Source: Alphaproteobacteria bacterium (GTDB lineage Bacteria; Pseudomonadota; Alphaproteobacteria; UBA828). From it: a stretch of 64,000 bases of DNA. The stretch is taken from NCBI GenBank assembly GCA_022820945.1, contig JAJEEP010000165.1, positions 12,442 through 76,441 of the forward strand. The letters run 5' to 3'. The notes beneath the pieces were generated by a model that had not been told where the DNA came from, did no database searches, and saw nothing but the letters and a program-made list of their open reading frames with translations. Shown one piece after another: positions 1 through 64,000 of this stretch. A program made the position numbers and the translations under genes. The stretch's first letter is position 1, and every line of letters begins with the position of its first letter.

Positions 1-330
1 CCGGTGCAAAGACCGCACCCGCCGATCCTGCTCGGCGGCGAGTCCGTTCACACCATGCGCCGGATCATGGCGTTCTGCTCCGGCTGGTTTCCGCGCGGCC
101 CGCTGCTGCCTGACCCTGCAGACGGCATGGGCAGGCTCCGCGCCGCTGCCGAGGAAGCCGGGCGCGACCCCGCGACGGTCTCTGCGACTGTCTTCGGCGC
201 CAAGCCCGAAGAAGGCTATCTTGATGCCTGCCGGGAGGCCGGGATGGACCGTGCGCTGTTGATCCTGCCGCCGGAAGGGCGCGACGGGGTGATGCCGGTC
301 GTCGACCGCTACGCGGCCCTCATCGGCTGA
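1..330 (+). CDS. Luciferase-like (LLM class, flavin/F420-dependent) oxidoreductase, C-terminal fragment; 5' end outside the window
   Basis: The reading frame is open at the window edge. The tail (PPILLGGES...FCSGWFPRG...) resembles the C-termini of LLM/F420-dependent oxidoreductases. Stop at 328-330. Confidence 0.55.
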   Translation, partial: PVQRPHPPILLGGESVHTMRRIMAFCSGWFPRGPLLPDPADGMGRLRAAAEEAGRDPATVSATVFGAKPEEGYLDACREAGMDRALLILPPEGRDGVMPVVDRYAALIG

Positions 331-1801
331 GCGGACGCCGGCCGAGGTGGGCCGGAGTCAGCGAGCGGAAGGCCTCTCTCGCAGCCTCGGCGCCCAGAGC
401 GCCCCAGAGCGCGCCGCCGAGCACGGCCCCGAGCGCACCCCACGGCTTCTGTCCCGCGAGCGGCTGCGGGGCGCCGCGCAAGCCCTTGACGCGGACCTTG
501 AACGATTCGGCCGGCGCGGGCATGGGGAATTGCGTGGTCTTCAGGCTGTAATCGGCCCGGTCGAGGTCGAGGTCGACCTCGTGCAGGACGGTCGCCATGG
601 TGGCGGCGATCTGCACCTCGGCGAAGCCGTTGCCGAGACAGCGATGGGGGCCGAGGCCGAACGGCGCGTAAACGTAGGGCTGCTTGTGCTCCGCCCGCTC
701 CGGCGTGTAGCGGTCGATGTCGAAGCGCTTGGGCTCGGGGAAGAACTCCGGCAGGTAGTGCGGCACGGCGGTGGCGATGATTAAGCGCTCGCCGGCGGGA
801 ATGCGATGGCCCGCGAACTCGAACGAGTTGGCGGCGGTGCGGATGAGCATCGGGGTCACCGGATACATCCGCATGGTTTCCATGGCCGCACGATGCGTCG
901 CGTCCATCTCGCGCAACGCCTGCTCCGCCGGTATGTCGCCGGCAAGCAGGGCATCGGCCTCCTCCCGCACCTTCGCCAGCACGTCCGGGTGACGGAGCAG
1001 CGCGTACAGCATGAAGGCGGAGGTGCCCGCCACCGTGTCCAGCGCCGCGACGAAGGGGCCCATCGCCGCGATCTTCAGGTCCGCCTCGGGAAAGAACTTC
1101 GGGTCAGCGTCGTGCAGGTCCAGCAGGTCGTCGATCAGGTCGGGCTCTGCGCCGTGGCGTTCGCGCATCGTGCCGGAGTGGCACTCGATCACCTCGTGGT
1201 AGAGCTTGTCCATCTGGGCGGAGGCGCGTCGGAAGCGCGGCGACCAGCGCACGTAGGGGCCGGGGACCAGTGTGGCCGAGAGCAGCCCGTGAACGTAGCG
1301 GACCAGATCGTCATTGTAGGGGCGCGGCGAAACGCCGGCCACCAGGGTGCCCACCTGGTCGGTGACGATCCGCTGCAAGGCCGGCACCGCGGGCATGGGT
1401 CGCGAGTGCGGCCACGTTGCGATCTCCCGGCGGGCGATGTCGACGAGGCCGTCGATGTGCTCCACGGCGTACTCGCGGGAATAGCCCCGCCGTAGCGTGC
1501 GGCGAAACGCCGCGTGCTCGGGCCCGTCGGCACTCAGCATGGACCGCGCGGCGCCGAACCAGGCATTGAAGCCGCTCCAGAACTCGAACGAGCGCACGTG
1601 CTTCGTGCCCTCCCGCGCGAGGAAACGGTTGGCCTCCATCCCGGCCAGCACGGTGAAGCGGCGGTTGAGCAGCCGCATGCCGTAGACCGGCCCGTGCTCC
1701 AGGTAGCTGTCGGTGAGGAAGGCGCGCATGTCCCGCGCCATGTCGAAGGCGCTGCCGACGACCGGCAGACCGCGCGCAAGCGGTATCGTCGAGGTGGCCA
1801 T
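320..1801 (-). CDS. Cytochrome P450 with an extra Gly/Ala/Leu/Trp-rich C-terminal tail
   Basis: Haem-thiolate loop FGLGPHRCLGNGFA and an EXXR-type region (AAMETMRMYP). I chose the ATG at 1801 (MATSTIPLARGLP...), which has a purine-rich stretch upstream. The track ORF extends to 1888, but that part is Arg/Gly junk. Confidence 0.9.
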   Translation of the reverse strand: MATSTIPLARGLPVVGSAFDMARDMRAFLTDSYLEHGPVYGMRLLNRRFTVLAGMEANRFLAREGTKHVRSFEFWSGFNAWFGAARSMLSADGPEHAAFRRTLRRGYSREYAVEHIDGLVDIARREIATWPHSRPMPAVPALQRIVTDQVGTLVAGVSPRPYNDDLVRYVHGLLSATLVPGPYVRWSPRFRRASAQMDKLYHEVIECHSGTMRERHGAEPDLIDDLLDLHDADPKFFPEADLKIAAMGPFVAALDTVAGTSAFMLYALLRHPDVLAKVREEADALLAGDIPAEQALREMDATHRAAMETMRMYPVTPMLIRTAANSFEFAGHRIPAGERLIIATAVPHYLPEFFPEPKRFDIDRYTPERAEHKQPYVYAPFGLGPHRCLGNGFAEVQIAATMATVLHEVDLDLDRADYSLKTTQFPMPAPAESFKVRVKGLRGAPQPLAGQKPWGALGAVLGGALWGALGAEAAREAFRSLTPAHLGRRPLSR

Positions 1802-1996
1802 CTCCCAACCCTCTGCGGTCGGTCGTGCCCCTGGCCCTCGTCCTGCGGGGTGGGCGGGCCGCCGGGTGCCGCCGCCTGCTCCTATCATGGGGTGGGCGGC
1901 GTCCGAATTCCACCCTTTCCGCTATGCCGGCCCGGACTGGTAGAAGGGCGCTCGCGCGTGCTATAGGCGCGCGCCGTCGTCAGGGAGAGGGGCGAG

Positions 1997-2335
1997 ATGA
2001 ACGTGTCGATCGAGCGGTATGACAACGTGTTGGTCGCCGGCGTGAGCGGGCGGATCGATCCGAAAAGCGCCGGGTCGCTCCAGACTACCATTACCGATGA
2101 ACTCCGGAATGGCGACCAAGCCGTCATCCTGGATTTCGAGCAGCTCGCCTACATCGGCAACGTCGGCGTTCGTGCGCTGCGGATTACCGCCAGAATCCTT
2201 CGAGACCGTGGCGTCAGCCTGGCGGTATGCGCGCCCCAAGGTGTCGTTGCCGCAGTCTTCTCGGGCAGTGGCGTGGACAGGCTCATTTCGGTTTACCCGA
2301 CTCAGGGCGCCGCGCTTGAGGTCCTTAGCGGCTGA
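1997..2335 (+). CDS. STAS-domain protein (anti-sigma-factor-antagonist fold), no phosphorylatable Ser at the canonical position
   Basis: 112 aa with the SpoIIAA/STAS pattern (RIDPKSAGSLQTTI...AVILDFEQLAYIGNVGVRAL...). GGGAGAGGGG Shine-Dalgarno upstream of the ATG at 1997. Confidence 0.8.
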   Translation: MNVSIERYDNVLVAGVSGRIDPKSAGSLQTTITDELRNGDQAVILDFEQLAYIGNVGVRALRITARILRDRGVSLAVCAPQGVVAAVFSGSGVDRLISVYPTQGAALEVLSG

Positions 2336-2542
2336 CACGGCGCCCGGCACGACGATCCCCGCGTTCCAGCAATTCGGCTATGCCGGTCGCGCATTGTTGA
2401 TTGTCAGTTGATCGTCCGCGGGCTTGGCACGCGCTATGATCGTTCGTATCGTTCCGCCCCGTCCGGTTGCGGGGACTGGGCAAGGACATGAGGTTTCCCA
2501 CGGGGGCCCAGAGTGGCGCCCGCTCTTTAGGGGGTTTGGAGC

Positions 2543-2755
2543 GTGGACGCAGCACGGATCGTCGTCGAAGTCCTGCAGTACTACGGCTACATCGGGCTCG
2601 CCGTCGCGGCCGCCTTTCTCCTGTTCGGCATCGAGCGAGTGGACCCGCGCGCGCACCGCACCTATACCTTCCGGCCGCTCCTAATCCCCGGCTGCATCGT
2701 GCTCTGGCCGCTGGTGATCGCCCGCTGGGTCGCGGCCGAGCGGCAGCGCGGCTGA
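2543..2755 (+). CDS. Small hydrophobic protein (70 aa, about 2 TM), first gene of the Rieske/FMN cluster
   Basis: GTG start preceded by GGAG. Two hydrophobic stretches (YIGLAVAAAFLLFGI, LLIPGCIVLWPLVIA). Only 10 nt separate it from the next ORF. Confidence 0.45.
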   Translation: MDAARIVVEVLQYYGYIGLAVAAAFLLFGIERVDPRAHRTYTFRPLLIPGCIVLWPLVIARWVAAERQRG

Positions 2756-2765
2756 CGTCTTCGCC

Positions 2766-2945
2766 ATGCTGCGTCGGCACCGCACCACCCACGCCTACAT
2801 GTGGAAGGTGCTCGCCATCTTCCTGCCCGCGATGCTGATCGCAGCCCTCGCCATTCGCCAGCACGGGCCGACGGAGAAGACGGCCGTTCAGGTCGAGAAG
2901 CCCGCTCCGGAGGCCGAGGCGCCTGCTGCCACGGCGGAAGAGTAG
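2766..2945 (+). CDS. Small membrane protein (59 aa), below the ORF-track length cut-off
   Basis: I translated it by hand: MLRRHRTTHAYMWKVLAIFLPAMLIAALAIRQHGPTEKTAVQVEKPAPEAEAPAATAEE, with stop TAG at 2943-2945. It has one TM helix and sits between two closely spaced genes (gaps of 10 and 14 nt). Confidence 0.35.
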   Translation: MLRRHRTTHAYMWKVLAIFLPAMLIAALAIRQHGPTEKTAVQVEKPAPEAEAPAATAEE

Positions 2946-2959
2946 GGGGCGGCCGAGCG

Positions 2960-4042
2960 ATGAGCGTGCGTTACGCGCCGGTCGGCTGGAACCGCAACAA
3001 GATCATCTACGACGTCGCGGTGCTCGCCGCCGCCGTCGCATTCATTCTGCTTTACATCAAGATCGCGCCGGGCTTCCAGGACGTCACAAAGCCGACCAGC
3101 GGGGCGATCCTGCGGGCGCAGGCCTTCGGCACCTGCGCCTTCCTGATGCTCACCTTTGTCCTCTGCATCGGCCCGCTGGCGCGGCTGGATACCCGCTTCC
3201 TGCCGCTGCTCTACAACCGCCGGCACTTCGGCGTGATCACGTGCGCGGTGGCGTTCACACACGCGGCCAGCATCGTCAGCATCTATTACTCGTTCAGCCC
3301 GCTGAACAAGTACGTCGCCGTGCTTGCGAGCAACACCAGTTACGACCGCTTCCTCGGCTTCCCGTTCGAGACCTTCGGCATCTTCGCACTCTTCCTGCTG
3401 CTGGTGCTCGCGGCGACGAGCCACGACTTCTGGCTCAGGTTCCTGACTCCGTCGGTCTGGAAGGCGATTCACATATCGATCTACGTGGCCTATGCGGCGA
3501 TCGTCTGCCATATCGCGCTCGGCTCACTGCAGGCGAAGCAGAGCCCGCTGCTGGCCGTCATCGTGGGTTTGAGCGTCGTCCTGGTCACCGGCCTGCACCT
3601 CGTCGCCGGGCGGATCGAGCGGCAGAAGGATCGGAATACCGCCGAGAGCGCGGCCGGGAGTACCGACGAGGAGCCCTGGGTCGTGGCGGGCAACGTGGAC
3701 TCCGTGCCTGACGGCCGCGGCATCGTCGTGCCGCTGGACGGCGGCGAGCGGGTCGCGGTGTTTCGCTACGGCGACAAGCTGTCGGCGCTCGCCAACGTCT
3801 GCGCCCATCAGAACGGGCCGCTCGGCGAAGGGCAGATCATGCACGGTTGCGTGACCTGCCCGTGGCACGGCTTCCAGTACCGGCCCGAGGACGGCTGCGC
3901 GCCGCCGCCCTTCACCGAGAAGGTCGCGACCTACCGGCTCAAGCTCGAGGGCCGGCGGATCCTGCTCGACCCACGGGCCAACGAGCCCGGCACCTATGTC
4001 GAGCCCGTGCGCATCGCTCCCCCGAGCGTGACGGAGGCGTAA
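2960..4042 (+). CDS. Ferric-reductase/MsrQ-like six-TM (dihaem-b type) domain fused to a C-terminal Rieske [2Fe-2S] domain
   Basis: Internal ATG at 2960 of track ORF 2801..4042. Six hydrophobic helices carry conserved His residues (RRHFGVITCAVAFTHAA, ATSHDFW, IHISIYVAYAAIVCHIAL). Rieske motif CAHQNGPL...CPWHGFQY. Confidence 0.8.
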   Translation: MSVRYAPVGWNRNKIIYDVAVLAAAVAFILLYIKIAPGFQDVTKPTSGAILRAQAFGTCAFLMLTFVLCIGPLARLDTRFLPLLYNRRHFGVITCAVAFTHAASIVSIYYSFSPLNKYVAVLASNTSYDRFLGFPFETFGIFALFLLLVLAATSHDFWLRFLTPSVWKAIHISIYVAYAAIVCHIALGSLQAKQSPLLAVIVGLSVVLVTGLHLVAGRIERQKDRNTAESAAGSTDEEPWVVAGNVDSVPDGRGIVVPLDGGERVAVFRYGDKLSALANVCAHQNGPLGEGQIMHGCVTCPWHGFQYRPEDGCAPPPFTEKVATYRLKLEGRRILLDPRANEPGTYVEPVRIAPPSVTEA

Positions 4043-4043
4043 A

Positions 4044-4832
4044 ATGGCAGGCCGCGTGCCCGACTTCGGCTTTTTCGTCGGCTACCTGAACAGCGTGCCG
4101 CGCCCGCTCGCCATCTTCCTGGTCGCGGTCGCCGCCCTGCTCGTGGGCAGCATGGCGGGCCTCGGGTACGCGCTCGGCACCAACGTGAACGACCCCGGCG
4201 ACGGCACGTTCGCCCGCAAGCTCGGCAAGCAGGAGATGACCGGGGTCCTGCTGGAGAAGCCCTATCCGATTCTGCGCGTCCGCCCGGACGCGAAAAATCC
4301 CGAGGCGCGCACGGTCATGCTGACGGTGCCGGGCAAGCGCAGCGTCAAGCGCCGCGGCCGCAAGCTCTTCGACCAGCTCGTCGACGTGAAGGGCTTCATG
4401 TTCCAGCGCGGCGACATCGACATGCTGCAAATCCAGGGCAAGAACTCCCTGCAAGCCGTCGAGACCGGTGAAGGTGAGCCGCCGCCCAGCTTCACCCCGG
4501 CAGCCCCGGAACCGCTCGGCCGCTGGCGGCTGATCGGCGAGATCTGCGACAGCAAGTGCCATCTGGGCGCCATGCGGCCTGGCGACGGGCTCGCGCACAA
4601 GGCTTGCGCCAATCTCTGCATCTCTTCCGGCGCGCCGCCGATCTTCGTCACGGCGGAGGAAGGCGCGGTAGAAGGCGAGACCTTCTTGCTGATGGCCGAT
4701 CAGGACGGCGGTCCGCTCCCCGACCACTTCGGCGACTACGTGGCGATCCTCATCCAGCTCGAAGGCGAGGTCGAACGCCTCGACGACCTCCTGGTCTTCA
4801 AGGTCGATATCGACGCGGCCAAGGTGTTCTGA
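4044..4832 (+). CDS. Membrane-anchored hypothetical protein with a C-x3-C-x15-C-x3-C motif
   Basis: The start lies 1 nt after the upstream stop. N-terminal TM segment (PLAIFLVAVAALLVGSMAGLGYAL). Cys cluster EICDSKCHLGAMRPGDGLAHKACANLC. I recognise no family. Confidence 0.65.
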   Translation: MAGRVPDFGFFVGYLNSVPRPLAIFLVAVAALLVGSMAGLGYALGTNVNDPGDGTFARKLGKQEMTGVLLEKPYPILRVRPDAKNPEARTVMLTVPGKRSVKRRGRKLFDQLVDVKGFMFQRGDIDMLQIQGKNSLQAVETGEGEPPPSFTPAAPEPLGRWRLIGEICDSKCHLGAMRPGDGLAHKACANLCISSGAPPIFVTAEEGAVEGETFLLMADQDGGPLPDHFGDYVAILIQLEGEVERLDDLLVFKVDIDAAKVF

Positions 4833-4835
4833 GCG

Positions 4836-5075
4836 ATGAAGCGAGTCGCCTGGATTATCGTCGGCGCGATCGTGACCGCAGGCCTCGGCTATGCCTCCTA
4901 CTGGGTCTATCTGGAGGTGCAGCAGCAGGTTCGCGGCACGCTCATTTCAGGCTTCGGCATCTTCGTCGGCGTCATGGGTGTCTTCGCCATGCTCGGCGTG
5001 GCCCACATCGTCTTCAGGCAAGCCGAACGCCTGCTGCGCAAACGCGGAGTTTCCCTAGCCGACGCAGGCGATTAA
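4836..5075 (+). CDS. Small two-TM membrane protein (79 aa)
   Basis: The start lies 3 nt after the upstream stop. Two clear hydrophobic helices (VAWIIVGAIVTAGLGYASYWV; ISGFGIFVGVMGVFAMLGVAHIV). Confidence 0.5.
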   Translation: MKRVAWIIVGAIVTAGLGYASYWVYLEVQQQVRGTLISGFGIFVGVMGVFAMLGVAHIVFRQAERLLRKRGVSLADAGD

Positions 5076-5140
5076 GGCGGCGCTTGAGCATCGACAAGAC
5101 GCCGTGCGGGTCGCGCGCGGCGGCGGAAGGCAGGGTTCCC

Positions 5141-6751
5141 ATGAACAAGATCGCGATCAAGACGCTCGACGAATTGGAAGACCGCCAGCCGGCCTACGCG
5201 CTGGTCGGCGAGGTCGATCTTTGCGTCGTTCGCTACGACGACAACGTCTCGGTCTTCTACGGCCGCTGCCTGCACCGGGGCGCGTTGATGGCCGACGGCT
5301 ACGTCGACGGCGAGAACCTGATCTGCGGCGTGCACTACTGGGACTACCGCCTGGACACCGGCGTCAGCGAATACAACAACGCGGAGATCCTGCCCAAGTT
5401 CGCGTCGTGGATCGAGGACGGCCAGGTCCTCGTCGATGCGGACGAGATCGGCGCCTGGGAAGAAGAGCACCCGCAGCCCTTCAAGCGGGACGAGTATCTC
5501 GGCCTCTATGCCGACACGCACCCCGCGCCAGAGGAGCCCCACGTCGGGCTGATCCAGGGCTACGCCAGGGACGGGCTCAGCAAGACCGGCCATCACGGCG
5601 TGGTCGTGGCCATGGGCGTGCCGCGTCAGGATCTACCGAGCTGGGACGACATTCAGTTCATCACCGCACAGCTCCACCGCATGCCGCACCTCGACGACGA
5701 GCCGGTCGGCACCGAGGTGGCGATCGGGCCCAATGCGCAGAAGCCGCTCACCCTCGAGATACCGCTCCTGGTCTCGGACATGAGCTTCGGGGCGCTCTCC
5801 GAGCCCGCCAAGGTCTCGCTTGCACGCGGCGCCGAGCTTTCCGGCACCGGCATCTGCTCGGGCGAGGGCGGCATGCTGCCGGAGGAGCAACAGGCCTGCA
5901 GCCGCTACTTCTACGAGTATGCCTCGGGCCGCTTCGGCTTCTCCTGGGACAAGCTGGAGACCGTGCAGGCCTTCCATTTCAAGGGCGGCCAGGGCGCCAA
6001 GACCGGCACCGGCGGGCATCTGCCGGGTAACAAGGTGAGAGGCAAGATCGCCGAGGTGCGGGGGCTGCCGGAAGGCTCGCCCGCAGTCTCGCCGCCGCGC
6101 TTCCCGGACTGGACCGACTGGCGCCAGGTGCGGGACTTCGCAGACGAGGTGCGGAGCCACACCGGCGGCATCCCGATCGGCTACAAGCTCTCGGCCCAGC
6201 ACATCGAGAAGGACATCGACGCCGCGCTCGAAGTGGGCGTCGACTACATCATCCTGGATGGGCGGGGCGGCGGCACGGGCGCGGCGCCGCTCATCTTCCG
6301 CGACAACATCTCGGTGCCGACCATCCCGGCCTTGGCGCGGGCGCGCCGCCATCTCGATGCGTCGGAGCGCGAGGACGTGACGCTGGTGATAACAGGCGGC
6401 CTGCGCAAGCCCGCCGATTTTGCCAAGGCGCTGGCACTCGGCGCCGATGCGGTCGCGGTCTCCAACGCCGCGATTCAGGCGATCGGCTGCCTCGGCATGC
6501 GCGCCTGCCACACCAACAACTGCCCGGTCGGCATCGCCACCCAGAAGCCGCATCTGACCGCGCGGATCGAGGTCGAGAAGTCGGCGCGGCGGCTGGCCAA
6601 CTTCTTCGAGGCGAGCGTCGAGCTGATGAAGATCATGGCGCGCGCTTGCGGCCATTCGCACCTGAATCAGCTTTCGCTCGACGACCTCGCGACCTGGAAA
6701 GAGGACATGTCCCGCCTCTCCGGCGTTGCCTACGGCGGCGTCGGGGGCTAA
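5141..6751 (+). CDS. Rieske [2Fe-2S] domain fused to a glutamate-synthase-type FMN/Fe-S domain (GltS-related protein)
   Basis: Internal ATG at 5141 of track ORF 4556..6751. Rieske motif CLHRG...CGVHYW. GltS FMN-domain signatures SDMSFGALS, GEGG, KGGQGAKTGTGGHLPG and DGRGGGTGAAP. Fe-S motif CLGMRACHTNNC (C-x5-C-x4-C). Confidence 0.85.
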   Translation: MNKIAIKTLDELEDRQPAYALVGEVDLCVVRYDDNVSVFYGRCLHRGALMADGYVDGENLICGVHYWDYRLDTGVSEYNNAEILPKFASWIEDGQVLVDADEIGAWEEEHPQPFKRDEYLGLYADTHPAPEEPHVGLIQGYARDGLSKTGHHGVVVAMGVPRQDLPSWDDIQFITAQLHRMPHLDDEPVGTEVAIGPNAQKPLTLEIPLLVSDMSFGALSEPAKVSLARGAELSGTGICSGEGGMLPEEQQACSRYFYEYASGRFGFSWDKLETVQAFHFKGGQGAKTGTGGHLPGNKVRGKIAEVRGLPEGSPAVSPPRFPDWTDWRQVRDFADEVRSHTGGIPIGYKLSAQHIEKDIDAALEVGVDYIILDGRGGGTGAAPLIFRDNISVPTIPALARARRHLDASEREDVTLVITGGLRKPADFAKALALGADAVAVSNAAIQAIGCLGMRACHTNNCPVGIATQKPHLTARIEVEKSARRLANFFEASVELMKIMARACGHSHLNQLSLDDLATWKEDMSRLSGVAYGGVGG

Positions 6752-6757
6752 CGCGGG

Positions 6758-7816
6758 CTAGAGGTTCTTCGCAAACTCTTTGTTTGCGGCCGGAATCTCG
6801 GGGATCGTGCCCAAATAGGCGTGTCGAGACATGTCGGGCGAGTACTTGCTCGCCGGGGGCTGGCGGCCCAGCGCTTCCGCCATGCTGCGGACGTGATGGG
6901 GCGCCGCGCCGCAACAAACCCCCAGATAATTGACGCCGATCGTCCGCGCGTCCCTGGTGAACTCGGCGATGTCGTAGCGGTTGCAGGCGAGGTTATCGAG
7001 CCCGGTGGGGAAGGCCCGCCCCTCCGGCAGGCAGGCGCAGTCCGGATCGCTCAATGAAAGGAAGATCGGCTCGTTCTCGGTGGTGCGGTAAGCCACGGGC
7101 AGCGCCGAGACGTGGCAGCTCACCGCCGCACGGATCGCCTCAAGCAGCGGCAGCATGGTCGCGGGGCCGCGCAGGCAGTTCAGCCCGACCACGTCCGCGC
7201 CCGCGTCTTCCAGACGTTTGCAAGCCTCGGCCGGGGTCAGCCCCTCGCGCGTATGGCCGTCGCGGAAGATGGCCAGATTGACGACCGCCGGTAGCCCGGT
7301 CTCCTGGATCGCCTCGAGAGCGAGCAGGGCCTCGCCGAGATAGGCGATCGTCTCGGCGACGAAGAAGTCCACGCCCTCATCGATGGCCCAGGCCACCTGC
7401 TCGTCGAACATGGCGCGGACGGTGCGGGCAGACTCGGCGTCCCCATCGACGAAGATGTTGGAGTTGCACACGTTGCCGGCGACCAGCGCGTCGCCTTCCT
7501 GTGCCACCGTCCGGGCGAGGCGGACGGCGACGCGGTTCATACTCTCGATCTCGCCTTCCCTGCCGATCAGCCTGAGCTTCTCGCGATGGGCGTAGTAGGT
7601 GAATGCCAGCATGACGTCCGAGCCCGCGCGCAGGAAGTCGCGGTGCAGCCGGATCACCGCGTCGGGATGTTCCAGCACCACTTCGGGCACGTAGGGGCCG
7701 GCGGTGAGATAACCGGCTCGCTCCAGTTCGAACAGATAGCCCTCGGCACAGATGACCGGCCCTGCCGCCAGCCGTTCGAGCAGACCCGATCCGCTCGGCG
7801 GTGAAGTGCTGGTCAT
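6758..7816 (-). CDS. Homocysteine S-methyltransferase family protein (betaine-homocysteine methyltransferase-like), paralogue 1
   Basis: 352 aa with a BHMT-like N-terminus (LLERLAAGPVICAEGYLFELERAGY...) and Zn-ligand Cys motifs GLNC and GVCCG. AGGAGA Shine-Dalgarno upstream. Confidence 0.85.
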   Translation of the reverse strand: MTSTSPPSGSGLLERLAAGPVICAEGYLFELERAGYLTAGPYVPEVVLEHPDAVIRLHRDFLRAGSDVMLAFTYYAHREKLRLIGREGEIESMNRVAVRLARTVAQEGDALVAGNVCNSNIFVDGDAESARTVRAMFDEQVAWAIDEGVDFFVAETIAYLGEALLALEAIQETGLPAVVNLAIFRDGHTREGLTPAEACKRLEDAGADVVGLNCLRGPATMLPLLEAIRAAVSCHVSALPVAYRTTENEPIFLSLSDPDCACLPEGRAFPTGLDNLACNRYDIAEFTRDARTIGVNYLGVCCGAAPHHVRSMAEALGRQPPASKYSPDMSRHAYLGTIPEIPAANKEFAKNL

Positions 7817-7879
7817 GCAAAACGTCTCCTCGTTCGAGATGGCAGCACGGCAGGGTACCGCGCACGCCGGCGATGGGTT

Positions 7880-8938
7880 CTACAGGTGCTTCGCGAAATC
7901 CTTGTATGCAGACGGAACCTTGTCCGAGGTGCCGTAGAAGGCATGCGTGGACATGTCGGGCGAGTACTTGCTCCCCGGCGGGCGGCGGCCGAGCGCCTCG
8001 GCCATGCTGCGGATGTGATGGGGGGACGCGCCGCAGCAGACGCCGAGGTAGTTGACGCCAAGCGCCTGCGCCGCCTTGGTGAATTCCTCGATCTCGTAGC
8101 GGTTGACGGTGAAGGGATCGAGCGCGGTGGGGAAGGGCCGCTCCCGCGGCAGGCAGGCGCAGTCGGGGTCCTCCAGAGACTGGAAGGAGGGTTGGTCGGC
8201 GGTGGTGCGGTAGGCCACCGGCAACGCGGACACGTGGCAGCTCACCGCCTCGCGGATGGGGCCGAGCAGCGGCAGCATGGAGGCCGGGCCGCGCGTGCAA
8301 TTGAGGCCGACCACGTCGGCGCCGGCGTCTTCCAGGCGCTTGGCCGCCTCGGCAGGTGTCAAACCATCGCGCGTCAGCGGGTCGCGGTGGATGGCGAGGT
8401 TGATTACCGCGCATTGGTCGGCTGCCTTGATCGCTTCGAGCGCGAGCAGAGCCTCACCGACGAAGGAGATGGTCTCGGCGACGATGTAGTCGACGCCTTC
8501 GTCGACGGCCCAGTCCACCTGCTCATCGAACATGGCGCGTACCTCGCGGGCCGAGTCAGGATCGCCGTCGACGTAGATGTTGGAGTTGCTCACATTGCCG
8601 GCGACCAGCGCGTCGCTCCCGGCCGCGGCCTCCCGCGCCAAGCGTAGCGCGGTGCGGTTCATCTCCTCCAGCGCACCCTCCTTGCCGATGACGCGGAGCT
8701 TCTCGCGGTGAGCGTAGTAGGTGAAGGCCAGCATGACGTCGGAGCCCGCGTGGAGGAAGTCGCGGTGCAACTGGGCAACGACCTCCGGATGGTCCAGGAC
8801 CGCCTCCGGCACATAGGCGCCGGCTGAGAGATAGCCGCGGCGCTCGATCTCGAACAGATAGCCCTCGGCGCAGATGACGGGCCCTGCCGCCAGCCGCTCG
8901 AGAAGACCCGCTCCGCTGGACAGTGCGGCGTCAGTCAT
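7880..8938 (-). CDS. Homocysteine S-methyltransferase family protein (betaine-homocysteine methyltransferase-like), paralogue 2
   Basis: 352 aa, collinear with paralogue 1 with no indels and about 70-75 percent identical by eye. It carries the same GLNC and GVCCG Zn motifs. GGGAG Shine-Dalgarno upstream. Confidence 0.85.
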   Translation of the reverse strand: MTDAALSSGAGLLERLAAGPVICAEGYLFEIERRGYLSAGAYVPEAVLDHPEVVAQLHRDFLHAGSDVMLAFTYYAHREKLRVIGKEGALEEMNRTALRLAREAAAGSDALVAGNVSNSNIYVDGDPDSAREVRAMFDEQVDWAVDEGVDYIVAETISFVGEALLALEAIKAADQCAVINLAIHRDPLTRDGLTPAEAAKRLEDAGADVVGLNCTRGPASMLPLLGPIREAVSCHVSALPVAYRTTADQPSFQSLEDPDCACLPRERPFPTALDPFTVNRYEIEEFTKAAQALGVNYLGVCCGASPHHIRSMAEALGRRPPGSKYSPDMSTHAFYGTSDKVPSAYKDFAKHL

Positions 8939-8950
8939 GTGTATCGCTCC

Positions 8951-9958
8951 CTATTGGCACTGGCCGGCCGGGCTGGGGTGCAGCGGTGAATCCTTCACCC
9001 GCCAGAGAAAGCGCCGCACGATATCGCCGTAGCCGGAGAACAGGAAGCCGCCGTTCTCAGCGAGCACCCGCTGCCGTTCCGCACGGTAGACATGGGGCAG
9101 GTCGTACCAGGCGATACCGGGCCGCTCGTGGTGGAGCGCATGGAAGTTGTTGCCGAGGAAGAGCAGTCTCATCACCGGTCCGGCCTCCACGATAGCCGTG
9201 CGCTGCGCCTGCTCCTCCGCAGGCCGATGCTCGTAATACGAGCGCAGCAGGATCAGCGCGGTGCCAGGATAGACGTAGAGCATCACGTAGGCCCAGAGCG
9301 GGATGCCGCAGACGACCAGCACCCAGACCAGCACCAGCGCCGTCAGCACCCCGTGCGTGGTCCAGATTTGGACGCATCCCGTCTCGCCTCGGACGAGCCG
9401 CGCGCCTTCCTCCCGCCAGAAGGCGAGATATGTAAGCGCCGGGCCGAGCAGCAGCCGGCCGACCAAGGTGTTGTGGACCCGGAGAAGGAACCGCCCGCCC
9501 GCCCCGAGCCGGCGCCAGTGTGCTGGCTCCACGTAGAAGCTCTCGGTATCGGCCCGCGGGTCCGTGAGGTGCGGCGTGGCGTGATGGCTGAGGTGGCGGC
9601 TGCGGTAGAGGGGGTAGGGCAGCCACAGCGCGACCGGCGCCATGGCGAGCGCGGTGTTGATCCCCTGCCGGCGTGTCGGATGGCCATGGATGATCTCGTG
9701 CTGCAGGCTGCCGTGCCAGCCGACCAGCCAGCCACCAAGCGGCAGGACCAGCCACCAGGGCAGCGCATGATGATACCAGGTGAGCGCCAGCCAGCCGCCA
9801 TAGACCGCCGCCGCCACGAGCCAGGTCGGCCCCTCGATCCGGCGCCAGAGGGCAGGGAGATCCGACCTTCCGAGGGAACTGTCGAGGTCTTGGTCCACGG
9901 TGACCCGGCTGCGGCGGCGACGACGATTCAATCTGCTGCCCGCCCGGCGGTGAAACAA
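8951..9958 (-). CDS. Fatty acid desaturase family protein (membrane di-iron His-box enzyme)
   Basis: Three His boxes (HEIIHGH, HLSHHAT, HALHHERP) and several TM helices. The start is uncertain: the track uses TTG at 9958, and a GTG at 9898 is an alternative. It ends 12 nt upstream of the BHMT paralogue 2 start. Confidence 0.8.
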   Translation of the reverse strand: MFHRRAGSRLNRRRRRSRVTVDQDLDSSLGRSDLPALWRRIEGPTWLVAAAVYGGWLALTWYHHALPWWLVLPLGGWLVGWHGSLQHEIIHGHPTRRQGINTALAMAPVALWLPYPLYRSRHLSHHATPHLTDPRADTESFYVEPAHWRRLGAGGRFLLRVHNTLVGRLLLGPALTYLAFWREEGARLVRGETGCVQIWTTHGVLTALVLVWVLVVCGIPLWAYVMLYVYPGTALILLRSYYEHRPAEEQAQRTAIVEAGPVMRLLFLGNNFHALHHERPGIAWYDLPHVYRAERQRVLAENGGFLFSGYGDIVRRFLWRVKDSPLHPSPAGQCQ

Positions 9959-9979
9959 CGAGGGAATTCGCTTGTTTCA
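9951..9979. promoter_or_regulatory. Inverted repeat in the desaturase / XRE-regulator divergent region (candidate operator)
   Basis: TGAAACAA-N13-TTGTTTCA. The left arm overlaps the annotated TTG start of the desaturase ORF. Confidence 0.25.
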
Positions 9980-10060
9980 TCACGCTACGCGTCAACATTG
10001 CGATGTTCGTGATATAAATCCACAGTTGCTGATTTAACGCACTATGTTGAGAGAGGGCGC

Positions 10061-10924
10061 ATGGACCGGCGTGACACAGCGCAACGCTTCCGCGAGCGGC
10101 TGCAGGAGGCCATGGAGCGGGCGCAGGTCAACCGCTCGACCCTCGCCGTGCGCATCGGCATCGACCGCTCCACGCTGTCGCAGCTTCTGTCGGCCGAGAC
10201 AGACCGTCTGCCGCGTGCGGACACTGCTGCGGCAATCGCGCAGGCCCTCCATGTCAGCCTCGATTGGCTGCTCGGCCTCAGTCAGCAGCCGAAGCTCGGC
10301 GCCGATATCCTGGAAGAATCGGTTGAGGTAAAGGCGAGTGCGGACGAGCCGGCGGATGAAAGCCTCGCCGCCTGGTATGCCGAAGCGGCCGGCTACAAGA
10401 TCCGCCACGTGCCGACCACACTCCCGGACCTGCTCAAGACCGAGGCGGTGCTGGATTACGAGTATCGCGACTTCACCGCCAGGTCGCCCGACCGGGCGAT
10501 CGCGATTTCCCACGGCCGCCTCGCCTATGTGCGGCTGCCGGAGACGGACATCGAGATCTGCGTGTCGCGTCAGTCCATGGAGTCCTTTACCCGTGCCGAG
10601 GGTATCTGGCGCGACCTTTCGTTATCGGCCAGGCGCGAGCAGCTCGATCACATGATCGCGTTGATCGACGAGCTCTACCCCACGCTCCGCGTGTTCTTCT
10701 TCGACGGCCTTACCCATTTCTCCGTGCCTTACACCGTGTTCGGGCCGCAGCGGGCGGTGGTTTATGTCGGCCAGATGTTTTTCGCCTTCAACACAATTGC
10801 GCATATACGCGTGCTCACGCGTCACTTCGACGCCCTGGTGCGAGCTTCGACCGTGCCGGCCCATGTGGCCGGCGATTCCCTGCGTGAATTGCGAGACGAG
10901 CTCCCGCAGTGTCCCGTTTCCTAA
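10061..10924 (+). CDS. XRE-family helix-turn-helix transcriptional regulator with an uncharacterised C-terminal domain
   Basis: N-terminal HTH (VNRSTLAVRIGIDRSTLSQLLSAE...AIAQALHVSLDWLLG). It is divergent from the desaturase gene across an AT-richer spacer. Confidence 0.75.
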   Translation: MDRRDTAQRFRERLQEAMERAQVNRSTLAVRIGIDRSTLSQLLSAETDRLPRADTAAAIAQALHVSLDWLLGLSQQPKLGADILEESVEVKASADEPADESLAAWYAEAAGYKIRHVPTTLPDLLKTEAVLDYEYRDFTARSPDRAIAISHGRLAYVRLPETDIEICVSRQSMESFTRAEGIWRDLSLSARREQLDHMIALIDELYPTLRVFFFDGLTHFSVPYTVFGPQRAVVYVGQMFFAFNTIAHIRVLTRHFDALVRASTVPAHVAGDSLRELRDELPQCPVS

Positions 10925-11053
10925 ATTTTCGAATTGGCGATCATTTGTTCGCGCTCTCAAACAAACGCTTGAAGACTCTTGAAGTTAATTGTTTGCCCTT
11001 CGCATCGGGAGGCGCCATGCCGCGTGGCACACGACCCCGGCGAGAAGTACAGA

Positions 11054-12604
11054 TTAACCGATTGTTTCGAAAGAGAGCTTGCTGCCGAGCGCGCGTGCGA
11101 GCGCCTCTGCGGCCGTGCGCGCCTTGCCCGACGCAAGCGGCCGGTGCTCGGGCGCGAGCCTCAGCACCAGATGGCCCTCCTCGGCTACGATCTGAGAGCC
11201 GTCGAGCACCGCCGGCTCCCCGATGGAGAGCCGCTCCGCCAACCTGAGCGCGAGTCCGAGCGCTCTGGCCTCGGCGCGCACCGCTTGCGGCAGCACCCGG
11301 TTCACCGTCCGGCTGGCTGTGACCGGAAGGCGCGACTTGTAGCGGGTGGCCACCGCGAGCGCCAGAAACACGCGGCCCGCATGATCGATGCCGACGAAGG
11401 GGGCGCGCGAAATCCGCGCGAACGCATCGGCCGCGCGCAGATCGGGATGCTGGCGCCAGGCGATTTCGGAGAGAAACGCCGCCGCAGGCAGCATCTCCCG
11501 ATGCCCGGCAAGCGCCGGGAGCGTCGAGCGCCCCAGCCAGGAGGCGAGGGCCTCGGCATAGACCAGCGAGCGGCCGTCCCGCCGGGCGATCGAACGGCAG
11601 GCGTCGTGCAGCGGATCGTGCGCCCGCACCGCTGCGGGCAGACTGTCGAAGAGCAGGCCCTCGCGCAGGCCGAAGGCGGAGAACAGGACCTCGCCCGGCG
11701 CAGCGACCTTGAGCAATGCCTTGAGCGCGGACGCGCCGCTCGGCACGGTTGCGAGCCGCCTGGGCAACATCCCCTCCGGCCCCGGACGCAGCGTCGCGGG
11801 ATCGGCGGCTGCGAGCTCCTTGGTAGCCTCGCGCGCCTCGGCCGGCGTCATGCGATAGTGATGGACCACCGGGATGGGGTGCCGCTCGGCCGCCATGTGG
11901 AGCCGGGCCAGCGCCCGCCACGCTCCGCCCACGAGATAGACCGGCTCGCCACGCATCCGATCGAGCCAGGGCAACGCCTTGAGCCGTTCGGCCGCGAGCG
12001 CTACGCGGCGGCTTGGCGGCAGGCTGCCGAGGCGGAGCACACCCAGAGGCAGCGTCGCGTGCTCGGCGAGCCGGCCATTCTCCAGGCGGACCAATTCCAG
12101 ACTGCCGCCGCCCAGGTCCGCCATCAGCCCGCTCGCGCCGGGGAAGGCCGAGACCACGCCGAGCGCCGCGTAGCGGGCCTCCTCCTCGCCCGAGAGGACG
12201 CGGAGCGAGAAGCCGGTCTCGCGGGCGACCGCCTTGCGGAACCGTTCGCCGTCGCTGGCGTCGCGAACCGCTGCGGTGGTCACGGCGTCAAGCGGGCCGA
12301 CTCCGAGCGCGTCCGCTGCGGCCGCGAAGCGGCGCAACGCATCGAGGGCAGGCTCCACCGCGTCCGGCGCGAGCGTCCCGGTCTCGGCGAGCGTCGCTCC
12401 GAGGCCGCACAGCTCGCGTTCGTTGAAGACCGGCGCCGGCGCCCGCGTCAGCCCTTCGAACACCACGAGTCGGATCGAGTTGGAGCCGACGTCGAGCACG
12501 CCGTAGGGCGCATCCGCTACAGCCGCGGCGGGGAAACGCTCGGCCTCGACCGCGAGCGGCGCCGCGTCGGCCACGTGGCGGGTCTCCGCCAGTTGCTCCG
12601 TCAC
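11054..12604 (-). CDS. ppx: Exopolyphosphatase (Ppx/GppA family)
   Basis: Ppx/GppA N-terminus ([18 protein letters not shown]...ELCGLG...) and ADLGGGS. I chose the GTG at 12604, which overlaps the ppk stop (GTGA). The track ORF's longer N-terminus overlaps ppk out of frame. Confidence 0.85.
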
Positions 12605-14763
12605 CCGTCGCCCGGCTCGTCGCCGCCCGTGTTCGCCACGGCGAGCAGCGGCTCGCGTCGTGCCGTGCCGCGGCCCGAGAGCGACGGGTTGGTCATGAAG
12701 AAGCGGTGGGCGTTGAAGGGATCGCCGTCGGGACTCAGGCGGGAGAACGAGCCGTCGGTATCGAGCGTCCAGCTTTGCTCGTTGTCCCTGTAGTTGGCGG
12801 TCATGATCTGGTCGAGGATCTGCTCGTGTACCGTCGGGTTCTCGATCGGCACCATGAGCTCGACCCGCCGGTCGAGGTTGCGGCCCATCCAGTCGGCGGA
12901 CGAGATGTACACCTTGGCCTGGGGCGAGGGCAGGCCGTGACCGGCGCCGAAGCACATGATGCGCGAATGCTCGAGGAAGCGCCCGACGATGCTCTTCACC
13001 CGGATGTTCTCGGAGAGGCCGGGCACGCCCGGGCGCAAGCAGCAGATGCCGCGCACCACCAGGTCGACGGAGACCCCGGCGGCGGAGGCGGCATAGAGCG
13101 CCTCGATCACGTCGGGATCGACCAGGGAGTTGAGCTTCACCCAGATTGCCGCCGGCCGGCCGGCGAGCGCGTGGGCGATCTCTTCTTCGATCAGCTCATC
13201 GATGGCGGCACGCAGGCCGAGCGGCGCCACCGCGATCTTCTCGTAGCGTTCGGGCGACGCGCCGCCGGTCAGGTAGTTGAAGAGCAGCGCCGCATCGCGG
13301 CAGAGCGCCGGATCGCAGGTGAAGAACGAGAGGTCCGTGTAAATCGCGGCGGTGATCGGGTGATAGTTGCCGGTGCCGTAGTGGACGTAGCTGCGCAGTC
13401 CGTCGGCCTCGCGGCGGGCCACCAGCGACGCCTTGGCGTGGGTCTTCAGGTCCATGAAGCCATAGACCACCTGGGCGCCGGCGCGCTCCAGGTCCCGCGC
13501 CCAGCGGATGTTCGCGGCCTCGTCGAACCTAGCCTTGAGCTCGACCAGCGCGGTGACCGATTTGCCTGCCTCCGCGGCTTCGATTAGCGCGTTGACGATG
13601 GGCGAATCGTTGCTGGTGCGATAGAGCGTCTGCTTGATCGCGATCACGTCCGGGTCGCGCGCCGCTTGGCGCAGGAACTGCACGACCACGTCGAAGCTCT
13701 CGTAGGGATGGTGGACGACGATGTCCTTGGCCTTGATCGCGGCGAAGCAATCGCCGCCAAAGTCCCGGATGCGCTCGGGGAAGCGTGCGCGGTAGGGCGT
13801 GAACTCGAGATCGGCCCGGCCGCACTTGATGAGCATGGCCGTGTCCGCAAGCCCCAGAATCCCTTCGACCTTGACGACGTCGCGCCGGTCGACATGAAGC
13901 TGGTCGGCGAGGAAGTCCAGCATGCTCAAGGGCATTGTGGAGTCCACCTCGAGCCGGATGACGCTGCCGCGCCGGCGCCGCTTGAGCGCGCTCTCGAACG
14001 AGCGCACCAGGTCCTCGGCCTCTTCTTCCAGCTCGATGTCGCTGTCGCGGACCACCCGGAAGCGCCCCACCGCGTTCGGTGCGAAGCCGGGGAACAGCCG
14101 GTCGAGGTAAAGCTCCACCACGTCCTCCAGCGCGATGAAGCGGACCTCGCCCCGCTCGCCTTCGGGCAGGCGGATGAAGCGCTCCACCTGGCTCGGGACC
14201 CGCACGAGGGAGGGCACCAGACGCCGGGTGCCCTTCTCGACCAACTCCAGCGCCAGGCTGAAGCCCAAATTCGGAATGAACGGAAACGGGTGGGCCGGGT
14301 CGATCGCGAGCGGCGTCAGCACCGGGAAGAGCCGGTCGATGAAGTAGCTGTCAAGCCAGCGCCGTTCGTCGTCCCTGAGTCGATCGGCCGAGAGGATTGC
14401 GATGCCCGCATCGGCCAGCTCCGCGCGGAGTTCGAGCCAGCGCTCCTGCTGTTGGGCCATCAGCGCATTGGCACGCTCGTTGACGGCGCGGATTTGCGCA
14501 ATGGGGCTCAAGCCGTCCTGGGACGATTCGAGGATGCCCGCCTCGACCTGGCCGTGCAGGCCGGCCACGCGGACCATGTAGAACTCATCGAGGTTCGATC
14601 CCGAGATCGACAGGAAGCGCAAGCGCTCGAGCACGGGGTGGTCGAGGTTCTCAGCCTCTTCCATCACCCGCTCGTTGAAGGCGAGCCAGCTCAGCTCTCG
14701 GTTGACGAACTTGTCGGACGGCGCGAAGCTCTTCGCCTCGGCGGCCTGCTCGACCCTAGCCAT
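12601..14763 (-). CDS. ppk: Polyphosphate kinase 1
   Basis: 720 aa, full-length PPK1 pattern ([19 protein letters not shown]..., [19 protein letters not shown], two PLD-like C-terminal domains). Confidence 0.95.
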
Positions 14764-14865
14764 CTGGCTGCTCCCGCGTCCCCTCTCTGTCCTGATTCGC
14801 GGCCTTCTACCATATGGCGATTGCGGCGATGTGACAAAAGAGGGCTGGGCGAGCGACGCTGCGAA

Positions 14866-15570
14866 TTAGGCGCCGGGAGGTGCCTCGGCCTCGTCCTTTT
14901 CAGCGCCCAGCACCGCGCGCACGAGAGGCACGGTGACCGCCCTGCCTTCGGCGAGCGCTGCGCGATCCAGGCGCTCGACCAAGCGGACCACCGCCTCGAA
15001 GGTCCGCTCGATGCGTGGCACGACATAGGCCGGCACCTCCGGCGCCACCGCGATCTGCCGGTCGGCGAAGAGCTTGAGCACGAGGGCGCCGAGCAGGGCA
15101 TCGTCCGGCAGGCCGAGCGCGGCGGCCGGTCCGAGCCTGAGCCTGGAGGCGAGATCGGGGAGCGTGAGCGGCCAGCGCGCCGGCGGGGCCTGGGCGGTGA
15201 GCAGCAGATGGCCGTCCCGCTCGGCGATAGCGTTGTAGGTGTGCAGGAGGGCGCGCTCGTCGACCGGCCCGCCGAGGCCGTCGATGACCAGCGCCGGCGC
15301 ATGAGCGGCGTCGGACACAACGTCGGCAAGGCGTGCCGCCGGGACGATGTCGGCACCGCTCCGCCTGCGCCACACCTCGGCGAGATGGCTCTTCCCCGAG
15401 CCGGGAGGACCGTGGATCACGAGCGCGGGGCCCGGCCAGTCCGGCCAGCGGTCGAGCCAGGCGACTGCCGCCTCGTTACAGGGTGCGACCAGAAAATCCT
15501 CCCGCCCGAGCGCGGGGCGGATGCCCCAGTCGAAGGTGCGCTGCCGTCCGAGGTCCGCCTTGGCCACCAT
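14866..15570 (-). CDS. hdaA: DnaA regulatory inactivator HdaA (DnaA-family AAA+ protein)
   Basis: Internal ATG at 15570 (MVAKADLGRQRTFDW...). Walker A motif HGPPGSGKSHLAEVW. About 234 aa, typical for alphaproteobacterial HdaA. Confidence 0.8.
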   Translation of the reverse strand: MVAKADLGRQRTFDWGIRPALGREDFLVAPCNEAAVAWLDRWPDWPGPALVIHGPPGSGKSHLAEVWRRRSGADIVPAARLADVVSDAAHAPALVIDGLGGPVDERALLHTYNAIAERDGHLLLTAQAPPARWPLTLPDLASRLRLGPAAALGLPDDALLGALVLKLFADRQIAVAPEVPAYVVPRIERTFEAVVRLVERLDRAALAEGRAVTVPLVRAVLGAEKDEAEAPPGA

Positions 15571-15577
15571 CGGTGCC

Positions 15578-16813
15578 TTACTCACTTTCAGCCGGGGCGG
15601 GCGAGTCGGGTGCCCCCGGCTCCGGGGACGTGGCGCGACGACGCAGCCACCAGCCATCTTCCTCGGGCGCGAGATCGAGGTCGTCCTGACCCAGGGCGAG
15701 GCGGAGCTGGTCCTCCGTGCCGTGATAGCGGACGGTGAGCCTGCCTTCGCGCAGCGAGAGGGAGTCGATCTCGACCGATGCAACCACTCCGAGTGCCGCG
15801 AGGCGCCGCTGGATCGACACCCATTCGCCGAGGCTCGCGATCGGCACCCTCGCCCGGAGCACCCGCTGATCGTCGTAGCGAATCAGGTTGGCGGCTTTCC
15901 AGTCATCCTCCAGCAGGGTGACGACCCTGTCGGTGCCGCGGTTGAGCAGCGCCCGTTCGCTCTCCCCCTCGCGGCCGATCAGCGTCGTTTGTACGGCCCG
16001 GCTCCCGTCGGCGGCAATCCGGCGCACGGAGAGCGTGAGCGAGCGGCCCGCGGCCGGAGCGTCGCCGTCGTCGTTCTCCGTGTCCGGGGCGGCAGGCGCG
16101 GTGGGCTTGTCGACGGCAGCTGAACTGGAAAGGCCGGCGACGGCGACCGCGACCTCGCTCGTGCCGTAGAGCGCAGCGAGCGCAGTGAGCGCATCCGCAT
16201 CCGATGCCAACGCCCGCGCGGCATCCACCGTGCCGAGATCGATGATGTCGCCGAGCGGCAGCAGGATCGGCACCAGGCCGCCGTGCGGCGGGCGCTCCTC
16301 CCATATCCGCCGCCAGCGATTGCCGTCCTCCCACAAGAGGATGCCGTCGGGATCACGCTGTATTGCCACCACCAGCACCGGCTTGCTCACGGTCTCGGCA
16401 TAGGCGACGCCGTTCTCGCGCAGCAGGCGGCGCACCTCGGCCGGGTCGAAATCCACGGTCAAGGACGCGCGGTAGCGGGTGGTCGAGACCAGCTCGCGGT
16501 CGATGGCGAAGCCCGCCACCATCGTCGCAATCTTGTCGTCGGGCGGTGCGGGCAGGGCCGTTCCCGCGACGGTGAGCCGGCGCAAGAGGGTCTCCAGCGC
16601 GGCGCGCTGGCCGGCGGCGATGGCGAGCTCCCGCGCCTCCGCCGCCGATGCGGACTCGGCGTCGACGGGAACGTGCGCGACGGTGAACACCGATTCGGCG
16701 CGCGCCGTGCCGCAGGCGAGGAGCAGCGTCAGCGCGCAGATTAGGACGGTGCAGCGCGCGGAGGAAGCACACGTCCACGCGTGTGCACGTGCGATGCGAA
16801 GCGAGCCACGCAT
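15578..16813 (-). CDS. Secreted DUF2066-like protein
   Basis: Internal ATG at 16813 gives a signal-peptide-like N-terminus (ARCTVLICALTLLLACGTARAES). The position next to hdaA and divergent from a pur gene is typical for this family in Alphaproteobacteria. Confidence 0.6.
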   Translation of the reverse strand: MRGSLRIARAHAWTCASSARCTVLICALTLLLACGTARAESVFTVAHVPVDAESASAAEARELAIAAGQRAALETLLRRLTVAGTALPAPPDDKIATMVAGFAIDRELVSTTRYRASLTVDFDPAEVRRLLRENGVAYAETVSKPVLVVAIQRDPDGILLWEDGNRWRRIWEERPPHGGLVPILLPLGDIIDLGTVDAARALASDADALTALAALYGTSEVAVAVAGLSSSAAVDKPTAPAAPDTENDDGDAPAAGRSLTLSVRRIAADGSRAVQTTLIGREGESERALLNRGTDRVVTLLEDDWKAANLIRYDDQRVLRARVPIASLGEWVSIQRRLAALGVVASVEIDSLSLREGRLTVRYHGTEDQLRLALGQDDLDLAPEEDGWWLRRRATSPEPGAPDSPAPAESE

Positions 16814-16926
16814 AGATCTGGCCCTATCGTGCGGTCGGGCGGGCAGCGACCGGCAGCGGCCGAAGCCCGGGCGGCAGGGTATCATGGGGTCCGAAGCGAG
16901 GCGACTGGCAGCAGTCGGGGAACGAT

Positions 16927-17580
16927 ATGGCGCGGCTCAGAGTGGGCGTCCTGATCTCGGGCAGTGGGACCAACCTTCAGGCTCTTATCGACGATTGCAC
17001 CCGCCCCGACGCCGGGAGCGAGATCGTGCTGGTTGTCTCCAACCGGGCCGACGCCTTCGGCCTCACGCGCGCCGAACGCGCGGACCTGCCCCTACGCACG
17101 ATCGACCACCGGGGGTACGACTCCCGAGAGGCGTTCGAGCAGGCGCTCACCGAGGCGCTCGAAGCGCGCGGTGCCGAGCTGGTCTGTCTCGCTGGTTTCA
17201 TGCGCGTGCTTACGGCGGATTTCGTCGAGCGGTGGCGTGACCGGCTGATCAACATCCACCCCTCGCTGCTGCCGGCGTTCAAGGGGCTCGACACCCACGC
17301 CAGGGCCATCGAAGCCGGCGTTCGTCTCGTCGGCTGCACCGTCCACTTCGTGCGGCCCGAGGTGGACAGCGGGCCGATCATCGTTCAGGCGGCGGTGCCG
17401 GTGCTCGCTGACGACACGGCGGATACCCTCGCAGCCCGCGTACTTCGCGAAGAGCATCGCTGCCTGCCGCTCGCCGTGCGCCTCATCGCCGAGGGACGCG
17501 TTTCGGTCGTAGGCGAGCGTTGCGTGGTCGATGCGGCGGCGCCTTGCGGCACCCTCATCAACCCGGCGCCGGGCCCATAA
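16927..17580 (+). CDS. purN: Phosphoribosylglycinamide formyltransferase
   Basis: N-terminus RVGVLISGSGTNLQALID, then NIHPSLLPAFKG and VHFV...VDSGPII motifs. Confidence 0.9.
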   Translation: MARLRVGVLISGSGTNLQALIDDCTRPDAGSEIVLVVSNRADAFGLTRAERADLPLRTIDHRGYDSREAFEQALTEALEARGAELVCLAGFMRVLTADFVERWRDRLINIHPSLLPAFKGLDTHARAIEAGVRLVGCTVHFVRPEVDSGPIIVQAAVPVLADDTADTLAARVLREEHRCLPLAVRLIAEGRVSVVGERCVVDAAAPCGTLINPAPGP

Positions 17581-17635
17581 GCGAAGGGCCCGAAACCGTC
17601 CGGCTCCGGGCCCTGTGATGCGGTGACAGGTGTCG

Positions 17636-18058
17636 TTAGGCGACGGGCTTGCCGTAGCGCTCGACCAGATCCTCGGCGCGTGCACGGATCGGCTCCATCG
17701 CATCGCCGGCGGTCTTGACCGACATGTCGGCAATGCGGTTGCCCGCAGCCATCGTGCGCTCGAACGAGCCCTTCGCGGCTCCGGTCTGGGCCTCGGTGAG
17801 TTCGGCCCAGCTGCGCGCGCCCATAAGCGCCTCGGCAGCATCGGCCTGGGCGGCCATCGCCTCCTTGGCAAAGTCGAACCATGCGCTGCCGATGGCACCA
17901 TAGCCCTTCGACGCGACGGTCGAGGCCTGGACGAGGCTGTCGAGGCTCGCACGGCCCTCATCAGCCATGGTGTCGAAGGAGAATGCGCCGTTCCAGGGAG
18001 TCTTGGCGTTGGCGGTGGCCTTGCTCGCGGTGTCGGTCTTGGTGGTCATCGTGTTCAC
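17636..18058 (-). CDS. Phasin family protein (PHA-granule associated)
   Basis: 140 aa, Ala-rich and helical, with a phasin-like pattern (FSFDTMADEGRASLDSLVQAS...WFDFAKEAMAAQ...). Confidence 0.8.
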   Translation of the reverse strand: MNTMTTKTDTASKATANAKTPWNGAFSFDTMADEGRASLDSLVQASTVASKGYGAIGSAWFDFAKEAMAAQADAAEALMGARSWAELTEAQTGAAKGSFERTMAAGNRIADMSVKTAGDAMEPIRARAEDLVERYGKPVA

Positions 18059-18111
18059 CCTATCGGTTCGCGGTTGTTTCCGGCGATGCGCGCGGCTCTA
18101 TGAGAACCGTC

Positions 18112-18146
18112 ATATTGCAACGCAGCATCATGTTGCAGTGCAATAT
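18112..18146. promoter_or_regulatory. TGC/GCA-rich palindromic element upstream of the phasin gene (candidate PhaR-type operator)
   Basis: In ATATTGCAACGCAGCATCATGTTGCAGTGCAATAT the outer 8 bp (ATATTGCA/TGCAATAT) form a perfect inverted repeat, and TTGCA(A/G) repeats occur inside. It lies 54-88 nt upstream of the phasin start codon. Confidence 0.3.
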
Positions 18147-18376
18147 AGTGGAGTCGCGCCGGCGGTCAAGGCCCTTTGGCACTTGGAATTTTTCTCCAAG
18201 CGTTGGGCGCTTCGCGTTCTACGCCACGTGGAAGCCGCCCACCGATAATCTTAGGGACATCAACCGAGGGATCGACGCCTGCGCCGACGGAATCACACAC
18301 GGGACACGATCTCGACGCGTTCTCGGTGCTTTGCGATACTCGCCGGCCGCGCCTGACCCGGTCCCGGACGGTCTTC

Positions 18377-19513
18377 ATGCCAACGGTGCTGCAAGTGCTG
18401 CCGAGCCTCGGCGGCGGGGGCGGCGTCGAACGCGAGACGCTATACATCTCTCGCGCCATCGCCGCCGCCGGCTGGCGCTCCGTTATCTTGAGCGGGGGAG
18501 TGGCAGACCGCGAGGTCGCCACCGACGCCGGCGCGCACCACGTGGCGCTCTCTGTCGCACGCCGCGACCCGATGCGGGCACCAAGTACAATCGGGCGTCT
18601 CGCGCGGCTCATCGGCGAGGAGGATGTCGATCTCGTTCATGCCCGCTCGCGCTGGCCGGCCTGGCTCGCCTACTATGCGGCGCGGCGGGCCGGACGGCCC
18701 TTCATCACGACATTCCACGGCGCCTATTCGGCCGGCTGGCCGGGGAAGCGGCGCTACAACGCGATCATGACGCGGGGCGACCGGGTGATCGCGGTCTCGA
18801 CGTTCATCGCCCGGCATATCGCCGAGACCTACGCCGTCGAGCCCGGCAGGATCAGGACCATCCCGCGCGGCGTGGATCTCGCGGAATTCGACCCGTCGCG
18901 TGTAGCCCCCGACCGTGTCGGCGCACTGCGCGACGCATGGCGCGTGCCCGACGAACTGCCGGTGGTCATGCTGCCGGGGCGTCTCACCGCACTGAAGGGT
19001 CATCTGGCCCTCCTGGACGCGCTGGCGCGGATCGAGAAGAGCGTGTGCTGCCTGTTCGTCGGCACCGGCGACGCCAACCGTGCGGGCTATCGCGCCCGCA
19101 TCGAGCAGCGGATCGCGGCGCTCGACACGACTCATGACATTCGGTTCACCGGCCCATGCGGAGACATGCCGGCGGCTTACACGCTAGCCGATGTCGTGGT
19201 CTCGCCCTCGCTGCGGCCGGAGGCCTTCGGCCGCGTCCCCGCCGAGGCGCAGGCCATGGGGCGGCCGGTGATCGCGTTCGCCCACGGCGGGGCACTGGAG
19301 ACCGTCCTCGACGGCGAGAGCGGCTGGCTGGTGCCGCCGGGCGATACGGGTGCGCTGGCGGACGCGCTGCGAGAGGCGCTAGGGGCGGGCGCGGCCGAGC
19401 GTGAGAGGATGGCCGCGGCGGGCCAAGCCCATGTGCGCTGCAACTTCACGCTGGACGGGATGTGCAGCGCGACCCTCGACGTCTATCGGGAGCTGCTGCC
19501 CGCCACGTCCTAG
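18377..19513 (+). CDS. Glycosyltransferase family 4 (GT-B, RfaG-like)
   Basis: Internal ATG at 18377 (MPTVLQVLPSLGGGGGVER...). C-terminal EAFGRVPAEAQAMGRPVIA motif (EX7E type). Confidence 0.8.
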   Translation: MPTVLQVLPSLGGGGGVERETLYISRAIAAAGWRSVILSGGVADREVATDAGAHHVALSVARRDPMRAPSTIGRLARLIGEEDVDLVHARSRWPAWLAYYAARRAGRPFITTFHGAYSAGWPGKRRYNAIMTRGDRVIAVSTFIARHIAETYAVEPGRIRTIPRGVDLAEFDPSRVAPDRVGALRDAWRVPDELPVVMLPGRLTALKGHLALLDALARIEKSVCCLFVGTGDANRAGYRARIEQRIAALDTTHDIRFTGPCGDMPAAYTLADVVVSPSLRPEAFGRVPAEAQAMGRPVIAFAHGGALETVLDGESGWLVPPGDTGALADALREALGAGAAERERMAAAGQAHVRCNFTLDGMCSATLDVYRELLPATS

Positions 19514-19582
19514 GCCGCGTTGGCTGGACAAGTGCGTGCCGGCGTCCGACACTCCCCGCCAAACACATGCAGGGACGAGGAC

Positions 19583-20344
19583 ATGGACCTTAAGCTCGAC
19601 GGCAAGAAGGCCATCGTCACCGGCGGCACGCGGGGGATCGGCCACGCGATCGCGCGCAGGCTCGCGCTGGAAGGCTGCGGGGTCGGAATCTGCGCCCGCG
19701 GCGGCGCCAAGCTAGAAACCGTGTTGGCGGCGTTCGCGTCAGAGGGTCTCAATATCGTCGGCGCCGCCTGCGATGTCGCGGACGGCGACGCCGTGCGGCA
19801 ATGGACTGCAGCGATGGCGGAGCGGCTCGGCGGCGTCGATATCGTGGTGGCCAACGTAAGCGCGCTGGCCGGAGCGCCGCACGAAGACTCCTGGCGGGCC
19901 GCGCTCGAGGTCGACATGCTCGGCACCGTGCGCACGATCGAGGCGGCCATGCCGCACCTGGAGACATCGGAGGCTGCGGCAATCGTCACCGTATCGAGCA
20001 CGGCAGGCGTCGAGAGCTTCGGCGGGGTCAGGCCCTACAACTCGATCAAGGCCGCTCTGATCAACTACACCTCCAATCTGGCCACTGTGCTTGCGGAGCG
20101 CGGCATTCGCGTGAACTGCGTCTCGCCGGGCACGATCTATTTCGAGGACGGCGTTTGGGGCCAGCGTCAGCGGGAGGATCCCGAGCGCTACGAAGCTGCA
20201 CTCGCGCTCAACCCCACCGGCCGAATGGGCACGCCCGAGGAGGTCGCCGATGCTGTGGCGTTTCTCGCGAGTCCGGTCTCGAGCTTCACCACAGGCGCCA
20301 ACCTGATCGTCGACGGCGGGCTCACCAAGCGCGTGCAGTTCTAG
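19583..20344 (+). CDS. SDR-family oxidoreductase
   Basis: Internal ATG at 19583. Cofactor motif TGGTRGIGHAIA and catalytic YNSIK (YxxxK). Confidence 0.85.
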   Translation: MDLKLDGKKAIVTGGTRGIGHAIARRLALEGCGVGICARGGAKLETVLAAFASEGLNIVGAACDVADGDAVRQWTAAMAERLGGVDIVVANVSALAGAPHEDSWRAALEVDMLGTVRTIEAAMPHLETSEAAAIVTVSSTAGVESFGGVRPYNSIKAALINYTSNLATVLAERGIRVNCVSPGTIYFEDGVWGQRQREDPERYEAALALNPTGRMGTPEEVADAVAFLASPVSSFTTGANLIVDGGLTKRVQF

Positions 20345-20388
20345 CGCCGCGGCGCCGGCCGGCGAGCGCCAACGGACGGAGGAGAGCC

Positions 20389-21495
20389 ATGAATGTTGGC
20401 GCGTTCATGATGCCCAACCACCCGCCGGGCCGCGACTTCGCCGAAGGCCACGAGCACGACCTCGACACGCTCGCCTTCCTGGACCGCATCGGCTTCGCCG
20501 AGGCCTGGATCGGCTGCCACTACACGGTGCCGACCGAGCCATGCCCCGCGCCCGACCTGTTGGTCGCCCAGGCGTTGCTGCGCACCGAACGCATCCGGGT
20601 CTCGCCGGGCGGCTATATGCTGCCCTTCCATCACCCGGCCGAGCTGGCGCATCGGATCGCCTGGCTCGACCATATCGGGCGCGGGCGCTGCTATATCGGG
20701 GTGGGCTCAAGCGGGATCCCGACCGACTGGCTGATGTTCGACATCGATGGGTTCGCCGGCCAGAACCGCGAGATGACCGAGGAATCCCTCGACATCATGA
20801 TGCGCTTTTGGGAGAGCGACGGCCCCTTCGAGTATCGCGGCAAGTACTGGACCGCACGCCGGCCCGAGGGCGAGGCCGGAGGCAACTACGACTATCACAT
20901 CGGTCCCTTCACGAAGCCTCACCCGCAGATTGCGATCGCCGGCTTTAGCCCGGATTCGCCTACGCTGGTGCTCGCCGGCCGCCGCGGCTTCATCCCGCTC
21001 AGCCTGAGCTACAGCGACGCCTACCTCGCCGGGCACTGGGCCTCCGTCGAGCGCGGAGCGGCGGAGACCGGCCGTACCCCGGACCGCAGCGCCTGGCGCA
21101 TCGGGCGGGACATCTACGTGGCGGAGACCGACGCCGAGGCCTGGAACAAGGTGGTCAACGGCACCATCGGCGAACACTATCGCAGCTTCTGGCTGCCGGT
21201 GCTCAAGCGCATCGGCATGCTCTCGGCCTGCAAGCACCACCCCGACGTGGCCGATTCCGACGTCACCGTCGAGTACGTGGCCGAGCACTGCATGGCGGTA
21301 GGCAGTCCGCGCACCGTGGAGCGCAAGATCGCCGCCATGGTCGACGCCTCGGACGGCTTCGGCACTCTGCTGGTGATCTCCTACGATCACCTGGACAACA
21401 TGGAGGGGTGGCGCGATTCCATGCGCGCTCTCGCCGCGGAGGTCATGCCCGCGTTCTCAGGCGTGGGTACCGCCGGAAGCCGAGAGGCTCGGTAG
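20389..21495 (+). CDS. LLM-class flavin-dependent monooxygenase
   Basis: Internal ATG at 20389 of track ORF 19801..21495 (MNVGAFMMPNHPPGRDF...FAEAWIGCHY...). Luciferase-like TIM-barrel pattern. Confidence 0.8.
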   Translation: MNVGAFMMPNHPPGRDFAEGHEHDLDTLAFLDRIGFAEAWIGCHYTVPTEPCPAPDLLVAQALLRTERIRVSPGGYMLPFHHPAELAHRIAWLDHIGRGRCYIGVGSSGIPTDWLMFDIDGFAGQNREMTEESLDIMMRFWESDGPFEYRGKYWTARRPEGEAGGNYDYHIGPFTKPHPQIAIAGFSPDSPTLVLAGRRGFIPLSLSYSDAYLAGHWASVERGAAETGRTPDRSAWRIGRDIYVAETDAEAWNKVVNGTIGEHYRSFWLPVLKRIGMLSACKHHPDVADSDVTVEYVAEHCMAVGSPRTVERKIAAMVDASDGFGTLLVISYDHLDNMEGWRDSMRALAAEVMPAFSGVGTAGSREAR

Positions 21496-21599
21496 ACTCC
21501 CGCCGCAAATTCCGCCTAGAGTTGCCGGCGGATATCGCAATGCCGTCGGGTGACGGCGATGCAAAGACCAATATCGGGCCGTCCAGGGAGGAACACACC

Positions 21600-22802
21600 A
21601 TGCGGAAAATGACGTTGCTGGCGGGCGCTGCCGCGCTTGCCCTATCGCTCGGCATCGCCACGCCGAGCCAGGCTGCCGACGACGATATCGTCATCGGCTT
21701 CGCCATCGCGCTCAGCGGCTGGATGAACCAGTACGACGGCCCGCCGTCGCGCTCGGCGAAGATGGCGATCAACGACATCAACGAAGCCGGCGGCGTGCTC
21801 GGCGGCCGCAACTTCAGCTTCACCCAGTCCGACACCAAGTCCGAGGCTGCCGAGGGCGCGCGGGCCGGGCAGGAGGTGATCGCCGACGGCGCCAACTTCA
21901 TGATCGTCTCGTGCGACTACGACATGGGCGCCGCCGCCGCGACGGTGGCGAACAGCAACGAGATGGTGGTCATCTCGCTTTGCGCCTCCGACGCGAAGAT
22001 GGGCGTGCAGGGCATCGGCCCCTACGCCTTCACCATGTCCAACTCCTCGCTCACCAGCGGCGCTGTGATTGCGGAGTGGGCGTGGAACAACAAGGGCTGG
22101 AAGACCGCCTACAGCCTGCTCGATACCTCGATCGAGTACGACAAGGCGATCTGCGCCGGCTTCAAGACCCGCTTCGAGAAGCTGGGCGGCGTCATGCTGG
22201 GCGAGGACACCTTCAAGCAGGACGATGCGTCCATCGCTTCGCAGATCACACGCTTCAAGCAGGTGGCGGAGGAGAAGGGCGAGCCTGACCTGCTTCACGT
22301 CTGCTCCTACGGCGCTGGCGCAAACGCCGCGATCCGCCAGATCAGGGCGGCCGGCATCGACACGCCGATCTCGGGTGGCGATTCGATGGACGGCGACTAC
22401 TGGACCGAGGCCATCGGCAACCTCAACGACCACTACACCGGCACTTACGGCTCGGTGTTCGGCGACGATCCCCGGCCCCGGGTCAACGAGTTCTTCGACC
22501 GCTACGAAGAGGTGCACGGCGAGCGCGTGTGCTGTTCGTTCGCGCTCTCGGGCTACAGCATCATCCAGGCGCTCGCCATTGCCATCGATCGGGCGGGCAC
22601 CATCGACAGCAACGCGGTGCTGGCCGAGCTCAACAAGTTCGACAAGGAGCCGCTGCTGGTGGGTCCCACCACGTTCACCGAGGACCTGCACATCAACCTC
22701 GAGCGGCCCCAGGCGATCATCGGGATCAAGGACGGCAAGGGCTACTTCGTCGACCTGATCCAGCTACCTGAGCCGCCGCCGCTTCAGCTCATCTTCAAGT
22801 AG
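21600..22802 (+). CDS. ABC transporter substrate-binding protein (LivJ/branched-chain amino-acid-binding family)
   Basis: Internal ATG at 21600 gives a Sec signal peptide (MRKMTLLAGAAALALSLGIATPSQA), followed by a type-I periplasmic binding fold pattern. Confidence 0.85.
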   Translation: MRKMTLLAGAAALALSLGIATPSQAADDDIVIGFAIALSGWMNQYDGPPSRSAKMAINDINEAGGVLGGRNFSFTQSDTKSEAAEGARAGQEVIADGANFMIVSCDYDMGAAAATVANSNEMVVISLCASDAKMGVQGIGPYAFTMSNSSLTSGAVIAEWAWNNKGWKTAYSLLDTSIEYDKAICAGFKTRFEKLGGVMLGEDTFKQDDASIASQITRFKQVAEEKGEPDLLHVCSYGAGANAAIRQIRAAGIDTPISGGDSMDGDYWTEAIGNLNDHYTGTYGSVFGDDPRPRVNEFFDRYEEVHGERVCCSFALSGYSIIQALAIAIDRAGTIDSNAVLAELNKFDKEPLLVGPTTFTEDLHINLERPQAIIGIKDGKGYFVDLIQLPEPPPLQLIFK

Positions 22803-22815
22803 GCACAGACCCGGT

Positions 22816-22857
22816 GGGCGGTCCGCGAAACCCAGTCTCGCGGGCCGCCCCCGTTTT
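22816..22857 (+). terminator. Intrinsic terminator/attenuator after the binding-protein gene
   Basis: GGGCGGTCCGCGA and TCGCGGGCCGCCC form a 13-bp stem (one G-U pair) with a 9-nt loop, followed by CCGTTTT. Confidence 0.5.
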
Positions 22858-22924
22858 CCCGGTCGCGGCGCCGCGGCCGACGGCCGCCGCCTGACGCCGC
22901 CAGTCGTTCGAGGGGCCTTCTTCG

Positions 22925-23839
22925 GTGCAAGCGGTCGTTCAGAACATCATCGACGCTCTCAGCCTGGGGAGCCTGTTCGCGCTCACCTCCCTCGGCATCG
23001 GGCTGATCTTCGGCATCATGCGCCTGATCAACTTCGCTCACGGCGACTTGATCATGATTGGCGCTTACGCCCTGATCGTGCCGTCCGCCGCCGTGGCGCC
23101 GCAGCTCTTTATCGGCGCCTGGCATCCGGCGGCGGTGGTGGCGGCGATCATTCTCATCGTCATCATCTTTGCCGTCGCCTGCGAGCGGCTGGCCTTCCGC
23201 CCGCTCCGCGATGCCGACCCCTCGGTGCTGCTGATCGCCTCCTTCGCGCTCAGCTTCTTTCTCCAGAACCTGGTGCTGCTCATCTATGAGGGCCGGCCCA
23301 AGGGTGTGGATCTCTGGCCGGTGCTGACCGATCCCTTCCTGCTCGGCGACATTCGCCTGCCGCGCCTGCAAATCGTGATGATCGCCGCGACCGCGGCGCT
23401 CTTGCTGCTGCTCGTCGCCTTCCTCAAGCGCACGGCGATCGGGCGCCAGATGCGGGCTGCGTCCGAGGACTTCATGATGGCGCGCTTCCTGGGCGTGCGC
23501 GCCAACCGGGTGATTGCCGCGGCCTTCGCAATTTCAGGCCTGCTCGCGGCTGTGGTCTCGCTGCTCTTCGTCGTGCAGAACGGCGTGCTCAAGTTCGACA
23601 TGGGCGTGCCGCTGGTGCTTGCCGCGTTCGTGGGCACCGTCGTCGGCGGCATGGGCAGCCTGGCGGGCGCGGTGGTCGGCGGCTTCGTGGTGGGCGTCGC
23701 CAGCGTCTTCTTCCAGATCGTGCTGCCGCTCGAGATGCGGCTTAACCGGGATGCCTGGGTCTACGGGCTCATCCTGGTCATCCTCCTGCTCAGGCCCGGC
23801 GGTATCGTCAAGGTGAAGGCGGTCGAGGAACGGATCTGA
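22925..23839 (+). CDS. Branched-chain amino acid ABC transporter permease (LivH type)
   Basis: GTG start. LivH-like N-terminus (VVQNIIDALSLGSLFALTSLGIGLIFGIMRLINFAHGD). Confidence 0.85.
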   Translation: MQAVVQNIIDALSLGSLFALTSLGIGLIFGIMRLINFAHGDLIMIGAYALIVPSAAVAPQLFIGAWHPAAVVAAIILIVIIFAVACERLAFRPLRDADPSVLLIASFALSFFLQNLVLLIYEGRPKGVDLWPVLTDPFLLGDIRLPRLQIVMIAATAALLLLLVAFLKRTAIGRQMRAASEDFMMARFLGVRANRVIAAAFAISGLLAAVVSLLFVVQNGVLKFDMGVPLVLAAFVGTVVGGMGSLAGAVVGGFVVGVASVFFQIVLPLEMRLNRDAWVYGLILVILLLRPGGIVKVKAVEERI

Positions 23840-23841
23840 CC

Positions 23842-25644
23842 GTGCTGCGCGAAATTCGCCCTGTAACCGTAGGCCGTTACCTGTGGGAGCCGGGGACTCT
23901 CGGCTTGGGCCTCCTCGTGCTCTCTCTGATCATTTGGGGGAGCGGCGACAAGGTCATCGAGCGCACGCTCACGGTCGCGCTCATCAACACCGTCATGGTG
24001 ATCGGCCTCTACATCTTCATCGGCAATTCCGGCGTGCTGGCCTTCGGCCACATGGCCTTCGCGCTGATCGGCGCCTATGCCGTCGCCTGGTTCACCATGT
24101 CGCCGTTCAAGAAGAGCTTCGCTCTCGACCTCCCCACATTCCTGGCCGAGAACACGCTGCCGCTGCTGCCGTCGGCGATCATCTCCTCGCTGCTGGCGGC
24201 GCTCGTCGCCCTTGTCGTCGGCATCCCATTGATGCGCTTGAGCGGCATAGCCGCCAGCATTGGCACCTTCGCGGTGCTGATGATCTTCTACACGCTCTAC
24301 TCCAACTGGGATTCCTGGACCTTCGGCGCGAGCACGCTGGTGGGCATCCCCATCTACGTCAACTTCTGGGTGGCGCTCGCCTGGGCCGGAGTCGCGCTGC
24401 TGGTCGCCACGATCTATCAGAAATCCCGCTTCGGCCTCGCGCTCCGCGCCTCGCGCGAGAACGAGGCGGCAGCGCGCGCCGTCGGCATCAACGTGCCCAC
24501 CCAGCGGCTCATCGCCTTCGTCCTCAGCGGGTTCTTCATGGGGCTGGGCGGGGTGCTGCAGGCCCACTACGTCGGCTCCATCGTGGTGCGGGGCTTCTGG
24601 CTGGGCCCCACCTTCATCGCGCTCGCCATGCTGATGATCGGCGGTCAGCGGAGCCTCACCGGCGCCGTGGTGGGCGTAATCGTGGTCTCGGCCCTGCAGG
24701 AGGTACTGCGCCAGATCGAGGTCGTTATCGAGCAATACGGGCTGAGCCAGCTCGTCATCGCGTTGCTGATGCTGATGATCCTCATCATCCGCCCGCGCGG
24801 CATTGCGAGGGGGCGGGAGATCCCCTGGCCCTTCGTCCGCCAGGTGGCGTCGGCACGGGCGGCCCAAGCAGCGTCAGCGCCCGCAATCGCGGCCGCCGGC
24901 GGCGACATGGAGGAGCGGCTGGAGGCGCACGATATCTCGGTCAACTTCGAGGGTCTGGCTGCGGTCGACGAGGTCACAGTGTCCATGGGACGGCACGAGA
25001 TATTCGGGCTGATCGGGCCGAACGGCGCGGGCAAGACCACACTGGTGAACGTGCTGACGGGCTTCCAGAAGCCGACGCATGGCAATGTCGTGCTCGCCGG
25101 CGTCGACGTCACCGGCTGGCCGCCGCACCGGATCGGCCGCCGGGGCCTCGCGCGCACCTTCCAGGCGGTGCGGCTCTACCCGGACATGCTGGTAATCGAG
25201 AACCTGGAGGCCGCCGCGGTCGGCACGGGCCTCGGTCGCCTCGAGGCGTCCCGGCGTGCTCGCGCCATTCTCGAATGGATGAACTTCACGGATAAGGCCT
25301 ACGATCACGCGGATACATTGCCCTACGGCGACGAGCGCCGGGTCGGCATCGGCCGCGCGCTGGCGATGGCGCCCCACTTCGTCCTGCTGGACGAGCCAGC
25401 CGCCGGCATGAGCGACGCCGAGTGCGACGATCTGATGGCGCTGATCTCGCGCATTCCCGGCGATTTCGGCTGCGGGGTGCTGTTGATCGAGCACAACATG
25501 CGCGTGATCATGGGGGTCTGCGACCGCATCCACGTGATCGACAGCGGGCGGACCATCGGCGAAGGGACGCCGCAGGAGATTCAGGCCAATCCGGCGGTAA
25601 TCCGCGCCTATCTTGGCTCCCGTTCGGAGCAAGGCGATGCTTGA
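23842..25644 (+). CDS. Fused ABC permease (LivM type) and ATP-binding protein (LivG type)
   Basis: One 600-aa ORF. The N-terminal ~330 aa is a polytopic permease. After an Ala-rich linker comes an ABC ATPase with Walker A GPNGAGKTT, signature YGDERRV and Walker B FVLLDEP. Confidence 0.8.
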   Translation: MLREIRPVTVGRYLWEPGTLGLGLLVLSLIIWGSGDKVIERTLTVALINTVMVIGLYIFIGNSGVLAFGHMAFALIGAYAVAWFTMSPFKKSFALDLPTFLAENTLPLLPSAIISSLLAALVALVVGIPLMRLSGIAASIGTFAVLMIFYTLYSNWDSWTFGASTLVGIPIYVNFWVALAWAGVALLVATIYQKSRFGLALRASRENEAAARAVGINVPTQRLIAFVLSGFFMGLGGVLQAHYVGSIVVRGFWLGPTFIALAMLMIGGQRSLTGAVVGVIVVSALQEVLRQIEVVIEQYGLSQLVIALLMLMILIIRPRGIARGREIPWPFVRQVASARAAQAASAPAIAAAGGDMEERLEAHDISVNFEGLAAVDEVTVSMGRHEIFGLIGPNGAGKTTLVNVLTGFQKPTHGNVVLAGVDVTGWPPHRIGRRGLARTFQAVRLYPDMLVIENLEAAAVGTGLGRLEASRRARAILEWMNFTDKAYDHADTLPYGDERRVGIGRALAMAPHFVLLDEPAAGMSDAECDDLMALISRIPGDFGCGVLLIEHNMRVIMGVCDRIHVIDSGRTIGEGTPQEIQANPAVIRAYLGSRSEQGDA

Positions 25645-26374
25645 GGTCGACAACATCAGCGTCAGCTACGGCCGCATCCCGGCGGTGCGCGGCGTCAGCC
25701 TCACCGTGGACGAGGGCGAGATCGTGACGTTGGTCGGTCCCAATGGCGCCGGCAAGTCGACCACGCTCATGACCATTGCCGGTGCGCTGACGCCGACCCA
25801 GGGCACGGTTCGGCTCAATGACGAGGTGATCGTGGGCAAGGGGCCGGAGAACATCGCCCGCCTCGGGGTCTCCTTTGTGCCCGAGGGCCGCCACGTCTTC
25901 ACCCGGCTCACGGTGGAGGAAAACATCCGCCTCGGCACCGACATGCGCTCCGACAAGAGGCAGATCGAACAGGACTTCGAGCGCGTGCTCGACTACTTCC
26001 CCTTCATGCGCGAGCGGCTATCGACACCGGGGGGCAAGCTCTCGGGCGGCGAGCAGCAGCAGCTCGTGATCGGGCGCGCGCTGATGACGGCGCCCAAGAT
26101 CATCCTGGTGGACGAGCCCTCGCTCGGGCTCGGCCCGCTCATCGTGGACAAGGTCTACGAAATTCTCCAGTCCCTGCGCGAGGCTGGCAATACGCTGCTG
26201 GTGGTGGAGCAGAGCACCCACCGCGCGCTGGAGAACGCCGACCGGGTCTACGTGCTGCGCAGCGGACAGATCGAGCTCACGGGGCGGAGCGACGAGCTCA
26301 CGGACGAGGAGCTTGAGCGCGCCTATTTCGGCTTCGAAGAGACGGCCGCCGAGCGCGAGGACGTGCACTTCTGA
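25637..26374 (+). CDS. ABC transporter ATP-binding protein (LivF type)
   Basis: The ATG at 25637 overlaps the upstream stop (ATGCTTGA). Walker A GPNGAGKST, signature LSGGEQQ, Walker B ILVDEPS. Confidence 0.85.
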   Translation: MLEVDNISVSYGRIPAVRGVSLTVDEGEIVTLVGPNGAGKSTTLMTIAGALTPTQGTVRLNDEVIVGKGPENIARLGVSFVPEGRHVFTRLTVEENIRLGTDMRSDKRQIEQDFERVLDYFPFMRERLSTPGGKLSGGEQQQLVIGRALMTAPKIILVDEPSLGLGPLIVDKVYEILQSLREAGNTLLVVEQSTHRALENADRVYVLRSGQIELTGRSDELTDEELERAYFGFEETAAEREDVHF

Positions 26375-26423
26375 GGGGGGTAGGGGCCGCCCTTCGGATC
26401 ACGTCCGTGCTGAGAAATGTGGG

Positions 26424-27137
26424 TTAGGGCGCGGGCCGGGCCCCGAAGATTGCGGTGCCGATCCTGACGTGGGTGGCGCCGAGCGCGATCGCGGTCCGGT
26501 AATCGGCCGACATACCCATGCTGAGACGTTCGAGCCCGTGGCGCGCGGCGAGTTCCCGCAGCAGCGTGAAGTGGGGGGCAGGGTCCTCGGCGGCGGGAGG
26601 GAGGCACATGAGCCCGGCCACCGGCAGCATCAGGTCGTCTCGGCACTGCGCGAGCAGCGCTTCGAGGTCATCCGGCAACACGCCGGCCTTCTGCGGCTCG
26701 GCGCCTGTGTTGATCTGGACGAAGCAGTCCGGGCGCTTGCCCTGACGATCCATCTCGCGGGCCAGCGCCACAGCCAGCTTCGGCCGGTCGACGGCGTGGA
26801 TGGCGTCGGCGACCGCCACGGCGTCACGCGCTTTGTTGGTCTGCAGCGCGCCGATGTAGTGCAGCACCGCGCTAGGCCATTCGGCGCGGAGCGCCTGCCA
26901 CTTCCGGCTTGCTTCCTGCACTCTGTTCTCGCCGAAAGTCGTGTGACCGGCGGCGAGCGCGGGCAGAATCCGGCTTGCGGGGTGTCCCTTGGAGACCGCG
27001 ATCAGCGTAATCTCGCTCGCATCGCGCCCGGCGTGCCCCGCCGCGTCCTGGACCTCGGCCTTGACGGCGGCCAGATTGGCCGCGACATCGACGGACGGTG
27101 GGCCGTCTTGGGCGGGAGCAGGAGATGCGTGCGCCAT
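26424..27137 (-). CDS. yggS: YggS-family pyridoxal-phosphate homeostasis protein
   Basis: Motifs LIAVSKGHP, FGENRVQEA, HYIGALQTNK and MGMSADY are typical of YggS/PROSC. Confidence 0.85.
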   Translation of the reverse strand: MAHASPAPAQDGPPSVDVAANLAAVKAEVQDAAGHAGRDASEITLIAVSKGHPASRILPALAAGHTTFGENRVQEASRKWQALRAEWPSAVLHYIGALQTNKARDAVAVADAIHAVDRPKLAVALAREMDRQGKRPDCFVQINTGAEPQKAGVLPDDLEALLAQCRDDLMLPVAGLMCLPPAAEDPAPHFTLLRELAARHGLERLSMGMSADYRTAIALGATHVRIGTAIFGARPAP

Positions 27138-27150
27138 GGAAACCTAGGTA

Positions 27151-27792
27151 ATGCGAGCGACGGGAACGCTAGCAGAGGCGGCGGCGAGCCTCAAACGAGC
27201 GGCGGGGAGCACGCTGCCGGCACTTGTGCTCATGACCGACGAGGCGCGGCTCGCCGATCCGCTGCCGGCCGCCCGCGCGCTGCCGGCGGGGAGCGCCATC
27301 ATCCTCCGCCACTATGGCGTGCCGGAGCGCGCGGCGCTCGCCCGCCAACTGACCGCCATTGCGCGCCGGCGCGGGCTGGTCCTGCTGGTGGGAGAGGACC
27401 CCGTGCTCGCGCGGCGCGTCGGCGCGGGCGGGGTGCATCTGCCGGAGCGCGCGCTTCGCCGGGCGGGTGCGGTGCGCTGGCAGCGGGAGTGGCTGGTCAC
27501 CGCCGCCGTCCACTCTCACGCGGCGCTGAGCACGGCTGCAGCGTGCGGCGCGGACGCGGCCCTGCTGTCCCCGGTCTTTGCCACACCGAGCCATCGGGAT
27601 GTCCGCGCCCTCGGGCTTCAGCGCTTCGCGGCGCTCGCGCAGGCGAGCCCGATTCCGGTCTATGCCCTCGGTGGCATCGACCGCACCCGCGCGAATTTGC
27701 TTCGAGGCAGCGGCGCCGTCGGCATCGCTGGCATCGGCGGGCTTGTCCCGCGGGCATCGAACGACCCCCGACATGGGAGGTGCGGAACGTGA
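27151..27792 (+). CDS. Thiamine-phosphate synthase family protein (ThiE-like)
   Basis: TIM-barrel ThiE-like pattern (LVLMTDE..., ILRHYG, GVHLPE, SPVFATPSH, VYALGGI). The start is uncertain. It lies head-to-head with yggS with only 13 nt between the start codons. Confidence 0.65.
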   Translation: MRATGTLAEAAASLKRAAGSTLPALVLMTDEARLADPLPAARALPAGSAIILRHYGVPERAALARQLTAIARRRGLVLLVGEDPVLARRVGAGGVHLPERALRRAGAVRWQREWLVTAAVHSHAALSTAAACGADAALLSPVFATPSHRDVRALGLQRFAALAQASPIPVYALGGIDRTRANLLRGSGAVGIAGIGGLVPRASNDPRHGRCGT

Positions 27793-27811
27793 TTGCGGCG
27801 AGAGGACCGGA

Positions 27812-29029
27812 CTATAGCGCGGGGACGCCGCCTTCGAGAGGGATGATCTTCACCGCGGTGCCGCGCGCGGCCGCCGGCGCGTGGGGCGGCCGGACGACGA
27901 GGCATTGCGCCTGCACTAGCAGCGAGAGCATCGAGCTGTCCTGCTTCGCGAACGGCGTGGCGATCAGCGTGCCGCCCTCGTCGCGCGAGAGCGTTGCGCG
28001 CAGATAGTCTTCCCGCTCGTCGTTCTCCCTCACGTCGGCTCCGAGGCTCGCCTGCTCAACCATGGGATGGGCGCCCTCGTCGGTGCCGAGCATGCGCGCC
28101 ATCGCGGGCCTGAGGAAGATCAGCGCGCAGACGAGTGAGGAGACCGGGTTGCCCGGCAGGCCGAGCAGGCGGGTGCCGCCCACGGTGCCGAACATCAGTG
28201 GCTTGCCGGGCCGCATGGCGATCTTCCAGAAGTCGAGGGCGAGCCCTTCGTCCTTGAGCGCGTCGCGGATCAGGTCGTGCTCGCCCACCGAGGCGCCCCC
28301 GGTGGTGACCAGCAGGTCCGCGCCGCCCGCACCGGCGGCATGGCGCACGAGAGACTCCGGATCGTCGCGGGCGATGCCGAGGTCGATGGCCTCGCCGCCG
28401 CAGCCTTCCACCACTGCTCGCAGCGCGTGGGTGTTGGAACTCACGATCTGGTTGGCGCCCAGCGGCTCGCCGGGCATGACGATCTCGTCGCCGGTGGCCA
28501 GCAGGGCGATGCGCGGCTTGCGGCGGACCGTGAGCCACGGCTGGTTCATGGCGGCAGCGAGGCCGATGGCGCGCGCGTCCAGCCGCCGCCCCGCCGGGAC
28601 GCCCACCTCGCCCGCGCGAAAGTCGAGCCCGGCGGGGCGGATGTAGCGGCCCGCCGGCGCGCCTGCGCGCACGGCGACGGTATCGCCGTCGGCTTCGGTG
28701 TTCTCCTGAATCACGATGGTGTCGGCACCGTCTGGCACCGGGGCGCCGGTGAAGATGCGCACCGTCTCGCCGGGGCCGACCGTGCCTTCGTAGCGCGCGC
28801 CGGCCGGCACGCTGCCGATCTGGCGCAGCGTGGTGGGCACCTCCACCACATCGGCGGCGCGCGCCGCGTAACCGTCCATCGCCGAGACGGCGAAGGGCGG
28901 CTGCGTGAGGCGGGCGACGACATCCGCCGCCAGCACGCGGCCGTGGGCTGCGGCAAGGGGGACGGTCTCTGCCGGCAGCGGCGAAAAGGCGGCGGTGATG
29001 CGGGCGACAGCCTCTGCGACCGGAATCAT
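27812..29029 (-). CDS. moeA: Molybdopterin molybdotransferase
   Basis: 405 aa with MoeA motifs (PPFAVSAMDGYA, LATGDE, TTGGASVGEHD, PGNPVS). Confidence 0.9.
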   Translation of the reverse strand: MIPVAEAVARITAAFSPLPAETVPLAAAHGRVLAADVVARLTQPPFAVSAMDGYAARAADVVEVPTTLRQIGSVPAGARYEGTVGPGETVRIFTGAPVPDGADTIVIQENTEADGDTVAVRAGAPAGRYIRPAGLDFRAGEVGVPAGRRLDARAIGLAAAMNQPWLTVRRKPRIALLATGDEIVMPGEPLGANQIVSSNTHALRAVVEGCGGEAIDLGIARDDPESLVRHAAGAGGADLLVTTGGASVGEHDLIRDALKDEGLALDFWKIAMRPGKPLMFGTVGGTRLLGLPGNPVSSLVCALIFLRPAMARMLGTDEGAHPMVEQASLGADVRENDEREDYLRATLSRDEGGTLIATPFAKQDSSMLSLLVQAQCLVVRPPHAPAAARGTAVKIIPLEGGVPAL

Positions 29030-29032
29030 CGG

Positions 29033-30343
29033 TCAGGGCGCCTTGAAGTCGCCGGACCGGCCGCCCGCCTTGTGGGTGAGCCGCACGTCGGTGATGCGCA
29101 TGCCGCGATCCGCGGCCTTGCACATGTCGTAGACGGTGAGCGCGGCGACGCCGGCTGCGGTCAGCGCCTCCATCTCGACCCCGGTGCGCGCGGTGATGCG
29201 GCAGCTCGCCTCGATATCGACGGCACCTTCCGCCTCGTCGCAGGCGAGGGTCACGTCCACGGCGCTGAGCGCGAGCGGATGGCAGAGCGGGATCAGGTCG
29301 GCGGTCCGCTTGGCGGCCATGATTCCGGCAAGGCGGGCGACGCCCAGCACGTCTCCCTTGGCGACGCCGCCTTCGGCGATCAGGCGCACGGTCTCGGGCT
29401 TCATCAGCACCCGCGCCCGCGCCGTGGCCCGGCGCTCGGTGACCTCCTTCTCGGTCACGTCCACCATGCGCGCCTTGCCGTCTTCGTCGAGGTGCGTGAG
29501 CCGCGCCATCGCCCAGCCCTCGGCCGCCCGAGCGCCCGATGCAGCGCCGGAGACGGGCGCGAGCAGCGCCGCCGTCGCCTCTGCGACATCGGCCTGGCGC
29601 ATGAGGGATTCGCCCACCAGGAAGCGGCGCACGCCGAGCGCCGTCATGCGGGCGATGTCGTCGGGGCCATGCAGGCCGCTCTCGCAGACGATGGGCGGCC
29701 CGCCGGCGGCGAGCGGCGCGAGGCGCTCGGTGGTCGCGAGATCGACCTCCAGGGTCTTGAGGTTGCGGTTGTTGATGCCGAGCAGCGAGGCCTCGAGCCG
29801 GAGCGCGCGCCAGAGCTCGGGCTCGTCATGCACCTCCACCAGCGTGTCCATGCCGAGCTCGTGCGCCGCCGCCGCAAGCTCGGCGGCCTGGCCGTCTTCC
29901 AGGGCGGCCATGATGAGCAGGATGCAGTCCGCGCCGAGCGCCCGCGCTTCCACCACCTGGTAGGGGTCGAGCATGAAGTCCTTGCGCAGCACGGGGAGCG
30001 AGACCGCCGCGTGCGCCTCGGTGAGAAACCGGTCCTCCCCCTGGAAATAGGGCCTGTCGGTCAGCACCGAGAGGCAGGCCGCGCCGCCGGTGGCATAGGC
30101 GGCCGCCAGCGCCGGCGGGTCGAAGTCGGCGCGGATCAGGCCCTTGCTCGGCGAGGCCTTCTTGAGTTCGGCGATGAGCGCCGGACGACCTGAGTCGGCG
30201 ACCGCGCCGAGCGCTGCGGCGAAACCGCGCGGTGCCTCGACCGCCTGCGCGCGTTCCGCCAGCGCTGCTTGCGAGACGGCCCGCTTGCGGGCCGCGACAT
30301 GGTGGCGCTTGTCGTCGCAGATCCTGGCGAGAACGTCGCTCAT
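29033..30343 (-). CDS. trpC: Indole-3-glycerol-phosphate synthase (TrpC) fused in frame to cyclic pyranopterin monophosphate synthase (MoaC)
   Basis: The ATG at 30343 overlaps the trpD stop (ATGA). The TrpC motifs are [17 protein letters not shown] and NNRNL. There is no stop codon before the MoaC part, which begins at an internal ATG at 29509 ([19 protein letters not shown]...IPLCHPL...). I checked the junction ...[16 protein letters not shown]... codon by codon. Confidence 0.8.
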
Positions 30344-31398
30344 CGGCCGGTCCCGCCCTGGGCCTCGGCCGGCGTGCCGCGACCGCTGATCTCGACGAGG
30401 CGGCCGAGCGTCGCCTGCGCCTCGCCGCTGTCGATCGCGTCGGCGGTGATGTGGACGCCTTCCCGCAAGTCGTCGGCGCGGCCGGCGACGACGAGCGCCG
30501 CGGCGGCATTGAGCAGCACGATGTCGCGCGCGGGACCGGGCTCGCCGGCGAGCACCCCGCGAACGATGCCGGCGTTGGTCTCCGGGTCGCCGCCCTTCAG
30601 GTCCTCGGGTGCGGCCCGCCGCAGGCCGGCCTCCTCCGGCGCGACCTCGAAGCGGCGGATCGTGCCGCCGTCGAGCTCCACGACGGCGGAGGGGCCCGTG
30701 GTGGTGAGCTCGTCGGTGCCGTCGCTGCCGTGGACGACCCAGACGCGCTCGGAGCCGAGATTGCGCAGCACCTCGGCCATGGGCGCCGCCCACTTGGGAT
30801 CGAACACGCCGATCACCTGGCGCTTCGCGCCCGCCGGGTTCGAGAGCGGGCCCAGCAGGTTGAAGACGGTCCGCGTGCCAAGCTCGACGCGGGTCGGACC
30901 CACGTGGCGCATGGCGCCGTGGTGCCGGGGCGCCATGAGGAAGCCGATCCCGGCCTCCCACAGGGCTTCGCGGACGAGCGCCATGTCCGCGTCGATGGTG
31001 ACACCGAGGGCCGCCAGCAGGTCGGCCGAGCCCGAACGCGAGGAAAGCGCCCGGTTGCCGTGCTTGGCGACGGGCACGCCGCAACCGGCGGCCACCAGCG
31101 CGGCGGCGGTCGAGATGTTGAAGGTGCCCTTGGCGTCGCCGCCCGTGCCGCAGGTGTCGATGGTGCCCTCCGGCGCGTCGATGCTGAGCGCGCGGGCTCG
31201 CATGGCCTGCGCCCCGCCGGTGATCTCATCCACCGTCTCGCCCCGCACGCGGAGCGCCATGAGGAAGCCGCCCATCTGCGACGGCGTCGCCTCGCCTTCC
31301 ATCATCGCGTCGAAGGCGGCGCGCGATTCCTCGACGGTAAGCGACGCGCCGGTCGCGACACGCCCGATGAGCGTCTTGAAGTCGGTGGAGTCCGTCAT
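30340..31398 (-). CDS. trpD: Anthranilate phosphoribosyltransferase
   Basis: Motifs [26 protein letters not shown] and the overall TrpD pattern. Confidence 0.92.
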
Positions 31399-31531
31399 GG
31401 AGGTCAGAAGCCCGCTCGCTCACCGGTATCGGGCGACACCGCCCGGCCGATGCGCTCCGTGTTATAGCCCGTTCTCGACGAAACGCCATGCGGCGTCGGC
31501 GATGTCTGCCGAGGTGGCATCCAGCGCAATC

Positions 31532-32803
31532 TCAGGACTCGGGATAGGCGTCGAAGGCGATGCCGATACGCTCGCCCGGCCCGTCGAAGGGCAGGGTGCC
31601 GTGAAAGACGTAGGACGGGAAGAGCAGGGCGGTGCCGGCCTGCGGCGGGCGGCTGACACAGTGGAAGGTGCTCCCTTCGGGCAGGGCGTGGTCGGGACGA
31701 CCGAACTCGAGCCAGCCGCCGCGGTCGGAGCTCTCGGCGCCGATCTGCGCGGGCACCGCGACATAGTAGACCCCGCTGAGCCACGCGCTCTCATGGATGT
31801 GCGGCGGGTGCCGGCCGCCGGCGGTCAGGATCGAGGCGATCAGCGTGAGCCGGTATCGCCGGGGGATGCGGGCGAGGAAGGGGCTCTCCGAGTCTGCCGT
31901 CAGGGTCTCCCGGTAGGCGTCGATGGCGGCACGCAGGGCGCGCTCCAGGTTACGGATGGGCGGGCTCGGTTCGGCCAGCAGGTCCTGGGTCACGGCACCG
32001 TTGCGGGTGACACGGTTGGGCGGCTCCCAGACCAGGGAGGGCGCTTCGCGAACGGCGGTGGCGAGCGTCTCGTTGAAGGTGTCGATGTCGCCACTGCCGG
32101 GCGGCGGCGTGAGGGAGATGCGGGTCACGAAGCGGTCGAAATCGTAGAGGCTGCTGCCGGCGTCGCCATCGCCCCCGATTTGCTCGGCGAGCGCGCGGGT
32201 CGCCAGCGCGTTCTGGCAGAACGGGTCGATAGCGAGCGCCGCGGCGCAGGCGGCCAGCGCGCGATCGACCGTGCCGAGGGCGAGATGGGTCCGCGCCAGG
32301 CGGTGGTGCGCCTGCAGGTCGTAGGGGTCAAGGGCGATGGCCTTGCGGTAGGCCGTCGCCGCCTCTCCCAGCTCGCTGGACTCGCTCAGCGCGTTGCCGA
32401 GATTGGTGTGGGCGTTGGCGTAATCGGGGCGGAGCGCGACAGCGCGCTCCAGCACGGCGCGGGCCTCGGCGGCCTGTCCGGTTTCGAGGAGGAGGATGCC
32501 GAAGCTGTTGTGCGCCTCGGCGTAAGTGGGCGCCGCCTCGGTCGCCTGGCGCAGCAGCGCTGCCGCCTCGTCGAAGCGGCTGCAGCGGTAGCGGGCGACG
32601 CCGGCAAAGTGCAGGACACTCGGGTCCTCCGCCCCGTCGCCTGCCAGCAGCTTGGAAAGGAGTTGGTCCGCCCGGTGAGGACGGCCCTCCTTCATGTGGC
32701 GCGCGGCGCGGGCGAGGACATCCCTGTGTGCAATCCCCTCGGCGCCCGCGGGTGTGCCGACGGCGCTGGCCGCCGATTGCCGTCGTCTTGCTCTCCGGTT
32801 CAT
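31532..32803 (-). CDS. TPR-repeat protein with a C-terminal 2OG-Fe(II)-oxygenase-like (cupin) domain
   Basis: The N-terminal ~200 aa consist of TPR units (AEAHNSFGILLLETGQAAEA..., ANAHTNLGNAL...). The C-terminal part carries HPPHIHESAWLSGVYYV...FPSYVFHGT, resembling the TIGR02466/2OG-FeII_Oxy_5 type. Confidence 0.7.
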   Translation of the reverse strand: MNRRARRRQSAASAVGTPAGAEGIAHRDVLARAARHMKEGRPHRADQLLSKLLAGDGAEDPSVLHFAGVARYRCSRFDEAAALLRQATEAAPTYAEAHNSFGILLLETGQAAEARAVLERAVALRPDYANAHTNLGNALSESSELGEAATAYRKAIALDPYDLQAHHRLARTHLALGTVDRALAACAAALAIDPFCQNALATRALAEQIGGDGDAGSSLYDFDRFVTRISLTPPPGSGDIDTFNETLATAVREAPSLVWEPPNRVTRNGAVTQDLLAEPSPPIRNLERALRAAIDAYRETLTADSESPFLARIPRRYRLTLIASILTAGGRHPPHIHESAWLSGVYYVAVPAQIGAESSDRGGWLEFGRPDHALPEGSTFHCVSRPPQAGTALLFPSYVFHGTLPFDGPGERIGIAFDAYPES

Positions 32804-32894
32804 CGTGTCTGCCGCCCTGTGCGGACGGTTCGATACCCTCTCGGCTAGAGCGGGGTCGCCGCCCTGACGTCGGGCTCGGGTGGCCCGGCGGCGA

Positions 32895-33026
32895 TCAGCG
32901 GGCCGTCAGGCCGACGTTGATCAGCGGCGTTTCCAAGGCGGAGCCAAGGATGATCATCAGGGCCAGGAACACCCAGAACACGTTGTCGGCGCAGAGCTGA
33001 AGGATGCGCCTGGTTTTCGGGTTCAT
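32895..33026 (-). CDS. Possible 43-aa membrane peptide
   Basis: The internal ATG at 33026 of track ORF 32895..33218 is preceded by AGGAG 8 nt upstream. Translation: MNPKTRRILQLCADNVFWVFLALMIILGSALETPLINVGLTAR, with one TM helix. Confidence 0.35.
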   Translation of the reverse strand: MNPKTRRILQLCADNVFWVFLALMIILGSALETPLINVGLTAR

Positions 33027-33180
33027 GGCCGTGCTCCTATTGCCGCCGCTTTCGCTGGCCGGAGCCATGATTCCAAGTGAGCGAGAAGAACGCAACCGCC
33101 CGCAAACATGGCCTCCGATACGAAATTCGTAGTACCAGGGTCCGAGATTCGTAAAACTCGTTAATCGAATGCCACTCTGT

Positions 33181-33210
33181 TGACATTGTCGTTGAACGAG
33201 AGAGACTATC
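33181..33210 (+). promoter_or_regulatory. Candidate sigma-70-type promoter for the urt-like operon
   Basis: TTGACA at 33181-33186, then about 18 nt, then GACTAT, roughly 100 nt upstream of the binding-protein start in an AT-richer spacer. Confidence 0.25.
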
Positions 33211-33306
33211 GCCCACACGGACGCATTTTATCGTCGCGGCGGCGGCGGGCCGTACACTGTCTCGTGGGCGGTGCAACATCAGCGAATTGCAAGGGAGACC
33301 TCCAAC

Positions 33307-34650
33307 ATGCGTGTCAACAGACGGACCATCCTTAAAGGGGCATTGGCGGGGACGGCCGGCGTCGCGGCCGGATTCCCCCACCTCTACGTCAAGGACTTCG
33401 GGCAGGCCTGGGGCGCGAAGCCCTGGATCTACGAGGACGAGCCCATCAAGGTCGGGCTCCTGTGGTCGCAGACCGGCAACCTCTCGGTCGTCGAGAATGA
33501 TTCGACCCAGGTTTCGCTCTACGCGATCGACGAAATCAACGCGGCGGGCGGCATCGCGGGCAAGCAGGTCGAGCCGGTGGTGGTCGACGCCAAGTCCGAC
33601 ATCAAGGTCTATTCGGAGAAGATCACGCAGCTCATTCTCCGCGACCGCGTGGTGTCGGTGCACGGCAGCTACACCTCGGCGAGCCGGCGTGCGGTCATGC
33701 CGATCGTGATGAAGTGGGATCATCTCTACTACTACCCGACCTGCTACGAGGGCCGGGAGTGCATGCAGAACATCATCAACACCGGGCCGCTGGCGAACCA
33801 GCACTCCTACGACCTGGTGCCGTTCATGGTGGAGAACTTCGGCCCCAAGACCTATCTGGTCGGCTCCAACTACATCTGGCCGAAGGAGTCTAACAAGAAC
33901 GTCAAGGTCTGGCTGGAGCGGGCCGGCGGCGAGGTGCTCGGCGAGGACTACATCCCCCTCGGCGGCTCCGAGTTCGCGCCGGTCTTCAACAAGATCCGCC
34001 AGCAGCAGCCCGACTGGATCATGTCGACCGTGGTCGGCGACTCCGACATCGCGCTGCACCGGCAGTTCCTGCAGGAAGGCTTCAAGTCCGACAAGACGCC
34101 GATCGCATCGCTTACCACCGGTGAGATCGAGACCCGCGCCATGGGCAACGAGGCCGGCGCCGGTCACTTCCTGTCCGCGCCTTACTTCCAGACCCTGCAG
34201 AACCCGACGAACGAGAAGTTCGTGGAGGGTTATCTCTCAAGCCAGTATGGCGGCGGCGGCGTTACCCACTACAACATGGAAGAGACCTATCTCGGGATCT
34301 ACGTGTGGAAGAAGGGTGTCGAGCGGGCGCTCGAGGAGACGGGCGGCGACTGGGAAGCCATCACGCCGCGCATGATCCGCGACGTCAGCGGCAACTGGCG
34401 CGACCAAGGCCCGGTGGGGCTGACCGACGAGGAAAGCCCGGAAGGCAAGGTCTGGATCGATCCGGACAATTTCAACATCTGGCTGAAGCCCAAGATCGGC
34501 CAATGCGGTGCGGACGGACAGTTCACCATCGTGCGCCAGGCCGACGAGCACGTCGGGCCGGATCCCTACGCGATCTATCCCGAGCGCGGCGTCTGCAAGG
34601 CCGACGGCCTGCACCGGCCGGACGGTACGGTGCAGAAGGACGTTCTGTAA
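33307..34650 (+). CDS. urtA: Urea/short-chain-amide ABC transporter substrate-binding protein (UrtA/FmdD/AmiC family), Tat-type signal
   Basis: ATG at 33307 with AAGGGAGA upstream. Twin-arginine-like leader (MRVNRRTILKGALAGTAGVAAG). UrtA-like core (IKVGLLWSQTGNLS..., IDEINAAGGIAGKQVEPVVVD, SYTSASRRAVMP, YYYPTCYEG). Confidence 0.8.
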   Translation: MRVNRRTILKGALAGTAGVAAGFPHLYVKDFGQAWGAKPWIYEDEPIKVGLLWSQTGNLSVVENDSTQVSLYAIDEINAAGGIAGKQVEPVVVDAKSDIKVYSEKITQLILRDRVVSVHGSYTSASRRAVMPIVMKWDHLYYYPTCYEGRECMQNIINTGPLANQHSYDLVPFMVENFGPKTYLVGSNYIWPKESNKNVKVWLERAGGEVLGEDYIPLGGSEFAPVFNKIRQQQPDWIMSTVVGDSDIALHRQFLQEGFKSDKTPIASLTTGEIETRAMGNEAGAGHFLSAPYFQTLQNPTNEKFVEGYLSSQYGGGGVTHYNMEETYLGIYVWKKGVERALEETGGDWEAITPRMIRDVSGNWRDQGPVGLTDEESPEGKVWIDPDNFNIWLKPKIGQCGADGQFTIVRQADEHVGPDPYAIYPERGVCKADGLHRPDGTVQKDVL

Positions 34651-34675
34651 GAGACCTGTTCGATCTGGTAGGTTC

Positions 34676-34702
34676 GGGGCGGAGAGACATTCTCTCCGCC
34701 CC
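34676..34702 (+). terminator. Perfect 11-bp stem-loop between the binding-protein and permease genes (intercistronic attenuator/stabiliser)
   Basis: GGGGCGGAGAG-ACATT-CTCTCCGCCCC. No U-tract follows it. Confidence 0.4.
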
Positions 34703-34795
34703 GCCGCTCCCCGACAGGGGATGTTGGCAGGCTGATCTCTCGGACACGCACCCGAGAGGCAGGACCGCAACAGGGAGAGAGGCGAGACTCTATTC

Positions 34796-35698
34796 ATGAG
34801 CGTCCACGATTTCTGGACACCCTTCGCCGCAGAACCGTTCATTAATGCGCTGATTATCGGGCTCAGCCTGGCCAGCATCTGGCTGGTCGCGGCGCTCGGG
34901 CTCACCATCATTTACGGCACCATGGGCGTGATCAACATGGCCCATGGCGAGTTCATCATGCTGGGGGCCTACTTCACCTGGATGATGCAATATTTCGGCG
35001 GGCTCCCCTGGCTGCTCTGCCTGCCAATCTCCTTCGTGCTCGTCGGCTTCATCGGATGGCTGGTCGAACGAGGGCTCATACGACACTTGTACGACCGACC
35101 ATTGGACACGCTCCTCGCGACATGGGGCGTATCCTTGGTCTTCATCCAGAGCATCCGGCTGATCTTCGGCGGCGAGCCGCAGTACGTCGCCGTGCCCGAG
35201 TGGCTGACCAGCGTGATGACGATCGACTTCGTGCATGTGCCCTGGATCAGGATCTTCATCTTCTTCGCGGCGCTGGCGCTGGTCGCCATCACCTGGGCGA
35301 TCCTGTTCAAGACCAACATCGGCATCCAGGTCCGCGCGGTGATGCAGAACCCGCAGATGGCGGCGTCCTTCGGCATCAATTCGAGCCGGGTCTACGGCCT
35401 CACCTTCGCCTACGGGGCCGGCCTCGCCGGTATCTCGGGCTCCATGTTCGCGGGCCTGAAGACGATCTTCCCGGATATGGGGCTGGGCTACGTGGTCGAG
35501 GCCTTCCTGGTGGTGGTGACGGGCGGCGGCGAGCTCTTCGGCAGCCTGGCGACCGCCGGCATCATGGGCGAGATGTTCTCGATCTTCTCCTACTTCACGA
35601 ACGACACCTTCGCCCGCTTCGTGCTGTTCATCCTGATCGTGATCTTCCTGCGCTTCCGCCCGCAGGGGATCTTCGCGCCCAGCATGGCGCGGCGCTAG
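34796..35698 (+). CDS. urtB: Urea-type ABC transporter permease UrtB
   Basis: UrtB-like N-terminus (GLSLASIWLVAALGLTIIYGTMGVINMAHGEFIMLGAY). Confidence 0.85.
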   Translation: MSVHDFWTPFAAEPFINALIIGLSLASIWLVAALGLTIIYGTMGVINMAHGEFIMLGAYFTWMMQYFGGLPWLLCLPISFVLVGFIGWLVERGLIRHLYDRPLDTLLATWGVSLVFIQSIRLIFGGEPQYVAVPEWLTSVMTIDFVHVPWIRIFIFFAALALVAITWAILFKTNIGIQVRAVMQNPQMAASFGINSSRVYGLTFAYGAGLAGISGSMFAGLKTIFPDMGLGYVVEAFLVVVTGGGELFGSLATAGIMGEMFSIFSYFTNDTFARFVLFILIVIFLRFRPQGIFAPSMARR

Positions 35699-35704
35699 GG
35701 CAGG

Positions 35705-36856
35705 GTGAACGTCATGCTGCTGGAAAGATTGAAACTGGAGCCGACGTCGCAGCGGCACAACCTCTACCACGACAAGCGCGCGCAGTGGGCGATGTACGTT
35801 GTGGCCTTCGGCGCGCTCGCCACGATCCCGCTGTTCATGGGCGACGACCCGTTCGCGCTCAACCAGTTCGCGCGCTACGGCGTCTTCGGCATGCTGGCAC
35901 TTTCGGTGAGCCTGGTGTGGGGCTTTGGCGGTATCCTCAGCCTGGGCCAGGGCATCGCCTTCGGCATGGCGGCCTACGGCATGGGCGCCACCATGCAGAT
36001 GCAGTACCAGGATCCGGAATACGACCCGATCCCGAGCTTCATGCTGACCAACGAGCTCGAGAAGCTGCCAACGGTCTGGGAGCCGTTCTGGCATACCGAG
36101 GTCGGGCTGATCCTGGCGCTCGGAATCCCGACGCTCTTCTTCGTCATCTTCGGCATTCTGATGTTCCAGGCGCGCCTGGCCGGCGCGTTCGTCGCCATCA
36201 TGACGCTCGCCATGCTCGGCGCCTGGTACAACATGGCCTACGACATGCAGCCGTTCACGGCGGGCTTCAACGGCATCTCCCCGCCCAACTCGTTCCAGGC
36301 CTTCGGAGTCGACGTCGATCCTTACAGCAGCATGATCTACTGGGTGGCGCTCGGTGTCCTGGCCGCGCTGACGCTCGGGACCAAGGCACTGCTCCAGAGC
36401 AAATTCGGCACCATAATTCAGGCGATACGCGACGACCCCGAACGAGCGCGCTTCCTCGGCTACAACGTCGCCTTCTATCAGGTGACGGTGTTCACGATCT
36501 CCGGCCTCATCGCCGCGATCGCGGGAATCGTCTGGGTGATGATCGTCCAGTACGTCTCGCCGACCTCGCTCGAGATCTTCTTCAGCATCACGATGGTGAT
36601 CTGGGCCGCCGTCGGCGGCAGGCTCTCGCTGTTCGGCGCGATCTTCGGCGCCATCTTCATCAACACGATCCAGAGCTACGTGGGCGACGAGTTCCAGGCC
36701 GCCTGGTTCGTGATCCTCGGCACGATCTTCATCGTCGTCGTGCGCTTCCTGCCGAAGGGCATTGCCGGGCTGTTCGAGATGATCGTGGGCCTCGTTCCCT
36801 ATCGCGGCCGTGCCCCGACGCAGCCGACCCTCGACCCCCGGCGGGCGGCGGACTAG
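35705..36856 (+). CDS. urtC: Urea-type ABC transporter permease UrtC
   Basis: 383-aa polytopic permease, 6 nt after urtB, with a LivM/UrtC-type pattern. Start is the GTG at 35705 or the ATG at 35714. Confidence 0.85.
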   Translation: MNVMLLERLKLEPTSQRHNLYHDKRAQWAMYVVAFGALATIPLFMGDDPFALNQFARYGVFGMLALSVSLVWGFGGILSLGQGIAFGMAAYGMGATMQMQYQDPEYDPIPSFMLTNELEKLPTVWEPFWHTEVGLILALGIPTLFFVIFGILMFQARLAGAFVAIMTLAMLGAWYNMAYDMQPFTAGFNGISPPNSFQAFGVDVDPYSSMIYWVALGVLAALTLGTKALLQSKFGTIIQAIRDDPERARFLGYNVAFYQVTVFTISGLIAAIAGIVWVMIVQYVSPTSLEIFFSITMVIWAAVGGRLSLFGAIFGAIFINTIQSYVGDEFQAAWFVILGTIFIVVVRFLPKGIAGLFEMIVGLVPYRGRAPTQPTLDPRRAAD

Positions 36857-36868
36857 GAGGGCGCGGAC

Positions 36869-37624
36869 GTGAGCGCGATTCTCGAAGTCACGGACGTGAC
36901 CAAGGCCTACGACGAGTACAAGGTCGTCGACAGCTTCAGCTTTCAGGTCGAACAGGGCGAGCTGCGCTGCCTGCTCGGGCCGAACGGTGCCGGCAAGACG
37001 ACGACGATGGACCTGATCACCGGCCGCCAGAAGGTGACGGGGGGCAAGATCATGTTCCAGGGCCGGGACATCACCGGCCTGCCGGAGCACCGGATCGTGA
37101 AGCACGGGATCGGCCGCAAGTTCCAGGTGCCTGCGGTGTTCAGGGATCTCACCGTACGCGAGAACCTGCAGGTCGCGAACACGCATACCACCAATCCCTT
37201 TTTCAACATGATCACGTTCCGCCAGCGGGCGGGGCGCGAGCGCCTGAATGAGATCGTGGAGCTGGTGGGACTGGAGGATCGGCTGGACGAGATCGGCGGC
37301 AATCTCAGCCACGGCGAGACCCAGTGGCTCGAGATCGGCATGGTGCTCACCCAGGACCCCAAGCTCCTGCTCATGGACGAGCCCACAGCCGGCATGACCG
37401 AGCAGGAGACCCACCGCACCTCCGAAATCTTCAACCGGCTGAAGGGCACGCACACGCTGGTCGTGGTCGAGCACGACATGGCCTTCGTGCGCGAGATTGC
37501 CGACATCATCACGCTCATGCATCTGGGCAAGACCCTGGCGGAGGGCCCCATGCACGAGGTGGAGAACGATCCGAAGGTGCGCGAGGTCTACCTCGGTGCC
37601 GAGGGCATCAGCGATGCTGCTTGA
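36869..37624 (+). CDS. urtD: Urea-type ABC transporter ATP-binding protein UrtD
   Basis: Motifs GPNGAGKTTTMDLITG and GIGRKFQVPAVF (characteristic of UrtD), LSHGETQWLE, LLMDEPT. Confidence 0.88.
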   Translation: MSAILEVTDVTKAYDEYKVVDSFSFQVEQGELRCLLGPNGAGKTTTMDLITGRQKVTGGKIMFQGRDITGLPEHRIVKHGIGRKFQVPAVFRDLTVRENLQVANTHTTNPFFNMITFRQRAGRERLNEIVELVGLEDRLDEIGGNLSHGETQWLEIGMVLTQDPKLLLMDEPTAGMTEQETHRTSEIFNRLKGTHTLVVVEHDMAFVREIADIITLMHLGKTLAEGPMHEVENDPKVREVYLGAEGISDAA

Positions 37625-38312
37625 GCTGGAAGACGTCACCTCCTTCTACGGCAAGACGCCGATTCTCCAGAACATAAGCCTGGGTGTCTCCCACGGCCAC
37701 TGCATGGCGGTGCTGGGGCGGAACGGCGTCGGCAAGACGACGCTGATGCGCACCATCATGGGGCTGACCACGCAGATGACAGGCACGCTCAGGATCGCCG
37801 GCGAAGACGCGAGCAACATGCCCACGCATCAGCGCTCCGAGATCGGCATCGGTTACATCCCGCAGGGGCGCGGCATCCTGCCCAAGTTCTCGGTGCGCGA
37901 GAACATCCTGCTCGGAACCTTCGCGCGCAACGACAAGCGGCGGAAGATTCCCGACATGTGCCTCGATCTCTTCCCCTATCTCGCCGAGAACCTGGACAAG
38001 CGGGCGGGGCAGCTCTCTGGCGGTCAACAGCAGCAGCTCGCGATCTCGCGCGCGCTCGCGACCGATCCCAAGATACTGCTGCTCGACGAGCCGACGGAAG
38101 GCATCCAGCCCAACATCGTGCAGGAGCTCGAAGCCACGATCATGCGGCTCAACACCGAGGTCGGGCTCACGCTCGTGCTCACGGAGCAGCACATCAAGGT
38201 GGCGCGCGAGCTTTCGCACGAGTTCGTCATCATGGATAACGGTCTGATCGTCGAGGGTGGCCCCATCGACGGATTGACCGACGAGGTCGTCGACAAGTAC
38301 CTGACGATCTAG
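37614..38312 (+). CDS. urtE: Urea-type ABC transporter ATP-binding protein UrtE
   Basis: The internal ATG at 37614 overlaps the urtD end by 11 nt. Motifs GRNGVGKTTLMRTIMG, IGYIPQGRGILP, LSGGQQQQLAI, LLLDEPT. Confidence 0.88.
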   Translation: MLLELEDVTSFYGKTPILQNISLGVSHGHCMAVLGRNGVGKTTLMRTIMGLTTQMTGTLRIAGEDASNMPTHQRSEIGIGYIPQGRGILPKFSVRENILLGTFARNDKRRKIPDMCLDLFPYLAENLDKRAGQLSGGQQQQLAISRALATDPKILLLDEPTEGIQPNIVQELEATIMRLNTEVGLTLVLTEQHIKVARELSHEFVIMDNGLIVEGGPIDGLTDEVVDKYLTI

Positions 38313-38354
38313 GCATCAGAGGGCCGAGGCAGTAGACGTGAGGGGAGACCCAGA

Positions 38355-38795
38355 ATGATCCGTATTCCGCCGAAAGGCAGTCCCGATCGGGATCGTCTCA
38401 TCGAGGAGCACAAGGCGTGCATCGAGTCCATGAAGGGCGTCGCCGGTTGCTCGATCCTGCGCTGCGCGACACCGGGCGACACCACCGAGATCAGCGGCGG
38501 CATTCACGAGGATTTCCAGCTCAACCGCGTGCTGCTGCGGATGCGGGCCCAGCCGGCGAAGGGCAAGCTCGTGGTGGTCTGCACCAAGATCGAGAAGGAA
38601 TGGCGCATCGCGCGCTGCTCCGGCATCCGGGGCGTGCCGCCGGAGTTCGTCTCCGACAAGGTGTACGACAACGAGCAGGACCCCCAGCACGACATCTTCC
38701 TGATGCGGCTCGACGAGTTCCCGGAGACCGACGGCTTCCCCGAGCACTTCCATCAGGGTTGGAAGCGCCGGGACGACAACTGGGCCGCGTCCTAG
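38355..38795 (+). CDS. Hypothetical 146-aa protein; candidate small (alpha) subunit of the downstream dimethylformamidase-like enzyme
   Basis: GGGGAGA Shine-Dalgarno upstream. The position immediately upstream of the large-subunit homologue and the ~16 kDa size match the known alpha/beta gene arrangement. The segment LLRMRAQPAKGKLVVVCTKIEKEWRIAR...HDIFLMRL resembles what I recall of DmfA1, but this is unverified. Confidence 0.5.
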   Translation: MIRIPPKGSPDRDRLIEEHKACIESMKGVAGCSILRCATPGDTTEISGGIHEDFQLNRVLLRMRAQPAKGKLVVVCTKIEKEWRIARCSGIRGVPPEFVSDKVYDNEQDPQHDIFLMRLDEFPETDGFPEHFHQGWKRRDDNWAAS

Positions 38796-38894
38796 GGCTC
38801 AGGTCCGGGCGCGCATTCCGGGATTCCACGCGGCAACAGATCAGGGCGCGCGAGCGGCTGAACAGGCCCGCGCGATCAAGGGGAGAGACACCCG

Positions 38895-41300
38895 ATGGCT
38901 TGGATGAGACTGACGGGATATGCGGACAAGTTCGGCGTCCATCCCGGCGACACGATCCGCTTCTATGTGAACTGCGACGGGCCGAAGAGCTACGACGCCC
39001 AGCTCGTGAAGATGATCAACGGCGACACCAACCCGCGCGGTCCGGGCCTGATCGAGCGCAAGCGCCGGGCATCGCTTAACGGCTCCTACAAGGGCCGCCG
39101 TCAGGTCATCCACAGCGGCTCCTACGGCTGCGTGGAGGACAACGCGCAGCTCCGGGTGCAGAGCTTCACGCTGCAGTGTTGGGTCTGGCCGACGACGCCC
39201 AAGACTCATCCGAAGTACTGGAAGCACGGCGCCCAGGGTCTGGTCACCAAGTGGCACAGGAACAAGGGCTATGGCCTCTTCATCAACGAGGACGGTTGCG
39301 CCGAGCTCCGCATCAATGGCAAGAAGGTCACGACCGGCGCGCCGCTGCGCGATCACGCCTGGCACTTCCTCGCCGCGACATACAACGCCGAGACGGGGCA
39401 GGCGATCCTCTATCATGAGCCGCAGGTGGTCTACGCCCTCGACCCGACGATCAGGCCCGCGAGGGACAAGATCGAAGGGCCGGTGAGGCATGACGCGAGC
39501 CCGGCGGTGATCGCCGGCTACACCGGCGCGCACAGCGACGATCCCACGGCGCAATCGTCGGTGCCGGCGGGCATCGTCATCAACGGTCACTACAACGGGA
39601 AGATCGACAGCCCCCGGATCTGCAATCGCGCGCTGAGCCGGGAAGAGATCGAGACCATGAAGCTCGGCGCCCAGCGCGGCATGACCGAGCGGCGCAACTC
39701 CGGCCCGACCGGCGCGCTCTCCGAGACCATCGTCGCTGCCTGGGACTTCTCCGACGGCATCAACACCATCGTCGGCAAGGACCACGGGCCCTATCTGCTC
39801 GATGCGCAGATCGTCAACTGCCCGACGAGGGCCATGACCGGCCACAACTTCTCGGGCAACAACTTCGACTGGAAGCATGCGCCGCAAGAGTATGGCGCGA
39901 TCCACTTCCACGACGACGACGTGGACGATGCGCGCTGGGAGGTCGACTTCGAGTGGACCGTGCCCGCGAACTACGAGAGCGATTCCTACTGCGTGAAGCT
40001 CACCACGGACGAGGGCGACGAAGACTACATTCCGTTCTTCGTCGTGCCGCGCCCCGGCGAGGAGCAGGCCAAGATCGCGGTGATGATGCCGACGATCAGC
40101 TACATGGCCTACGCCAACGAGCATCTCGCCAACAACGCGGGCGGGGCGGAGCTGCTGGTCTACCGCGTGCCGATCATGCAGCACCAGAACATGTTCCTGG
40201 CCGAGCACCGCGAGTACGGTGGCTCGATCTACGACACCCACACTGACGGCAGCGGCCTTTGCCTCTCGTCGAGGCTGCGGCCGATTCTCAGCATCCGGCC
40301 GCAGTACGACCACTTCCTGATGCAGGCGCCGTGGCAATACCCGGCCGACCTGCACCTGATCTACTGGCTCAACCAGCTGGGCTACAAGTACGACGTCATC
40401 ACCGACGAGGACGTGAACTACGACGGCCTCGCGCGGCTGGAGAACTACAACGTCGTGATCACGGGCTCGCATCCCGAGCACAACTCCGGGCCGCAGCTCG
40501 ACGCGATTCACGATTACACCCAGCGTGGCGGCCGGTTCATGTACATGGGCGCGGACGGCTTCTACTGGATTCACTCGTACCATCCGGCCTACGACCATCT
40601 GGGCCGCGGCATCATCACCGAGATGCGCCGCTGCGAGTCCGGCATCCGGACCTGGCGGGCCGACCCCGGCGAGTACTATCACCAGTCCACCGGCGAGCTC
40701 GGCGGCATGTGGCGCTATCGCGGGCGCTACCTGCACTCGATCGCCGGAACCGGCATGTCGTCGGAAGGCTTCGATATTTCCAGCTACTACTCGCGCACGC
40801 CGGAGAGTAACGATCCGCGCGTCTCGTGGGCCTACGAGGGCATCGACTACGACGAGAAGATCGGCAACTTCGGCCTGGTCGGCGGCGGTGCTGCCGGCAC
40901 GGAGCTCGATATCGTCGATACCCTGCTCGGCTCGCCGCCGCACACGCTGATCACCGCGACCTCGGCGGGCCGCCATACCGAGGGCTACCTGCTGGTGATG
41001 GAGGACTTCGGCTTCAACCAGCAGGGCCTGGACGGCACCCAGCACCCGCGCGTGCGCTCGGACATCGCCTATCACGAGACGCCCAACGGCGGCGCGTGCT
41101 TCGCGTTCAGCTCGATCGCCTTCTGCGGGTCGCTACCGTGGAACAACGGAGATCCCGAGAAGAACAACATCTCGCGGCTGGTGAAGAACGTGCTCGACCG
41201 CTTCTCGCAGGACGGGCCGCTGCCGCCGCCGCCGCGCAGCGCAATCAAGCATCGTGGCCGCGCAGATTACGACCCGCCGCTCAACAAGAAGCGGAAGTAG
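38895..41300 (+). CDS. N,N-dimethylformamidase large (beta) subunit family protein (LamG-like N-terminal region plus C-terminal amidase domain)
   Basis: 801 aa with AAGGGGAGAG Shine-Dalgarno upstream. Family-typical blocks run along the whole length: GDTIRFYV..., INGDTNPRGPG, HYNGKIDSPRI, WDFSDGI, QYGAIHFHDDDVDDARWEVDFEWTVP, EDYIPFFVVPRPG, ISYMAYANEH, PADLHLIYWLNQLGYKYDVITDED, VVITGSHPEH, GTGMSSEGFD, GLVGGGAAGTELD, NGGACFAFSSIAFCGSL. Confidence 0.8.
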   Translation: MAWMRLTGYADKFGVHPGDTIRFYVNCDGPKSYDAQLVKMINGDTNPRGPGLIERKRRASLNGSYKGRRQVIHSGSYGCVEDNAQLRVQSFTLQCWVWPTTPKTHPKYWKHGAQGLVTKWHRNKGYGLFINEDGCAELRINGKKVTTGAPLRDHAWHFLAATYNAETGQAILYHEPQVVYALDPTIRPARDKIEGPVRHDASPAVIAGYTGAHSDDPTAQSSVPAGIVINGHYNGKIDSPRICNRALSREEIETMKLGAQRGMTERRNSGPTGALSETIVAAWDFSDGINTIVGKDHGPYLLDAQIVNCPTRAMTGHNFSGNNFDWKHAPQEYGAIHFHDDDVDDARWEVDFEWTVPANYESDSYCVKLTTDEGDEDYIPFFVVPRPGEEQAKIAVMMPTISYMAYANEHLANNAGGAELLVYRVPIMQHQNMFLAEHREYGGSIYDTHTDGSGLCLSSRLRPILSIRPQYDHFLMQAPWQYPADLHLIYWLNQLGYKYDVITDEDVNYDGLARLENYNVVITGSHPEHNSGPQLDAIHDYTQRGGRFMYMGADGFYWIHSYHPAYDHLGRGIITEMRRCESGIRTWRADPGEYYHQSTGELGGMWRYRGRYLHSIAGTGMSSEGFDISSYYSRTPESNDPRVSWAYEGIDYDEKIGNFGLVGGGAAGTELDIVDTLLGSPPHTLITATSAGRHTEGYLLVMEDFGFNQQGLDGTQHPRVRSDIAYHETPNGGACFAFSSIAFCGSLPWNNGDPEKNNISRLVKNVLDRFSQDGPLPPPPRSAIKHRGRADYDPPLNKKRK

Positions 41301-41372
41301 GGGTTCGCCGCAGGCACGGACGGGGCGGGTGGTGCACCCGCCCCATCCCGGCGCGGCCGAGGGTCTGGCCCG

Positions 41373-42494
41373 ATGACGATGCGGCCCGATCTCGACTACG
41401 TGGACGAGGGTGTCGATCTTCAGGATCCCGCCCTCTACAGGCCGTCGCGCGGGCGCTTCGGCACGGCCCGAATCCTCACGCCCATCGCCTACCGCTCCAA
41501 GGTCTTCGCCGACCTGGAGGACGAGAAGATCTGGACCCGGAGCTGGGTCTGTATCGGCTCGCAGCACGACATTCCCAATGTCGGCGACCTGCTGCCCTAT
41601 ACGGTCGGCAACCACGGCGTTCACGTGCAGCGCGGCGATGACGGGCTGATCGGGCGCTACAACTTGGCGCAGCACGGCGGTTGCCGCTTCGTGCCGGCGC
41701 AGTGTCAGACCGGCTCCAAGACCAGGTGCTCGTTCACCTCCTGCGGCTACAGCCGCGATCGCGGGGTGATCGCTGCCGACGAGCTCGGCGACAACACGCC
41801 GACCATGCGCCAGTATCTCGGCTACCGGCCCGAGCGCCTGCTGCCGGTGACGGTGGAGAGCGAGGGGCCGTTCCTCTTCGTCAATCTGGATCCCGAGGCT
41901 GCACCGCTCGCCGACCGGCTCGATGGCGTTGCGGAGGCCCTTGCTCTCGAAGAGGCGGCAGCGTGGGAGAATGCCGAGAGCTTCTGGGCCGAGTACGAGG
42001 CGAACTGGAAGCTGCTCGGCCGCGCGCTGCTCCGCTCTCTCGCGCCAAAGGCCAAGGCGGCGAAGAAGGCGGGCGGCGATGCCATCGTGCTCCGGACAGG
42101 GGCAGATTTTTCGGGCGGGCCCGCGACGGTCTTCTGGCTCCTGCCCAACCTGATCCTGGTGTACGGGAAAGACCTCCTGGTGAGCATCGCGCTGCAGCCC
42201 ACCGCGCTGGAGGAAACACTAGCTCGGGTCAGGATCAGCGCGGCACGGCCGATCGAGGCCGCGCACGTCGAGGCGTTGCGTGCGGCGCTCGAACAGGCCG
42301 GTGGCGAGGCGGCGGCTCAGCAGGAGGAGCTGGTGCGGTTCGGGACGCCTTCCAGGCCGCAGACGCGCCTCGACGCGCTCCCGCTCGAAGAGGACCGCGC
42401 CGCCCACCTGCTCCAGGCCTACGTGATCGGGCGGGTGTTGAAGCGCCACGAGGTCCACCAGGCGGGCCCGCTCTACGTCGCCGCCGTGCGCTGA
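41373..42494 (+). CDS. Rieske-oxygenase alpha-subunit-like protein lacking canonical Rieske and mononuclear-iron ligands
   Basis: The N-terminal layout matches ring-hydroxylating oxygenase alpha subunits (WVCIGSQHDIPNVGDLLPYTVGNHGVHVQRGDDGLIGRYN...). The CxH...CxxH motif reads AQH...CSFT, with extra Cys at positions 104, 111 and 124. The ANWK block is not followed by the usual Asp/His ligands. Confidence 0.6.
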   Translation: MTMRPDLDYVDEGVDLQDPALYRPSRGRFGTARILTPIAYRSKVFADLEDEKIWTRSWVCIGSQHDIPNVGDLLPYTVGNHGVHVQRGDDGLIGRYNLAQHGGCRFVPAQCQTGSKTRCSFTSCGYSRDRGVIAADELGDNTPTMRQYLGYRPERLLPVTVESEGPFLFVNLDPEAAPLADRLDGVAEALALEEAAAWENAESFWAEYEANWKLLGRALLRSLAPKAKAAKKAGGDAIVLRTGADFSGGPATVFWLLPNLILVYGKDLLVSIALQPTALEETLARVRISAARPIEAAHVEALRAALEQAGGEAAAQQEELVRFGTPSRPQTRLDALPLEEDRAAHLLQAYVIGRVLKRHEVHQAGPLYVAAVR

Positions 42495-42799
42495 TGGTCT
42501 TCAGCGTCCAGCAGATCAAGTACGAGATCCTCGCCTACATCAAGGAGTGCGGCGGGGAGTTCGGCGACTATTACGTCGGGATCGCAGCGGACCCGAAGAG
42601 GACCCTCTTCGACGTTCACAAGGTGGACAAGGACGCCGACCCCTGGCTCTACAAGCAGGCGCTCACCTTCTACGCGGCGCAGACGGTCCAGGACTACTTC
42701 CTGCGGCGGCTGAAGGCCGACGGCGAGCCGGTGTATAACGGCGACGAAGATACGGACTGCGTCTATGTCTACAAGAAGAGCGAGCGGACCGTCCCGTAA
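42494..42799 (+). CDS. Small conserved-looking hypothetical protein (101 aa), translationally coupled to the upstream gene
   Basis: The ATG at 42494 shares one base with the upstream TGA (TGATG). Translation: MVFSVQQIKYEILAYIKECGGEFGDYYVGIAADPKRTLFDVHKV.... The YYVGI...R...H arrangement is weakly reminiscent of GIY-YIG-type folds. Confidence 0.5.
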   Translation: MVFSVQQIKYEILAYIKECGGEFGDYYVGIAADPKRTLFDVHKVDKDADPWLYKQALTFYAAQTVQDYFLRRLKADGEPVYNGDEDTDCVYVYKKSERTVP

Positions 42800-43526
42800 G
42801 GCGCGGCGTCCGGCGAAGCCTCGCGATGACGCAGCGCGGGCGGCGCTGGTCAGCCAAGAAGCCGCCGCCATCGAGGACGGGCGGCGCGCCTACATGGCCC
42901 GCGAGTTCGAGCGGGCGCGGGCGCTCTGGCTGCCGCTGGCCGAGGCCGGCAATGCCGAGGCGCAGGCCTGGGTGGGCTCGCTCTACGCCAACGGAGACGG
43001 CGTCGAGGCCGATGCGGCGGCGGCGTTCGCCTGGTACCTCAAGTCGGCCGAGGGCCGGAACGTGCTGGCCCAGAGCAACGTCGGCGCGATGTACGCCATG
43101 GGCAACGGCGTCGCCCAGGACATGGCGGAGGCGGTGCGCTGGCTGCGGCGCGCGGCCCGCGGCGGCGATGCCAACGCCCGCTTCAACCTCGGCGTGCTCT
43201 ACAGCCAGGGCAATGGCGTGCCGCAGAACCATACCCGCGCCGCCGAGTGGTACCGCAAGGCGGCGGAAACCGGGCACTACCAGTCCCAGGCCCGCCTCGG
43301 CCACATGTACCTGGCGGGCGAGGGCGTGAAGAGGGACCGCGTTCAGGCCTTCCTGTGGCTTTCGCTCGCCGCCCGGCACGGCATCGGCTCCGCCCTCACC
43401 GCTCTGGAGGCGGTGGTCAAGGAGATGTCGTCGGACGAGAAGGCGCAAGGCATGCGTCTCGTCGCCCAGTGGCGCGGCAAGGCCGCGAGCGGCGCCGACG
43501 TGCTCATCGACCCGGTGCCTGTGTAG
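42765..43526 (+). CDS. Sel1-repeat (TPR-like) protein
   Basis: At least five Sel1 units (AEAQAWVGSLYANGDGVEADAAAAFAWYLKSAE, VLAQSNVGAMYAMGNGVAQDMAEAVRWLRRAA, ...). The ATG at 42765 overlaps the previous gene by 35 nt. The alternative ATG at 42894 does not overlap. Confidence 0.8.
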   Translation: MSTRRASGPSRKARRPAKPRDDAARAALVSQEAAAIEDGRRAYMAREFERARALWLPLAEAGNAEAQAWVGSLYANGDGVEADAAAAFAWYLKSAEGRNVLAQSNVGAMYAMGNGVAQDMAEAVRWLRRAARGGDANARFNLGVLYSQGNGVPQNHTRAAEWYRKAAETGHYQSQARLGHMYLAGEGVKRDRVQAFLWLSLAARHGIGSALTALEAVVKEMSSDEKAQGMRLVAQWRGKAASGADVLIDPVPV

Positions 43527-43536
43527 GGAAGTATTC

Positions 43537-44025
43537 TCACCCGGCCGGCGCGGGTTGGGTGCATGCGAAGCGGTCGATCACCCCGGTCTTGTCGTTCACT
43601 TCGATTTCGAAGGACGCCTCAGTGAGCTCGCTCCAGAGGTCCGATTCCTCGGTCGGGCAAGCGTTGTGCGGCCCGATTTCGCCGGGACGCGCGGCTTCGC
43701 CGTGGCGCGCCGAGCGGATGCCGGGCGAGAAGAAGACCTCGACCTCGACCGCGCCCGTAGCGGCCCGCACGGTGTCGCCCACCTCCCAGCCGGCCGGCAG
43801 ATCGTGGGAGCGGTAATAGCTCTTGATCCGGCGCACAGTGTCCTCGGGATCGATGGGCTCTTCGGACCCGGACTCTGCGGCCTGTTGCTCCGTTCCTGTA
43901 CTTCCGCGACGCAACTGCTGACCGGTCTCGTAGACGATCACGAACAGCAGAAGAATTCCGACGATGATGCCGTAGCGAAGCCATCGCCGCTTCGTTGGCG
44001 CTCCGGTCTTGCGGCGTCGCCCCAC
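43537..44025 (-). CDS. Membrane-anchored hypothetical protein (162 aa)
   Basis: Basic N-terminus followed by one TM helix (WLRYGIIVGILLLFVIVY), then a soluble domain. I recognise no family. Confidence 0.5.
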   Translation of the reverse strand: MGRRRKTGAPTKRRWLRYGIIVGILLLFVIVYETGQQLRRGSTGTEQQAAESGSEEPIDPEDTVRRIKSYYRSHDLPAGWEVGDTVRAATGAVEVEVFFSPGIRSARHGEAARPGEIGPHNACPTEESDLWSELTEASFEIEVNDKTGVIDRFACTQPAPAG

Positions 44026-44101
44026 GATGTTTCCGTCGCTTTCGAGTAAGATCGCCGTCTCTCAGGCGCAGGATACCGGTCGCGGTCAGAGGAGTGAAAC
44101 G

Positions 44102-44377
44102 ATGCCCATCCCGCGGAACATTCAGGAGGAGCTCGAGAAGAGGGACGAGCTGATCCTGGCTCTGGAAATGATGGTCGTCGATCAGGCCTGCCGCCTGCTT
44201 GCCGCCGAGGCGGTGCTGCGCGAGCTCGTCCCGGCCAAGCGGAAGCCGTCGCAGGAGAAAATCGAGGCCCACATCACTGAGGCCGCCGAGCGCTTCCGCC
44301 AGCGCTTCGAGGGCGAAAGCGTCGCCGGGTTTACCGACCGGGCGAAGCGCGTCGCGGCCGAATTAGTTGGGCGTTAG
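44102..44377 (+). CDS. Small helical hypothetical protein (91 aa)
   Basis: Internal ATG at 44102 of track ORF 44009..44377 (MPIPRNIQEELEKRDELILALEMMVV...). Coiled-coil-like composition. Divergent from the 162-aa gene. Confidence 0.4.
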   Translation: MPIPRNIQEELEKRDELILALEMMVVDQACRLLAAEAVLRELVPAKRKPSQEKIEAHITEAAERFRQRFEGESVAGFTDRAKRVAAELVGR

Positions 44378-44398
44378 TGCGCACGACCTCGTTCTGGC

Positions 44399-45028
44399 GT
44401 GGCCTCGGCCGTGACTGCCGGCGACGCGCGCCCGACGTATCGGCGCATCGCACGATTCTACGACTTTCTCGACGGGTCGTTCGAACGCAAGCGTTATGCG
44501 CTGATCCGGGGCACATTGTTCGCCGGGCTCTCCGGGCGGATTCTGGACGCCGGCGTCGGGACCGGCCGCAACATCCCCTACTATCCGGCGGACGCAGAGG
44601 TCATCGGGGTCGATCTCTCGCAGGCGATGCTCGCGCAGGCCCGCGCCCGGCGCGATGCGCTGGGCAGCGACGCACCGCTCGCGGCGATGGATGTGCTCAG
44701 GACCGGCTTCGCCGACTCAAGCTTCGACGCCGTCGTCGCGAGCTTCGTCTTTTGCGTTCTCAGACCCAATCAACAGCAGGCGGCGCTCGAAGAACTCGGG
44801 CGCATCGTGAGGCCCGGCGGCGAAATCCGCCTGCTCGACTACACGTGGTCCAAACAGCTAGGGCGGCGCCTGGTCATGCGCATGTGGGCGCCTTGGGTGC
44901 GGTGGGCCTACGGCGCGGGCTTCGACCGCGAGCCCCACCGCCATGTCGAGCCCGCCGGTCTCGTGCTCGCCGAGGATCGCTTCCTGATCGACGACGTCGT
45001 GAGGTACGTCGTCGCGCGCCGGCCGTGA
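44399..45028 (+). CDS. Class I SAM-dependent methyltransferase
   Basis: Motif I ILDAGVGTGRNIPYY, post-I VIGVDLS and motif II/III FDAVVASFVFCVL...RPGGEIRLLD. Confidence 0.8.
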   Translation: MASAVTAGDARPTYRRIARFYDFLDGSFERKRYALIRGTLFAGLSGRILDAGVGTGRNIPYYPADAEVIGVDLSQAMLAQARARRDALGSDAPLAAMDVLRTGFADSSFDAVVASFVFCVLRPNQQQAALEELGRIVRPGGEIRLLDYTWSKQLGRRLVMRMWAPWVRWAYGAGFDREPHRHVEPAGLVLAEDRFLIDDVVRYVVARRP

Positions 45029-45052
45029 CTCTGGTTAGCAGTCAGGGTTGGA

Positions 45053-45077
45053 GCGAGTCCGTCCTTGACGGACTCGC
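45053..45077. terminator. Perfect 11-bp hairpin between convergent genes (possible bidirectional terminator, no U-tract)
   Basis: GCGAGTCCGTC-CTT-GACGGACTCGC, located between the methyltransferase (+) and ppiD (-) 3' ends. Confidence 0.35.
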
Positions 45078-45159
45078 GTCAGGCCGCGACCGCGGCCCGC
45101 CGCTATTGCGGCGCCCTCGCGGAGGCGCCGGCCGCAGGCCGGCTGCCGTGAGCGATAAA

Positions 45160-47067
45160 CTACTGGTTTTGCTGGCTGAACAGGGCCGAGAGTGTGCCCT
45201 GGTTGACCGAGATGTCATGCCGGCCGTATAGCGAAGCGCGGTAGACGTCCGTCAGATCGCTGCGCCACGCGCGTGACAGCTGGTTGCGCAGCCGGTCGCG
45301 CTCTTCGCCGGTCGCGCCCCGGCCAGCGTCGCTGACCTGCGTGAGCAGCGCGACGGCCCACCCGTCGGCGGTTGGCGCCACGATTGGCTCCCGGCTGCCT
45401 TCGTCGCTCTCGAACAGGCTCCGGATCAACGCAAACGAGGTGTCCGGCGCCGCACCCTGCCCGTCGCGCCGCACGTTCTCGAGGGTGGTCACCCTGAAGC
45501 CCGCGTCTCGGGCGGCCGCGGCGAGGTCCTCGCCGACTCTGACCCGGTCGGCCAGCGTATTCGCCACGCGCTCGGCGGCTCCTTGCTCATTCTCGCGCAC
45601 CAGCGCCGAACGCACCTGGCCCCGCACCTCCTCCAGGGGGCGCGGCGCGGGCTCGACCACCTCGTCCACCCGCAGGATGACGAAGCTCCCATCGCCGAGC
45701 TCGGTCTGGAGCGATTCGCTCCCCTCCGCCGTCTCGTAGACGAGGGTCAGAATGGCGTCGCGCTCGGCCAGCTCGACGAGCACCGGGGCCCCGCCCCGGT
45801 CGAGCCCGGTCCGGGTGATGCCGTTGAGGGCGATCGGCTCGACGCCGACCGCCATGGCGCCCATCTCCAGCGAGGCGCCGCCGCCGAGCTCGTCCTCCAG
45901 CACGGTGGAGAGGCGGAAGAGGCCCGCGCCCGCGAGGTCGAGCGCCATCTCGTCGTGCAACTCCTGCTTCACTTCCTCGAAGCTCTGACGCCGCGCCGGC
46001 TCCACCTTCTCGACCTTGAAGAGGTGCCAGCCGAACGAGGTCTGAACCGGATCGCTGACCGAGCCCTCGGAGAGGCGGAAGACCGCTTCGCTCACGTTCC
46101 TCATCGGTCCGTCGGCCCTGAACTCGGGGAGCCTCTGCACGGTGGCGCCGCGCCGGTCGAGGTCGTCGGCGACCGTGTCGAAGTTCTCGCCTTCCGCGAT
46201 CCTCTGCGCGCCGTCACGTATCAGCGCCTCGTCCTGCGCGTTGATCTGGACAACCGCGCGCCGTTCCGGCAGCTCGAACTCGTCGATCCGGGCCTCATAC
46301 TCGGCATAGACGTCTTCATCGCTCAGCTCGATCTCCGAGACCATGGCTTCGGGCGTAAGGTGAACGAGCACCGCGCTGCGCCGCTCAGGCGCCATGAAGG
46401 ATGTCGAATTCTCCTCGTAATACGTCTGGATGGCCGCCTCGTCCGGCTCGATGAGGCCGCCGATCCCGCGCGCGGGAATCAGCGCGAGCTGGGCGCTTCG
46501 CTCCTCCGCGCGGTAGCGGTGGAGGGCTTCGGTCATCGCTTCCGGCACGTTTCGGTCGCCACCGACGGAGGTGAGGATCTGATCGCGGAGAAGGTCGATG
46601 CGAATCAGATCCTCGTACTCGGTCCGGGTCATGTTGTTGCGCTCGAGGACGAGATCGTAAAGCTCGGGGTCGAAGGTCCCTCGCTCGTTTGAGAAGGCCG
46701 GCGAGGCTTCGAGCTCCTGCCTGACGCTGAAGTCCGCCGCGCTCAGCCCGAGCCTGGCCGCCTCGGCGTCCAGCAGATACTCGCGGACGAGGATGTTGAG
46801 CACCTGGCCCGTGAGACCGGCCTGGTGGGCCTCGTCGCGGGTCAGACCGGGGCGGCCGGAGCGATCCCGCTCTTGCTGCAGGGCGCGCTGAAACTGGCGG
46901 TCGAAGAGCACCGTGGGGACCTCGACCTCGCCAACCGTCGCCACCGCCGAACGGCTGCCGCCGGTAAACACGTCATTGATGCCCCAGGCGCCGAAGCTCA
47001 GGGCTAGAACGATGATGACGGCACGGCTCGCCCACGACTTGGTGGCCTGGCGCATGGATTGCAGCAT
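45160..47067 (-). CDS. ppiD: Periplasmic chaperone / peptidyl-prolyl isomerase PpiD
   Basis: 635 aa with an N-terminal membrane anchor (ASRAVIIVLALSFGAWGI), a SurA-N-like region and a parvulin-like segment (FGWHLFKVEKVEP). Confidence 0.85.
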   Translation of the reverse strand: MLQSMRQATKSWASRAVIIVLALSFGAWGINDVFTGGSRSAVATVGEVEVPTVLFDRQFQRALQQERDRSGRPGLTRDEAHQAGLTGQVLNILVREYLLDAEAARLGLSAADFSVRQELEASPAFSNERGTFDPELYDLVLERNNMTRTEYEDLIRIDLLRDQILTSVGGDRNVPEAMTEALHRYRAEERSAQLALIPARGIGGLIEPDEAAIQTYYEENSTSFMAPERRSAVLVHLTPEAMVSEIELSDEDVYAEYEARIDEFELPERRAVVQINAQDEALIRDGAQRIAEGENFDTVADDLDRRGATVQRLPEFRADGPMRNVSEAVFRLSEGSVSDPVQTSFGWHLFKVEKVEPARRQSFEEVKQELHDEMALDLAGAGLFRLSTVLEDELGGGASLEMGAMAVGVEPIALNGITRTGLDRGGAPVLVELAERDAILTLVYETAEGSESLQTELGDGSFVILRVDEVVEPAPRPLEEVRGQVRSALVRENEQGAAERVANTLADRVRVGEDLAAAARDAGFRVTTLENVRRDGQGAAPDTSFALIRSLFESDEGSREPIVAPTADGWAVALLTQVSDAGRGATGEERDRLRNQLSRAWRSDLTDVYRASLYGRHDISVNQGTLSALFSQQNQ

Positions 47068-47320
47068 TGCGGAACCCGCCCGGTGGTGGAGGCGCGCCCA
47101 AGCCTACGCGGGGCGCGCGCTGCGCCGGATAATAGGAGCGGGCGCCGACGCGGGGCAACACGCAACCTGTCTCTCCGTTCACGATCCCGCGACCACGCCG
47201 GCCTGCCCTCTGCGCCTAGCCCGAGGTCGCGGGCCGTGATAGAGCAAGGTGGTTTCGCCCGCCGGCAGTGATTACCTACGGGGGACGAGGCAGAAACACC
47301 CACAACCGCAGCCTGCACCC

Positions 47321-48076
47321 ATGACACCCCGCCGGCCGCTCTTCGTGGCCAACTGGAAGATGAACGGCCTGCATGCCGACGGGATCGCGCGCGCCAGCGC
47401 GCTCGCGGGCCACACTGCTGGCGGCGACTGCGGCGGCGATATCGTCGTCTGCCCGCCGGCGACGCTGCTCTTCGCGCTCCGGGCCGTGTTCGCCGGCTCG
47501 GCGATTGCGTTGGGCGGGCAGGATTGCCACGCGGCAGCAGAGGGCGCTCACACCGGCGACGTGAGTGGGCCGATGCTCGTCGATGCCGGCTGCACGCACG
47601 TCATCGTCGGTCACTCCGAGCGCCGGGCCGGCCACGGAGAGGGTAATGAGGAAGTGGCGGCCAAGGCGGCGGCGGCTCATGCGGCAGGTCTTGCGGCGAT
47701 CGTCTGCGTGGGCGAGAGTGCGGCCGAGCGCAACGCCGGGCGGGCGCTCGCCGTGATCGGCCGCCAGGTGGAGGGCTCGCTGCCCGCCAGCGCCACGCCC
47801 GACAACACCGCGATCGCCTATGAGCCGGTCTGGGCCATCGGCACCGGTCGCACACCGGGCCCGGCCGACATCGAGGCGGCGCACGCACAGGTGCGGGTCG
47901 GCTGGGAACGGCGATTTTCGGGAGGCGGTGAGGCGCTCCGCGTGCTATATGGCGGCTCCGTCACGGCGCGGAACGCAGGCGGGATGCTGGCCGTGCCGGG
48001 TGTGGACGGGGTTCTGGTCGGCGGAGCAAGCCTTTCTGCGGATGCGTTCTGGCAGATCTGCCAGGCACACCGGTGA
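47321..48076 (+). CDS. tpiA: Triose-phosphate isomerase
   Basis: Internal ATG at 47321. Motifs FVANWKMNG, VGHSERR, YEPVWAIGTG and YGGSV. Confidence 0.92.
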   Translation: MTPRRPLFVANWKMNGLHADGIARASALAGHTAGGDCGGDIVVCPPATLLFALRAVFAGSAIALGGQDCHAAAEGAHTGDVSGPMLVDAGCTHVIVGHSERRAGHGEGNEEVAAKAAAAHAAGLAAIVCVGESAAERNAGRALAVIGRQVEGSLPASATPDNTAIAYEPVWAIGTGRTPGPADIEAAHAQVRVGWERRFSGGGEALRVLYGGSVTARNAGGMLAVPGVDGVLVGGASLSADAFWQICQAHR

Positions 48077-48107
48077 GCCCACGCGGGACGAGTGACGAGG
48101 AGCGGCA

Positions 48108-48479
48108 GTGGAAACGATCCTGCTCGTGGTCCTGATCGTCATCGCAATCGCGATGATCGGTCTCGTGCTGCTCCAGCGCAGCGAGGGCGGTGCGCTCGGC
48201 ATCGGCGGCCCCGGTGCCATGTTCTCGGCGCGCGGGACCGCGAGCCTGCTGACGCGCGCGACGGCGGGGCTGGCAGCGGCCTTCATGATCCTGAGTCTGG
48301 TGCTCGCTATCCTCTCCGGCAGCTGGTCCGAGAAGGAATCGGTGCTGGATGCCGTGGAGGAGGATCCGCTGATCATCGAGGACGATTTGCCCCTGCCGGG
48401 CGAGCTCGACCTGCCGACCGATATCGAGCCGCTGGATCTGCTGGAAGACGACCGCCCGGCCGTCCCCCGCGCGGAGTGA
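48108..48479 (+). CDS. secG: Preprotein translocase subunit SecG
   Basis: GTG start. N-terminus ILLVVLIVIAIAMIGLVLLQRSEGGALG is typical of SecG. It sits in the conserved position between tpiA and pyrG. Confidence 0.85.
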   Translation: METILLVVLIVIAIAMIGLVLLQRSEGGALGIGGPGAMFSARGTASLLTRATAGLAAAFMILSLVLAILSGSWSEKESVLDAVEEDPLIIEDDLPLPGELDLPTDIEPLDLLEDDRPAVPRAE

Positions 48480-48610
48480 TGTTTCGCGCCGTCCTGACGG
48501 CGCTTCAGGCCATAGTGCCGCTGGCGGGGACGGCGGGGCCGGCGGGGGCGAACCAAGTAATCCGCATGCGGGTGGTGGCGACTCGGGCGCGTTTGATAAG
48601 GTAGGGGTCC

Positions 48611-50239
48611 ATGACGCGGTACATCTTCGTCACCGGCGGCGTGGTGTCCTCCCTCGGTAAGGGTCTCGCTTCGGCGGCCTTGGGCGCGCTCCTCCAGGCG
48701 CGGGGCTACCGGGTGCGGCTGCGCAAGTTCGACCCCTACCTCAACGTCGATCCGGGCACCATGAGCCCGTTTCAGCACGGCGAGGTCTACGTCACCGACG
48801 ACGGCGCCGAGACCGACCTCGACCTCGGGCACTACGAGCGCTTCACCGGCGTGCCGGCGCGGCGCAGCGACAGCGTCACCGCCGGCCAGATCTATCAGAC
48901 CGTGATCGCGAAGGAGCGGCGGGGCGACTACCTCGGCGGCACCGTGCAGGTGATCCCCCACGTCACCGACGCGATCAAGGACGCAATAGTCCGCGACAAC
49001 GACGGTGCCGACTTCGTGCTGGTGGAGATCGGCGGTACGGTGGGCGACATCGAGGGCCTGCCGTTCTTCGAATCGATCCGCCAGTTCGCCTACGAGCAGG
49101 GGCGGGACAAGGTGATGTTCATCCACCTGACGCTCGTGCCCTATATCGACACCGCCGGCGAGCTGAAGACCAAGCCCACCCAGCACTCCGTGAAGGAACT
49201 GCGCAGCATCGGCATCGCGCCGGATTTGCTGCTGTGCCGGGCGAACCGCCCGATCCCGCAGGCCGAATGCGCGAAGATTGCGCAGTTCTGCAACGTGCGC
49301 GAGGACAACGTGATCGCTGCGACCGACGTGGAGACCATCTACGAGGTCCCGCTCAGCTACCACGCGCAGGGCTTCGACACGCAAGTGATGCGCTACTTCG
49401 GCATCGCGGACGCGCCGGCGCCGGACCTCTCCGGCTGGGAGAGGATCGTCAAGCGCACGCTGACGCCGGAAGGCGAGGTGGCGATCGCGGTGGTCGGCAA
49501 GTACACCGGGCTGCGCGATGCCTACAAGTCGCTGTTCGAGGCGCTGACGCACGGCGGGGTCGCGAACAGCGTCCGCGTCGACACCCGCTGGATCGAGGCC
49601 GACGACCTGGAGGTCAACGGCACCGCCGGCGCCCTCGAATCCGTGCACGGCGTGCTGGTGCCGGGCGGCTTCGGCGAGCGCGGCGTGCCGGGCAAGATCG
49701 CGGCGGTGGAATACGCGCGCACGCGCGGCGTCCCCTACTTCGGCATCTGCTTCGGCATGCAGCTCGCGGTGATCGAGACCGCGCGCAACGTCGCCGGGAT
49801 TGCCGGCGCCGATTCCACCGAGTTCGGCCCCTGCGACGATCCGGTCATCGGGCTGATGACCGAGTGGGACCGGGACGGCGAGCTCGAGCGCCGCAACGCC
49901 GGCGACAACCTCGGCGGCACCATGCGGCTCGGCGCCTACGAAGCCGTACTCGAGCAAGGCAGCCGGGTGCGGTCGGTCTACGGCCGGGAGCGGATCTTCG
50001 AGCGCCACCGCCACCGCTACGAGGTGAACAGCACCTACCGCGAGCGGCTGGACGAGGCGGGCATGTGCTTCGCAGGCCTCTCGCCCGACGGGGCGCTCGC
50101 GGAGATCGTCGAACGCCCCGATCATCCCTGGTTCGTCGGCGTCCAGTTCCACCCGGAGCTGACCTCGCGCCCCTTCCAGCCGCATCCGCTGTTCGCCTCC
50201 TTCATCGGGGCCGCGGTCAAGCAGGCGCGGCTGGTCTAG
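48611..50239 (+). CDS. pyrG: CTP synthase
   Basis: N-terminus [18 protein letters not shown], then the GATase domain with GICFGMQ and the HRHRYEVN motif. Confidence 0.97.
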
Positions 50240-50257
50240 GAGCGAAACGAGGGCGAT

Positions 50258-51097
50258 GTGAGCGAGATGCCCGCCTCCGGCCGGGTGGCGATCGGCGACT
50301 TCGAGGTGGGCAACGCGCTGCCGCTCGCGCTCATCGCCGGCCCCTGCGCCATCGAGAGCCGCGACCATGCGCTCCGGGTCTCGGAGGCGCTGGTCGAGAT
50401 GACGGCGGCCCGGAACATGCCGTTCGTCTACAAGAGCTCATTCGACAAGGCGAACCGCACCTCGGCCGGCAGCCCGCGCGGCATCGGCATCGACGAGGGG
50501 CTCGCCATCCTGGCGGCGGTGCGCGAGAGCCACGGCTGCCCGGTGCTGACCGACGTGCACCTGCCGGAGCAGTGCGCAGGCGTGGCGCAGGCGGTGGACG
50601 TGCTCCAGATCCCGGCGTTCCTCTGTCGCCAGACCGACCTGCTGCTGGCAGCGGCGGCCACGGACAAGCCGATCAACGTGAAGAAGGGCCAGTTCCTCGC
50701 GCCGTGGGACATGCGCCACGTGGTGGCGAAGATCGTCGGCGCCGGCAATCGCCGTGTGCTGGTGTGCGAGCGGGGCGCGAGCTTCGGCTACAATACGCTG
50801 GTGTCCGACATGCGGAGCCTGCCGCTGCTGGCGGAGACCGGCTGCCCGGTGGTGTTCGATGCCACCCACTCGGTGCAGCAGCCGGGCGGGCAGGGTACGG
50901 TGAGCGGCGGGCAGCGGGAGTTCGTGCCCGTGCTCGCGCGGGCCGCGGTGGCGGTGGGCGTCGCCGCGGTGTTCATGGAGACACACCCGGCGCCGGACGA
51001 CGCGCCCTCAGACGGCCCCAACATGGTGCCGCTGGATGCCCTGCCGGCGCTGCTGGATCGGCTGCTCGCCTTCGACGAGCTGGCCAAGAGACTATGA
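50258..51097 (+). CDS. kdsA: 3-deoxy-8-phosphooctulonate synthase
   Basis: Motifs [37 protein letters not shown] and DATHSVQ. Start is the GTG at 50258 or the ATG at 50267. Confidence 0.93.
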
Positions 51098-51108
51098 GGG
51101 AGAGAGCG

Positions 51109-52008
51109 ATGACCGAGGGATGCGTGTTCATCGGCGGCGAGTACGTGGCGCCCGAGGACGCCAGGATGTCGATCTTCGACGCAGGCTTCGTCTGGAGCGA
51201 TACCGTCTACGACGTGACCTCCACCTGGGCCGGCTGGTTCTTCATGCTGGACAAGCACCTGGAGCGCTTCGCGCGCTCCTGCGCAGGCTTCCGGCTGGAG
51301 AACCCCTACAGCGCCGACGAGATGCGCCGGATCCTCGCCGAATGCGTGGCGCGGACCGGGCTCGACAACTGCTACGTGAAGATCCAGCTCACCCGCGGCG
51401 TGATCCAGAGCCAGACCCGCGACCCGCGCCTCGGGTCGCCCCAATTCGTGGCCTACGCCACGCCCTACGCCTGGATCTGGGGCGAGGAGAAGTGCCGCAA
51501 CGGTGCTGCCCTCTATCTCAGCGGCGTGGAGCGGGTCTCGTCGAAGGCAATCGACGCCCGCTACAAGAACTACAACCGGGCGGACTTCGTGCAGGCCCGC
51601 TTTGAGGCCTACGACAACGACTGCGACGACGCGATCCTGGTGGGCGCCGACGGCTCGCTGACCGAAGGGCCGGGCTACAACATCTTCGTCGTCAAGGACG
51701 GCGCCGTGGCGACGCCCGAGACCAACGTGCTGGAGGGAATCACGCGGCGCGCGGTGGCCGAGCTCTGCGACGAGGAGCGGATTCCGTTCTCCCACCGCCG
51801 GGTGGGGCCGGAGGAGCTGGGCGCGGCGGACGAGCTGTTCGCGAGCACCACGGCCGGCGGCGTCATGCCGGTCGTGCGGCTCGGCGACAAGCCCGTCGGC
51901 AACGGCCACGCCGGGCTCCTCACCAGCCGCATCCAGTCCCGCTATTGGAGCAAGCGCGCAGACGGCTGGCACGGTACGCGGGTGGAGGACATTCGCGCCG
52001 CGGCCTAG
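51109..52008 (+). CDS. Class IV (branched-chain / D-amino-acid) aminotransferase family protein
   Basis: Internal ATG at 51109 of track ORF 49234..52008. Fold-type IV pattern (SIFDAGFVWSDTVYDV..., KNYNRADFVQA, EGPGYNIFVV, LEGITR). Confidence 0.85.
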   Translation: MTEGCVFIGGEYVAPEDARMSIFDAGFVWSDTVYDVTSTWAGWFFMLDKHLERFARSCAGFRLENPYSADEMRRILAECVARTGLDNCYVKIQLTRGVIQSQTRDPRLGSPQFVAYATPYAWIWGEEKCRNGAALYLSGVERVSSKAIDARYKNYNRADFVQARFEAYDNDCDDAILVGADGSLTEGPGYNIFVVKDGAVATPETNVLEGITRRAVAELCDEERIPFSHRRVGPEELGAADELFASTTAGGVMPVVRLGDKPVGNGHAGLLTSRIQSRYWSKRADGWHGTRVEDIRAAA

Positions 52009-52340
52009 GCGGGCCAGACTTAATCATTTCCCTCAGGCGCCGGGCGCGAACTCCGTTCGCTTGGCTTACGCGCCTAACGGCGCGGCGCGCAGTCGCGCGC
52101 TCCGGGCTGCCTCGCAGCCCGGCACGATACATGGCAAACGCTTCGTCCGTTGCCGGCAAGAGACCCTGGACCATGGTGCGGTGCACGGCGCGCTGCGGGC
52201 ACGCGATGATCGCGCCATGACCTGCAAGAGCAAACGGGCCGCGGCCGGCGGGATGAGCGTACGTGCCAGACTCCCGTTCCGCGCAGGACCTTTCAGGCCC
52301 GAACCGTCTTGGGCCGGAACGAGCCGCATCGGGAGACGCC

Positions 52341-52410
52341 GCCCTGGACCACCTTGAGCCGCCTTGGGCCACTTTGGGCCGCTTTGGGCCGGAGTAGGCC
52401 GGAATAGGCC
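52341..52410. repeat. Tandem 10-bp repeat, about 7 units (consensus close to GCYTTGGGCC) followed by a T-run
   Basis: The consecutive decamers are gccctggacc, accttgagcc, gccttgggcc, actttgggcc, gctttgggcc, ggagtaggcc and ggaataggcc, followed by gcgaattatttttt. They lie inside a 430-bp gap with no credible ORF. Confidence 0.6.
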
Positions 52411-52438
52411 GCGAATTATTTTTTCTCCGGGTGGTCGC

Positions 52439-53749
52439 TCAGAGGATGAACTTGCTGAGGTCCGCGTCCTTGGCGAGGTCGCCCACATGGGCCTCGACGT
52501 AAGGCGCATCGATGGTGATGGTCTCGCCGGAGCGATCGGCGGCCTCGAAGCTGATCTCCTCGAGCAGCTTCTCCATCACCGTATGCAGCCGGCGCGCGCC
52601 GATGTTCTCGACCGCGCGGTTGACCTCGGCGGCGAGGTCGGAGAGCGCGTCGATGGCGCAGTCGCTGAATTCCAGCGTCACGCTCTCGGTCTCCATCAGT
52701 GCGCGGTACTGGCGGATCAGGCTGTTCTCGGGCTCGGTCAGGATCTTCTTCAGGTCGTCGCGGGCGAGCGAATTCAGCTCGACGCGAATCGGCAGCCGCC
52801 CCTGGAGCTCGGGCAGCAGGTCCGCCGGCTTCGCCAGGTGGAAGGCGCCGGAGGCGATGAAGAGGATATGGTCGGTGGTGAGCGCGCCGTGCTTGGTGGT
52901 GACCGTGGTGCCCTCGATCAGCGGCAGGAGGTCGCGCTGCACGCCTTCGCGGCTCACGTCGGCGCCGAGGCGGTCGGAGCGGGCGCAGATCTTGTCGATC
53001 TCGTCGATGAAGACGATGCCGTCGTTCTCGGCGGTCTCCAGCGCGCTGCGCACGACCACGTCCTGATCGAGCAGCCGGTCGCTCTCCTCCGCCATCAGGG
53101 TGTCGTACGAATCCTCCACGCTCATGCGCTTGATCTTCTTCTGCTCGCCGAAGGCCTTGCCGAGCATGTCGCCGAGATTGACCATGCCCATCTGGGCGCC
53201 GGGCATGCCGGGAATGTCGAAGGTCGGCAGCGACGAGGCGGCCGATTCGCTGACCTCGATGTCCACCTCTTTCTCGGCGAGCGAACCGTCGCGCAACATC
53301 TTGCGGAACTTGCCGCGGGTCTCCTTGGTGGCGTTCTTGCCCACCAGGGCGTCCAGCACCCGCTCCTCGGCATTGAGCTCGGCCCTGGCCGCGACCTCCT
53401 TGCGCATACGCTCGCGGGTCATGTGGATCGAGACCTCGACCAGGTCGCGCACGATCTGCTCCACGTCGCGGCCGACGTAGCCGACCTCGGTGAACTTGGT
53501 GGCTTCCACCTTGATGAAGGGCGCCTGGGCGAGGCGGGCGAGACGGCGCGCGATCTCGGTCTTGCCGACTCCCGTCGGGCCGATCATCAGGATGTTCTTG
53601 GGCAGCACCTCCTCGCGGAGGTCGCCCGTGAGCTGCTGGCGGCGCCAGCGGTTGCGGAGTGCGATGGCGACGGAGCGCTTGGCGTCGTCCTGGCCGATGA
53701 TAAAGCGGTCGAGCTCGGAGACGATCTCGCGGGGGCTGAAGCCGGTCAT
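52439..53749 (-). CDS. hslU: ATP-dependent protease ATPase subunit HslU
   Basis: Internal ATG at 53749 ([37 protein letters not shown]). Walker A motif [15 protein letters not shown]. 436 aa. Confidence 0.95.
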
Positions 53750-54309
53750 GGCTCGATCTTCTCCAGCACGATCTCGGTGTTGGTGTAGATGCAGATGTCG
53801 GCGGCGATGGTCATGGCGCGGCGCGCGACCTCCTCGGCGTCGAGGCCTTCGATTTCGAGGAGCGCCCGGGCCGCTGCGAGCGCGTACGAGCCGCCCGAGC
53901 CGATGCCGATCAGCCCGTCCGCCGGCTCCAGCACGTCGCCGGTGCCGGTGAGCACGAGCGAGACTTCGCTGTCGGCCACCGCCATCATCGCCTCCAGCCG
54001 GCGCAGGTAGCGGTCGGTGCGCCAGTCCTTGGCGAGCTCGACACAGGCGCGGGTGAGCTGGCCCGGATGCTGCTCCAGCTTGCCCTCCAGCCGCTCGAAC
54101 AAGGTGAAGGCGTCGGCCGTGGCGCCGGCGAAGCCCGCGACAATTCCGCCCTCGCCGAGGCGCCGGACCTTGCGCGCGTTGGCCTTGATGACCGTCTGCC
54201 CGAGTGTGACCTGGCCATCGCCCGCGACGACCACCATGCCGCCCTTGCGGACGGAGAGAATCGTCGTCCCGTGCCACACCGGCTCGCCTCGCCGCTCTTC
54301 CTCGGTCAT
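53746..54309 (-). CDS. hslV: ATP-dependent protease subunit HslV
   Basis: [13 protein letters not shown] (catalytic Thr after processing) and [15 protein letters not shown] preferred the ATG at 54309 over the track start at 54342. The stop overlaps the hslU start (ATGA). Confidence 0.9.
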
Positions 54310-54453
54310 GTTCCCCGGCCTTGCCCGCTTCGCCCGCACCATGTGGGCATTCCCCGCGTACGGTCAAGGGCGGGCGGGGAGGCGGCGCCGGTACGACCCC
54401 GCCGGTCTTGCCAACGCCGCGCGCGCGGTGCTAAGCCCGAGCGTTGGCGGCAC

Positions 54454-54528
54454 GGGCGCTTAGCTCAGGGGGAGAGCGCTTGCTTGACATGCAAGAGGTC
54501 GCTGGTTCAAATCCAGCAGCGCCCACCA
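54454..54528 (+). tRNA. tRNA-Val (anticodon GAC), CCA encoded
   Basis: Hand-folded cloverleaf. Acceptor stem GGGCGCT/AGCGCCC, D arm GCTC-AGGGGGA-GAGC, anticodon arm CTTGC-TTGACAT-GCAAG, variable loop AGGTC, T arm GCTGG-TTCAAAT-CCAGC, discriminator A, then CCA. Confidence 0.9.
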
Positions 54529-54659
54529 GTCCGCCGCGCACGCCGGCGAGCGAAGGCTGAGCGACGGGCGCACGGCGCCCCGCTCTTCCCTCCCCACCTC
54601 ATGCCTGCCGCCCGCCTTGACCCGAGAGAGCGCCGGGCTGCGCCGCGCTGGGCAGGGCC

Positions 54660-55619
54660 ATGAGGCGGCTGCTCGAGGAGTTCCGCGAGAACCGGCTCAT
54701 GCTGCCGACCGTGCTGCTGCTGCTCGGCGGCATCTCCTACGGCAGCCTGTTTACCGCCAACAAGATCGCGATCGACGCGGGCTTTCCCTTCATCGCCTAT
54801 TCGTTCTGGCAGGCACTGTTCGCCGGCGTGGTCACGCTGGCACTCGCCGCGATCGTCTCCAAGCCGCCATCGCTCAGGAAAGAGAACCTCCGGGTCTTCG
54901 GACTGGTGGCGGTCTTCGGCTTCCTGGGCCCGCTTCTGGTCGTCACCTACGTCGCCGACCGATTGCCGCCGGCGGTGCTCACGCTCTGCGCCGCGCTGAT
55001 CCCGGCGGCCACTTACACGCTCACCCTCGTGCTCAGGTTCGACCGCTTCCGCTGGCTCAGCGTCGCCGGCGTACTGCTTGGCTTCGGCGGGATCCTGCTC
55101 ATCGTCGTGCCCACGGGGAGCCTGCCCGAGTCGGGCGCCTGGGTGTGGGTGCTGTTCTCGCTGCTGATGCCGCTTTGTGCGGCCGTGAACAACGTCGCGG
55201 GCGCCCGCTTCTCGCCGGTTGGCGTGAGCGCGTTCGCACTCTGCGGCGGCATGATGATGGTGGCAGCTCTGCTGCTGCTCATCGTGATGCTCGCCCAAGG
55301 CGAGCTGTTCCTGCCGACGGACGCCGACTCCTCCGGGCTCTGGGGCCTGCTCTGGGCCACGGCCGGCCAGGCGATCACCTACAGCTGCTTCTTCGAGATC
55401 GTGCGCCGCGCCGGCGCGCTCTTCTTCGCGCAGCTCAACTACGTGGTGGTCGCCGCGGGCATCTTCTGGGCCAGCATCTTCTTCGGCGCGGCGCTAAGCC
55501 ACTGGGTCTGGGCCGCGGTGGCGGTACTGGTGATCAGTCTGGTCCTGATTAACGCCGGCACCGCGCGGGGGCTGCGCGAGCAGGCCGCCCGCTACGAGGC
55601 CAAGCGGTCGGACCAATAG
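54660..55619 (+). CDS. DMT-superfamily (EamA-like) transporter
   Basis: 319 aa with about 10 TM helices and a duplicated EamA-type architecture. Confidence 0.8.
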   Translation: MRRLLEEFRENRLMLPTVLLLLGGISYGSLFTANKIAIDAGFPFIAYSFWQALFAGVVTLALAAIVSKPPSLRKENLRVFGLVAVFGFLGPLLVVTYVADRLPPAVLTLCAALIPAATYTLTLVLRFDRFRWLSVAGVLLGFGGILLIVVPTGSLPESGAWVWVLFSLLMPLCAAVNNVAGARFSPVGVSAFALCGGMMMVAALLLLIVMLAQGELFLPTDADSSGLWGLLWATAGQAITYSCFFEIVRRAGALFFAQLNYVVVAAGIFWASIFFGAALSHWVWAAVAVLVISLVLINAGTARGLREQAARYEAKRSDQ

Positions 55620-55691
55620 CGGCGATAACCTCTTGCCGCGCCACGCAAATCGGCCTATCTACCGCGAGCATTTGAGCGACGACGGCGAACC

Positions 55692-56933
55692 ATGGCGTTC
55701 GGCCTCCTGAAATACGGCCTCTCCCGGCGCCGGCCGGTGAAGCGCTTCCTCGCCGCCCGGCCGGAGCTCAGGCCGAGCTACGACGTGGCCATCATCGGCG
55801 GCGGCGGCCACGGGCTTGCGGCCGCCTACTACCTCGCGGCGAAGCACGGCGTGCGCAACGTCGCCGTGTTCGACAAGGGCTATCTCGGCGGCGGCAACAC
55901 CGGGCGCAACACCGCCATCATCCGCTCGAACTATCTGACGCCGGAAGGCGTGGCTTTCTACGAGGAATCGATGCGGCTCTATCGCGGCCTCAGCGAGGAG
56001 CTCGACTACAACATCCTCTATTCGGAGCGCGGGCACTTCACGCTTGCGCATTCCGATGCGGCCATGCGCACCTCGCGCTGGCGGGCCGAGGTGAACAAGC
56101 ACCTGGGCGTCGATTCCGAGGTGGTGGATCGGGAGGAGCTCTCCCGCCTGGTGCCGCTGCTCAACATGTCCGACGAAGTCCGCCACCCGATCCTCGGCGC
56201 CCTCTACCATCCGCCGGGCGCGCTCGCCCGCCACGATGCGGTCGCCTGGGGCTATGCGGGCCGCGCCCAGGAGCTCGGCGTCGAGATCCACCAGGAGACC
56301 GAGGTCACCGGCATCAAGATCGAGAACGGGCGGGTCACCGGGCTCGAGACCAGCCGGGGGCCGATCGCCTGTGGCAAGGCGATGCAGGCGGTGGCGGGGC
56401 TCAGCGGCCAGGTCGCGCGGCTCGCGGGCTTCACGCTGCCGATCCGCACCGTGCCGCTGCAGGCCTGCGTCTCGCTGCCGCTCAAGCCCTTCCTCGACCC
56501 GATCATCGTCTCGGGCAGCCTGCACGTCTACATCTCGCAGTCCGACCGGGGCGAGCTGGTGATGGGCGGCGCGACCGATCCCTATCCGCGCTATCAGACC
56601 TCGTCCACCCTCGACTTCATGGAGGGGCTGATGGCGCACATCCTGGAGCTTTTCCCCTTCATGGGCGACGTGCCCGTGCTGCGTCAGTGGGCAGGCATGA
56701 CCGACATGACGCCCGACTTCGCGCCGGTCATGGGGCTGACCCCGGTCGAGAACTATTACATCGATTCTGGCTGGGGCACCTGGGGCTTCAAAGCGACGCC
56801 GGTCTGCGGCACCACCATGGCGGAGATGATCGCGACCGGCCGCGTGCCCGACCTGATCAAGGAATTCCGCCTCGACCGCTTCCGCGACTTCTCGCTCCTG
56901 GGCGAGAAGGGTGCGGCCTCGGTCGGGCACTAG
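55692..56933 (+). CDS. soxB: Sarcosine oxidase subunit beta
   Basis: SoxB-type N-terminus (YDVAIIGGGGHGLAAAYYLA...GGGNTGRNTAIIRSNY), 413 aa. Confidence 0.9.
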   Translation: MAFGLLKYGLSRRRPVKRFLAARPELRPSYDVAIIGGGGHGLAAAYYLAAKHGVRNVAVFDKGYLGGGNTGRNTAIIRSNYLTPEGVAFYEESMRLYRGLSEELDYNILYSERGHFTLAHSDAAMRTSRWRAEVNKHLGVDSEVVDREELSRLVPLLNMSDEVRHPILGALYHPPGALARHDAVAWGYAGRAQELGVEIHQETEVTGIKIENGRVTGLETSRGPIACGKAMQAVAGLSGQVARLAGFTLPIRTVPLQACVSLPLKPFLDPIIVSGSLHVYISQSDRGELVMGGATDPYPRYQTSSTLDFMEGLMAHILELFPFMGDVPVLRQWAGMTDMTPDFAPVMGLTPVENYYIDSGWGTWGFKATPVCGTTMAEMIATGRVPDLIKEFRLDRFRDFSLLGEKGAASVGH

Positions 56934-56957
56934 GGGCGGGGCGAGGGCCGCCGCGCC

Positions 56958-57518
56958 ATGAAGATCATGCCTTGCCCGCTCAACGGGCCGCGCAACATCC
57001 AGGAGTTCATCTGCGCGGGCCCGGTGGAGCCGCACCCGGACCCCAACCGGTGCTCGGACGACGAGTGGACCGAGTTCGTCTGGATGGAGGAGAACCTGGA
57101 CGGCGTGGTGCGCGAGTGGTGGTGCCACGTCGCCACGTCCTACTGGTTCATCGCCGAGCGCAACACGGTGACCGACGAGATCCTCGCTACTTATCCGGCC
57201 AACCGGGTCTTCTCCGAGCGCGTCGATTTCGAGCCGCTGGCGCCGCCGCCCGAGGCGGCCGAGGCCAAACCGGAGCCGCCGAAGGAGGCCGCGCCTCCTC
57301 CTCCTGTGGTGGCGCCACCTCCGCCTGCACCCGCCGAGGCCGAACCTGCCGAGGCCGCAACGGAAATGCCGGACGCCCCCGATGACGCCGCTGAACCGGC
57401 CGAGGCAGCTGTTGAAGCCGAAGCGTCCACCGACGAGGCATCCGCAGACGACGCACCGGCGGACCGTAAGCCTGCCGACGACGCGTCGTTCCGCGAGCCG
57501 AAGGACCCCGCCGCATGA
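56958..57518 (+). CDS. soxD: Sarcosine oxidase subunit delta with a ~100-aa Pro/Ala/Glu-rich C-terminal extension
   Basis: SoxD-like core in residues 1-85 (MPCPLNGPRNIQEF...EWWCHVATSYWFIAERNTVTDEI), then a low-complexity tail. The stop overlaps the soxA start (ATGA). Confidence 0.8.
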   Translation: MKIMPCPLNGPRNIQEFICAGPVEPHPDPNRCSDDEWTEFVWMEENLDGVVREWWCHVATSYWFIAERNTVTDEILATYPANRVFSERVDFEPLAPPPEAAEAKPEPPKEAAPPPPVVAPPPPAPAEAEPAEAATEMPDAPDDAAEPAEAAVEAEASTDEASADDAPADRKPADDASFREPKDPAA

Positions 57519-60424
57519 TGGCGCGCCTGCCGGAGCCCGCGGGCCTGCTCCTCGATCGCAGCGAGGAGATCGCATTCCGCTTCGAGGGCAAGCAGTACCG
57601 GGGCTATCGCGGCGATACGGTGGCGAGCGCGCTGGCAGCAAACGACGTTTCGGTGCTCTCGCGCTCCTTCAAGTATCACCGCCCGCGCGGCATCCACTCG
57701 CTCTCCGGCCTCGATGCGAACACGCTGGTGCAGGTCGGCCCCGCGCCCAACCGCTTCGCCGACCGCGAGCCGCTCACCCCCAATCTGGAGGTCATGGGCC
57801 AGAACTACATGGGGACGCTCCGGCACGACCGGCTGGCTGTGTTCGGTCTGCTGCACCGCTTCTTCCCCGTGGGCTTCTACTACAAGGCGTTCTACAAGCC
57901 GCGTTGGACCTGGCCGCTCTGGGCCAGGTTGATCCGCCGGATCGCAGGCCTCGGCTCCGTCAATACCAACGCCCCGCACGGCTACTTCGACAAGCAGTAT
58001 CTCTTCTGCGACGTGCTGGTGGTGGGCGGGGGCGCGGCCGGGCTCGCGGCGGCATCGCAGGCGGCAGCCGCCGGCGCCCAGGTGATACTCGTCGACGAGA
58101 ACGCGGCCCTTGGTGGCGGTCTACTTTACGGCCGTCCCGATGCCGGCGGCATCCGCGCGGACGAGGAGCGCGCCCGCCTCGTCGGCGATGTCGAGGGATC
58201 CGACCTCATCTCGGTGATGACCGAGACCGCGTGCCTTGGCCGCTACGCCGACAATTGGCTTCCGCTGGTGCGCGGCAACCGCCTCTACAAGCTCAGGACC
58301 AAGGCTCTGGTGGTCGCCACCGGCTCGCTCGAGCAGCCGCTGGTCTTCCGCAACAACGACCTGCCCGGCGTCATGCTGAGCAGCGCGGCCCAGCGCCTGA
58401 TCAAGTTCTATGGCGTCAAGCCCGGCCGGCGCGCCGTGGTGGCGACGGCGGACGACGAAGGCTATGGCGCGGCCCTCGACCTGCTGGATGCAGGAGTCGA
58501 GGTGGCGGCGGTGGTCGATCTGCGCATGGACGCGCCGCGCACCGCAATGAGCGACACGCTCGCGGCCCGCCGGGTGCCGGTTCACGCGGCTTCGGCGCCA
58601 TGGGAGGCCGTGGCGCAGCGCAAGGGGTCGGGTGTCGCGCGCGTTCGCGTCGCCCGCATCGAGGAGGACGGCGTCTGCGCGCCCTCCGTGGACAGCTTCA
58701 CCTGCGACCTCCTCGTCGTCTCGGGCGGCCATGCGCCGGCGGCGGCGCTGCTGCGCCAGGCGGGCGCCACCTTCACGTACGACAGCGCGCGCCACGCGAC
58801 GACCATTGCAGACTTTCCACCCGATGTCTTCGCCGCAGGCGATGTAGCCGGAACCAACGGCCTCGATGCGGCGACGGCGGACGGCCGCCGCGCCGGCTGG
58901 CAGGCCGCGCAGTCTGCGGGCTTCGACGCAGGCCCCGAGCCTGACGCCCCTGCGGAGGAGGAGCCGGCGGCAGCGCAGGCGGCGTGGCCGATCTTCCCGC
59001 ATCCCGATCACAAGGCCTTCGTCGACCTGGACGAGGACGTGCAGGTCCACGATCTGGAGGATGCGATCGCCGAGGGCTACGACCACGTCGAGCTGCTCAA
59101 GCGCTTCACCACCAACGGCATGGGGCCCTCGCAGGGCCGCCATTCCTCGCTCAACGCGGTGCGCATTCTGGCGCGGGCCAAGTCGCGGAGCGTCGACGAA
59201 ACCGGCGTCACCACGGTGCGTCAGCCCATCGTGCCCGTCACCATGGGCCATCTCGCGGGTCGCAGCTTCGAGCCGGTGCGCTACACGGCGATGCACTTCC
59301 GTCATCTGGAGGCCGGCGCCACCATGATGCCGGCGGGGCTCTGGCTCCGGCCCGAGTTCTACGGCGACAAGGCGCGGCGCCAGGCGCTGATCCGGGAGGA
59401 GGCCAAGAACGTCCGCGACAACGTGGGCATCATCGATGTCTCGACCCTCGGCGGGCTCGACATACGCGGGCCCGATGCGGCCGAGTTCATGAACCGCATG
59501 TACACCTTCGCCTACCTGAAGCAGCCGGTGGGCCGCTCCCGCTACGTGCTGATGACCGACCTCGGCGGCGTGGTGGTGGACGACGGTGTCGCCTGCCGCA
59601 TGCACGAGGACCACTTCTACGTCACGGCGACGACCTCGGGCGTCGACAACGTCTACCGCGAGATGCTCTGGTACAACGCCCAGTGGCGGCTCAAGGTCGA
59701 CGTGACCAACGTCACCGCGGCGCTCGCGGGCGTCAATATCGCGGGCCCCAACTGCCGCCCTGTGCTGGAATCGCTCTGCGACGACGTCGATCTCTCGCCC
59801 GAGGGCTTCCCCTACATGGGCGTGCGCGAGGGCCACGTCGCCGGCATCCCCGCGATCTTTCTCAGAGTCGGCTTCGTGGGCGAGCTCGGCTACGAGCTGC
59901 ACGTGCCGGCGAGCCAGGGCGAAGCTCTCTGGGACGTGCTGATGGAGGCCGGCAAGGACCACGGCATCCGGCCCTTCGGCGTCGAGGCCCAGCGCCTGCT
60001 CAGGCTGGAGAAGGGTCACATCCTCATCGGCCAGGATACCGACGGTCTCACCACCCCCCACGAGGCCGACATGGCCTGGGCGCTCGCCAAGAAGAAGCCC
60101 TTCCACGTCGGTATCCGCTCGGTGCGCATGCAGGCGGCGAAGGGGCTCAGCCGCAAGCTGGTGGGCTTCGAGATACCGAGCGTCGGCGCGGAGCAGCCCA
60201 AGGAGTGCCACCTGGTATTCCGCGGGAACGAGATCACCGGACGGGTCACCTCGGTCGCCTATTCGCCCAACCTGGACAAGATCGTGGGCCTCGCCTACGT
60301 CGCGCCCGACCAGAGCGAGCCCGGCACCAAGATCGAAATCAGGGTTGACGGTGCGCGCATGGTGAGCGCGACCGTGGTGAAGCTCCCGTTCTACGACCCC
60401 GACGGGGCGAAGCAGGAGCTCTGA
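57515..60424 (+). CDS. soxA: Sarcosine oxidase subunit alpha
   Basis: 969 aa. N-terminus FRFEGKQYRGYRGDTVASALAANDV, a nucleotide-binding VLVVGGGAAGLAAA motif, and a C-terminal GcvT-like folate-binding domain. Confidence 0.92.
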   Translation: MMARLPEPAGLLLDRSEEIAFRFEGKQYRGYRGDTVASALAANDVSVLSRSFKYHRPRGIHSLSGLDANTLVQVGPAPNRFADREPLTPNLEVMGQNYMGTLRHDRLAVFGLLHRFFPVGFYYKAFYKPRWTWPLWARLIRRIAGLGSVNTNAPHGYFDKQYLFCDVLVVGGGAAGLAAASQAAAAGAQVILVDENAALGGGLLYGRPDAGGIRADEERARLVGDVEGSDLISVMTETACLGRYADNWLPLVRGNRLYKLRTKALVVATGSLEQPLVFRNNDLPGVMLSSAAQRLIKFYGVKPGRRAVVATADDEGYGAALDLLDAGVEVAAVVDLRMDAPRTAMSDTLAARRVPVHAASAPWEAVAQRKGSGVARVRVARIEEDGVCAPSVDSFTCDLLVVSGGHAPAAALLRQAGATFTYDSARHATTIADFPPDVFAAGDVAGTNGLDAATADGRRAGWQAAQSAGFDAGPEPDAPAEEEPAAAQAAWPIFPHPDHKAFVDLDEDVQVHDLEDAIAEGYDHVELLKRFTTNGMGPSQGRHSSLNAVRILARAKSRSVDETGVTTVRQPIVPVTMGHLAGRSFEPVRYTAMHFRHLEAGATMMPAGLWLRPEFYGDKARRQALIREEAKNVRDNVGIIDVSTLGGLDIRGPDAAEFMNRMYTFAYLKQPVGRSRYVLMTDLGGVVVDDGVACRMHEDHFYVTATTSGVDNVYREMLWYNAQWRLKVDVTNVTAALAGVNIAGPNCRPVLESLCDDVDLSPEGFPYMGVREGHVAGIPAIFLRVGFVGELGYELHVPASQGEALWDVLMEAGKDHGIRPFGVEAQRLLRLEKGHILIGQDTDGLTTPHEADMAWALAKKKPFHVGIRSVRMQAAKGLSRKLVGFEIPSVGAEQPKECHLVFRGNEITGRVTSVAYSPNLDKIVGLAYVAPDQSEPGTKIEIRVDGARMVSATVVKLPFYDPDGAKQEL

Positions 60425-60426
60425 TC

Positions 60427-61146
60427 GTGGCAATTCCTGCAGAGGAGCGGCGCCGCTCGCCGCTTTACCGCGCACTTGAGGCGCACGGCGCGCGCTTCGA
60501 GCCGCTGGGCGGCTTCGCAGTGGCGACGGAATTCGGGCGGGATGCTGCTGCCGAGGCGGCCCAGGCGGAATCCCTGGGCCTCGCCGACCTCACGCCGTTT
60601 CCGCGTATCGGCTTCAAGGGCTGGAACATCGGCCCCTGGCTCGCCGGTAACGGCGCCGAGATGGGCGAGGCGAGCAACCGGGCCTATCCACAGGCCGACG
60701 GCAGCCGCATCGCGCGGCTGGCGCCGGGCGAAGCGCTGGTGCTTGCGGACCGTAGCGGGGCCGGGCCCTTGATCCAGACCCTCGACGGGGCGTGGAGCAT
60801 GGCGGAGGCCGACGGCTGCTTCCGCGTCAGGCGGGACGAGACCAGCTGCTGGCTGCTGCTCACCGGCACGCACGCGTCCTCGATGCTCGCCAAGGTCTGC
60901 GCCGTCGATCTCAGGCTACAAGCCTTCGCGGCCGATGCCATCGCACAGACCAACGTCGCCCGCCTCAACGTGATCGTGATCCGGGGCGACATCGGCCAGG
61001 TGCCGGCCTTCGACCTGATCACCGACATCGCCTCTGCGGTCTACCTGTGGGGGGCGCTGCTCGACGCCATGGCCGAGTACGACGGCGCGCCGATCGGCCT
61101 CGCGGCCATCCGCTCTCTGCTGGACGGGAGCGAATCTAGCTCTTGA
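60427..61146 (+). CDS. soxG: Sarcosine oxidase subunit gamma
   Basis: GTG start 2 nt after soxA. SoxG-like pattern (RRSPLY..., LADLTPFPRIGFKG). It occupies the operon position after soxA. Confidence 0.8.
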   Translation: MAIPAEERRRSPLYRALEAHGARFEPLGGFAVATEFGRDAAAEAAQAESLGLADLTPFPRIGFKGWNIGPWLAGNGAEMGEASNRAYPQADGSRIARLAPGEALVLADRSGAGPLIQTLDGAWSMAEADGCFRVRRDETSCWLLLTGTHASSMLAKVCAVDLRLQAFAADAIAQTNVARLNVIVIRGDIGQVPAFDLITDIASAVYLWGALLDAMAEYDGAPIGLAAIRSLLDGSESSS

Positions 61147-61321
61147 AGAGCGAGTCCGCCTTGCTCAGGTAATCCGTCTTTGCGTGGATGGCGCCGCGCA
61201 CCCGCTCCAGCTCCTCTTCAAGCTGTTGGGCATAGTGGTTGAGCGCGTCCACCGACATGTCGTCGAGCACGCGCGGGGTCCATTCCTGCTCGCGCGGGAT
61301 GCGGATTGGGTCCTCGTCCAT
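61136..61321 (-). CDS. DUF1192-like small protein (61 aa)
   Basis: Internal ATG at 61321. The sequence DDMSVDALNHYAQQLEEELERVRGAIHAKTDYLSKADSLFK matches the alphaproteobacterial DUF1192 pattern. Confidence 0.6.
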   Translation of the reverse strand: MDEDPIRIPREQEWTPRVLDDMSVDALNHYAQQLEEELERVRGAIHAKTDYLSKADSLFKS

Positions 61322-61388
61322 TCCATTTCTCCTGCGCCGTCCGGGCCGACGTGAGTATAGTCGCGCGCGTAATCCGTTTGGAGGCGTC

Positions 61389-62399
61389 ATGGCGAAGCTG
61401 CCCACCGAAATGACCGCTATCGAGATCACCGAGCCCGGCGGGCCCGAAGTCCTGCGCCCTGCGCGCAGGCCGGTGCCCGAGCCGGGCCTGGGCGAGGTGC
61501 TGATCGAGGTGGCGGGGGCCGGAGTGAACCGGCCGGACGTGATGCAGCGCCAGGGCGTCTATCCGCCGCCGCCCGGCGCCTCCGACCTCCCGGGGCTCGA
61601 AGTCTCGGGCCACGTGGCGGCCAGCGGCCCCGGCGCGCACCGCTACGAGGCGGGCGATGCGGTCTGCGCGCTCACACACGGCGGCGGTTATGCCGAATTC
61701 TGCGTCGCGCCGGAGACGCAGACGCTTCCGGTTCCGGCGGGGCTCTCGGCGGTCGACGCCGCCGGTCTGCCCGAGACCTGCTTTACGGTGTGGACCAATG
61801 CTTTCGAGCGCGCCCGGCTCCGCGCCGGCGAGCGGTTGCTGGTCCACGGCGGCAGCAGCGGCATCGGCACGACCGCGATCCAGATCGCGTCCGCGCTCGG
61901 GGTCCGCGTCTTCGCGACCGCCGGCTCGCCCGAGAAATGCGCCGCCTGCGAGGGCCTCGGCGCCGAGCGGGCGATCGACTACCGCAACGAGGATTTCGTC
62001 GCCGTGGTGAAGGAGATCACCGGCGGCGAGGGCGTCGATGTCGTTCTCGACATAATCGGCGGTAGCTACGCGCCGCGCAATCTTGCCGCCCTCCGGCCCG
62101 AGGGACGGCTGGCGCAGATCGCCGTCCAGGAGGCGTCGAAATCCCGGATCGACCTTTTCGCGCTCATGCGCAAGCGGCTCACCATCGTGGGCTCCACGCT
62201 CAGGCCCCAGAGCGTGGAGAGCAAGGCCCGGATCGCGGCCGCATTGGAGGAGACCGTCTGGCCGCTCATCGAAGCAGGGTTGGTGCGGCCGGTCATCGAC
62301 ACCCGGCTGCCGCTCGATCAGGCGGCGGCGGCCCACGCCCGCATGGAGGCAGGTCAGCACATCGGCAAAATCCTGCTGGAGCGCACCCGCCAGAAGTAG
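61389..62399 (+). CDS. NAD(P)H:quinone oxidoreductase (zeta-crystallin / MDR family)
   Basis: Internal ATG at 61389. Motifs GVNRPDVMQRQGVYPPPPGAS and LVHGGSSGIGTTAIQIA, 336 aa. Confidence 0.85.
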   Translation: MAKLPTEMTAIEITEPGGPEVLRPARRPVPEPGLGEVLIEVAGAGVNRPDVMQRQGVYPPPPGASDLPGLEVSGHVAASGPGAHRYEAGDAVCALTHGGGYAEFCVAPETQTLPVPAGLSAVDAAGLPETCFTVWTNAFERARLRAGERLLVHGGSSGIGTTAIQIASALGVRVFATAGSPEKCAACEGLGAERAIDYRNEDFVAVVKEITGGEGVDVVLDIIGGSYAPRNLAALRPEGRLAQIAVQEASKSRIDLFALMRKRLTIVGSTLRPQSVESKARIAAALEETVWPLIEAGLVRPVIDTRLPLDQAAAAHARMEAGQHIGKILLERTRQK

Positions 62400-62525
62400 C
62401 GGGTGAACTGCGGCTTTGCGCTCCCCACATCTAGACGATATACCGACCGCCTCACGCGTAGCCACGGGCGATCGCGCCGGCCGTGGCGTGGTTACGCGTG
62501 GGCAGCAGTGGAAGGAACGAACAAG

Positions 62526-63278
62526 ATGGCCGAGTTGCTGATGCCCAAGGCCACGGCCGTGTGGCTGATCGACAACACCACGCTTACGTTCGATCAGATC
62601 GCAGCCTTCTGCGACCTGCACCCTCTCGAAGTGCAGGGCATCGCCGATGGAGAGGTCGCAGTCGGAATTCGCGGCCTCGACCCCGTTGCCAACGGGCAGG
62701 TCAGCCGTGAGGAAATCCGGCGCTGCGAGGAGGATTCGTCCCAGCGCCTGGAGGCTATCGGCCCGGCGGCGGAGGTGCCGCAGCGCACCCGGCGCGCCCG
62801 CTACACGCCGGTGAGCAAGCGGCAGGATCGCCCCAACGCCATCGCCTGGCTGCTCAAGAACTATGACGAGCTGAGCGACGCGCAGATCAGCAAGCTGCTC
62901 GGCACCACCAAGGCGACGATCACCGCCGTGCGCGAGCGCACCCACTGGAACACGCCCAACATCACGCCGCAGGACCCGATCCTGCTTGGCATTTGTACCG
63001 AGGCAGAGCTTCTCGACGCGGTGCGCAAGGCGCGCGCCAGGGCGGAACGGGCGGCGGCGCGGGACGAGAAGGCCGCTCAGGCAGCCGCGGCCGAGAAATC
63101 TGCTGCTGCAGCGTCCGCCATAGCGCCTGACGCGTCGCCCGAGCAACCGCAGGCTGACGCGACGCCGGTCCAGCCAAATGACGGCGCGCCACCGGCCGCG
63201 GCCAACCCGTCCGATTCAGGCATGACGGGCGAGGGCGGCGGGCCGGCGGACGTATTGCAACCGGAAGCGGCCGACTAA
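62526..63278 (+). CDS. DUF1013-family protein (alphaproteobacterial cell-cycle-associated regulator family) with an Ala/Pro-rich tail
   Basis: Internal ATG at 62526. The sequence MPKATAVWLIDNTTLTFDQIAAFCDLHPLEVQGIADGEVA...YTPVSKRQDRPNAIAWLLKNY is typical of DUF1013. Confidence 0.75.
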   Translation: MAELLMPKATAVWLIDNTTLTFDQIAAFCDLHPLEVQGIADGEVAVGIRGLDPVANGQVSREEIRRCEEDSSQRLEAIGPAAEVPQRTRRARYTPVSKRQDRPNAIAWLLKNYDELSDAQISKLLGTTKATITAVRERTHWNTPNITPQDPILLGICTEAELLDAVRKARARAERAAARDEKAAQAAAAEKSAAAASAIAPDASPEQPQADATPVQPNDGAPPAAANPSDSGMTGEGGGPADVLQPEAAD

Positions 63279-63360
63279 GCGCCGGCAACGACGACCACGC
63301 TGCGCCGGCCCCGAGGCCGGCCGCGGCGGGAGTCATCATCTATTGGGGGAAGGAACCGCC

Positions 63361-64000
63361 ATGCTCATCGGCGTTCCCAAGGAGACCAAGGTTCACGAGT
63401 ACCGCGTCGGCGTTCCGCCCGGCGGGGTGCGCGAGCTCGTGCAGCATGGCCATCGGGTCATGGTCGAGAAGGACGCCGGGACCGAGATCGGGCTACTCGA
63501 CGAGCATTACGAACGTGCCGGCGCCCAAGTGGTGGACGAAGTGGCGGAAATCTTCGGCACGGCCGAGATGATCGTGAAGGTGAAGGAGCCCTCGCCGGAC
63601 GAGTGCGCCATGCTGCGGGCCGACCAGGTGCTCTTCACCTATCTCCACCTCGCGGCCGATGCCGCCCAGACCGACGCCCTGATCGAGTCCGGCAGCATCG
63701 CCATCGCCTACGAGACCGTGACCGACGCGCGTGGCGGCCTGCCGCTGCTCGCGCCCATGAGCGAGGTCGCGGGCCGCATGTCGATCCAGGCCGGCGCCCA
63801 CTGCCTCGAGAAGGAGCAGGGCGGACGCGGTGTGCTGCTCGGCGGCGTCCCCGGCGTACCGCCGGCCGACGTGGTCATCCTGGGCGGCGGCGTGGTGGGC
63901 ACCCACGCGGCCCGCATGGCCGTGGGCATGGGGGCGCAGGTCACGATCATCGACCGCTCGATCCCGCGCCTCCGCCAGCTGGAGGAGATTTTTGGGGCCA
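63361..64000 (+). CDS. ald: Alanine dehydrogenase, N-terminal part (3' end outside the window)
   Basis: It is not in the ORF track because no stop lies inside the window. Hand translation: [40 protein letters not shown]...IVKVKEP...LFTYLHLA...[11 protein letters not shown]...[14 protein letters not shown]. Confidence 0.9.

Follow-up and report, generated by a model that had tools for sequence, protein, structure and literature searches.

A conserved, putative membrane electron-transfer module of marine alphaproteobacteria that probably links a glutamate-synthase-like flavoenzyme to a two-haem membrane protein through Rieske domains

Six genes in the window (the whole stretch of 64,000 nucleotides that was analysed) form a genuine, widely conserved module of marine alphaproteobacteria that is wholly uncharacterised and is predicted to transfer electrons at the membrane. 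The module probably serves to connect a glutamate-synthase-like flavoenzyme, via Rieske iron-sulfur domains, with a membrane protein that holds two haems; in other genomes a pyruvate-oxidase-like enzyme is probably connected to the same two-haem protein as well. The obligate unit is a membrane core whose four or five genes encode two small membrane proteins, a Ferric_reduct-Rieske fusion, the anchored protein U262 and a weakly conserved 2-TM peptide; the flavoenzyme is a facultatively linked, detachable client. The system is distinct from glutamate synthase, MsrQ and NOX.

Cluster layout and gene content

The six open reading frames span positions 2543-6751 (Table 1) and are separated by 10, 14, 1, 3 and 65 nt, in agreement with the original prediction of a tight, co-directional cluster. 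They are genuine genes and not chance ORFs of high-GC DNA, since dozens of genomes have homologues of each, arranged alike. Pfam searches returned the domains that had been predicted: Ferric_reduct (PF01794, 46.4 bits, cut-off 28) and Rieske (PF00355, 52 bits) in g3, Rieske (41.6 bits) and Glu_synthase (PF01645, 297 bits) in g6. No Pfam family was matched by g1, g2, g4 or g5, and no NCBIfam family by g1. The cysteine and histidine motifs named beforehand were also found, as C281-A-H283 ... C300-P-W-H303 in g3, and as C43-L-H45 ... C62-G-V-H65 and C450-x5-C456-x4-C461 in g6.

Table 1. Genes of the cluster, with transmembrane (TM) segments predicted by hydropathy scan
Gene	Name	Position	Strand	Length	TM segments	Description
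g1	S1	2543..2755	+	70 aa	2	Small membrane protein, GTG start
g2	S2	2766..2945	+	59 aa	1	Single-pass membrane protein
g3		2960..4042	+	360 aa	6	Six-TM ferric-reductase-domain protein with C-terminal Rieske [2Fe-2S] domain
g4	U262	4044..4832	+	262 aa	1	N-terminal TM anchor, body of ~215 residues
g5	S5	4836..5075	+	79 aa	2	2-TM peptide
g6	GLT	5141..6751	+	536 aa	0	Soluble; Rieske [2Fe-2S] domain, linker of ~90 residues, glutamate-synthase-type FMN domain

The membrane core

The putative assignment of g3 to the ferric-reductase-domain (FRD) proteins rests on its Pfam match and its histidine pattern; the Foldseek matches of its AF2 model (pLDDT 83.8) were all to the Rieske part. Six histidines (H89, H101, H155, H171, H184 and H213) and the Rieske ligands (C281, H283, C300 and H303) are invariant in 83/83 g3 sequences. 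The haem-ligand pattern is thus present on alignment, as the pairs H89/H101 in TM3 and H171/H184 in TM5, and two predicted bis-His haem-b sites, an inner one (H89/H171) and an outer one (H101/H184), are strongly supported. The K+R distribution is biased towards an N-in/C-in orientation (positive-inside rule). From the inward C-terminus of g3, the natural fusions described below and the lack of TM segments in g6, both Rieske domains are predicted to be cytoplasmic. In the g3 model, the Rieske domain resembles dioxygenase Rieske ferredoxins (target-normalised TM-scores 0.83-0.88), and there is strong support for a predicted cytoplasmic cluster of the low-potential ferredoxin type.

The start of g4 is separated from the g3 stop codon by the 1-nt gap, and its product U262 is, on strong evidence, an obligate partner of g3 with a single-helix anchor and an invariant Cys3/His/Met site. 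The family comprises 1994 representatives at 50% identity, and at least 489 stretches from the collection of species-representative genomes contain confirmed relatives. It carries the invariant motif D-x-K-C-x2-G-x-M-x-P-G-x4-H-x2-C-A-x2-C, and D169, K171, C172, M177, P179, H185, C188 and C192 are invariant among 142 family representatives. A four-Cys motif had been proposed for g4; three cysteines hold family-wide, together with the His and the Met, and C168 is kept in 50/142. The AF2 model (pLDDT 87.4) folds the body into two beta-barrel (OB-like) domains. Comparison with the PDB gave no fold match at E <= 1e-3 (weak OB-fold hits only), and neither a recognisable cofactor motif nor a Tat signal was found in U262. 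In three natural fusions (P0302, P0369 and P0373), U262 stands at the C-terminus of FRD-Rieske in one polypeptide. In these, the N-terminus of U262 lies on the same side as the Rieske domain and its body, therefore, on the opposite side; topology and fusions together strongly support a body that faces the periplasm.

The remaining core genes are small. A g1 homologue lies upstream of the FRD-Rieske gene in 79/82 loci, with the conserved motif FL..GIDRV...ARG.Y.FRPLLIPG..LLWPLVL.RW (76 unique sequences), and a g2 homologue was found in 64/82. The N-terminus of g2 is basic (hR.aHa..W.vL...lP) and its Pro/Ala/Glu tail acidic; in Roseovarius, S1 and S2 are joined as one 121-aa protein. Both are strongly supported as conserved small subunits of the membrane complex. 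The product of g5 showed almost no conserved residues on sequence comparison and was detected in 44/82 loci. Its position is kept: a small gene fills it in L001, L002 and L166, and a small 2-TM gene is found there in distant loci too.

The soluble flavoenzyme

A predicted cytoplasmic enzyme with a Rieske cluster, FMN and a [3Fe-4S] cluster is strongly supported as the product of g6. The ligands C43/H45/C62/H65 and the [3Fe-4S] motif C450/C456/C461 are conserved in 47/48 sequences, and the protein is ~80% identical across bacteria named Roseibium, Roseovarius and Stappia. Among PDB sequences, it matched the FMN domains of GltS large subunits best (E 3e-33). In alignment with Synechocystis GltS, it keeps the residues equivalent to E903, Q969, K972 and R992, which line the glutamate synthase site for 2-oxoglutarate/2-iminoglutarate; Thr stands in the place of E975, and an invariant His (H293) in that of Q978.

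The strength of the Glu_synthase match, and the label 'Archaeal-type glutamate synthase [NADPH]' given to a homologue by one source, could suggest that g6 is the organism's own glutamate synthase (GOGAT). Domain content effectively refutes this, as originally argued: the amidotransferase, central and GXGXG domains are absent (Pfam), the GltB equivalog model scored 123 bits against a cut-off of 1047, and neither a GltD-like gene nor a glutamine amidotransferase gene was found in the window cluster or among the conserved neighbours. No orthologue with a known, unrelated function was found; the names in use were only 'glutamate synthase-related' or 'Rieske 2Fe-2S domain-containing'.

Gene neighbourhoods and a second client

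Co-conservation of the genes had been named as a check, and it holds for the core: a g3 homologue lies directly upstream of the g4 homologue in 82/82 U262-centred loci, and g1 and g2 are present with the counts given above. The link to g6 is looser (within 10 kb of the module in 47/82 loci, in several gene orders). The module adjoins GLT in only 8 of the 21 well-flanked GLT-centred loci, GLT lies 0.93 Mb from the module in one genome, and the core often stands without any client gene nearby. Directly upstream of GLT, a Na+/H+-exchanger-family gene was seen in 21 loci; MscK-like channels were seen in 7.

In other genomes, the module often lies beside a gene that joins a third Rieske domain to a PoxB-like TPP enzyme, a second client of the system. 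This enzyme is closest to PoxB and pyruvate oxidase (NCBIfam PRK08611, pyruvate oxidase, 387 bits; PDB 3EY9, E 7e-66), with scores below every equivalog cut-off. Its match to E. coli PoxB stops at residue 527/572, so that ~45 C-terminal residues are missing. The missing region is the lipid-binding segment of PoxB, and its loss fits the idea that the Rieske domain substitutes for direct membrane docking. The TPP gene is not encoded in the window, and none lies within 64 kb in the window lineage, where the operon consists of the module and GLT.

GLT is followed immediately by the TPP gene in 11/21 of the well-flanked loci, and in 7 of these 11 the module is not close by; the two genes are co-directional, with gaps of ~10-60 nt, and form the tightest gene pair. 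The TPP gene accompanies the module without GLT in L024, L070 and L072, and in Rhodobacterales the module lies between GLT and TPP on one strand. All three pairwise adjacencies among module, GLT and TPP thus occur, in differing orders and lineages.

Such adjacency might reflect co-regulation or chance, with no electron exchange between g6 and g3: the g6 Rieske domain would serve an unrelated soluble reductase or oxygenase, and the core would have a donor of its own, for example quinol, which was once proposed as the MsrQ donor. GLT apart from the module and cores alone in many loci would agree with this, as would the low pairwise identity of the three Rieske domains (26-33%). It is nevertheless improbable, given the variety of orders and lineages in which every pair is adjacent. 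Moreover, Rieske domains among the conserved neighbours were confined to the three gene types in 162 screened loci (with one weak extra, L104, E ~1e-4), and no ferredoxin reductase or oxygenase partner was conserved near the module or GLT loci.

Proposed electron path

The reading that we favour, at roughly even odds (about 0.5), is that g1-g5 form a membrane electron-transfer complex and that g6 is a soluble client, which oxidises its substrate and sends the electrons outward via the g3 haems. As a dehydrogenase, g6 would release ammonia and a 2-oxo acid from its substrate, L-glutamate or a closely related 2-amino-dicarboxylate. Electrons would pass from FMN to the [3Fe-4S] cluster, the g6 Rieske and the g3 Rieske, and would cross the membrane by the inner and then the outer haem to reach quinone or the g4 site as final acceptor on the periplasmic side; to name U262 as the acceptor is a guess. 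We infer an electron-wire function for the cluster, and flow between module and clients would presumably be outward, helped by the membrane potential. To our knowledge, all characterised FRD proteins (NOX, FRE, STEAP and MsrQ) move electrons outward with this aid, to extracytoplasmic acceptors (Fe3+, Cu2+, O2 or MsrP). Because the window-lineage operon holds the module and GLT without TPP, GLT must exchange electrons with the module. Counting against this reading are the frequent separation of GLT from the module, the invariant His at the Q978 position and the physiological direction of glutamate synthase FMN domains, which is reductive.

Glutamate could instead be the product of g6, made at the expense of 2-oxoacid oxidation and not of NAD(P)H. 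The Rieske-PoxB-like enzyme would then oxidise pyruvate or another 2-oxoacid and pass electrons Rieske-to-Rieske into g6, which would reductively aminate 2-oxoglutarate with free ammonia, independently of glutamine and NAD(P)H, using a tethered ferredoxin; the membrane module would be merely an overflow valve or an alternative redox partner. A reductive direction is normal for glutamate synthase FMN domains, with [2Fe-2S] ferredoxin supplying the electrons in the Fd-dependent enzymes. The tight GLT-TPP pairing and the kept residues of the presumed 2-oxoglutarate site also speak for synthesis, and the exchanger and MscK-like genes by GLT may hint at a K+-glutamate osmotic physiology. We regard it as unlikely, however, since the window lineage has GLT and the module without a TPP gene, and transfer from module to g6 would have to go inward, opposed by the membrane potential, and climb in redox potential. 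It also leaves unexplained why the transmembrane di-haem protein and its periplasmic partner are the most conserved parts.

A periplasmic purpose has somewhat lower standing and is doubtful. Here the system would be a Cu(II)/Fe(III) reductase, a reductase acting on a protein or small molecule of the periplasm, or a NOX-like oxygen reductase, with the substrate bound or processed at the U262 Cys3/His/Met site and with g6 and the TPP enzyme supplying reducing power from abundant cytoplasmic metabolites. The outward export common to characterised FRD proteins is in keeping with this, as is U262 itself, which faces the periplasm and shows translational coupling, and in some cases fusion, to g3. 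The invariant residues C172, M177, H185, C188 and C192 belong to types (Cys, His and Met) that typically ligate soft metals; the core, moreover, often lacks a client gene nearby. On the other hand, no metal transporter, TonB-system, chaperone or oxidase-assembly gene was enriched near the module in 82 loci (TonB-dependent receptor, FecCD, TonB and ExbBD: 0 hits), no Fur, Irr or RirA-type motif was enriched upstream, and the U262 fold has no significant match to solved metal-binding proteins.

Comparison with known systems

The original prediction knew of no characterised system of such composition, and a literature search found no paper on a haem-b/Rieske module system. In a 2013 domain survey (PMC3591440), Rieske is one of the domains given as fused to ferric-reductase-domain proteins of bacteria (model M4), and these fusions are assigned neither function nor partners.

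The cytochrome bc1 and b6f complexes likewise combine a Rieske [2Fe-2S] centre with a di-haem membrane cytochrome b, but the FRD fold predicted for g3 is unrelated to cytochrome b, the g3 Rieske, predicted to be cytoplasmic, is a ferredoxin-type domain and has no bc1 disulfide motif, and the module has no cytochrome c1 or f. With NOX, FRE and STEAP, g3 shares six TM segments, bis-His haem pairs in TM3 and TM5, a cytoplasmic C-terminal electron input and an expected outward transmembrane transfer. It differs in having a Rieske [2Fe-2S] domain in place of the FAD/NADPH dehydrogenase domain, so its reductant must come from other proteins.

In MsrPQ (YedYZ, the periplasmic methionine sulfoxide reductase of E. 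coli), an FRD haem-b subunit is also co-encoded with a periplasm-facing partner, to which the MsrQ-type subunit is thought to deliver electrons. The g3 match to the MsrQ model is weak (35 bits, cut-off 130), and g3 has its own cytoplasmic Rieske domain. U262 is a Sec-type anchored protein with an unmatched fold, not a Tat-exported molybdoenzyme, and the place of Fre or quinol as donor would be taken by Rieske-fused flavoenzymes.

The FMN barrel and C-x5-C-x4-C [3Fe-4S] motif of g6 are shared with the FMN domain of Fd-GltS/GltB, with 'archaeal-type' stand-alone GltS and with MgsB (N-methylglutamate synthase). The likeness to GltS includes the residues at E903, Q969, K972 and R992 and, for Fd-GltS, a [2Fe-2S] protein as redox partner. 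In g6, however, this partner is a fused Rieske domain and not a plant-type ferredoxin, the other GltS domains and GltD are lacking, His stands at the Q978 position, and the neighbours are genes for a membrane haem module or for a PoxB-like enzyme, not for glutamine or methylamine metabolism.

The TPP client is most similar to E. coli PoxB (pyruvate:ubiquinone oxidoreductase, formerly 'pyruvate dehydrogenase [cytochrome]') and to pyruvate oxidases, and like PoxB it would feed 2-oxoacid electrons to the membrane; an N-terminal Rieske domain and the end at residue 527/572 set it apart. As a second client, it would catalyse a reaction that can only donate electrons, and the two clients together would take glutamate through 2-oxoglutarate to succinate and CO2, without NAD or CoA.

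Gene cluster and window context

The original prediction placed six same-strand genes at 2543-6751, and the ORFs found there are co-directional, with gaps of 10, 14, 1, 3 and 65 nt. The domain calls were borne out by Pfam (Ferric_reduct and Rieske in g3, Rieske and Glu_synthase in g6); no Pfam family was matched by g1, g2, g4 or g5. All NCBIfam matches of the cluster proteins were sub-threshold (g3 reached 35 bits on the MsrQ equivalog NF003831, whose cut-off is 130; g6 reached 123 on GltB, where 1047 is required). Long spurious ORFs are common in the window because its G+C content is ~67%; the six cluster ORFs are judged genuine from homologues in the same arrangement elsewhere. Shine-Dalgarno-like purine-rich stretches (GGAG, GGAGG or G-runs) are located 5' of g1, g3, g4 and g6. 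The cluster is real, and its first interpretation was essentially right, yet incomplete.

Coordinates of the cluster genes, the surrounding window ORFs and related genes in other genomes (L numbers, fetched loci)
Feature	Position	Strand	Description
g1 (S1)	2543-2755	+	70 aa ORF
g2 (S2)	2766-2945	+	59 aa ORF
g3 (FRD-Rieske)	2960-4042	+	360 aa ORF
g4 (U262)	4044-4832	+	262 aa ORF
g5 (S5)	4836-5075	+	79 aa ORF
g6 (GLT)	5141-6751	+	536 aa ORF
522-aa ORF	320-1888	-	cytochrome P450-like by eye; upstream of cluster
112-aa STAS-domain protein	1997-2335	+	PF01740; upstream of cluster
tandem paralogous 352-aa ORFs	6758-7816, 7880-8938	-	immediately downstream of g6, convergent
fatty-acid desaturase	8951-9958	-	PF00487
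XRE-type HTH regulator	10061-10924	+	287 aa
633-aa ORF	11054-12955	-	Ppx/GppA-type-phosphatase-like by eye
Rieske-TPP	L001:14055-16034; L002:11642-13618		outside window; N-terminal Rieske + PoxB/pyruvate-oxidase-like TPP enzyme, ~659 aa
P0302 fusion	L166:10001-11752; L167:3087-4838		FRD-Rieske-U262; two independent contigs
P0369 fusion	L165:1066-2937		FRD-Rieske-U262
P0373 fusion	L168:3479-5170		FRD-Rieske-U262

Of the tandem 352-aa ORFs, the first matched the homocysteine S-methyltransferase domain (PF02574), and ORF clustering grouped the second with it. This pair is conserved in close relatives of the window only, not beside the module elsewhere; in other lineages the P450-like ORF and the STAS gene likewise do not accompany the module.

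Upstream of g1 homologues, the FNR/CRP, sigma-54, RirA IRO, Irr ICE, Fur and NtrC patterns were as frequent as the background within genes, and no 8-mer was conspicuously shared. Between 1900 and 7000, a sigma-70-like promoter was matched once, weakly (2424-2452, + strand, TTGGCA-17-TATCGT, ~90 nt upstream of g1), and the number of matches in this interval was no better than what shuffled sequence gave. About 35 nt further upstream is a direct repeat, GTTGAT-N5-GTTGAT. Searches of the 64 kb with Rfam and ARAGORN returned a single structured RNA, a tRNA-Val (GAC) at 54454-54528 (+), distant from the cluster.

The conserved membrane core

A U262-relative scan, restricted to one genome per species, confirmed at least 489 stretches, from which 80 loci were fetched; two complete-genome neighbourhoods (Roseovarius rhodophyticola and a Roseibium) were added for the counts over 82 loci. 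The gene for the ferric-reductase-domain (FRD)-Rieske protein was directly upstream of U262 in 82/82 loci, accompanied by the genes for the small membrane proteins S1 (79 loci), S2 (64) and S5 (44). Conserved neighbours of this core were S1, S2, U262, S5, the Rieske-Glu_synthase protein GLT and a Rieske-TPP enzyme only: ORF clustering placed no other family consistently beside it, generic ABC ATPases aside. S1-S2-(FRD-Rieske)-U262(-S5) forms the obligate unit, to which GLT and TPP are linked facultatively as partners. A link to iron uptake (prompted by two distant loci with TonB, receptor and FecCD genes in their vicinity) was rejected, homologues of these genes being found near the module in 0/82 loci.

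FRD proteins are characterised by six TM helices with two histidines each in TM3 and TM5, spaced 12-14 residues apart, which ligate two haems b in bis-His fashion (PMC3591440). The g3 protein belongs to the superfamily (PF01794, residues 57-181, 46.4 bits with the cut-off at 28) and displays this hallmark in its predicted features, with six TM segments and histidine pairs H89/H101 in TM3 and H171/H184 in TM5; it is a putative di-haem protein. Both pairs were invariant in 83/83 sequences, as were two further histidines at the cytoplasmic end (H155, H213) and the Rieske ligands C281/H283/C300/H303. The C-terminal domain has the C-x-H ... C-x2-H ligands and the fold of the Rieske family (PF00355), and in the AF2 model (pLDDT 83.8) it was nearest to low-potential dioxygenase ferredoxins (target-normalised TM-scores 0.83-0.88). 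The distribution of K+R predicts an N-in/C-in topology, and therefore a cytoplasmic location for the Rieske domain, which follows TM6; no twin-arginine motif precedes TM6.

U262 (1994 representatives at 50% identity) is predicted to begin with a single TM helix, which two beta-barrel domains follow (AF2 pLDDT 87.4). No PDB structure was matched by Foldseek at E <= 1e-3, and no function was inferred from weak OB-fold similarities (SSB, RPA, PriB, superantigens). Across 142 representatives, D169, K171, C172, G175, M177, P179, H185, C188 and C192 were invariant. The four-Cys motif first read in g4 had to be revised: C168 was kept in 50/142 representatives, and the site is therefore Cys3/His/Met.

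Three divergent natural proteins (P0302, P0369 and P0373) contain FRD-Rieske and U262 in a single polypeptide, which argues for a physical complex of the two proteins. Around the P0302 gene, small genes match S1, S2 and S5 in size and position. Since the fusions tether U262 to the cytoplasmic Rieske domain, the body of U262 is predicted to be periplasmic, in agreement with the positive-inside rule. A chiefly periplasmic function, for instance metal reduction or NOX-like chemistry at the U262 site, was considered quite unlikely as the main role of the system. S1 and S2 carry conserved charged motifs and matched no known family. In L165, a stand-alone NuoH-like (PF00146) gene is found 3' of the P0369 fusion gene.

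Rieske-GltS and Rieske-TPP partners

The two complete-genome neighbourhoods contained all the window genes in another order, with an extra 659-aa gene encoding a Rieske domain fused to a TPP enzyme. In many genomes this gene adjoins GLT, the membrane module or both. By tblastn, no Rieske-TPP gene was found in the 64-kb window, the Rieske part alone matching g3. Within 10 kb of U262, GLT was present in 47/82 loci and Rieske-TPP in about 29/82. A GLT-centred scan of metagenome contigs yielded 21 loci flanked by 6 kb or more on each side: the module was nearby in 8, TPP was immediately downstream of GLT in 11, and neither was present in 6. All three pairwise adjacencies (GLT-module, GLT-TPP and TPP-module) therefore occur, and in Rhodobacterales GLT, module and TPP are encoded on one strand with the module in the middle. 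In one genome, GLT was located 0.93 Mb away from the module. That the products of these adjacent genes exchange no electrons at all is very improbable in our estimation. A Rieske-domain tblastn of 162 loci for other Rieske-fused clients gave a single weak extra match.

The g6 protein has no TM segment. Its Rieske domain (PF00355) has ligands C43/H45/C62/H65, conserved in 47/48 sequences, and its FMN domain matched PF01645 with 297 bits and has the three [3Fe-4S] cysteines (C450/C456/C461) conserved. Aligned to Synechocystis Fd-GltS, g6 keeps the equivalents of E903, Q969, K972 and R992, which line the 2-oxoglutarate/2-iminoglutarate site in the Synechocystis and Azospirillum structures; the equivalent of Q978 is an invariant His (H293) and that of E975 is Thr. 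Homologues were numerous (at least 8000 matches), and identity of ~80% across bacteria named Roseibium, Roseovarius, Stappia and Silicimonas indicates strong selection.

The statement in the original prediction that g6 is not a glutamate synthase was upheld: only the FMN domain of GltB is present, with no amidotransferase or GXGXG domain, an insignificant Glu_syn_central match (E 0.0015, below its cut-off) and a GltB equivalog score of 122.9 bits. No GltD-type small subunit was encoded in the window cluster or among conserved neighbours of GLT. The chance that g6 is an ordinary glutamate synthase is negligible.

The annotated conserved neighbours of GLT were the Rieske-TPP enzyme, Na_H_Exchanger, DUF5996, an MscK-like channel and DUF1194 (example loci L096:6225-7538, L002:8679-9929 and L143:4174-7794). 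The Na_H_Exchanger (PF00999) gene was directly upstream of GLT in 21 loci, a DUF5996 gene downstream in 15, and an MscK-like mechanosensitive channel gene nearby in 7. The exchanger and MscK-like neighbours may link GLT to osmotic or K+-glutamate physiology. In L083, an HTH_31 regulator, different from the XRE-type regulator of the window, directly precedes a stand-alone GLT gene.

Comparison with known systems

By mode of action, the closest systems are MsrPQ and the NOX/FRE/STEAP flavocytochromes, and for the clients the Fd-GltS FMN domain and PoxB. In addition to the low equivalog score of g3, MsrQ (YedZ) is co-encoded with the periplasmic molybdoenzyme MsrP, whereas no such gene was found among the conserved neighbours here and U262 is in no Pfam family. 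NOX/FRE proteins have a C-terminal FAD- and NAD(P)H-binding dehydrogenase domain, in place of which g3 has a Rieske domain with a ferredoxin-like fold. The high-potential Rieske proteins of bc1/b6f are periplasmic and have extra disulfide cysteines (C-T-H-x-G-C, C-P-C-H); the g3 boxes (C-A-H-Q-N-G and C-P-W-H) lack these and are predicted on the cytoplasmic side.

Of the GltB/Fd-GltS architecture, g6 lacks the amidotransferase, central and GXGXG domains and shares the FMN domain, its three [3Fe-4S] cysteines and the 2-oxoglutarate-site residues except at Q978. NADPH-glutamate synthase has a GltD-type subunit gene alongside, unlike GLT, and in MgsABC (N-methylglutamate synthase) and the archaeal-type split GltS, amidotransferase-like and GXGXG subunit genes lie beside that of the FMN subunit; no such ORFs are present in the cluster. 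The closest relatives of Rieske-TPP were pyruvate oxidase and PoxB, with a best score of 387 bits against a cut-off of 742. Its alignment to PoxB (3EY9) stops at residue 527/572, ~45 residues before the C-terminus, so that the membrane-binding C-terminal region of PoxB has no counterpart; this part is the lipid-binding peptide of E. coli PoxB.

The system belongs to the FRD superfamily and the Rieske domain family, and on the defining features tested it lies outside MsrQ, NOX, GltB, MgsABC and PoxB. A full-text literature search found no publication on it. A 2013 survey listed Rieske among the domains fused to bacterial FRD proteins (model M4), with no function or partners assigned (PMC3591440), and a Sec/Tat paper mentions YedZ purely as a comparison (PMC5449189). 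FRD-based transmembrane electron transfer is known; the input domain, the partner protein and the clients are new here.

Proposed direction of electron flow

Sequence and genome comparison point to a conserved complex in which a putative di-haem FRD protein bearing a cytoplasmic Rieske domain is joined by a partner that faces the periplasm. Two kinds of predicted cytoplasmic flavoenzyme with fused Rieske domains have genomic links both to this complex and with one another. The Rieske domains would carry electrons between these proteins.

The TPP enzyme can be an electron donor only, because oxidative decarboxylation of a 2-oxoacid is irreversible. To our knowledge, every characterised FRD protein sends electrons outward, and electrons moving inward to a low-potential Rieske/FMN enzyme would run uphill against the redox potential as well as the membrane potential. 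In the lineage of the window, GLT and the module are encoded with no TPP gene alongside. For these reasons a dehydrogenase role for g6 is favoured, in which g6 would oxidise glutamate or a close analogue and hand the electrons to the membrane module, with the U262 site or quinone as final acceptor; we give this assignment a probability of about one half. TPP-driven reductive glutamate synthesis would be consistent with the tight pairing of GLT and TPP and with the reductive direction in which glutamate synthase normally runs; it is rather unlikely, the lineage of the window having GLT and the module and no TPP.

If g6 is a dehydrogenase and both clients are present, glutamate would be converted to 2-oxoglutarate and then to succinate + CO2. 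As a tentative and more specific proposal, the complex might be a cytochrome b-Rieske type not recognised before and unrelated to bc1, serving as a plug-in electron sink for cytoplasmic flavoenzymes with a Rieske "plug" (a GltS-like dehydrogenase and a PoxB-like 2-oxoacid oxidase), giving an NAD- and CoA-independent route from glutamate via 2-oxoglutarate to succinate, with electrons exported to a new kind of periplasmic protein with a Cys3/His/Met centre.

Distribution and significance

As with g6, the g3 search returned at least 8000 candidates. Module hosts are marine alphaproteobacteria including Roseibium/Labrenzia, Pseudovibrio, Roseovarius and roseobacters, as well as Hyphomicrobiaceae and MAG lineages close to the window. 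The nearest relatives of the window cluster (L003-L012, L085-L089) have 85-97% protein identity. All of them come from MAGs of uncultured Alphaproteobacteria or Rhodospirillales; a single g6 homologue (P0002) was deposited under the sponge Geodia barretti, and the lineage may be sponge-associated.

The module is thus widespread in ecologically important marine alphaproteobacteria, and the system is a clean test case for electron transfer from protein to protein through fused Rieske domains. Were the proposed wiring correct, it would be a new coupling of central-metabolite oxidation (glutamate, 2-oxoacids) to the membrane, would place the stand-alone "glutamate synthase-related" FMN proteins, a large orphan family, in a physiological context for the first time, and would bring to the NOX/MsrQ superfamily a type of partner and an electron-input domain that are both new. 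Should the plug-in sink reading hold, the module would represent a new branch of respiration or electron export that is common among marine alphaproteobacteria.

Follow-up and report, generated by a model that had tools for sequence, protein, structure and literature searches.

A conserved proteobacterial locus joining a Urt-type ABC importer to a dimethylformamidase-family amidohydrolase: a probable scavenging system for very small amides

The dimethylformamidase (DMFase) of Paracoccus sp. DMF, DmfA1A2 (PDB 6LVB), is encoded by a small-subunit gene followed by a large-subunit gene. Roles have been assigned to its iron ligands, its catalytic residues, and its oxyanion Asn 547, and the N547A variant is inactive (PMC7686228). 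The enzyme hydrolyzes N,N-dimethylformamide (DMF), N-methylformamide, N-ethylformamide, and formamide, and does not hydrolyze acetamide or urea (10.1101/2019.12.17.879908). In the urea importer UrtABCDE, Trp 120, Gln 144, and Asn 246 of the binding protein UrtA are needed for urea binding, as judged by mutagenesis (PMC10392092). In the amiEBCRS system of Pseudomonas aeruginosa, AmiC functions as the acetamide sensor and AmiR as an antiterminator. A precedent for the type of locus described here is fmdCABDEF of Methylophilus methylotrophus (PMC10781810). As is proposed for the present module, it couples a high-affinity importer of the Urt/Liv type for tiny amides to an enzyme that cleaves formamide in the cytoplasm; both systems occur in methylotrophs. 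The fmd hydrolase, however, belongs to the FmdA/AmdA acetamidase family, whereas that reported here belongs to the DMFase family of iron enzymes. In addition, the fmd locus has an FmdB-type regulator, which is lacking in the module; the likeness to FmdD drawn below is by description.

The locus lies in a 64,000-nucleotide (64-kb) stretch of alphaproteobacterial DNA, hereafter the window, in which neither AmiR nor AmiE is encoded. No published description of the module was found in the literature. Nine open reading frames (ORFs) on the plus strand coincide exactly with the genes given in the earlier note, and the successive gaps of 145, 6, 12, -11, 42, 99, 72, and -1 nt are reproduced from their coordinates. 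All nine have GC3 values of 0.86-0.92, and this strong third-position bias argues that they are real genes. Whereas the nine genes stand, the extent of the unit does not, for a tenth gene encoding a Sel1-repeat protein is co-inherited. The region from 33307 to 43526 probably forms one ten-gene operon, presumably read as a single transcript. Families were assigned with Pfam and NCBIfam profile models and their equivalog cut-offs; such searches, proposed earlier for each ORF, yielded the Peripla_BP_5, UrtB/C/D/E, and DMFA2_C assignments. The 146-aa and 101-aa ORFs were checked in local libraries, and no family match was found there. Listed below are the features of the locus.

33119..33209, + strand: candidate control region with two palindromes and a promoter-like motif (putative function)
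33307..34650, + strand: periplasmic binding protein with Tat-type leader, FmdD/AmiC short-chain-amide type (Peripla_BP_5, E = 2e-109)
34664..34714, + strand: GC-rich hairpin between the binding-protein and permease genes (24-nt arms, 79% complementary, 3-nt loop)
34796..35698, + strand: ABC permease, UrtB type (TIGR03409, 319 bits, cut-off 250), co-conserved in related loci
35705..36856, + strand: ABC permease, UrtC type (TIGR03408, 314 bits, cut-off 296)
36869..37624, + strand: ABC ATPase, UrtD type (TIGR03411, 321.5 bits, cut-off 304)
37614..38312, + strand: ABC ATPase, UrtE type (TIGR03410, 289.5 bits, cut-off 285.8), ATG at 37614
38355..38795, + strand: predicted small (α) subunit of a DMFase-family amidase, 146 aa, highly diverged (weak 6LVB_B match)
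38895..41300, + strand: large (β) subunit, mononuclear-iron amidohydrolase of the DMFase family (full-length alignment to 6LVB_A)
41318..41348, + strand: GC-rich hairpin between the amidase and accessory genes (14-nt arms, 93% complementary)
41373..42494, + strand: pseudo-oxygenase with a Rieske-oxygenase α fold and its catalytic iron site lost (AlphaFold2 model and Foldseek)
42494..42799, + strand: 101-aa α/β protein, translationally coupled (GC3 0.92; AlphaFold2 pLDDT 94)
42765..43526, + strand: cytoplasmic Sel1-repeat protein, the tenth gene (Sel1 repeats, E = 7e-36)

The UrtB, UrtC, UrtD, and UrtE assignments of the earlier note are borne out, all four proteins scoring just above the NCBIfam equivalog cut-offs. 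The TIGR03408 match of the UrtC-type protein begins at residue 49, and its true start codon may therefore lie downstream of the annotated one. The first 11 nt of the urtE-type gene overlap the urtD-type gene. The order of the five components is the same as in UrtABCDE (UrtA structures 8HIC, 7S6E, and 7S6F). The binding protein, however, scores 314 bits against the UrtA model, far below the cut-off of 493, and the urea-contacting Trp 120, Gln 144, and Asn 246 of UrtA are replaced in it, and in all of its orthologues, by tyrosine, cysteine, and valine. Its predicted pocket comprises Tyr, Ser, Tyr, Thr, Cys, Glu, Tyr, Trp, Val, and Val together with an IASLTT motif, and these residues are invariant among 64-67 orthologues. 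The counterpart of this pocket is found in AmiC, which binds acetamide; shared are Tyr 83, Ser 85, Tyr 104, Thr 106, Tyr 150, the Val-Val pair, and IASLTT, whereas Pro 107 and Tyr 152 of AmiC are replaced by Cys and Trp, respectively. AmiC is a cytoplasmic regulator; the protein described here, in contrast, appears to be exported (a weak TAT_signal match in the Pfam/NCBIfam scan) and would feed the transporter. As judged from the sequence, its pocket is AmiC-like, and it is not a canonical urea-binding UrtA. Of its original description as a UrtA/FmdD-like protein with a Tat leader, the leader and the small-amide type thus hold, but the canonical UrtA identity does not. The replacement of the three urea-contacting residues by an AmiC-like pocket strengthens the proposal that the importer works for the amidase and not for urea metabolism. 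Note that the pocket does not argue conclusively against urea, since a noncanonical pocket of similar kind is found in one binding protein linked to urease. A pocket of the AmiC type points to a primary amide (R-CO-NH2) as the ligand, and formamide or acetamide would fit better than N-substituted formamides.

The two-subunit, DMFase-like nature of the amidase is likewise upheld. The 801-aa protein matches DMFA2_C (E = 5e-88) and Laminin_G_3, as does DmfA1A2, and its residues 5-782 align with residues 5-765 of 6LVB_A at 42% identity (E = 3e-158), the full-length correspondence on which the earlier assignment turned. Conserved within it are the iron ligands Tyr 406, Tyr 446, and Glu 528, as well as His 526, Glu 670, and Phe 707; DmfA1A2 has the same Tyr-Tyr-Glu set together with His 519, Glu 657, and Phe 693. 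At the position of the oxyanion Asn 547 of DmfA1A2, however, there is an aspartate, Asp 554, which is retained in 81 of 81 orthologues. The active site thus differs from that of DMFase, and the chemistry or the substrate may differ as well. Across the carrier species the large subunit is 76-99% identical, with 55% of its positions invariant. The 146-aa ORF is predicted to be a divergent small subunit, although it is barely recognizable next to that of DmfA1A2. Its sole PDB match is 6LVB_B, with E = 0.057 for the single sequence and 0.018 for a 21-sequence profile, the alignment being in register; its orthologues carry a precomputed PF26354 (DMF_alpha) match, and 38% of its positions are invariant (n = 80 orthologues). 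The module is joined to an ABC importer and three accessory genes. It is also widespread in nonpolluted habitats. To our knowledge, none of the accessory genes occurs in the characterized dmf loci. N-acetyl-(R)-β-phenylalanine acylase (PDB 8HUY and 8I5A) belongs to the same superfamily, with a full-length alignment (E = 4e-113) and conserved metal ligands, but it is a more remote relative than DMFase, has retained the oxyanion Asn, and was deposited without a small subunit. Its substrate is too bulky for the tiny, AmiC-like importer pocket.

The 373-aa protein encoded 3' of the amidase shows weak family matches to GbcA and other ring-hydroxylating oxygenases. Its AlphaFold2 model (pLDDT 83, pTM 0.87) finds CntA, stachydrine demethylase, and other oxygenase α subunits as the best Foldseek matches, with E values down to 5e-16. 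The α-subunit fold of CntA, Stc2, and GbcA is matched in both domains (Foldseek E = 5e-16), and the NWK motif is retained. Invariant in the family are His 81, His 84, His 101, Cys 104, Cys 111, Cys 119, Cys 124, and Asp 129. The protein had been described as degenerate and ligandless; degenerate it is, but two of the four Rieske cluster ligands, His 101 and Cys 119, are kept. These lie in an H-x2-C-x6-C-x7-C-x4-C motif, new relative to CntA, Stc2, and GbcA. Because Cys 104, Cys 111, and Cys 124 are also invariant, the Rieske domain likely carries an altered, Cys-rich metal site. No invariant histidine follows the NWK motif in the orthologues, and the 2-His-1-carboxylate triad is absent. A role as an oxygenase is ruled out by the incomplete Rieske ligand set, the missing 2-His-1-carboxylate site, and the lack of a reductase gene near that of the 373-aa protein. 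The model of the 101-aa protein has no significant match among PDB folds (best E = 0.32); its family comprises 832 representative clusters, and one of ten distant members matches GIY-YIG weakly. The Sel1-repeat protein has no hydrophobic leader. Its orthologues contain 213-237 residues, of which the first 40 are unconserved, conservation beginning near residue 42, and its start codon is uncertain. In the 80-locus comparison described below, the 373-aa gene adjoins the amidase in 79 loci, the 101-aa gene is co-conserved in 78, at times 3' of the Sel1 gene, and the Sel1 gene in 77. The accessory proteins are 37-50% identical as compared with 76-80% for the enzyme. We would guess that all three are most likely accessory factors that help to assemble the amidase, load its metal, or control it, rather than further catabolic enzymes.

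Within the candidate control region, an inverted-repeat search revealed two copies of a TACGAAWTTCGTA-like palindrome at 33119-33153. A conserved promoter-like motif, GTTGACAT-N17-GAGACTATC, has its TTGACA at 33180-33185 and is separated from the start codon of the binding protein by a leader of ∼95 nt. The close relatives L001, L004, and L010 keep these motifs 5' of the gene for the binding protein, and TTGACA is conserved additionally in L007, L008, L012, and L022. A generic promoter scan gave no call at this region, and no sigma-54 site was found upstream of the binding-protein gene. Neither hairpin is followed by a T-run. That at 34664-34714 is thus likely an attenuating or stabilizing element inside the operon, and that at 41318-41348 may keep the accessory genes at a lower level of expression than the enzyme. 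The positions of the hairpins, 3' of the binding-protein and large-subunit genes, were counted as a point against a single operon.

The recurrence of the arrangement was assessed in 80 species-level loci from Alpha-, Beta-, and Gammaproteobacteria. The module, with its urt-like, small-ORF, DMFase-like, and Rieske-like genes, is found in ∼80 species of these three classes. Transporter and amidase genes are co-conserved, the order and strand of the ten genes being kept in nearly all 80 loci, and the transporter lies 5' of the amidase in ∼65 of them. Many hosts are methylotrophs, and many carriers are marine or groundwater metagenome-assembled genomes (MAGs). Genes of the N-methylglutamate pathway for methylamine (mgd, gmaS, mgsABC, folD) adjoin the module in a Rhodospirillaceae MAG as well as in the Bradyrhizobium/Rhodopseudomonas/Afipia group; a Burkholderiales MAG has them at tight spacing and in the same direction as the module. 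The observation that no dimethylamine- or formate-oxidizing gene sits next to the amidase concerns the window; in these genomes the neighbors are amine-oxidizing genes, which makes methylamine release plausible. A urease operon lies directly 3' of the module on the same strand in at least 12 loci; the module may thus be linked to urea and nitrogen scavenging, and the transporter may also carry urea. These two contexts follow enzyme subclades, so that each counts as no more than two or three independent events of juxtaposition; neither occurs in the subclade of the window. AmiE/F-type amidases adjoin the module in six loci, and a putative porin of the TorF family lies 3' of it in 11. In Methyloversatilis it is flanked by an AmiC-like protein and AmiR (ANTAR domain). 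A hybrid kinase is present in 26 loci, ∼10 of them (plus L083/L084) with a further AmiC/UrtA-like binding protein next to the kinase, and 21 with a LuxR-type regulator. The regulators near the module in other genomes are of the amide type.

In the window itself the module is surrounded by housekeeping genes. As claimed originally, no urease, urea carboxylase, allophanate hydrolase, or formamidase gene is present among the window genes scanned with Pfam and NCBIfam, which are most of those outside 10973-12793, 26424-27792, and ∼51100-52400. The soxBDAG-like genes (55629-61146) and two homocysteine-S-methyltransferase-domain genes (6758-8950), put forward as a C1 context, are indeed there. They lie 12 kb and at least 24 kb from the module, respectively, with unrelated genes between, and their linkage to it does not hold; they provide no evidence as to function.

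That the transporter and amidase are unrelated neighbors, an ordinary urea importer beside an enzyme for an endogenous metabolite, is scarcely credible given that the transporter genes are found 5' of those for the amidase in so many loci of three classes and that its pocket residues are unlike those of urea binders. The 42-nt gap between the last ATPase gene and the small-subunit gene would allow such a reading, as would the amidase genes without a transporter in Methyloversatilis and two Hansschlegelia loci, the Urt-type genes of L037, which are only 28-31% identical, and the ABC genes lying downstream in L087; where the transporter is missing, however, an amide sensor of the AmiC type or a different Urt-like system is encoded nearby. 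The enzyme might instead be a (methyl)urea amidohydrolase, with a modified Urt system importing urea or N-methylurea for an iron-dependent, nickel-free cleavage, N-methylurea giving methylamine and carbamate. The permease and ATPase subunits do pass the urea-transporter equivalog cut-offs, and the pocket keeps the contacts to the carbonyl oxygen and one NH2 group (Ser 122, Tyr 190, and backbone). Only those to the second NH2 are changed, to Cys and Val, as would be expected if that nitrogen bore a methyl group; an NH2 group of the substrate could donate a hydrogen bond to the clade-specific Asp 554, and both urease operons and methylamine-pathway genes recur beside the module. This is nevertheless unlikely, for the characterized DMFase does not hydrolyze urea, a second, redundant urease would not be expected where the apparent operon already includes a nickel urease, and the pocket equals that of the acetamide binder AmiC rather than a partly modified UrtA. 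Also counted against it is that we know of no established natural flux of methylurea.

The near identity of the pocket residues to those of AmiC, and the AmiC/AmiR regulators adjoining the module in Methyloversatilis, could be taken to indicate a general aliphatic amide (acetamide/propionamide) system, a functional analogue of amiE-amiC-amiR. Such a role is distinctly doubtful, however, in that the Paracoccus DMFase is inactive on acetamide and dimethylacetamide and its constricting Phe 693 is conserved. In addition, the AmiE/F-type amidases beside the module would already handle such amides, which suggests different substrates for the two enzymes, and acetamide leaves the methylamine-pathway linkage unexplained. 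Database annotation would make the module a dedicated xenobiotic system for the industrial solvent DMF. It is indeed the closest relative of a characterized DMFase, with which it shares a two-subunit layout; carrier genera such as Hyphomicrobium, Methyloversatilis, Rhodopseudomonas, and Aminobacter occur in DMF enrichments or include DMF degraders, and the copy in Aminobacter lissarensis is part of an island bordered by transposase and integrase genes. We consider this improbable, since the 76-99% identity maintained over three classes, including marine and groundwater MAGs, and the location of the window copy among housekeeping genes imply that a natural substrate has kept the module under purifying selection for a long time, rather than that it was recruited after DMF came into use. 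Furthermore, DmfA-annotated proteins occur in open-ocean metaproteomes, and the substrate implied by a binding protein of high affinity and AmiC type is a scarce hydrogen-bond donor, whereas DMF has no N-H. The linked pathway is that for monomethylamine, with no linked dimethylamine-oxidizing genes; together with the conservation pattern, this supports the suspicion voiced in the earlier note that the substrate may not be DMF.

The reading we favor, with a probability of roughly 0.7, is that the operon scavenges a very small neutral amide, most likely N-methylformamide and/or formamide, a small formamide being what we infer the substrate to be. The Tat-exported binding protein, with its AmiC/FmdD-like pocket, would catch the amide in the periplasm, and the Urt-type ABC system would then bring it into the cytoplasm. 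There the two-subunit DMFase-family amidohydrolase (146 aa + 801 aa) would cleave it at a mononuclear iron with two tyrosines and one glutamate as ligands, N-methylformamide yielding formate and methylamine, and formamide yielding formate and ammonia. Any hydrolysis of DMF would probably be fortuitous, and the module is probably the natural counterpart of the pollutant-degrading DMFase.

The importer and amidase genes belong to a series of ten genes, extending from 33307 to 43526 and all on the same strand, that is referred to here as the module. Its members, in order, are as follows.

33307-34650, + strand, binding protein of the importer
followed on the same strand by four genes for UrtB-, UrtC-, UrtD-, and UrtE-type proteins
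38355-38795, + strand, amidase small subunit (146 aa)
38895-41300, + strand, amidase large subunit (801 aa)
41373-42494, + strand, Rieske-like protein (373 aa)
42494-42799, + strand, 101-aa protein
42765-43526, + strand, Sel1-repeat protein

The first nine open reading frames and the gaps between them lie exactly where the earlier note had placed them. In the window, which is ∼68% GC, every ORF of the set displays a GC3 of 0.86-0.92 and a low GC content at codon position 2. The same coding signature is observed for the 101-aa ORF, the start of which overlaps the stop codon of the gene before it. A scan with one genome per species yielded 203 relatives of the 801-aa protein, and the best 80 of these are 76-99% identical to the window copy. 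The alphaproteobacterial carriers are uncultured Alphaproteobacteria, Rhodospirillales, Bradyrhizobium, Rhodopseudomonas, Afipia, Methylopila, Hansschlegelia, Ancylobacter, Xanthobacter, Hyphomicrobium, Methyloligella, Bosea, Chelatococcus, and Jiella, and beyond this class the gene is found in Methyloversatilis and other Betaproteobacteria, in Stutzerimonas, and in gammaproteobacterial MAGs. The carriers thus span three proteobacterial classes and include methylotrophs, rhizobia, phototrophs, and many uncultured marine bacteria.

All window proteins were compared by tblastn with the 80 best loci. The arrangement does indeed recur in other genomes: in almost all sufficiently long loci both order and strand are kept for a series consisting of the binding protein, two permeases, two ATPases, the small ORF, the large subunit, the Rieske-like protein, and the 101-aa protein. 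The Sel1-repeat gene co-recurs with this series, although in some lineages it is swapped with the 101-aa gene. Thus, all nine genes of the unit originally proposed are present, but the unit itself comprises ten. Across the loci the large subunit is 76-99% identical, with 55% of its positions invariant, and the small subunit 64-100%. The corresponding values are about 55-99% for the transporter proteins, 37-92% for the Rieske-like protein, 33-98% for the 101-aa protein, and 44-96% for the Sel1 protein. The GC content of the module (33000-43500) is 63-66% versus 69-73% for the flanking housekeeping DNA, and in Aminobacter lissarensis (locus L083) the module is bracketed by transposase and integrase genes. 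These features suggest lateral spread of the whole ten-gene unit.

A profile search of the 801-aa protein revealed Laminin_G_3 and DMFA2_C domains, the latter with an E-value of 5e-88. The large subunit of the two-subunit N,N-dimethylformamidase from Paracoccus sp. DMF (hereafter DMFase; PDB entry 6LVB) aligns with it over essentially its full length, as had been expected of a DmfA2-type protein: residues 5-782 match residues 5-765 of 6LVB_A with an E-value of 3e-158, and of 739 aligned positions 42% are identical. In DMFase, the mononuclear Fe(III) is coordinated by Y399, Y440, and E521, H519 is essential, E657 is the probable base, N547 stabilizes the oxyanion, and F693, contributed by a neighboring subunit, forms a constriction (PMC7686228). 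The equivalents of all but one of these residues, namely Y406, Y446, E528, H526, E670, and F707, are invariant in 81 sequences (the window protein and 80 orthologues). The exception is the position of the oxyanion Asn 547, which is occupied by Asp 554 in all 81. Both DMFase and N-acetyl-(R)-beta-phenylalanine acylase, the only other relative of solved structure, have an asparagine there, and the aspartate is therefore a clade-specific change at a catalytic position. The Paracoccus enzyme hydrolyzes DMF, N-methylformamide, N-ethylformamide, and formamide, and is inactive on acetamide, dimethylacetamide, and urea (10.1101/2019.12.17.879908). Variants in the enzyme pocket were considered as separators of substrate classes and rejected, for they merely track phylogenetic subclades.

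The 146-aa ORF matches no family in the local Pfam and NCBIfam libraries. Among all PDB sequences its sole match is the DMFase small subunit, 6LVB_B; the similarity is weak but in register, with E-values of 0.057 for the single sequence and 0.018 for a 21-sequence profile. Its orthologues carry precomputed matches to DMF_alpha (PF26354), and it is encoded immediately upstream of the large subunit, as is expected for the DMFase family. The in-register match and the DMF_alpha assignments show the two-subunit reading of the amidase to have been right, with a very diverged small subunit.

The four remaining transporter proteins lie only just past their NCBIfam equivalog cut-offs: 319 versus 250 bits for the UrtB-type, 314 versus 296 for the UrtC-type, 321.5 versus 304 for the UrtD-type, and 289.5 versus 285.8 for the UrtE-type protein. 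The binding protein contains a Peripla_BP_5 domain and a twin-arginine leader as indicated by profile search, and it scores 314 bits with the UrtA model, the cut-off being 493. The urea pocket of Prochlorococcus UrtA is formed by W120, S122, Y141, Q144, E146, Y190, N246, and S274, which are strictly conserved in urea binders, and mutation of W120, S122, Q144, Y190, or N246 abolishes urea binding (PMC10392092). The window protein was aligned with UrtA structures and with AmiC (PDB entry 1PEA). At the UrtA pocket positions it displays Y, S, Y, C, E, Y, and V together with an IASLTT motif; W120, Q144, and N246 are replaced by Tyr, Cys, and Val, respectively, and S122 and Y190 are kept. AmiC regulates the Pseudomonas amidase operon and binds acetamide. 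Its pocket in the same alignment consists of Y83, S85, Y104, P107, a Glu, Y150, a Val, and IASLTT, and the window protein is identical to it at Y83, S85, Y104, T106, Y150, the V-V pair, and IASLTT. The two differ at P107 and Y152 of AmiC, which are Cys and Trp in the window protein. These pocket residues are invariant in 64-67 orthologues. As can be seen from the alignment, the side chains that in UrtA serve the first urea nitrogen (Q144 and N246) have given way to Cys and Val, whereas the contacts to the carbonyl oxygen and to one N-H are kept; the pocket consequently resembles one made to hold a tiny amide that is apolar on one side.

A cautionary case is provided by locus L076 from Methyloversatilis sp. 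MC4-4, in which a binding protein (15138-16313) is encoded directly upstream of urease genes and surpasses the UrtA cut-off (519 versus 493 bits). At the positions of W120, Q144, and N246 of UrtA it has Y, Y, and V. This implies either that there is a second type of urea pocket or that the HMM-based annotation of UrtA takes in binders of other ligands. Since this protein passes the cut-off with its Y/Y/V combination, non-canonical pockets may still accept urea.

The neighborhoods of the module in other genomes are varied. In the Bradyrhizobium/Rhodopseudomonas/Afipia group it is adjoined by mgsABC of the N-methylglutamate pathway for methylamine, to which some loci add gmaS or a sarcosine-oxidase-alpha-like mgdC homologue. 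The genes mgsB, mgsC, and gmaS adjoin it in a Rhodospirillaceae MAG, and in a Burkholderiales MAG the run mgdCD-gmaS-mgsABC-folD, on the strand of the amidase genes, leads directly into them. A urease operon lies directly 3' of the module in at least 12 loci, mostly from one enzyme subclade and including a gammaproteobacterial MAG, Methyloversatilis, Ancylobacter, Xanthobacter, Bosea, Jiella, Afipia, and Stutzerimonas. Its order, ureE-F-(gamma/beta = AB fusion)-C-G-D, is unusual (11323-17666 in locus L088 and 16408-20780 in L076), and an operon of this type appears to travel with one module subclade. In L088 a 440-aa protein that has no Pfam match is encoded ahead of it. AmiE/F-type amidases of the nitrilase superfamily adjoin the module in six loci, and a putative porin of the TorF family lies 3' of it in 11. 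These contexts track enzyme subclades, so that each stands for no more than a few independent events. None of the metabolic contexts is found in the window's own subclade (20 loci from uncultured Alphaproteobacteria). A GATase/GXGXG/FMN trio next to the module in L010, a close relative of the window, was considered as an N-methylglutamate synthase and rejected: accompanied by a GltD-like subunit and only 30-40% identical, it is a split glutamate-synthase-like system. Locus L052 is uncertain in the same way.

The accompanying regulators likewise differ. In Methyloversatilis, a cytoplasmic AmiC-like protein and AmiR, with AmiR_N and ANTAR domains, are divergent from the module. Twenty-six loci encode a hybrid histidine kinase and 21 a LuxR-type response regulator; in about ten of them, as well as in L083 and a further locus, L084, a second UrtA/AmiC-like binding protein is encoded beside the kinase. 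An XRE-cupin regulator is found in 20 loci. The regulators vary by lineage, yet they are of amide-sensing kinds.

In the window, the module is flanked on one side by a TPR/2OG-oxygenase gene, trpD, trpC-moaC, and moeA, and on the other by two small ORFs, a methyltransferase gene, ppiD, tpiA, secG, pyrG, and kdsA. No regulator gene adjoins it there. Scans of most of the other window genes with Pfam and NCBIfam bore out the absence of urease and urea carboxylase. An Rfam scan of the whole window revealed only a tRNA at 54454, and thus no known RNA or riboswitch upstream of the operon. For a sigma-54/NtrC promoter there was no coding-strand match upstream of 33307, and matches across the window were at chance level. 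Several further features were observed around the module.

31532-32905, - strand, TPR and 2OG-Fe(II)-oxygenase (PF13759) protein
33119-33153, two copies of a TACGAAWTTCGTA-like palindrome
43537-44061, - strand, small ORF, single predicted membrane helix
43976-44377, + strand, small ORF, helical product

The PF13759 gene is immediately upstream of the binding-protein gene in 15 loci of the window clade. In locus L086 (2802-3971, + strand) the gene remains a neighbor of the module but runs in its direction, and the survival of this adjacency through rearrangement hints at a functional link. The palindromes, positioned upstream of a conserved TTGACA motif and kept in L010 and two other loci, L001 and L004, form a candidate operator. 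The two divergent ORFs just downstream of the Sel1 gene have no Pfam match. Both are conserved alongside the module in 26 loci, some of them from genera in which the large subunit is only 80-88% identical, and may be lineage-specific module members, perhaps with a regulatory role.

The sox and betaine/homocysteine methyltransferase genes of the window had been read as a methylated-amine/C1 context. Unrelated genes intervene between them and the module, among these, on the sox side, housekeeping genes and a tRNA, and they are not near it in other genomes; for these reasons they were rejected as evidence. The methyltransferase-containing region, 320-9976, holds unusual redox genes including those for a cytochrome P450, a Ferric_reduct-Rieske fusion (2756-4042), and a Rieske-Glu_synthase(FMN) fusion (4835-6751), along with those for two homocysteine-S-methyltransferase-domain proteins (6758-8950) and, at 8951-9976, a fatty-acid-desaturase-like protein. 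This region, possibly a locus for methyl-group or betaine-type demethylation, is unrelated to the module. The soxBDAG-like genes (55629-61146) all fall below the NCBIfam sarcosine-oxidase cut-offs (for instance, 875 versus 1164 for soxA and 488 versus 529 for soxB), and on the basis of these scores their product may be a paralogous heterotetrameric amine oxidase or dehydrogenase and not sarcosine oxidase. They are preceded by a gene for a putative carboxylate/amino acid/amine transporter with a weak TIGR00950 match (35 bits; cut-off, 230).

The 373-aa protein shows no Pfam Rieske match, and profile searches gave only weak matches to GbcA-type and ring-hydroxylating oxygenases. Its AlphaFold2 model (pLDDT 83, pTM 0.87) displays the two-domain fold of a Rieske non-heme iron oxygenase alpha subunit. 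Indeed, the best Foldseek matches are full-length alpha subunits, among them CntA (E-value 5e-16) and the stachydrine demethylase Stc2 (1e-13), both of which act on quaternary amines. The Rieske ligands, C-x-H...C-x-x-H, align with A99-Q-H101...C119-S-F-T122. The earlier description of the protein as ligand-less was thus too strong, given that two of the four ligands (H101 and C119) are kept and C104, C111, and C124 are invariant. All five lie in the invariant motif AQHGGCR-x2-P-x-QC-x-TG-x-KT-x-CS-x2-SCG-x-SRD, the most conserved segment of the protein, with H81 and H84 located upstream. Model confidence is low in the motif loop, which is to be expected of a cofactor site modeled without its cofactor. 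Although the NWK motif is kept, the orthologue alignment contains no invariant His or Asp after it that could complete a 2-His-1-carboxylate site. Additionally, no reductase or ferredoxin gene was found in the module of the window or in five neighborhoods labeled with Pfam (L081, L083, L085, L086, and L088). The retained fold, the conserved but altered Cys/His motif, and the missing catalytic residues and reductase gene mark the protein as a pseudo-oxygenase, one in which a metal or cluster is probably still bound. Such a protein, derived from a Rieske oxygenase with its metal motif replaced, would be a tidy case of an enzyme fold turned to a non-catalytic role.

The 101-aa protein has no Pfam or NCBIfam match. 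Its model (pLDDT 94) is a small alpha/beta domain with no significant fold match in the PDB, and a large profile search placed it in a family of 832 representative clusters of unnamed ∼100-aa proteins. One of ten distant members gave a weak, 25-bit match to GIY-YIG (PF01541), which is treated only as a lead. The Sel1 protein has no leader peptide and is presumably cytoplasmic. For recombinant Paracoccus DMFase the two subunits suffice, and its authors state that no additional proteins are needed (PMC7686228; 10.1101/2019.12.17.879908). In light of this, and given that the accessory proteins evolve much faster than the enzyme, we infer that the Rieske-like, Sel1, and 101-aa proteins are auxiliary, functioning in assembly, metal delivery, stabilization, or regulation. 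A MoxR-type pair, consisting of a CbbQ/NorQ-type AAA+ ATPase and a VWA protein, is encoded near the module in seven loci (L085, at 1173-4164, and L043, L049, L050, L060, L078, and L080), and such pairs could be metal-center insertion factors for one of the amidases. In L085 the pair stands together with an AmiE/F-type amidase.

The module is best explained as an operon for the import and hydrolysis of a small, probably formamide-type amide, a reading to which we assign a probability of roughly 0.7. The importer would take up the amide, and the DMFase-family enzyme would hydrolyze it. Formyl specificity, a trait of the family, supports a substrate of this type, and its size would be limited by the conserved constricting phenylalanine and the tiny, AmiC-like importer pocket. 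The linkage to methylamine pathways points to N-methylformamide in at least some lineages. N-methylformamide is an isomer of acetamide and nearly the same size. The linkage to urease and AmiE/F-type amidases points to general nitrogen scavenging, where formamide fits equally well. Within the import-and-hydrolysis reading, N-methylformamide as a physiological substrate is given somewhat short of even odds.

Several other explanations were weighed and are considered unlikely. Hydrolysis of urea or a methylurea would agree with the Urt-type transporter, the urease-linked loci, and the L076 protein; the characterized DMFase is inactive on urea, and the window binding protein differs from UrtA at three residues whose mutation abolishes urea binding. 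A module dedicated to DMF would agree with the kinship to the Paracoccus enzyme and the shared two-subunit layout, and has to be set beside the 76-99% identity across three proteobacterial classes, a pattern that speaks for a natural substrate. DMF is described as man-made and not known in nature (10.1101/2019.12.17.879908), and the origin of so elaborate and unusual an iron amidase for it has therefore been an open question. General use of aliphatic amides would draw on the acetamide-sensor-like pocket and the AmiC/AmiR regulators of Methyloversatilis, and has to be set beside the inactivity of DMFase on acetamide and dimethylacetamide and the adjoining AmiE/F-type amidases, which suggest a different substrate for the module enzyme. 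Chance adjacency of importer and amidase would draw on the 42-nt gap ahead of the small-subunit gene and on some loci with amidase genes but no transporter, and has to be set beside the retention of order and strand in almost all sufficiently long loci. A more far-reaching proposal, which we regard as rather unlikely, is that the module represents an unrecognized, widespread route from a natural N-methylated small amide (N-methylformamide or N-methylurea) to methylamine and a C1 or nitrogen product. Here an Asp-for-Asn iron enzyme of the DMFase family would depend on the Rieske-derived metalloprotein, the Sel1 adaptor, and the 101-aa protein for assembly or control.

Each part of the module is of a known kind, be it the Urt/FmdDEF-type importer, the DMFase-family enzyme, the Rieske-oxygenase fold, or the Sel1 repeats. 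A genome survey of DMFase homologues called all of them 'putative DMF degraders' and found the small subunit in only 41 genomes (10.1101/2021.03.18.435917), and 'DmfA' has been reported in Pacific metaproteomes with no further analysis (PMC9477243). No description of this gene arrangement was found in the literature searched, in which the combination of extreme conservation, the aspartate substitution, a cryptic small subunit, and the obligatory accessory trio is new. In hundreds of genomes and metaproteomes, the annotations 'urea ABC transporter' and 'N,N-dimethylformamidase' are probably mis-assigned.

The module is a concrete candidate for the natural function from which the DMFases arose, and one that is testable in cultured, genetically tractable carriers. 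It suggests that small amides form a pool, possibly overlooked, that supplies nitrogen and C1 units, and it points to a new biological source of methylamine. If the route from N-methylated amides were true, the solvent-degrading DMFases would be recent offshoots of an old natural pathway, and the 'DmfA' of ocean metaproteomes would be the sign of a hidden methylamine source in the nitrogen and C1 cycles of sea and soil.
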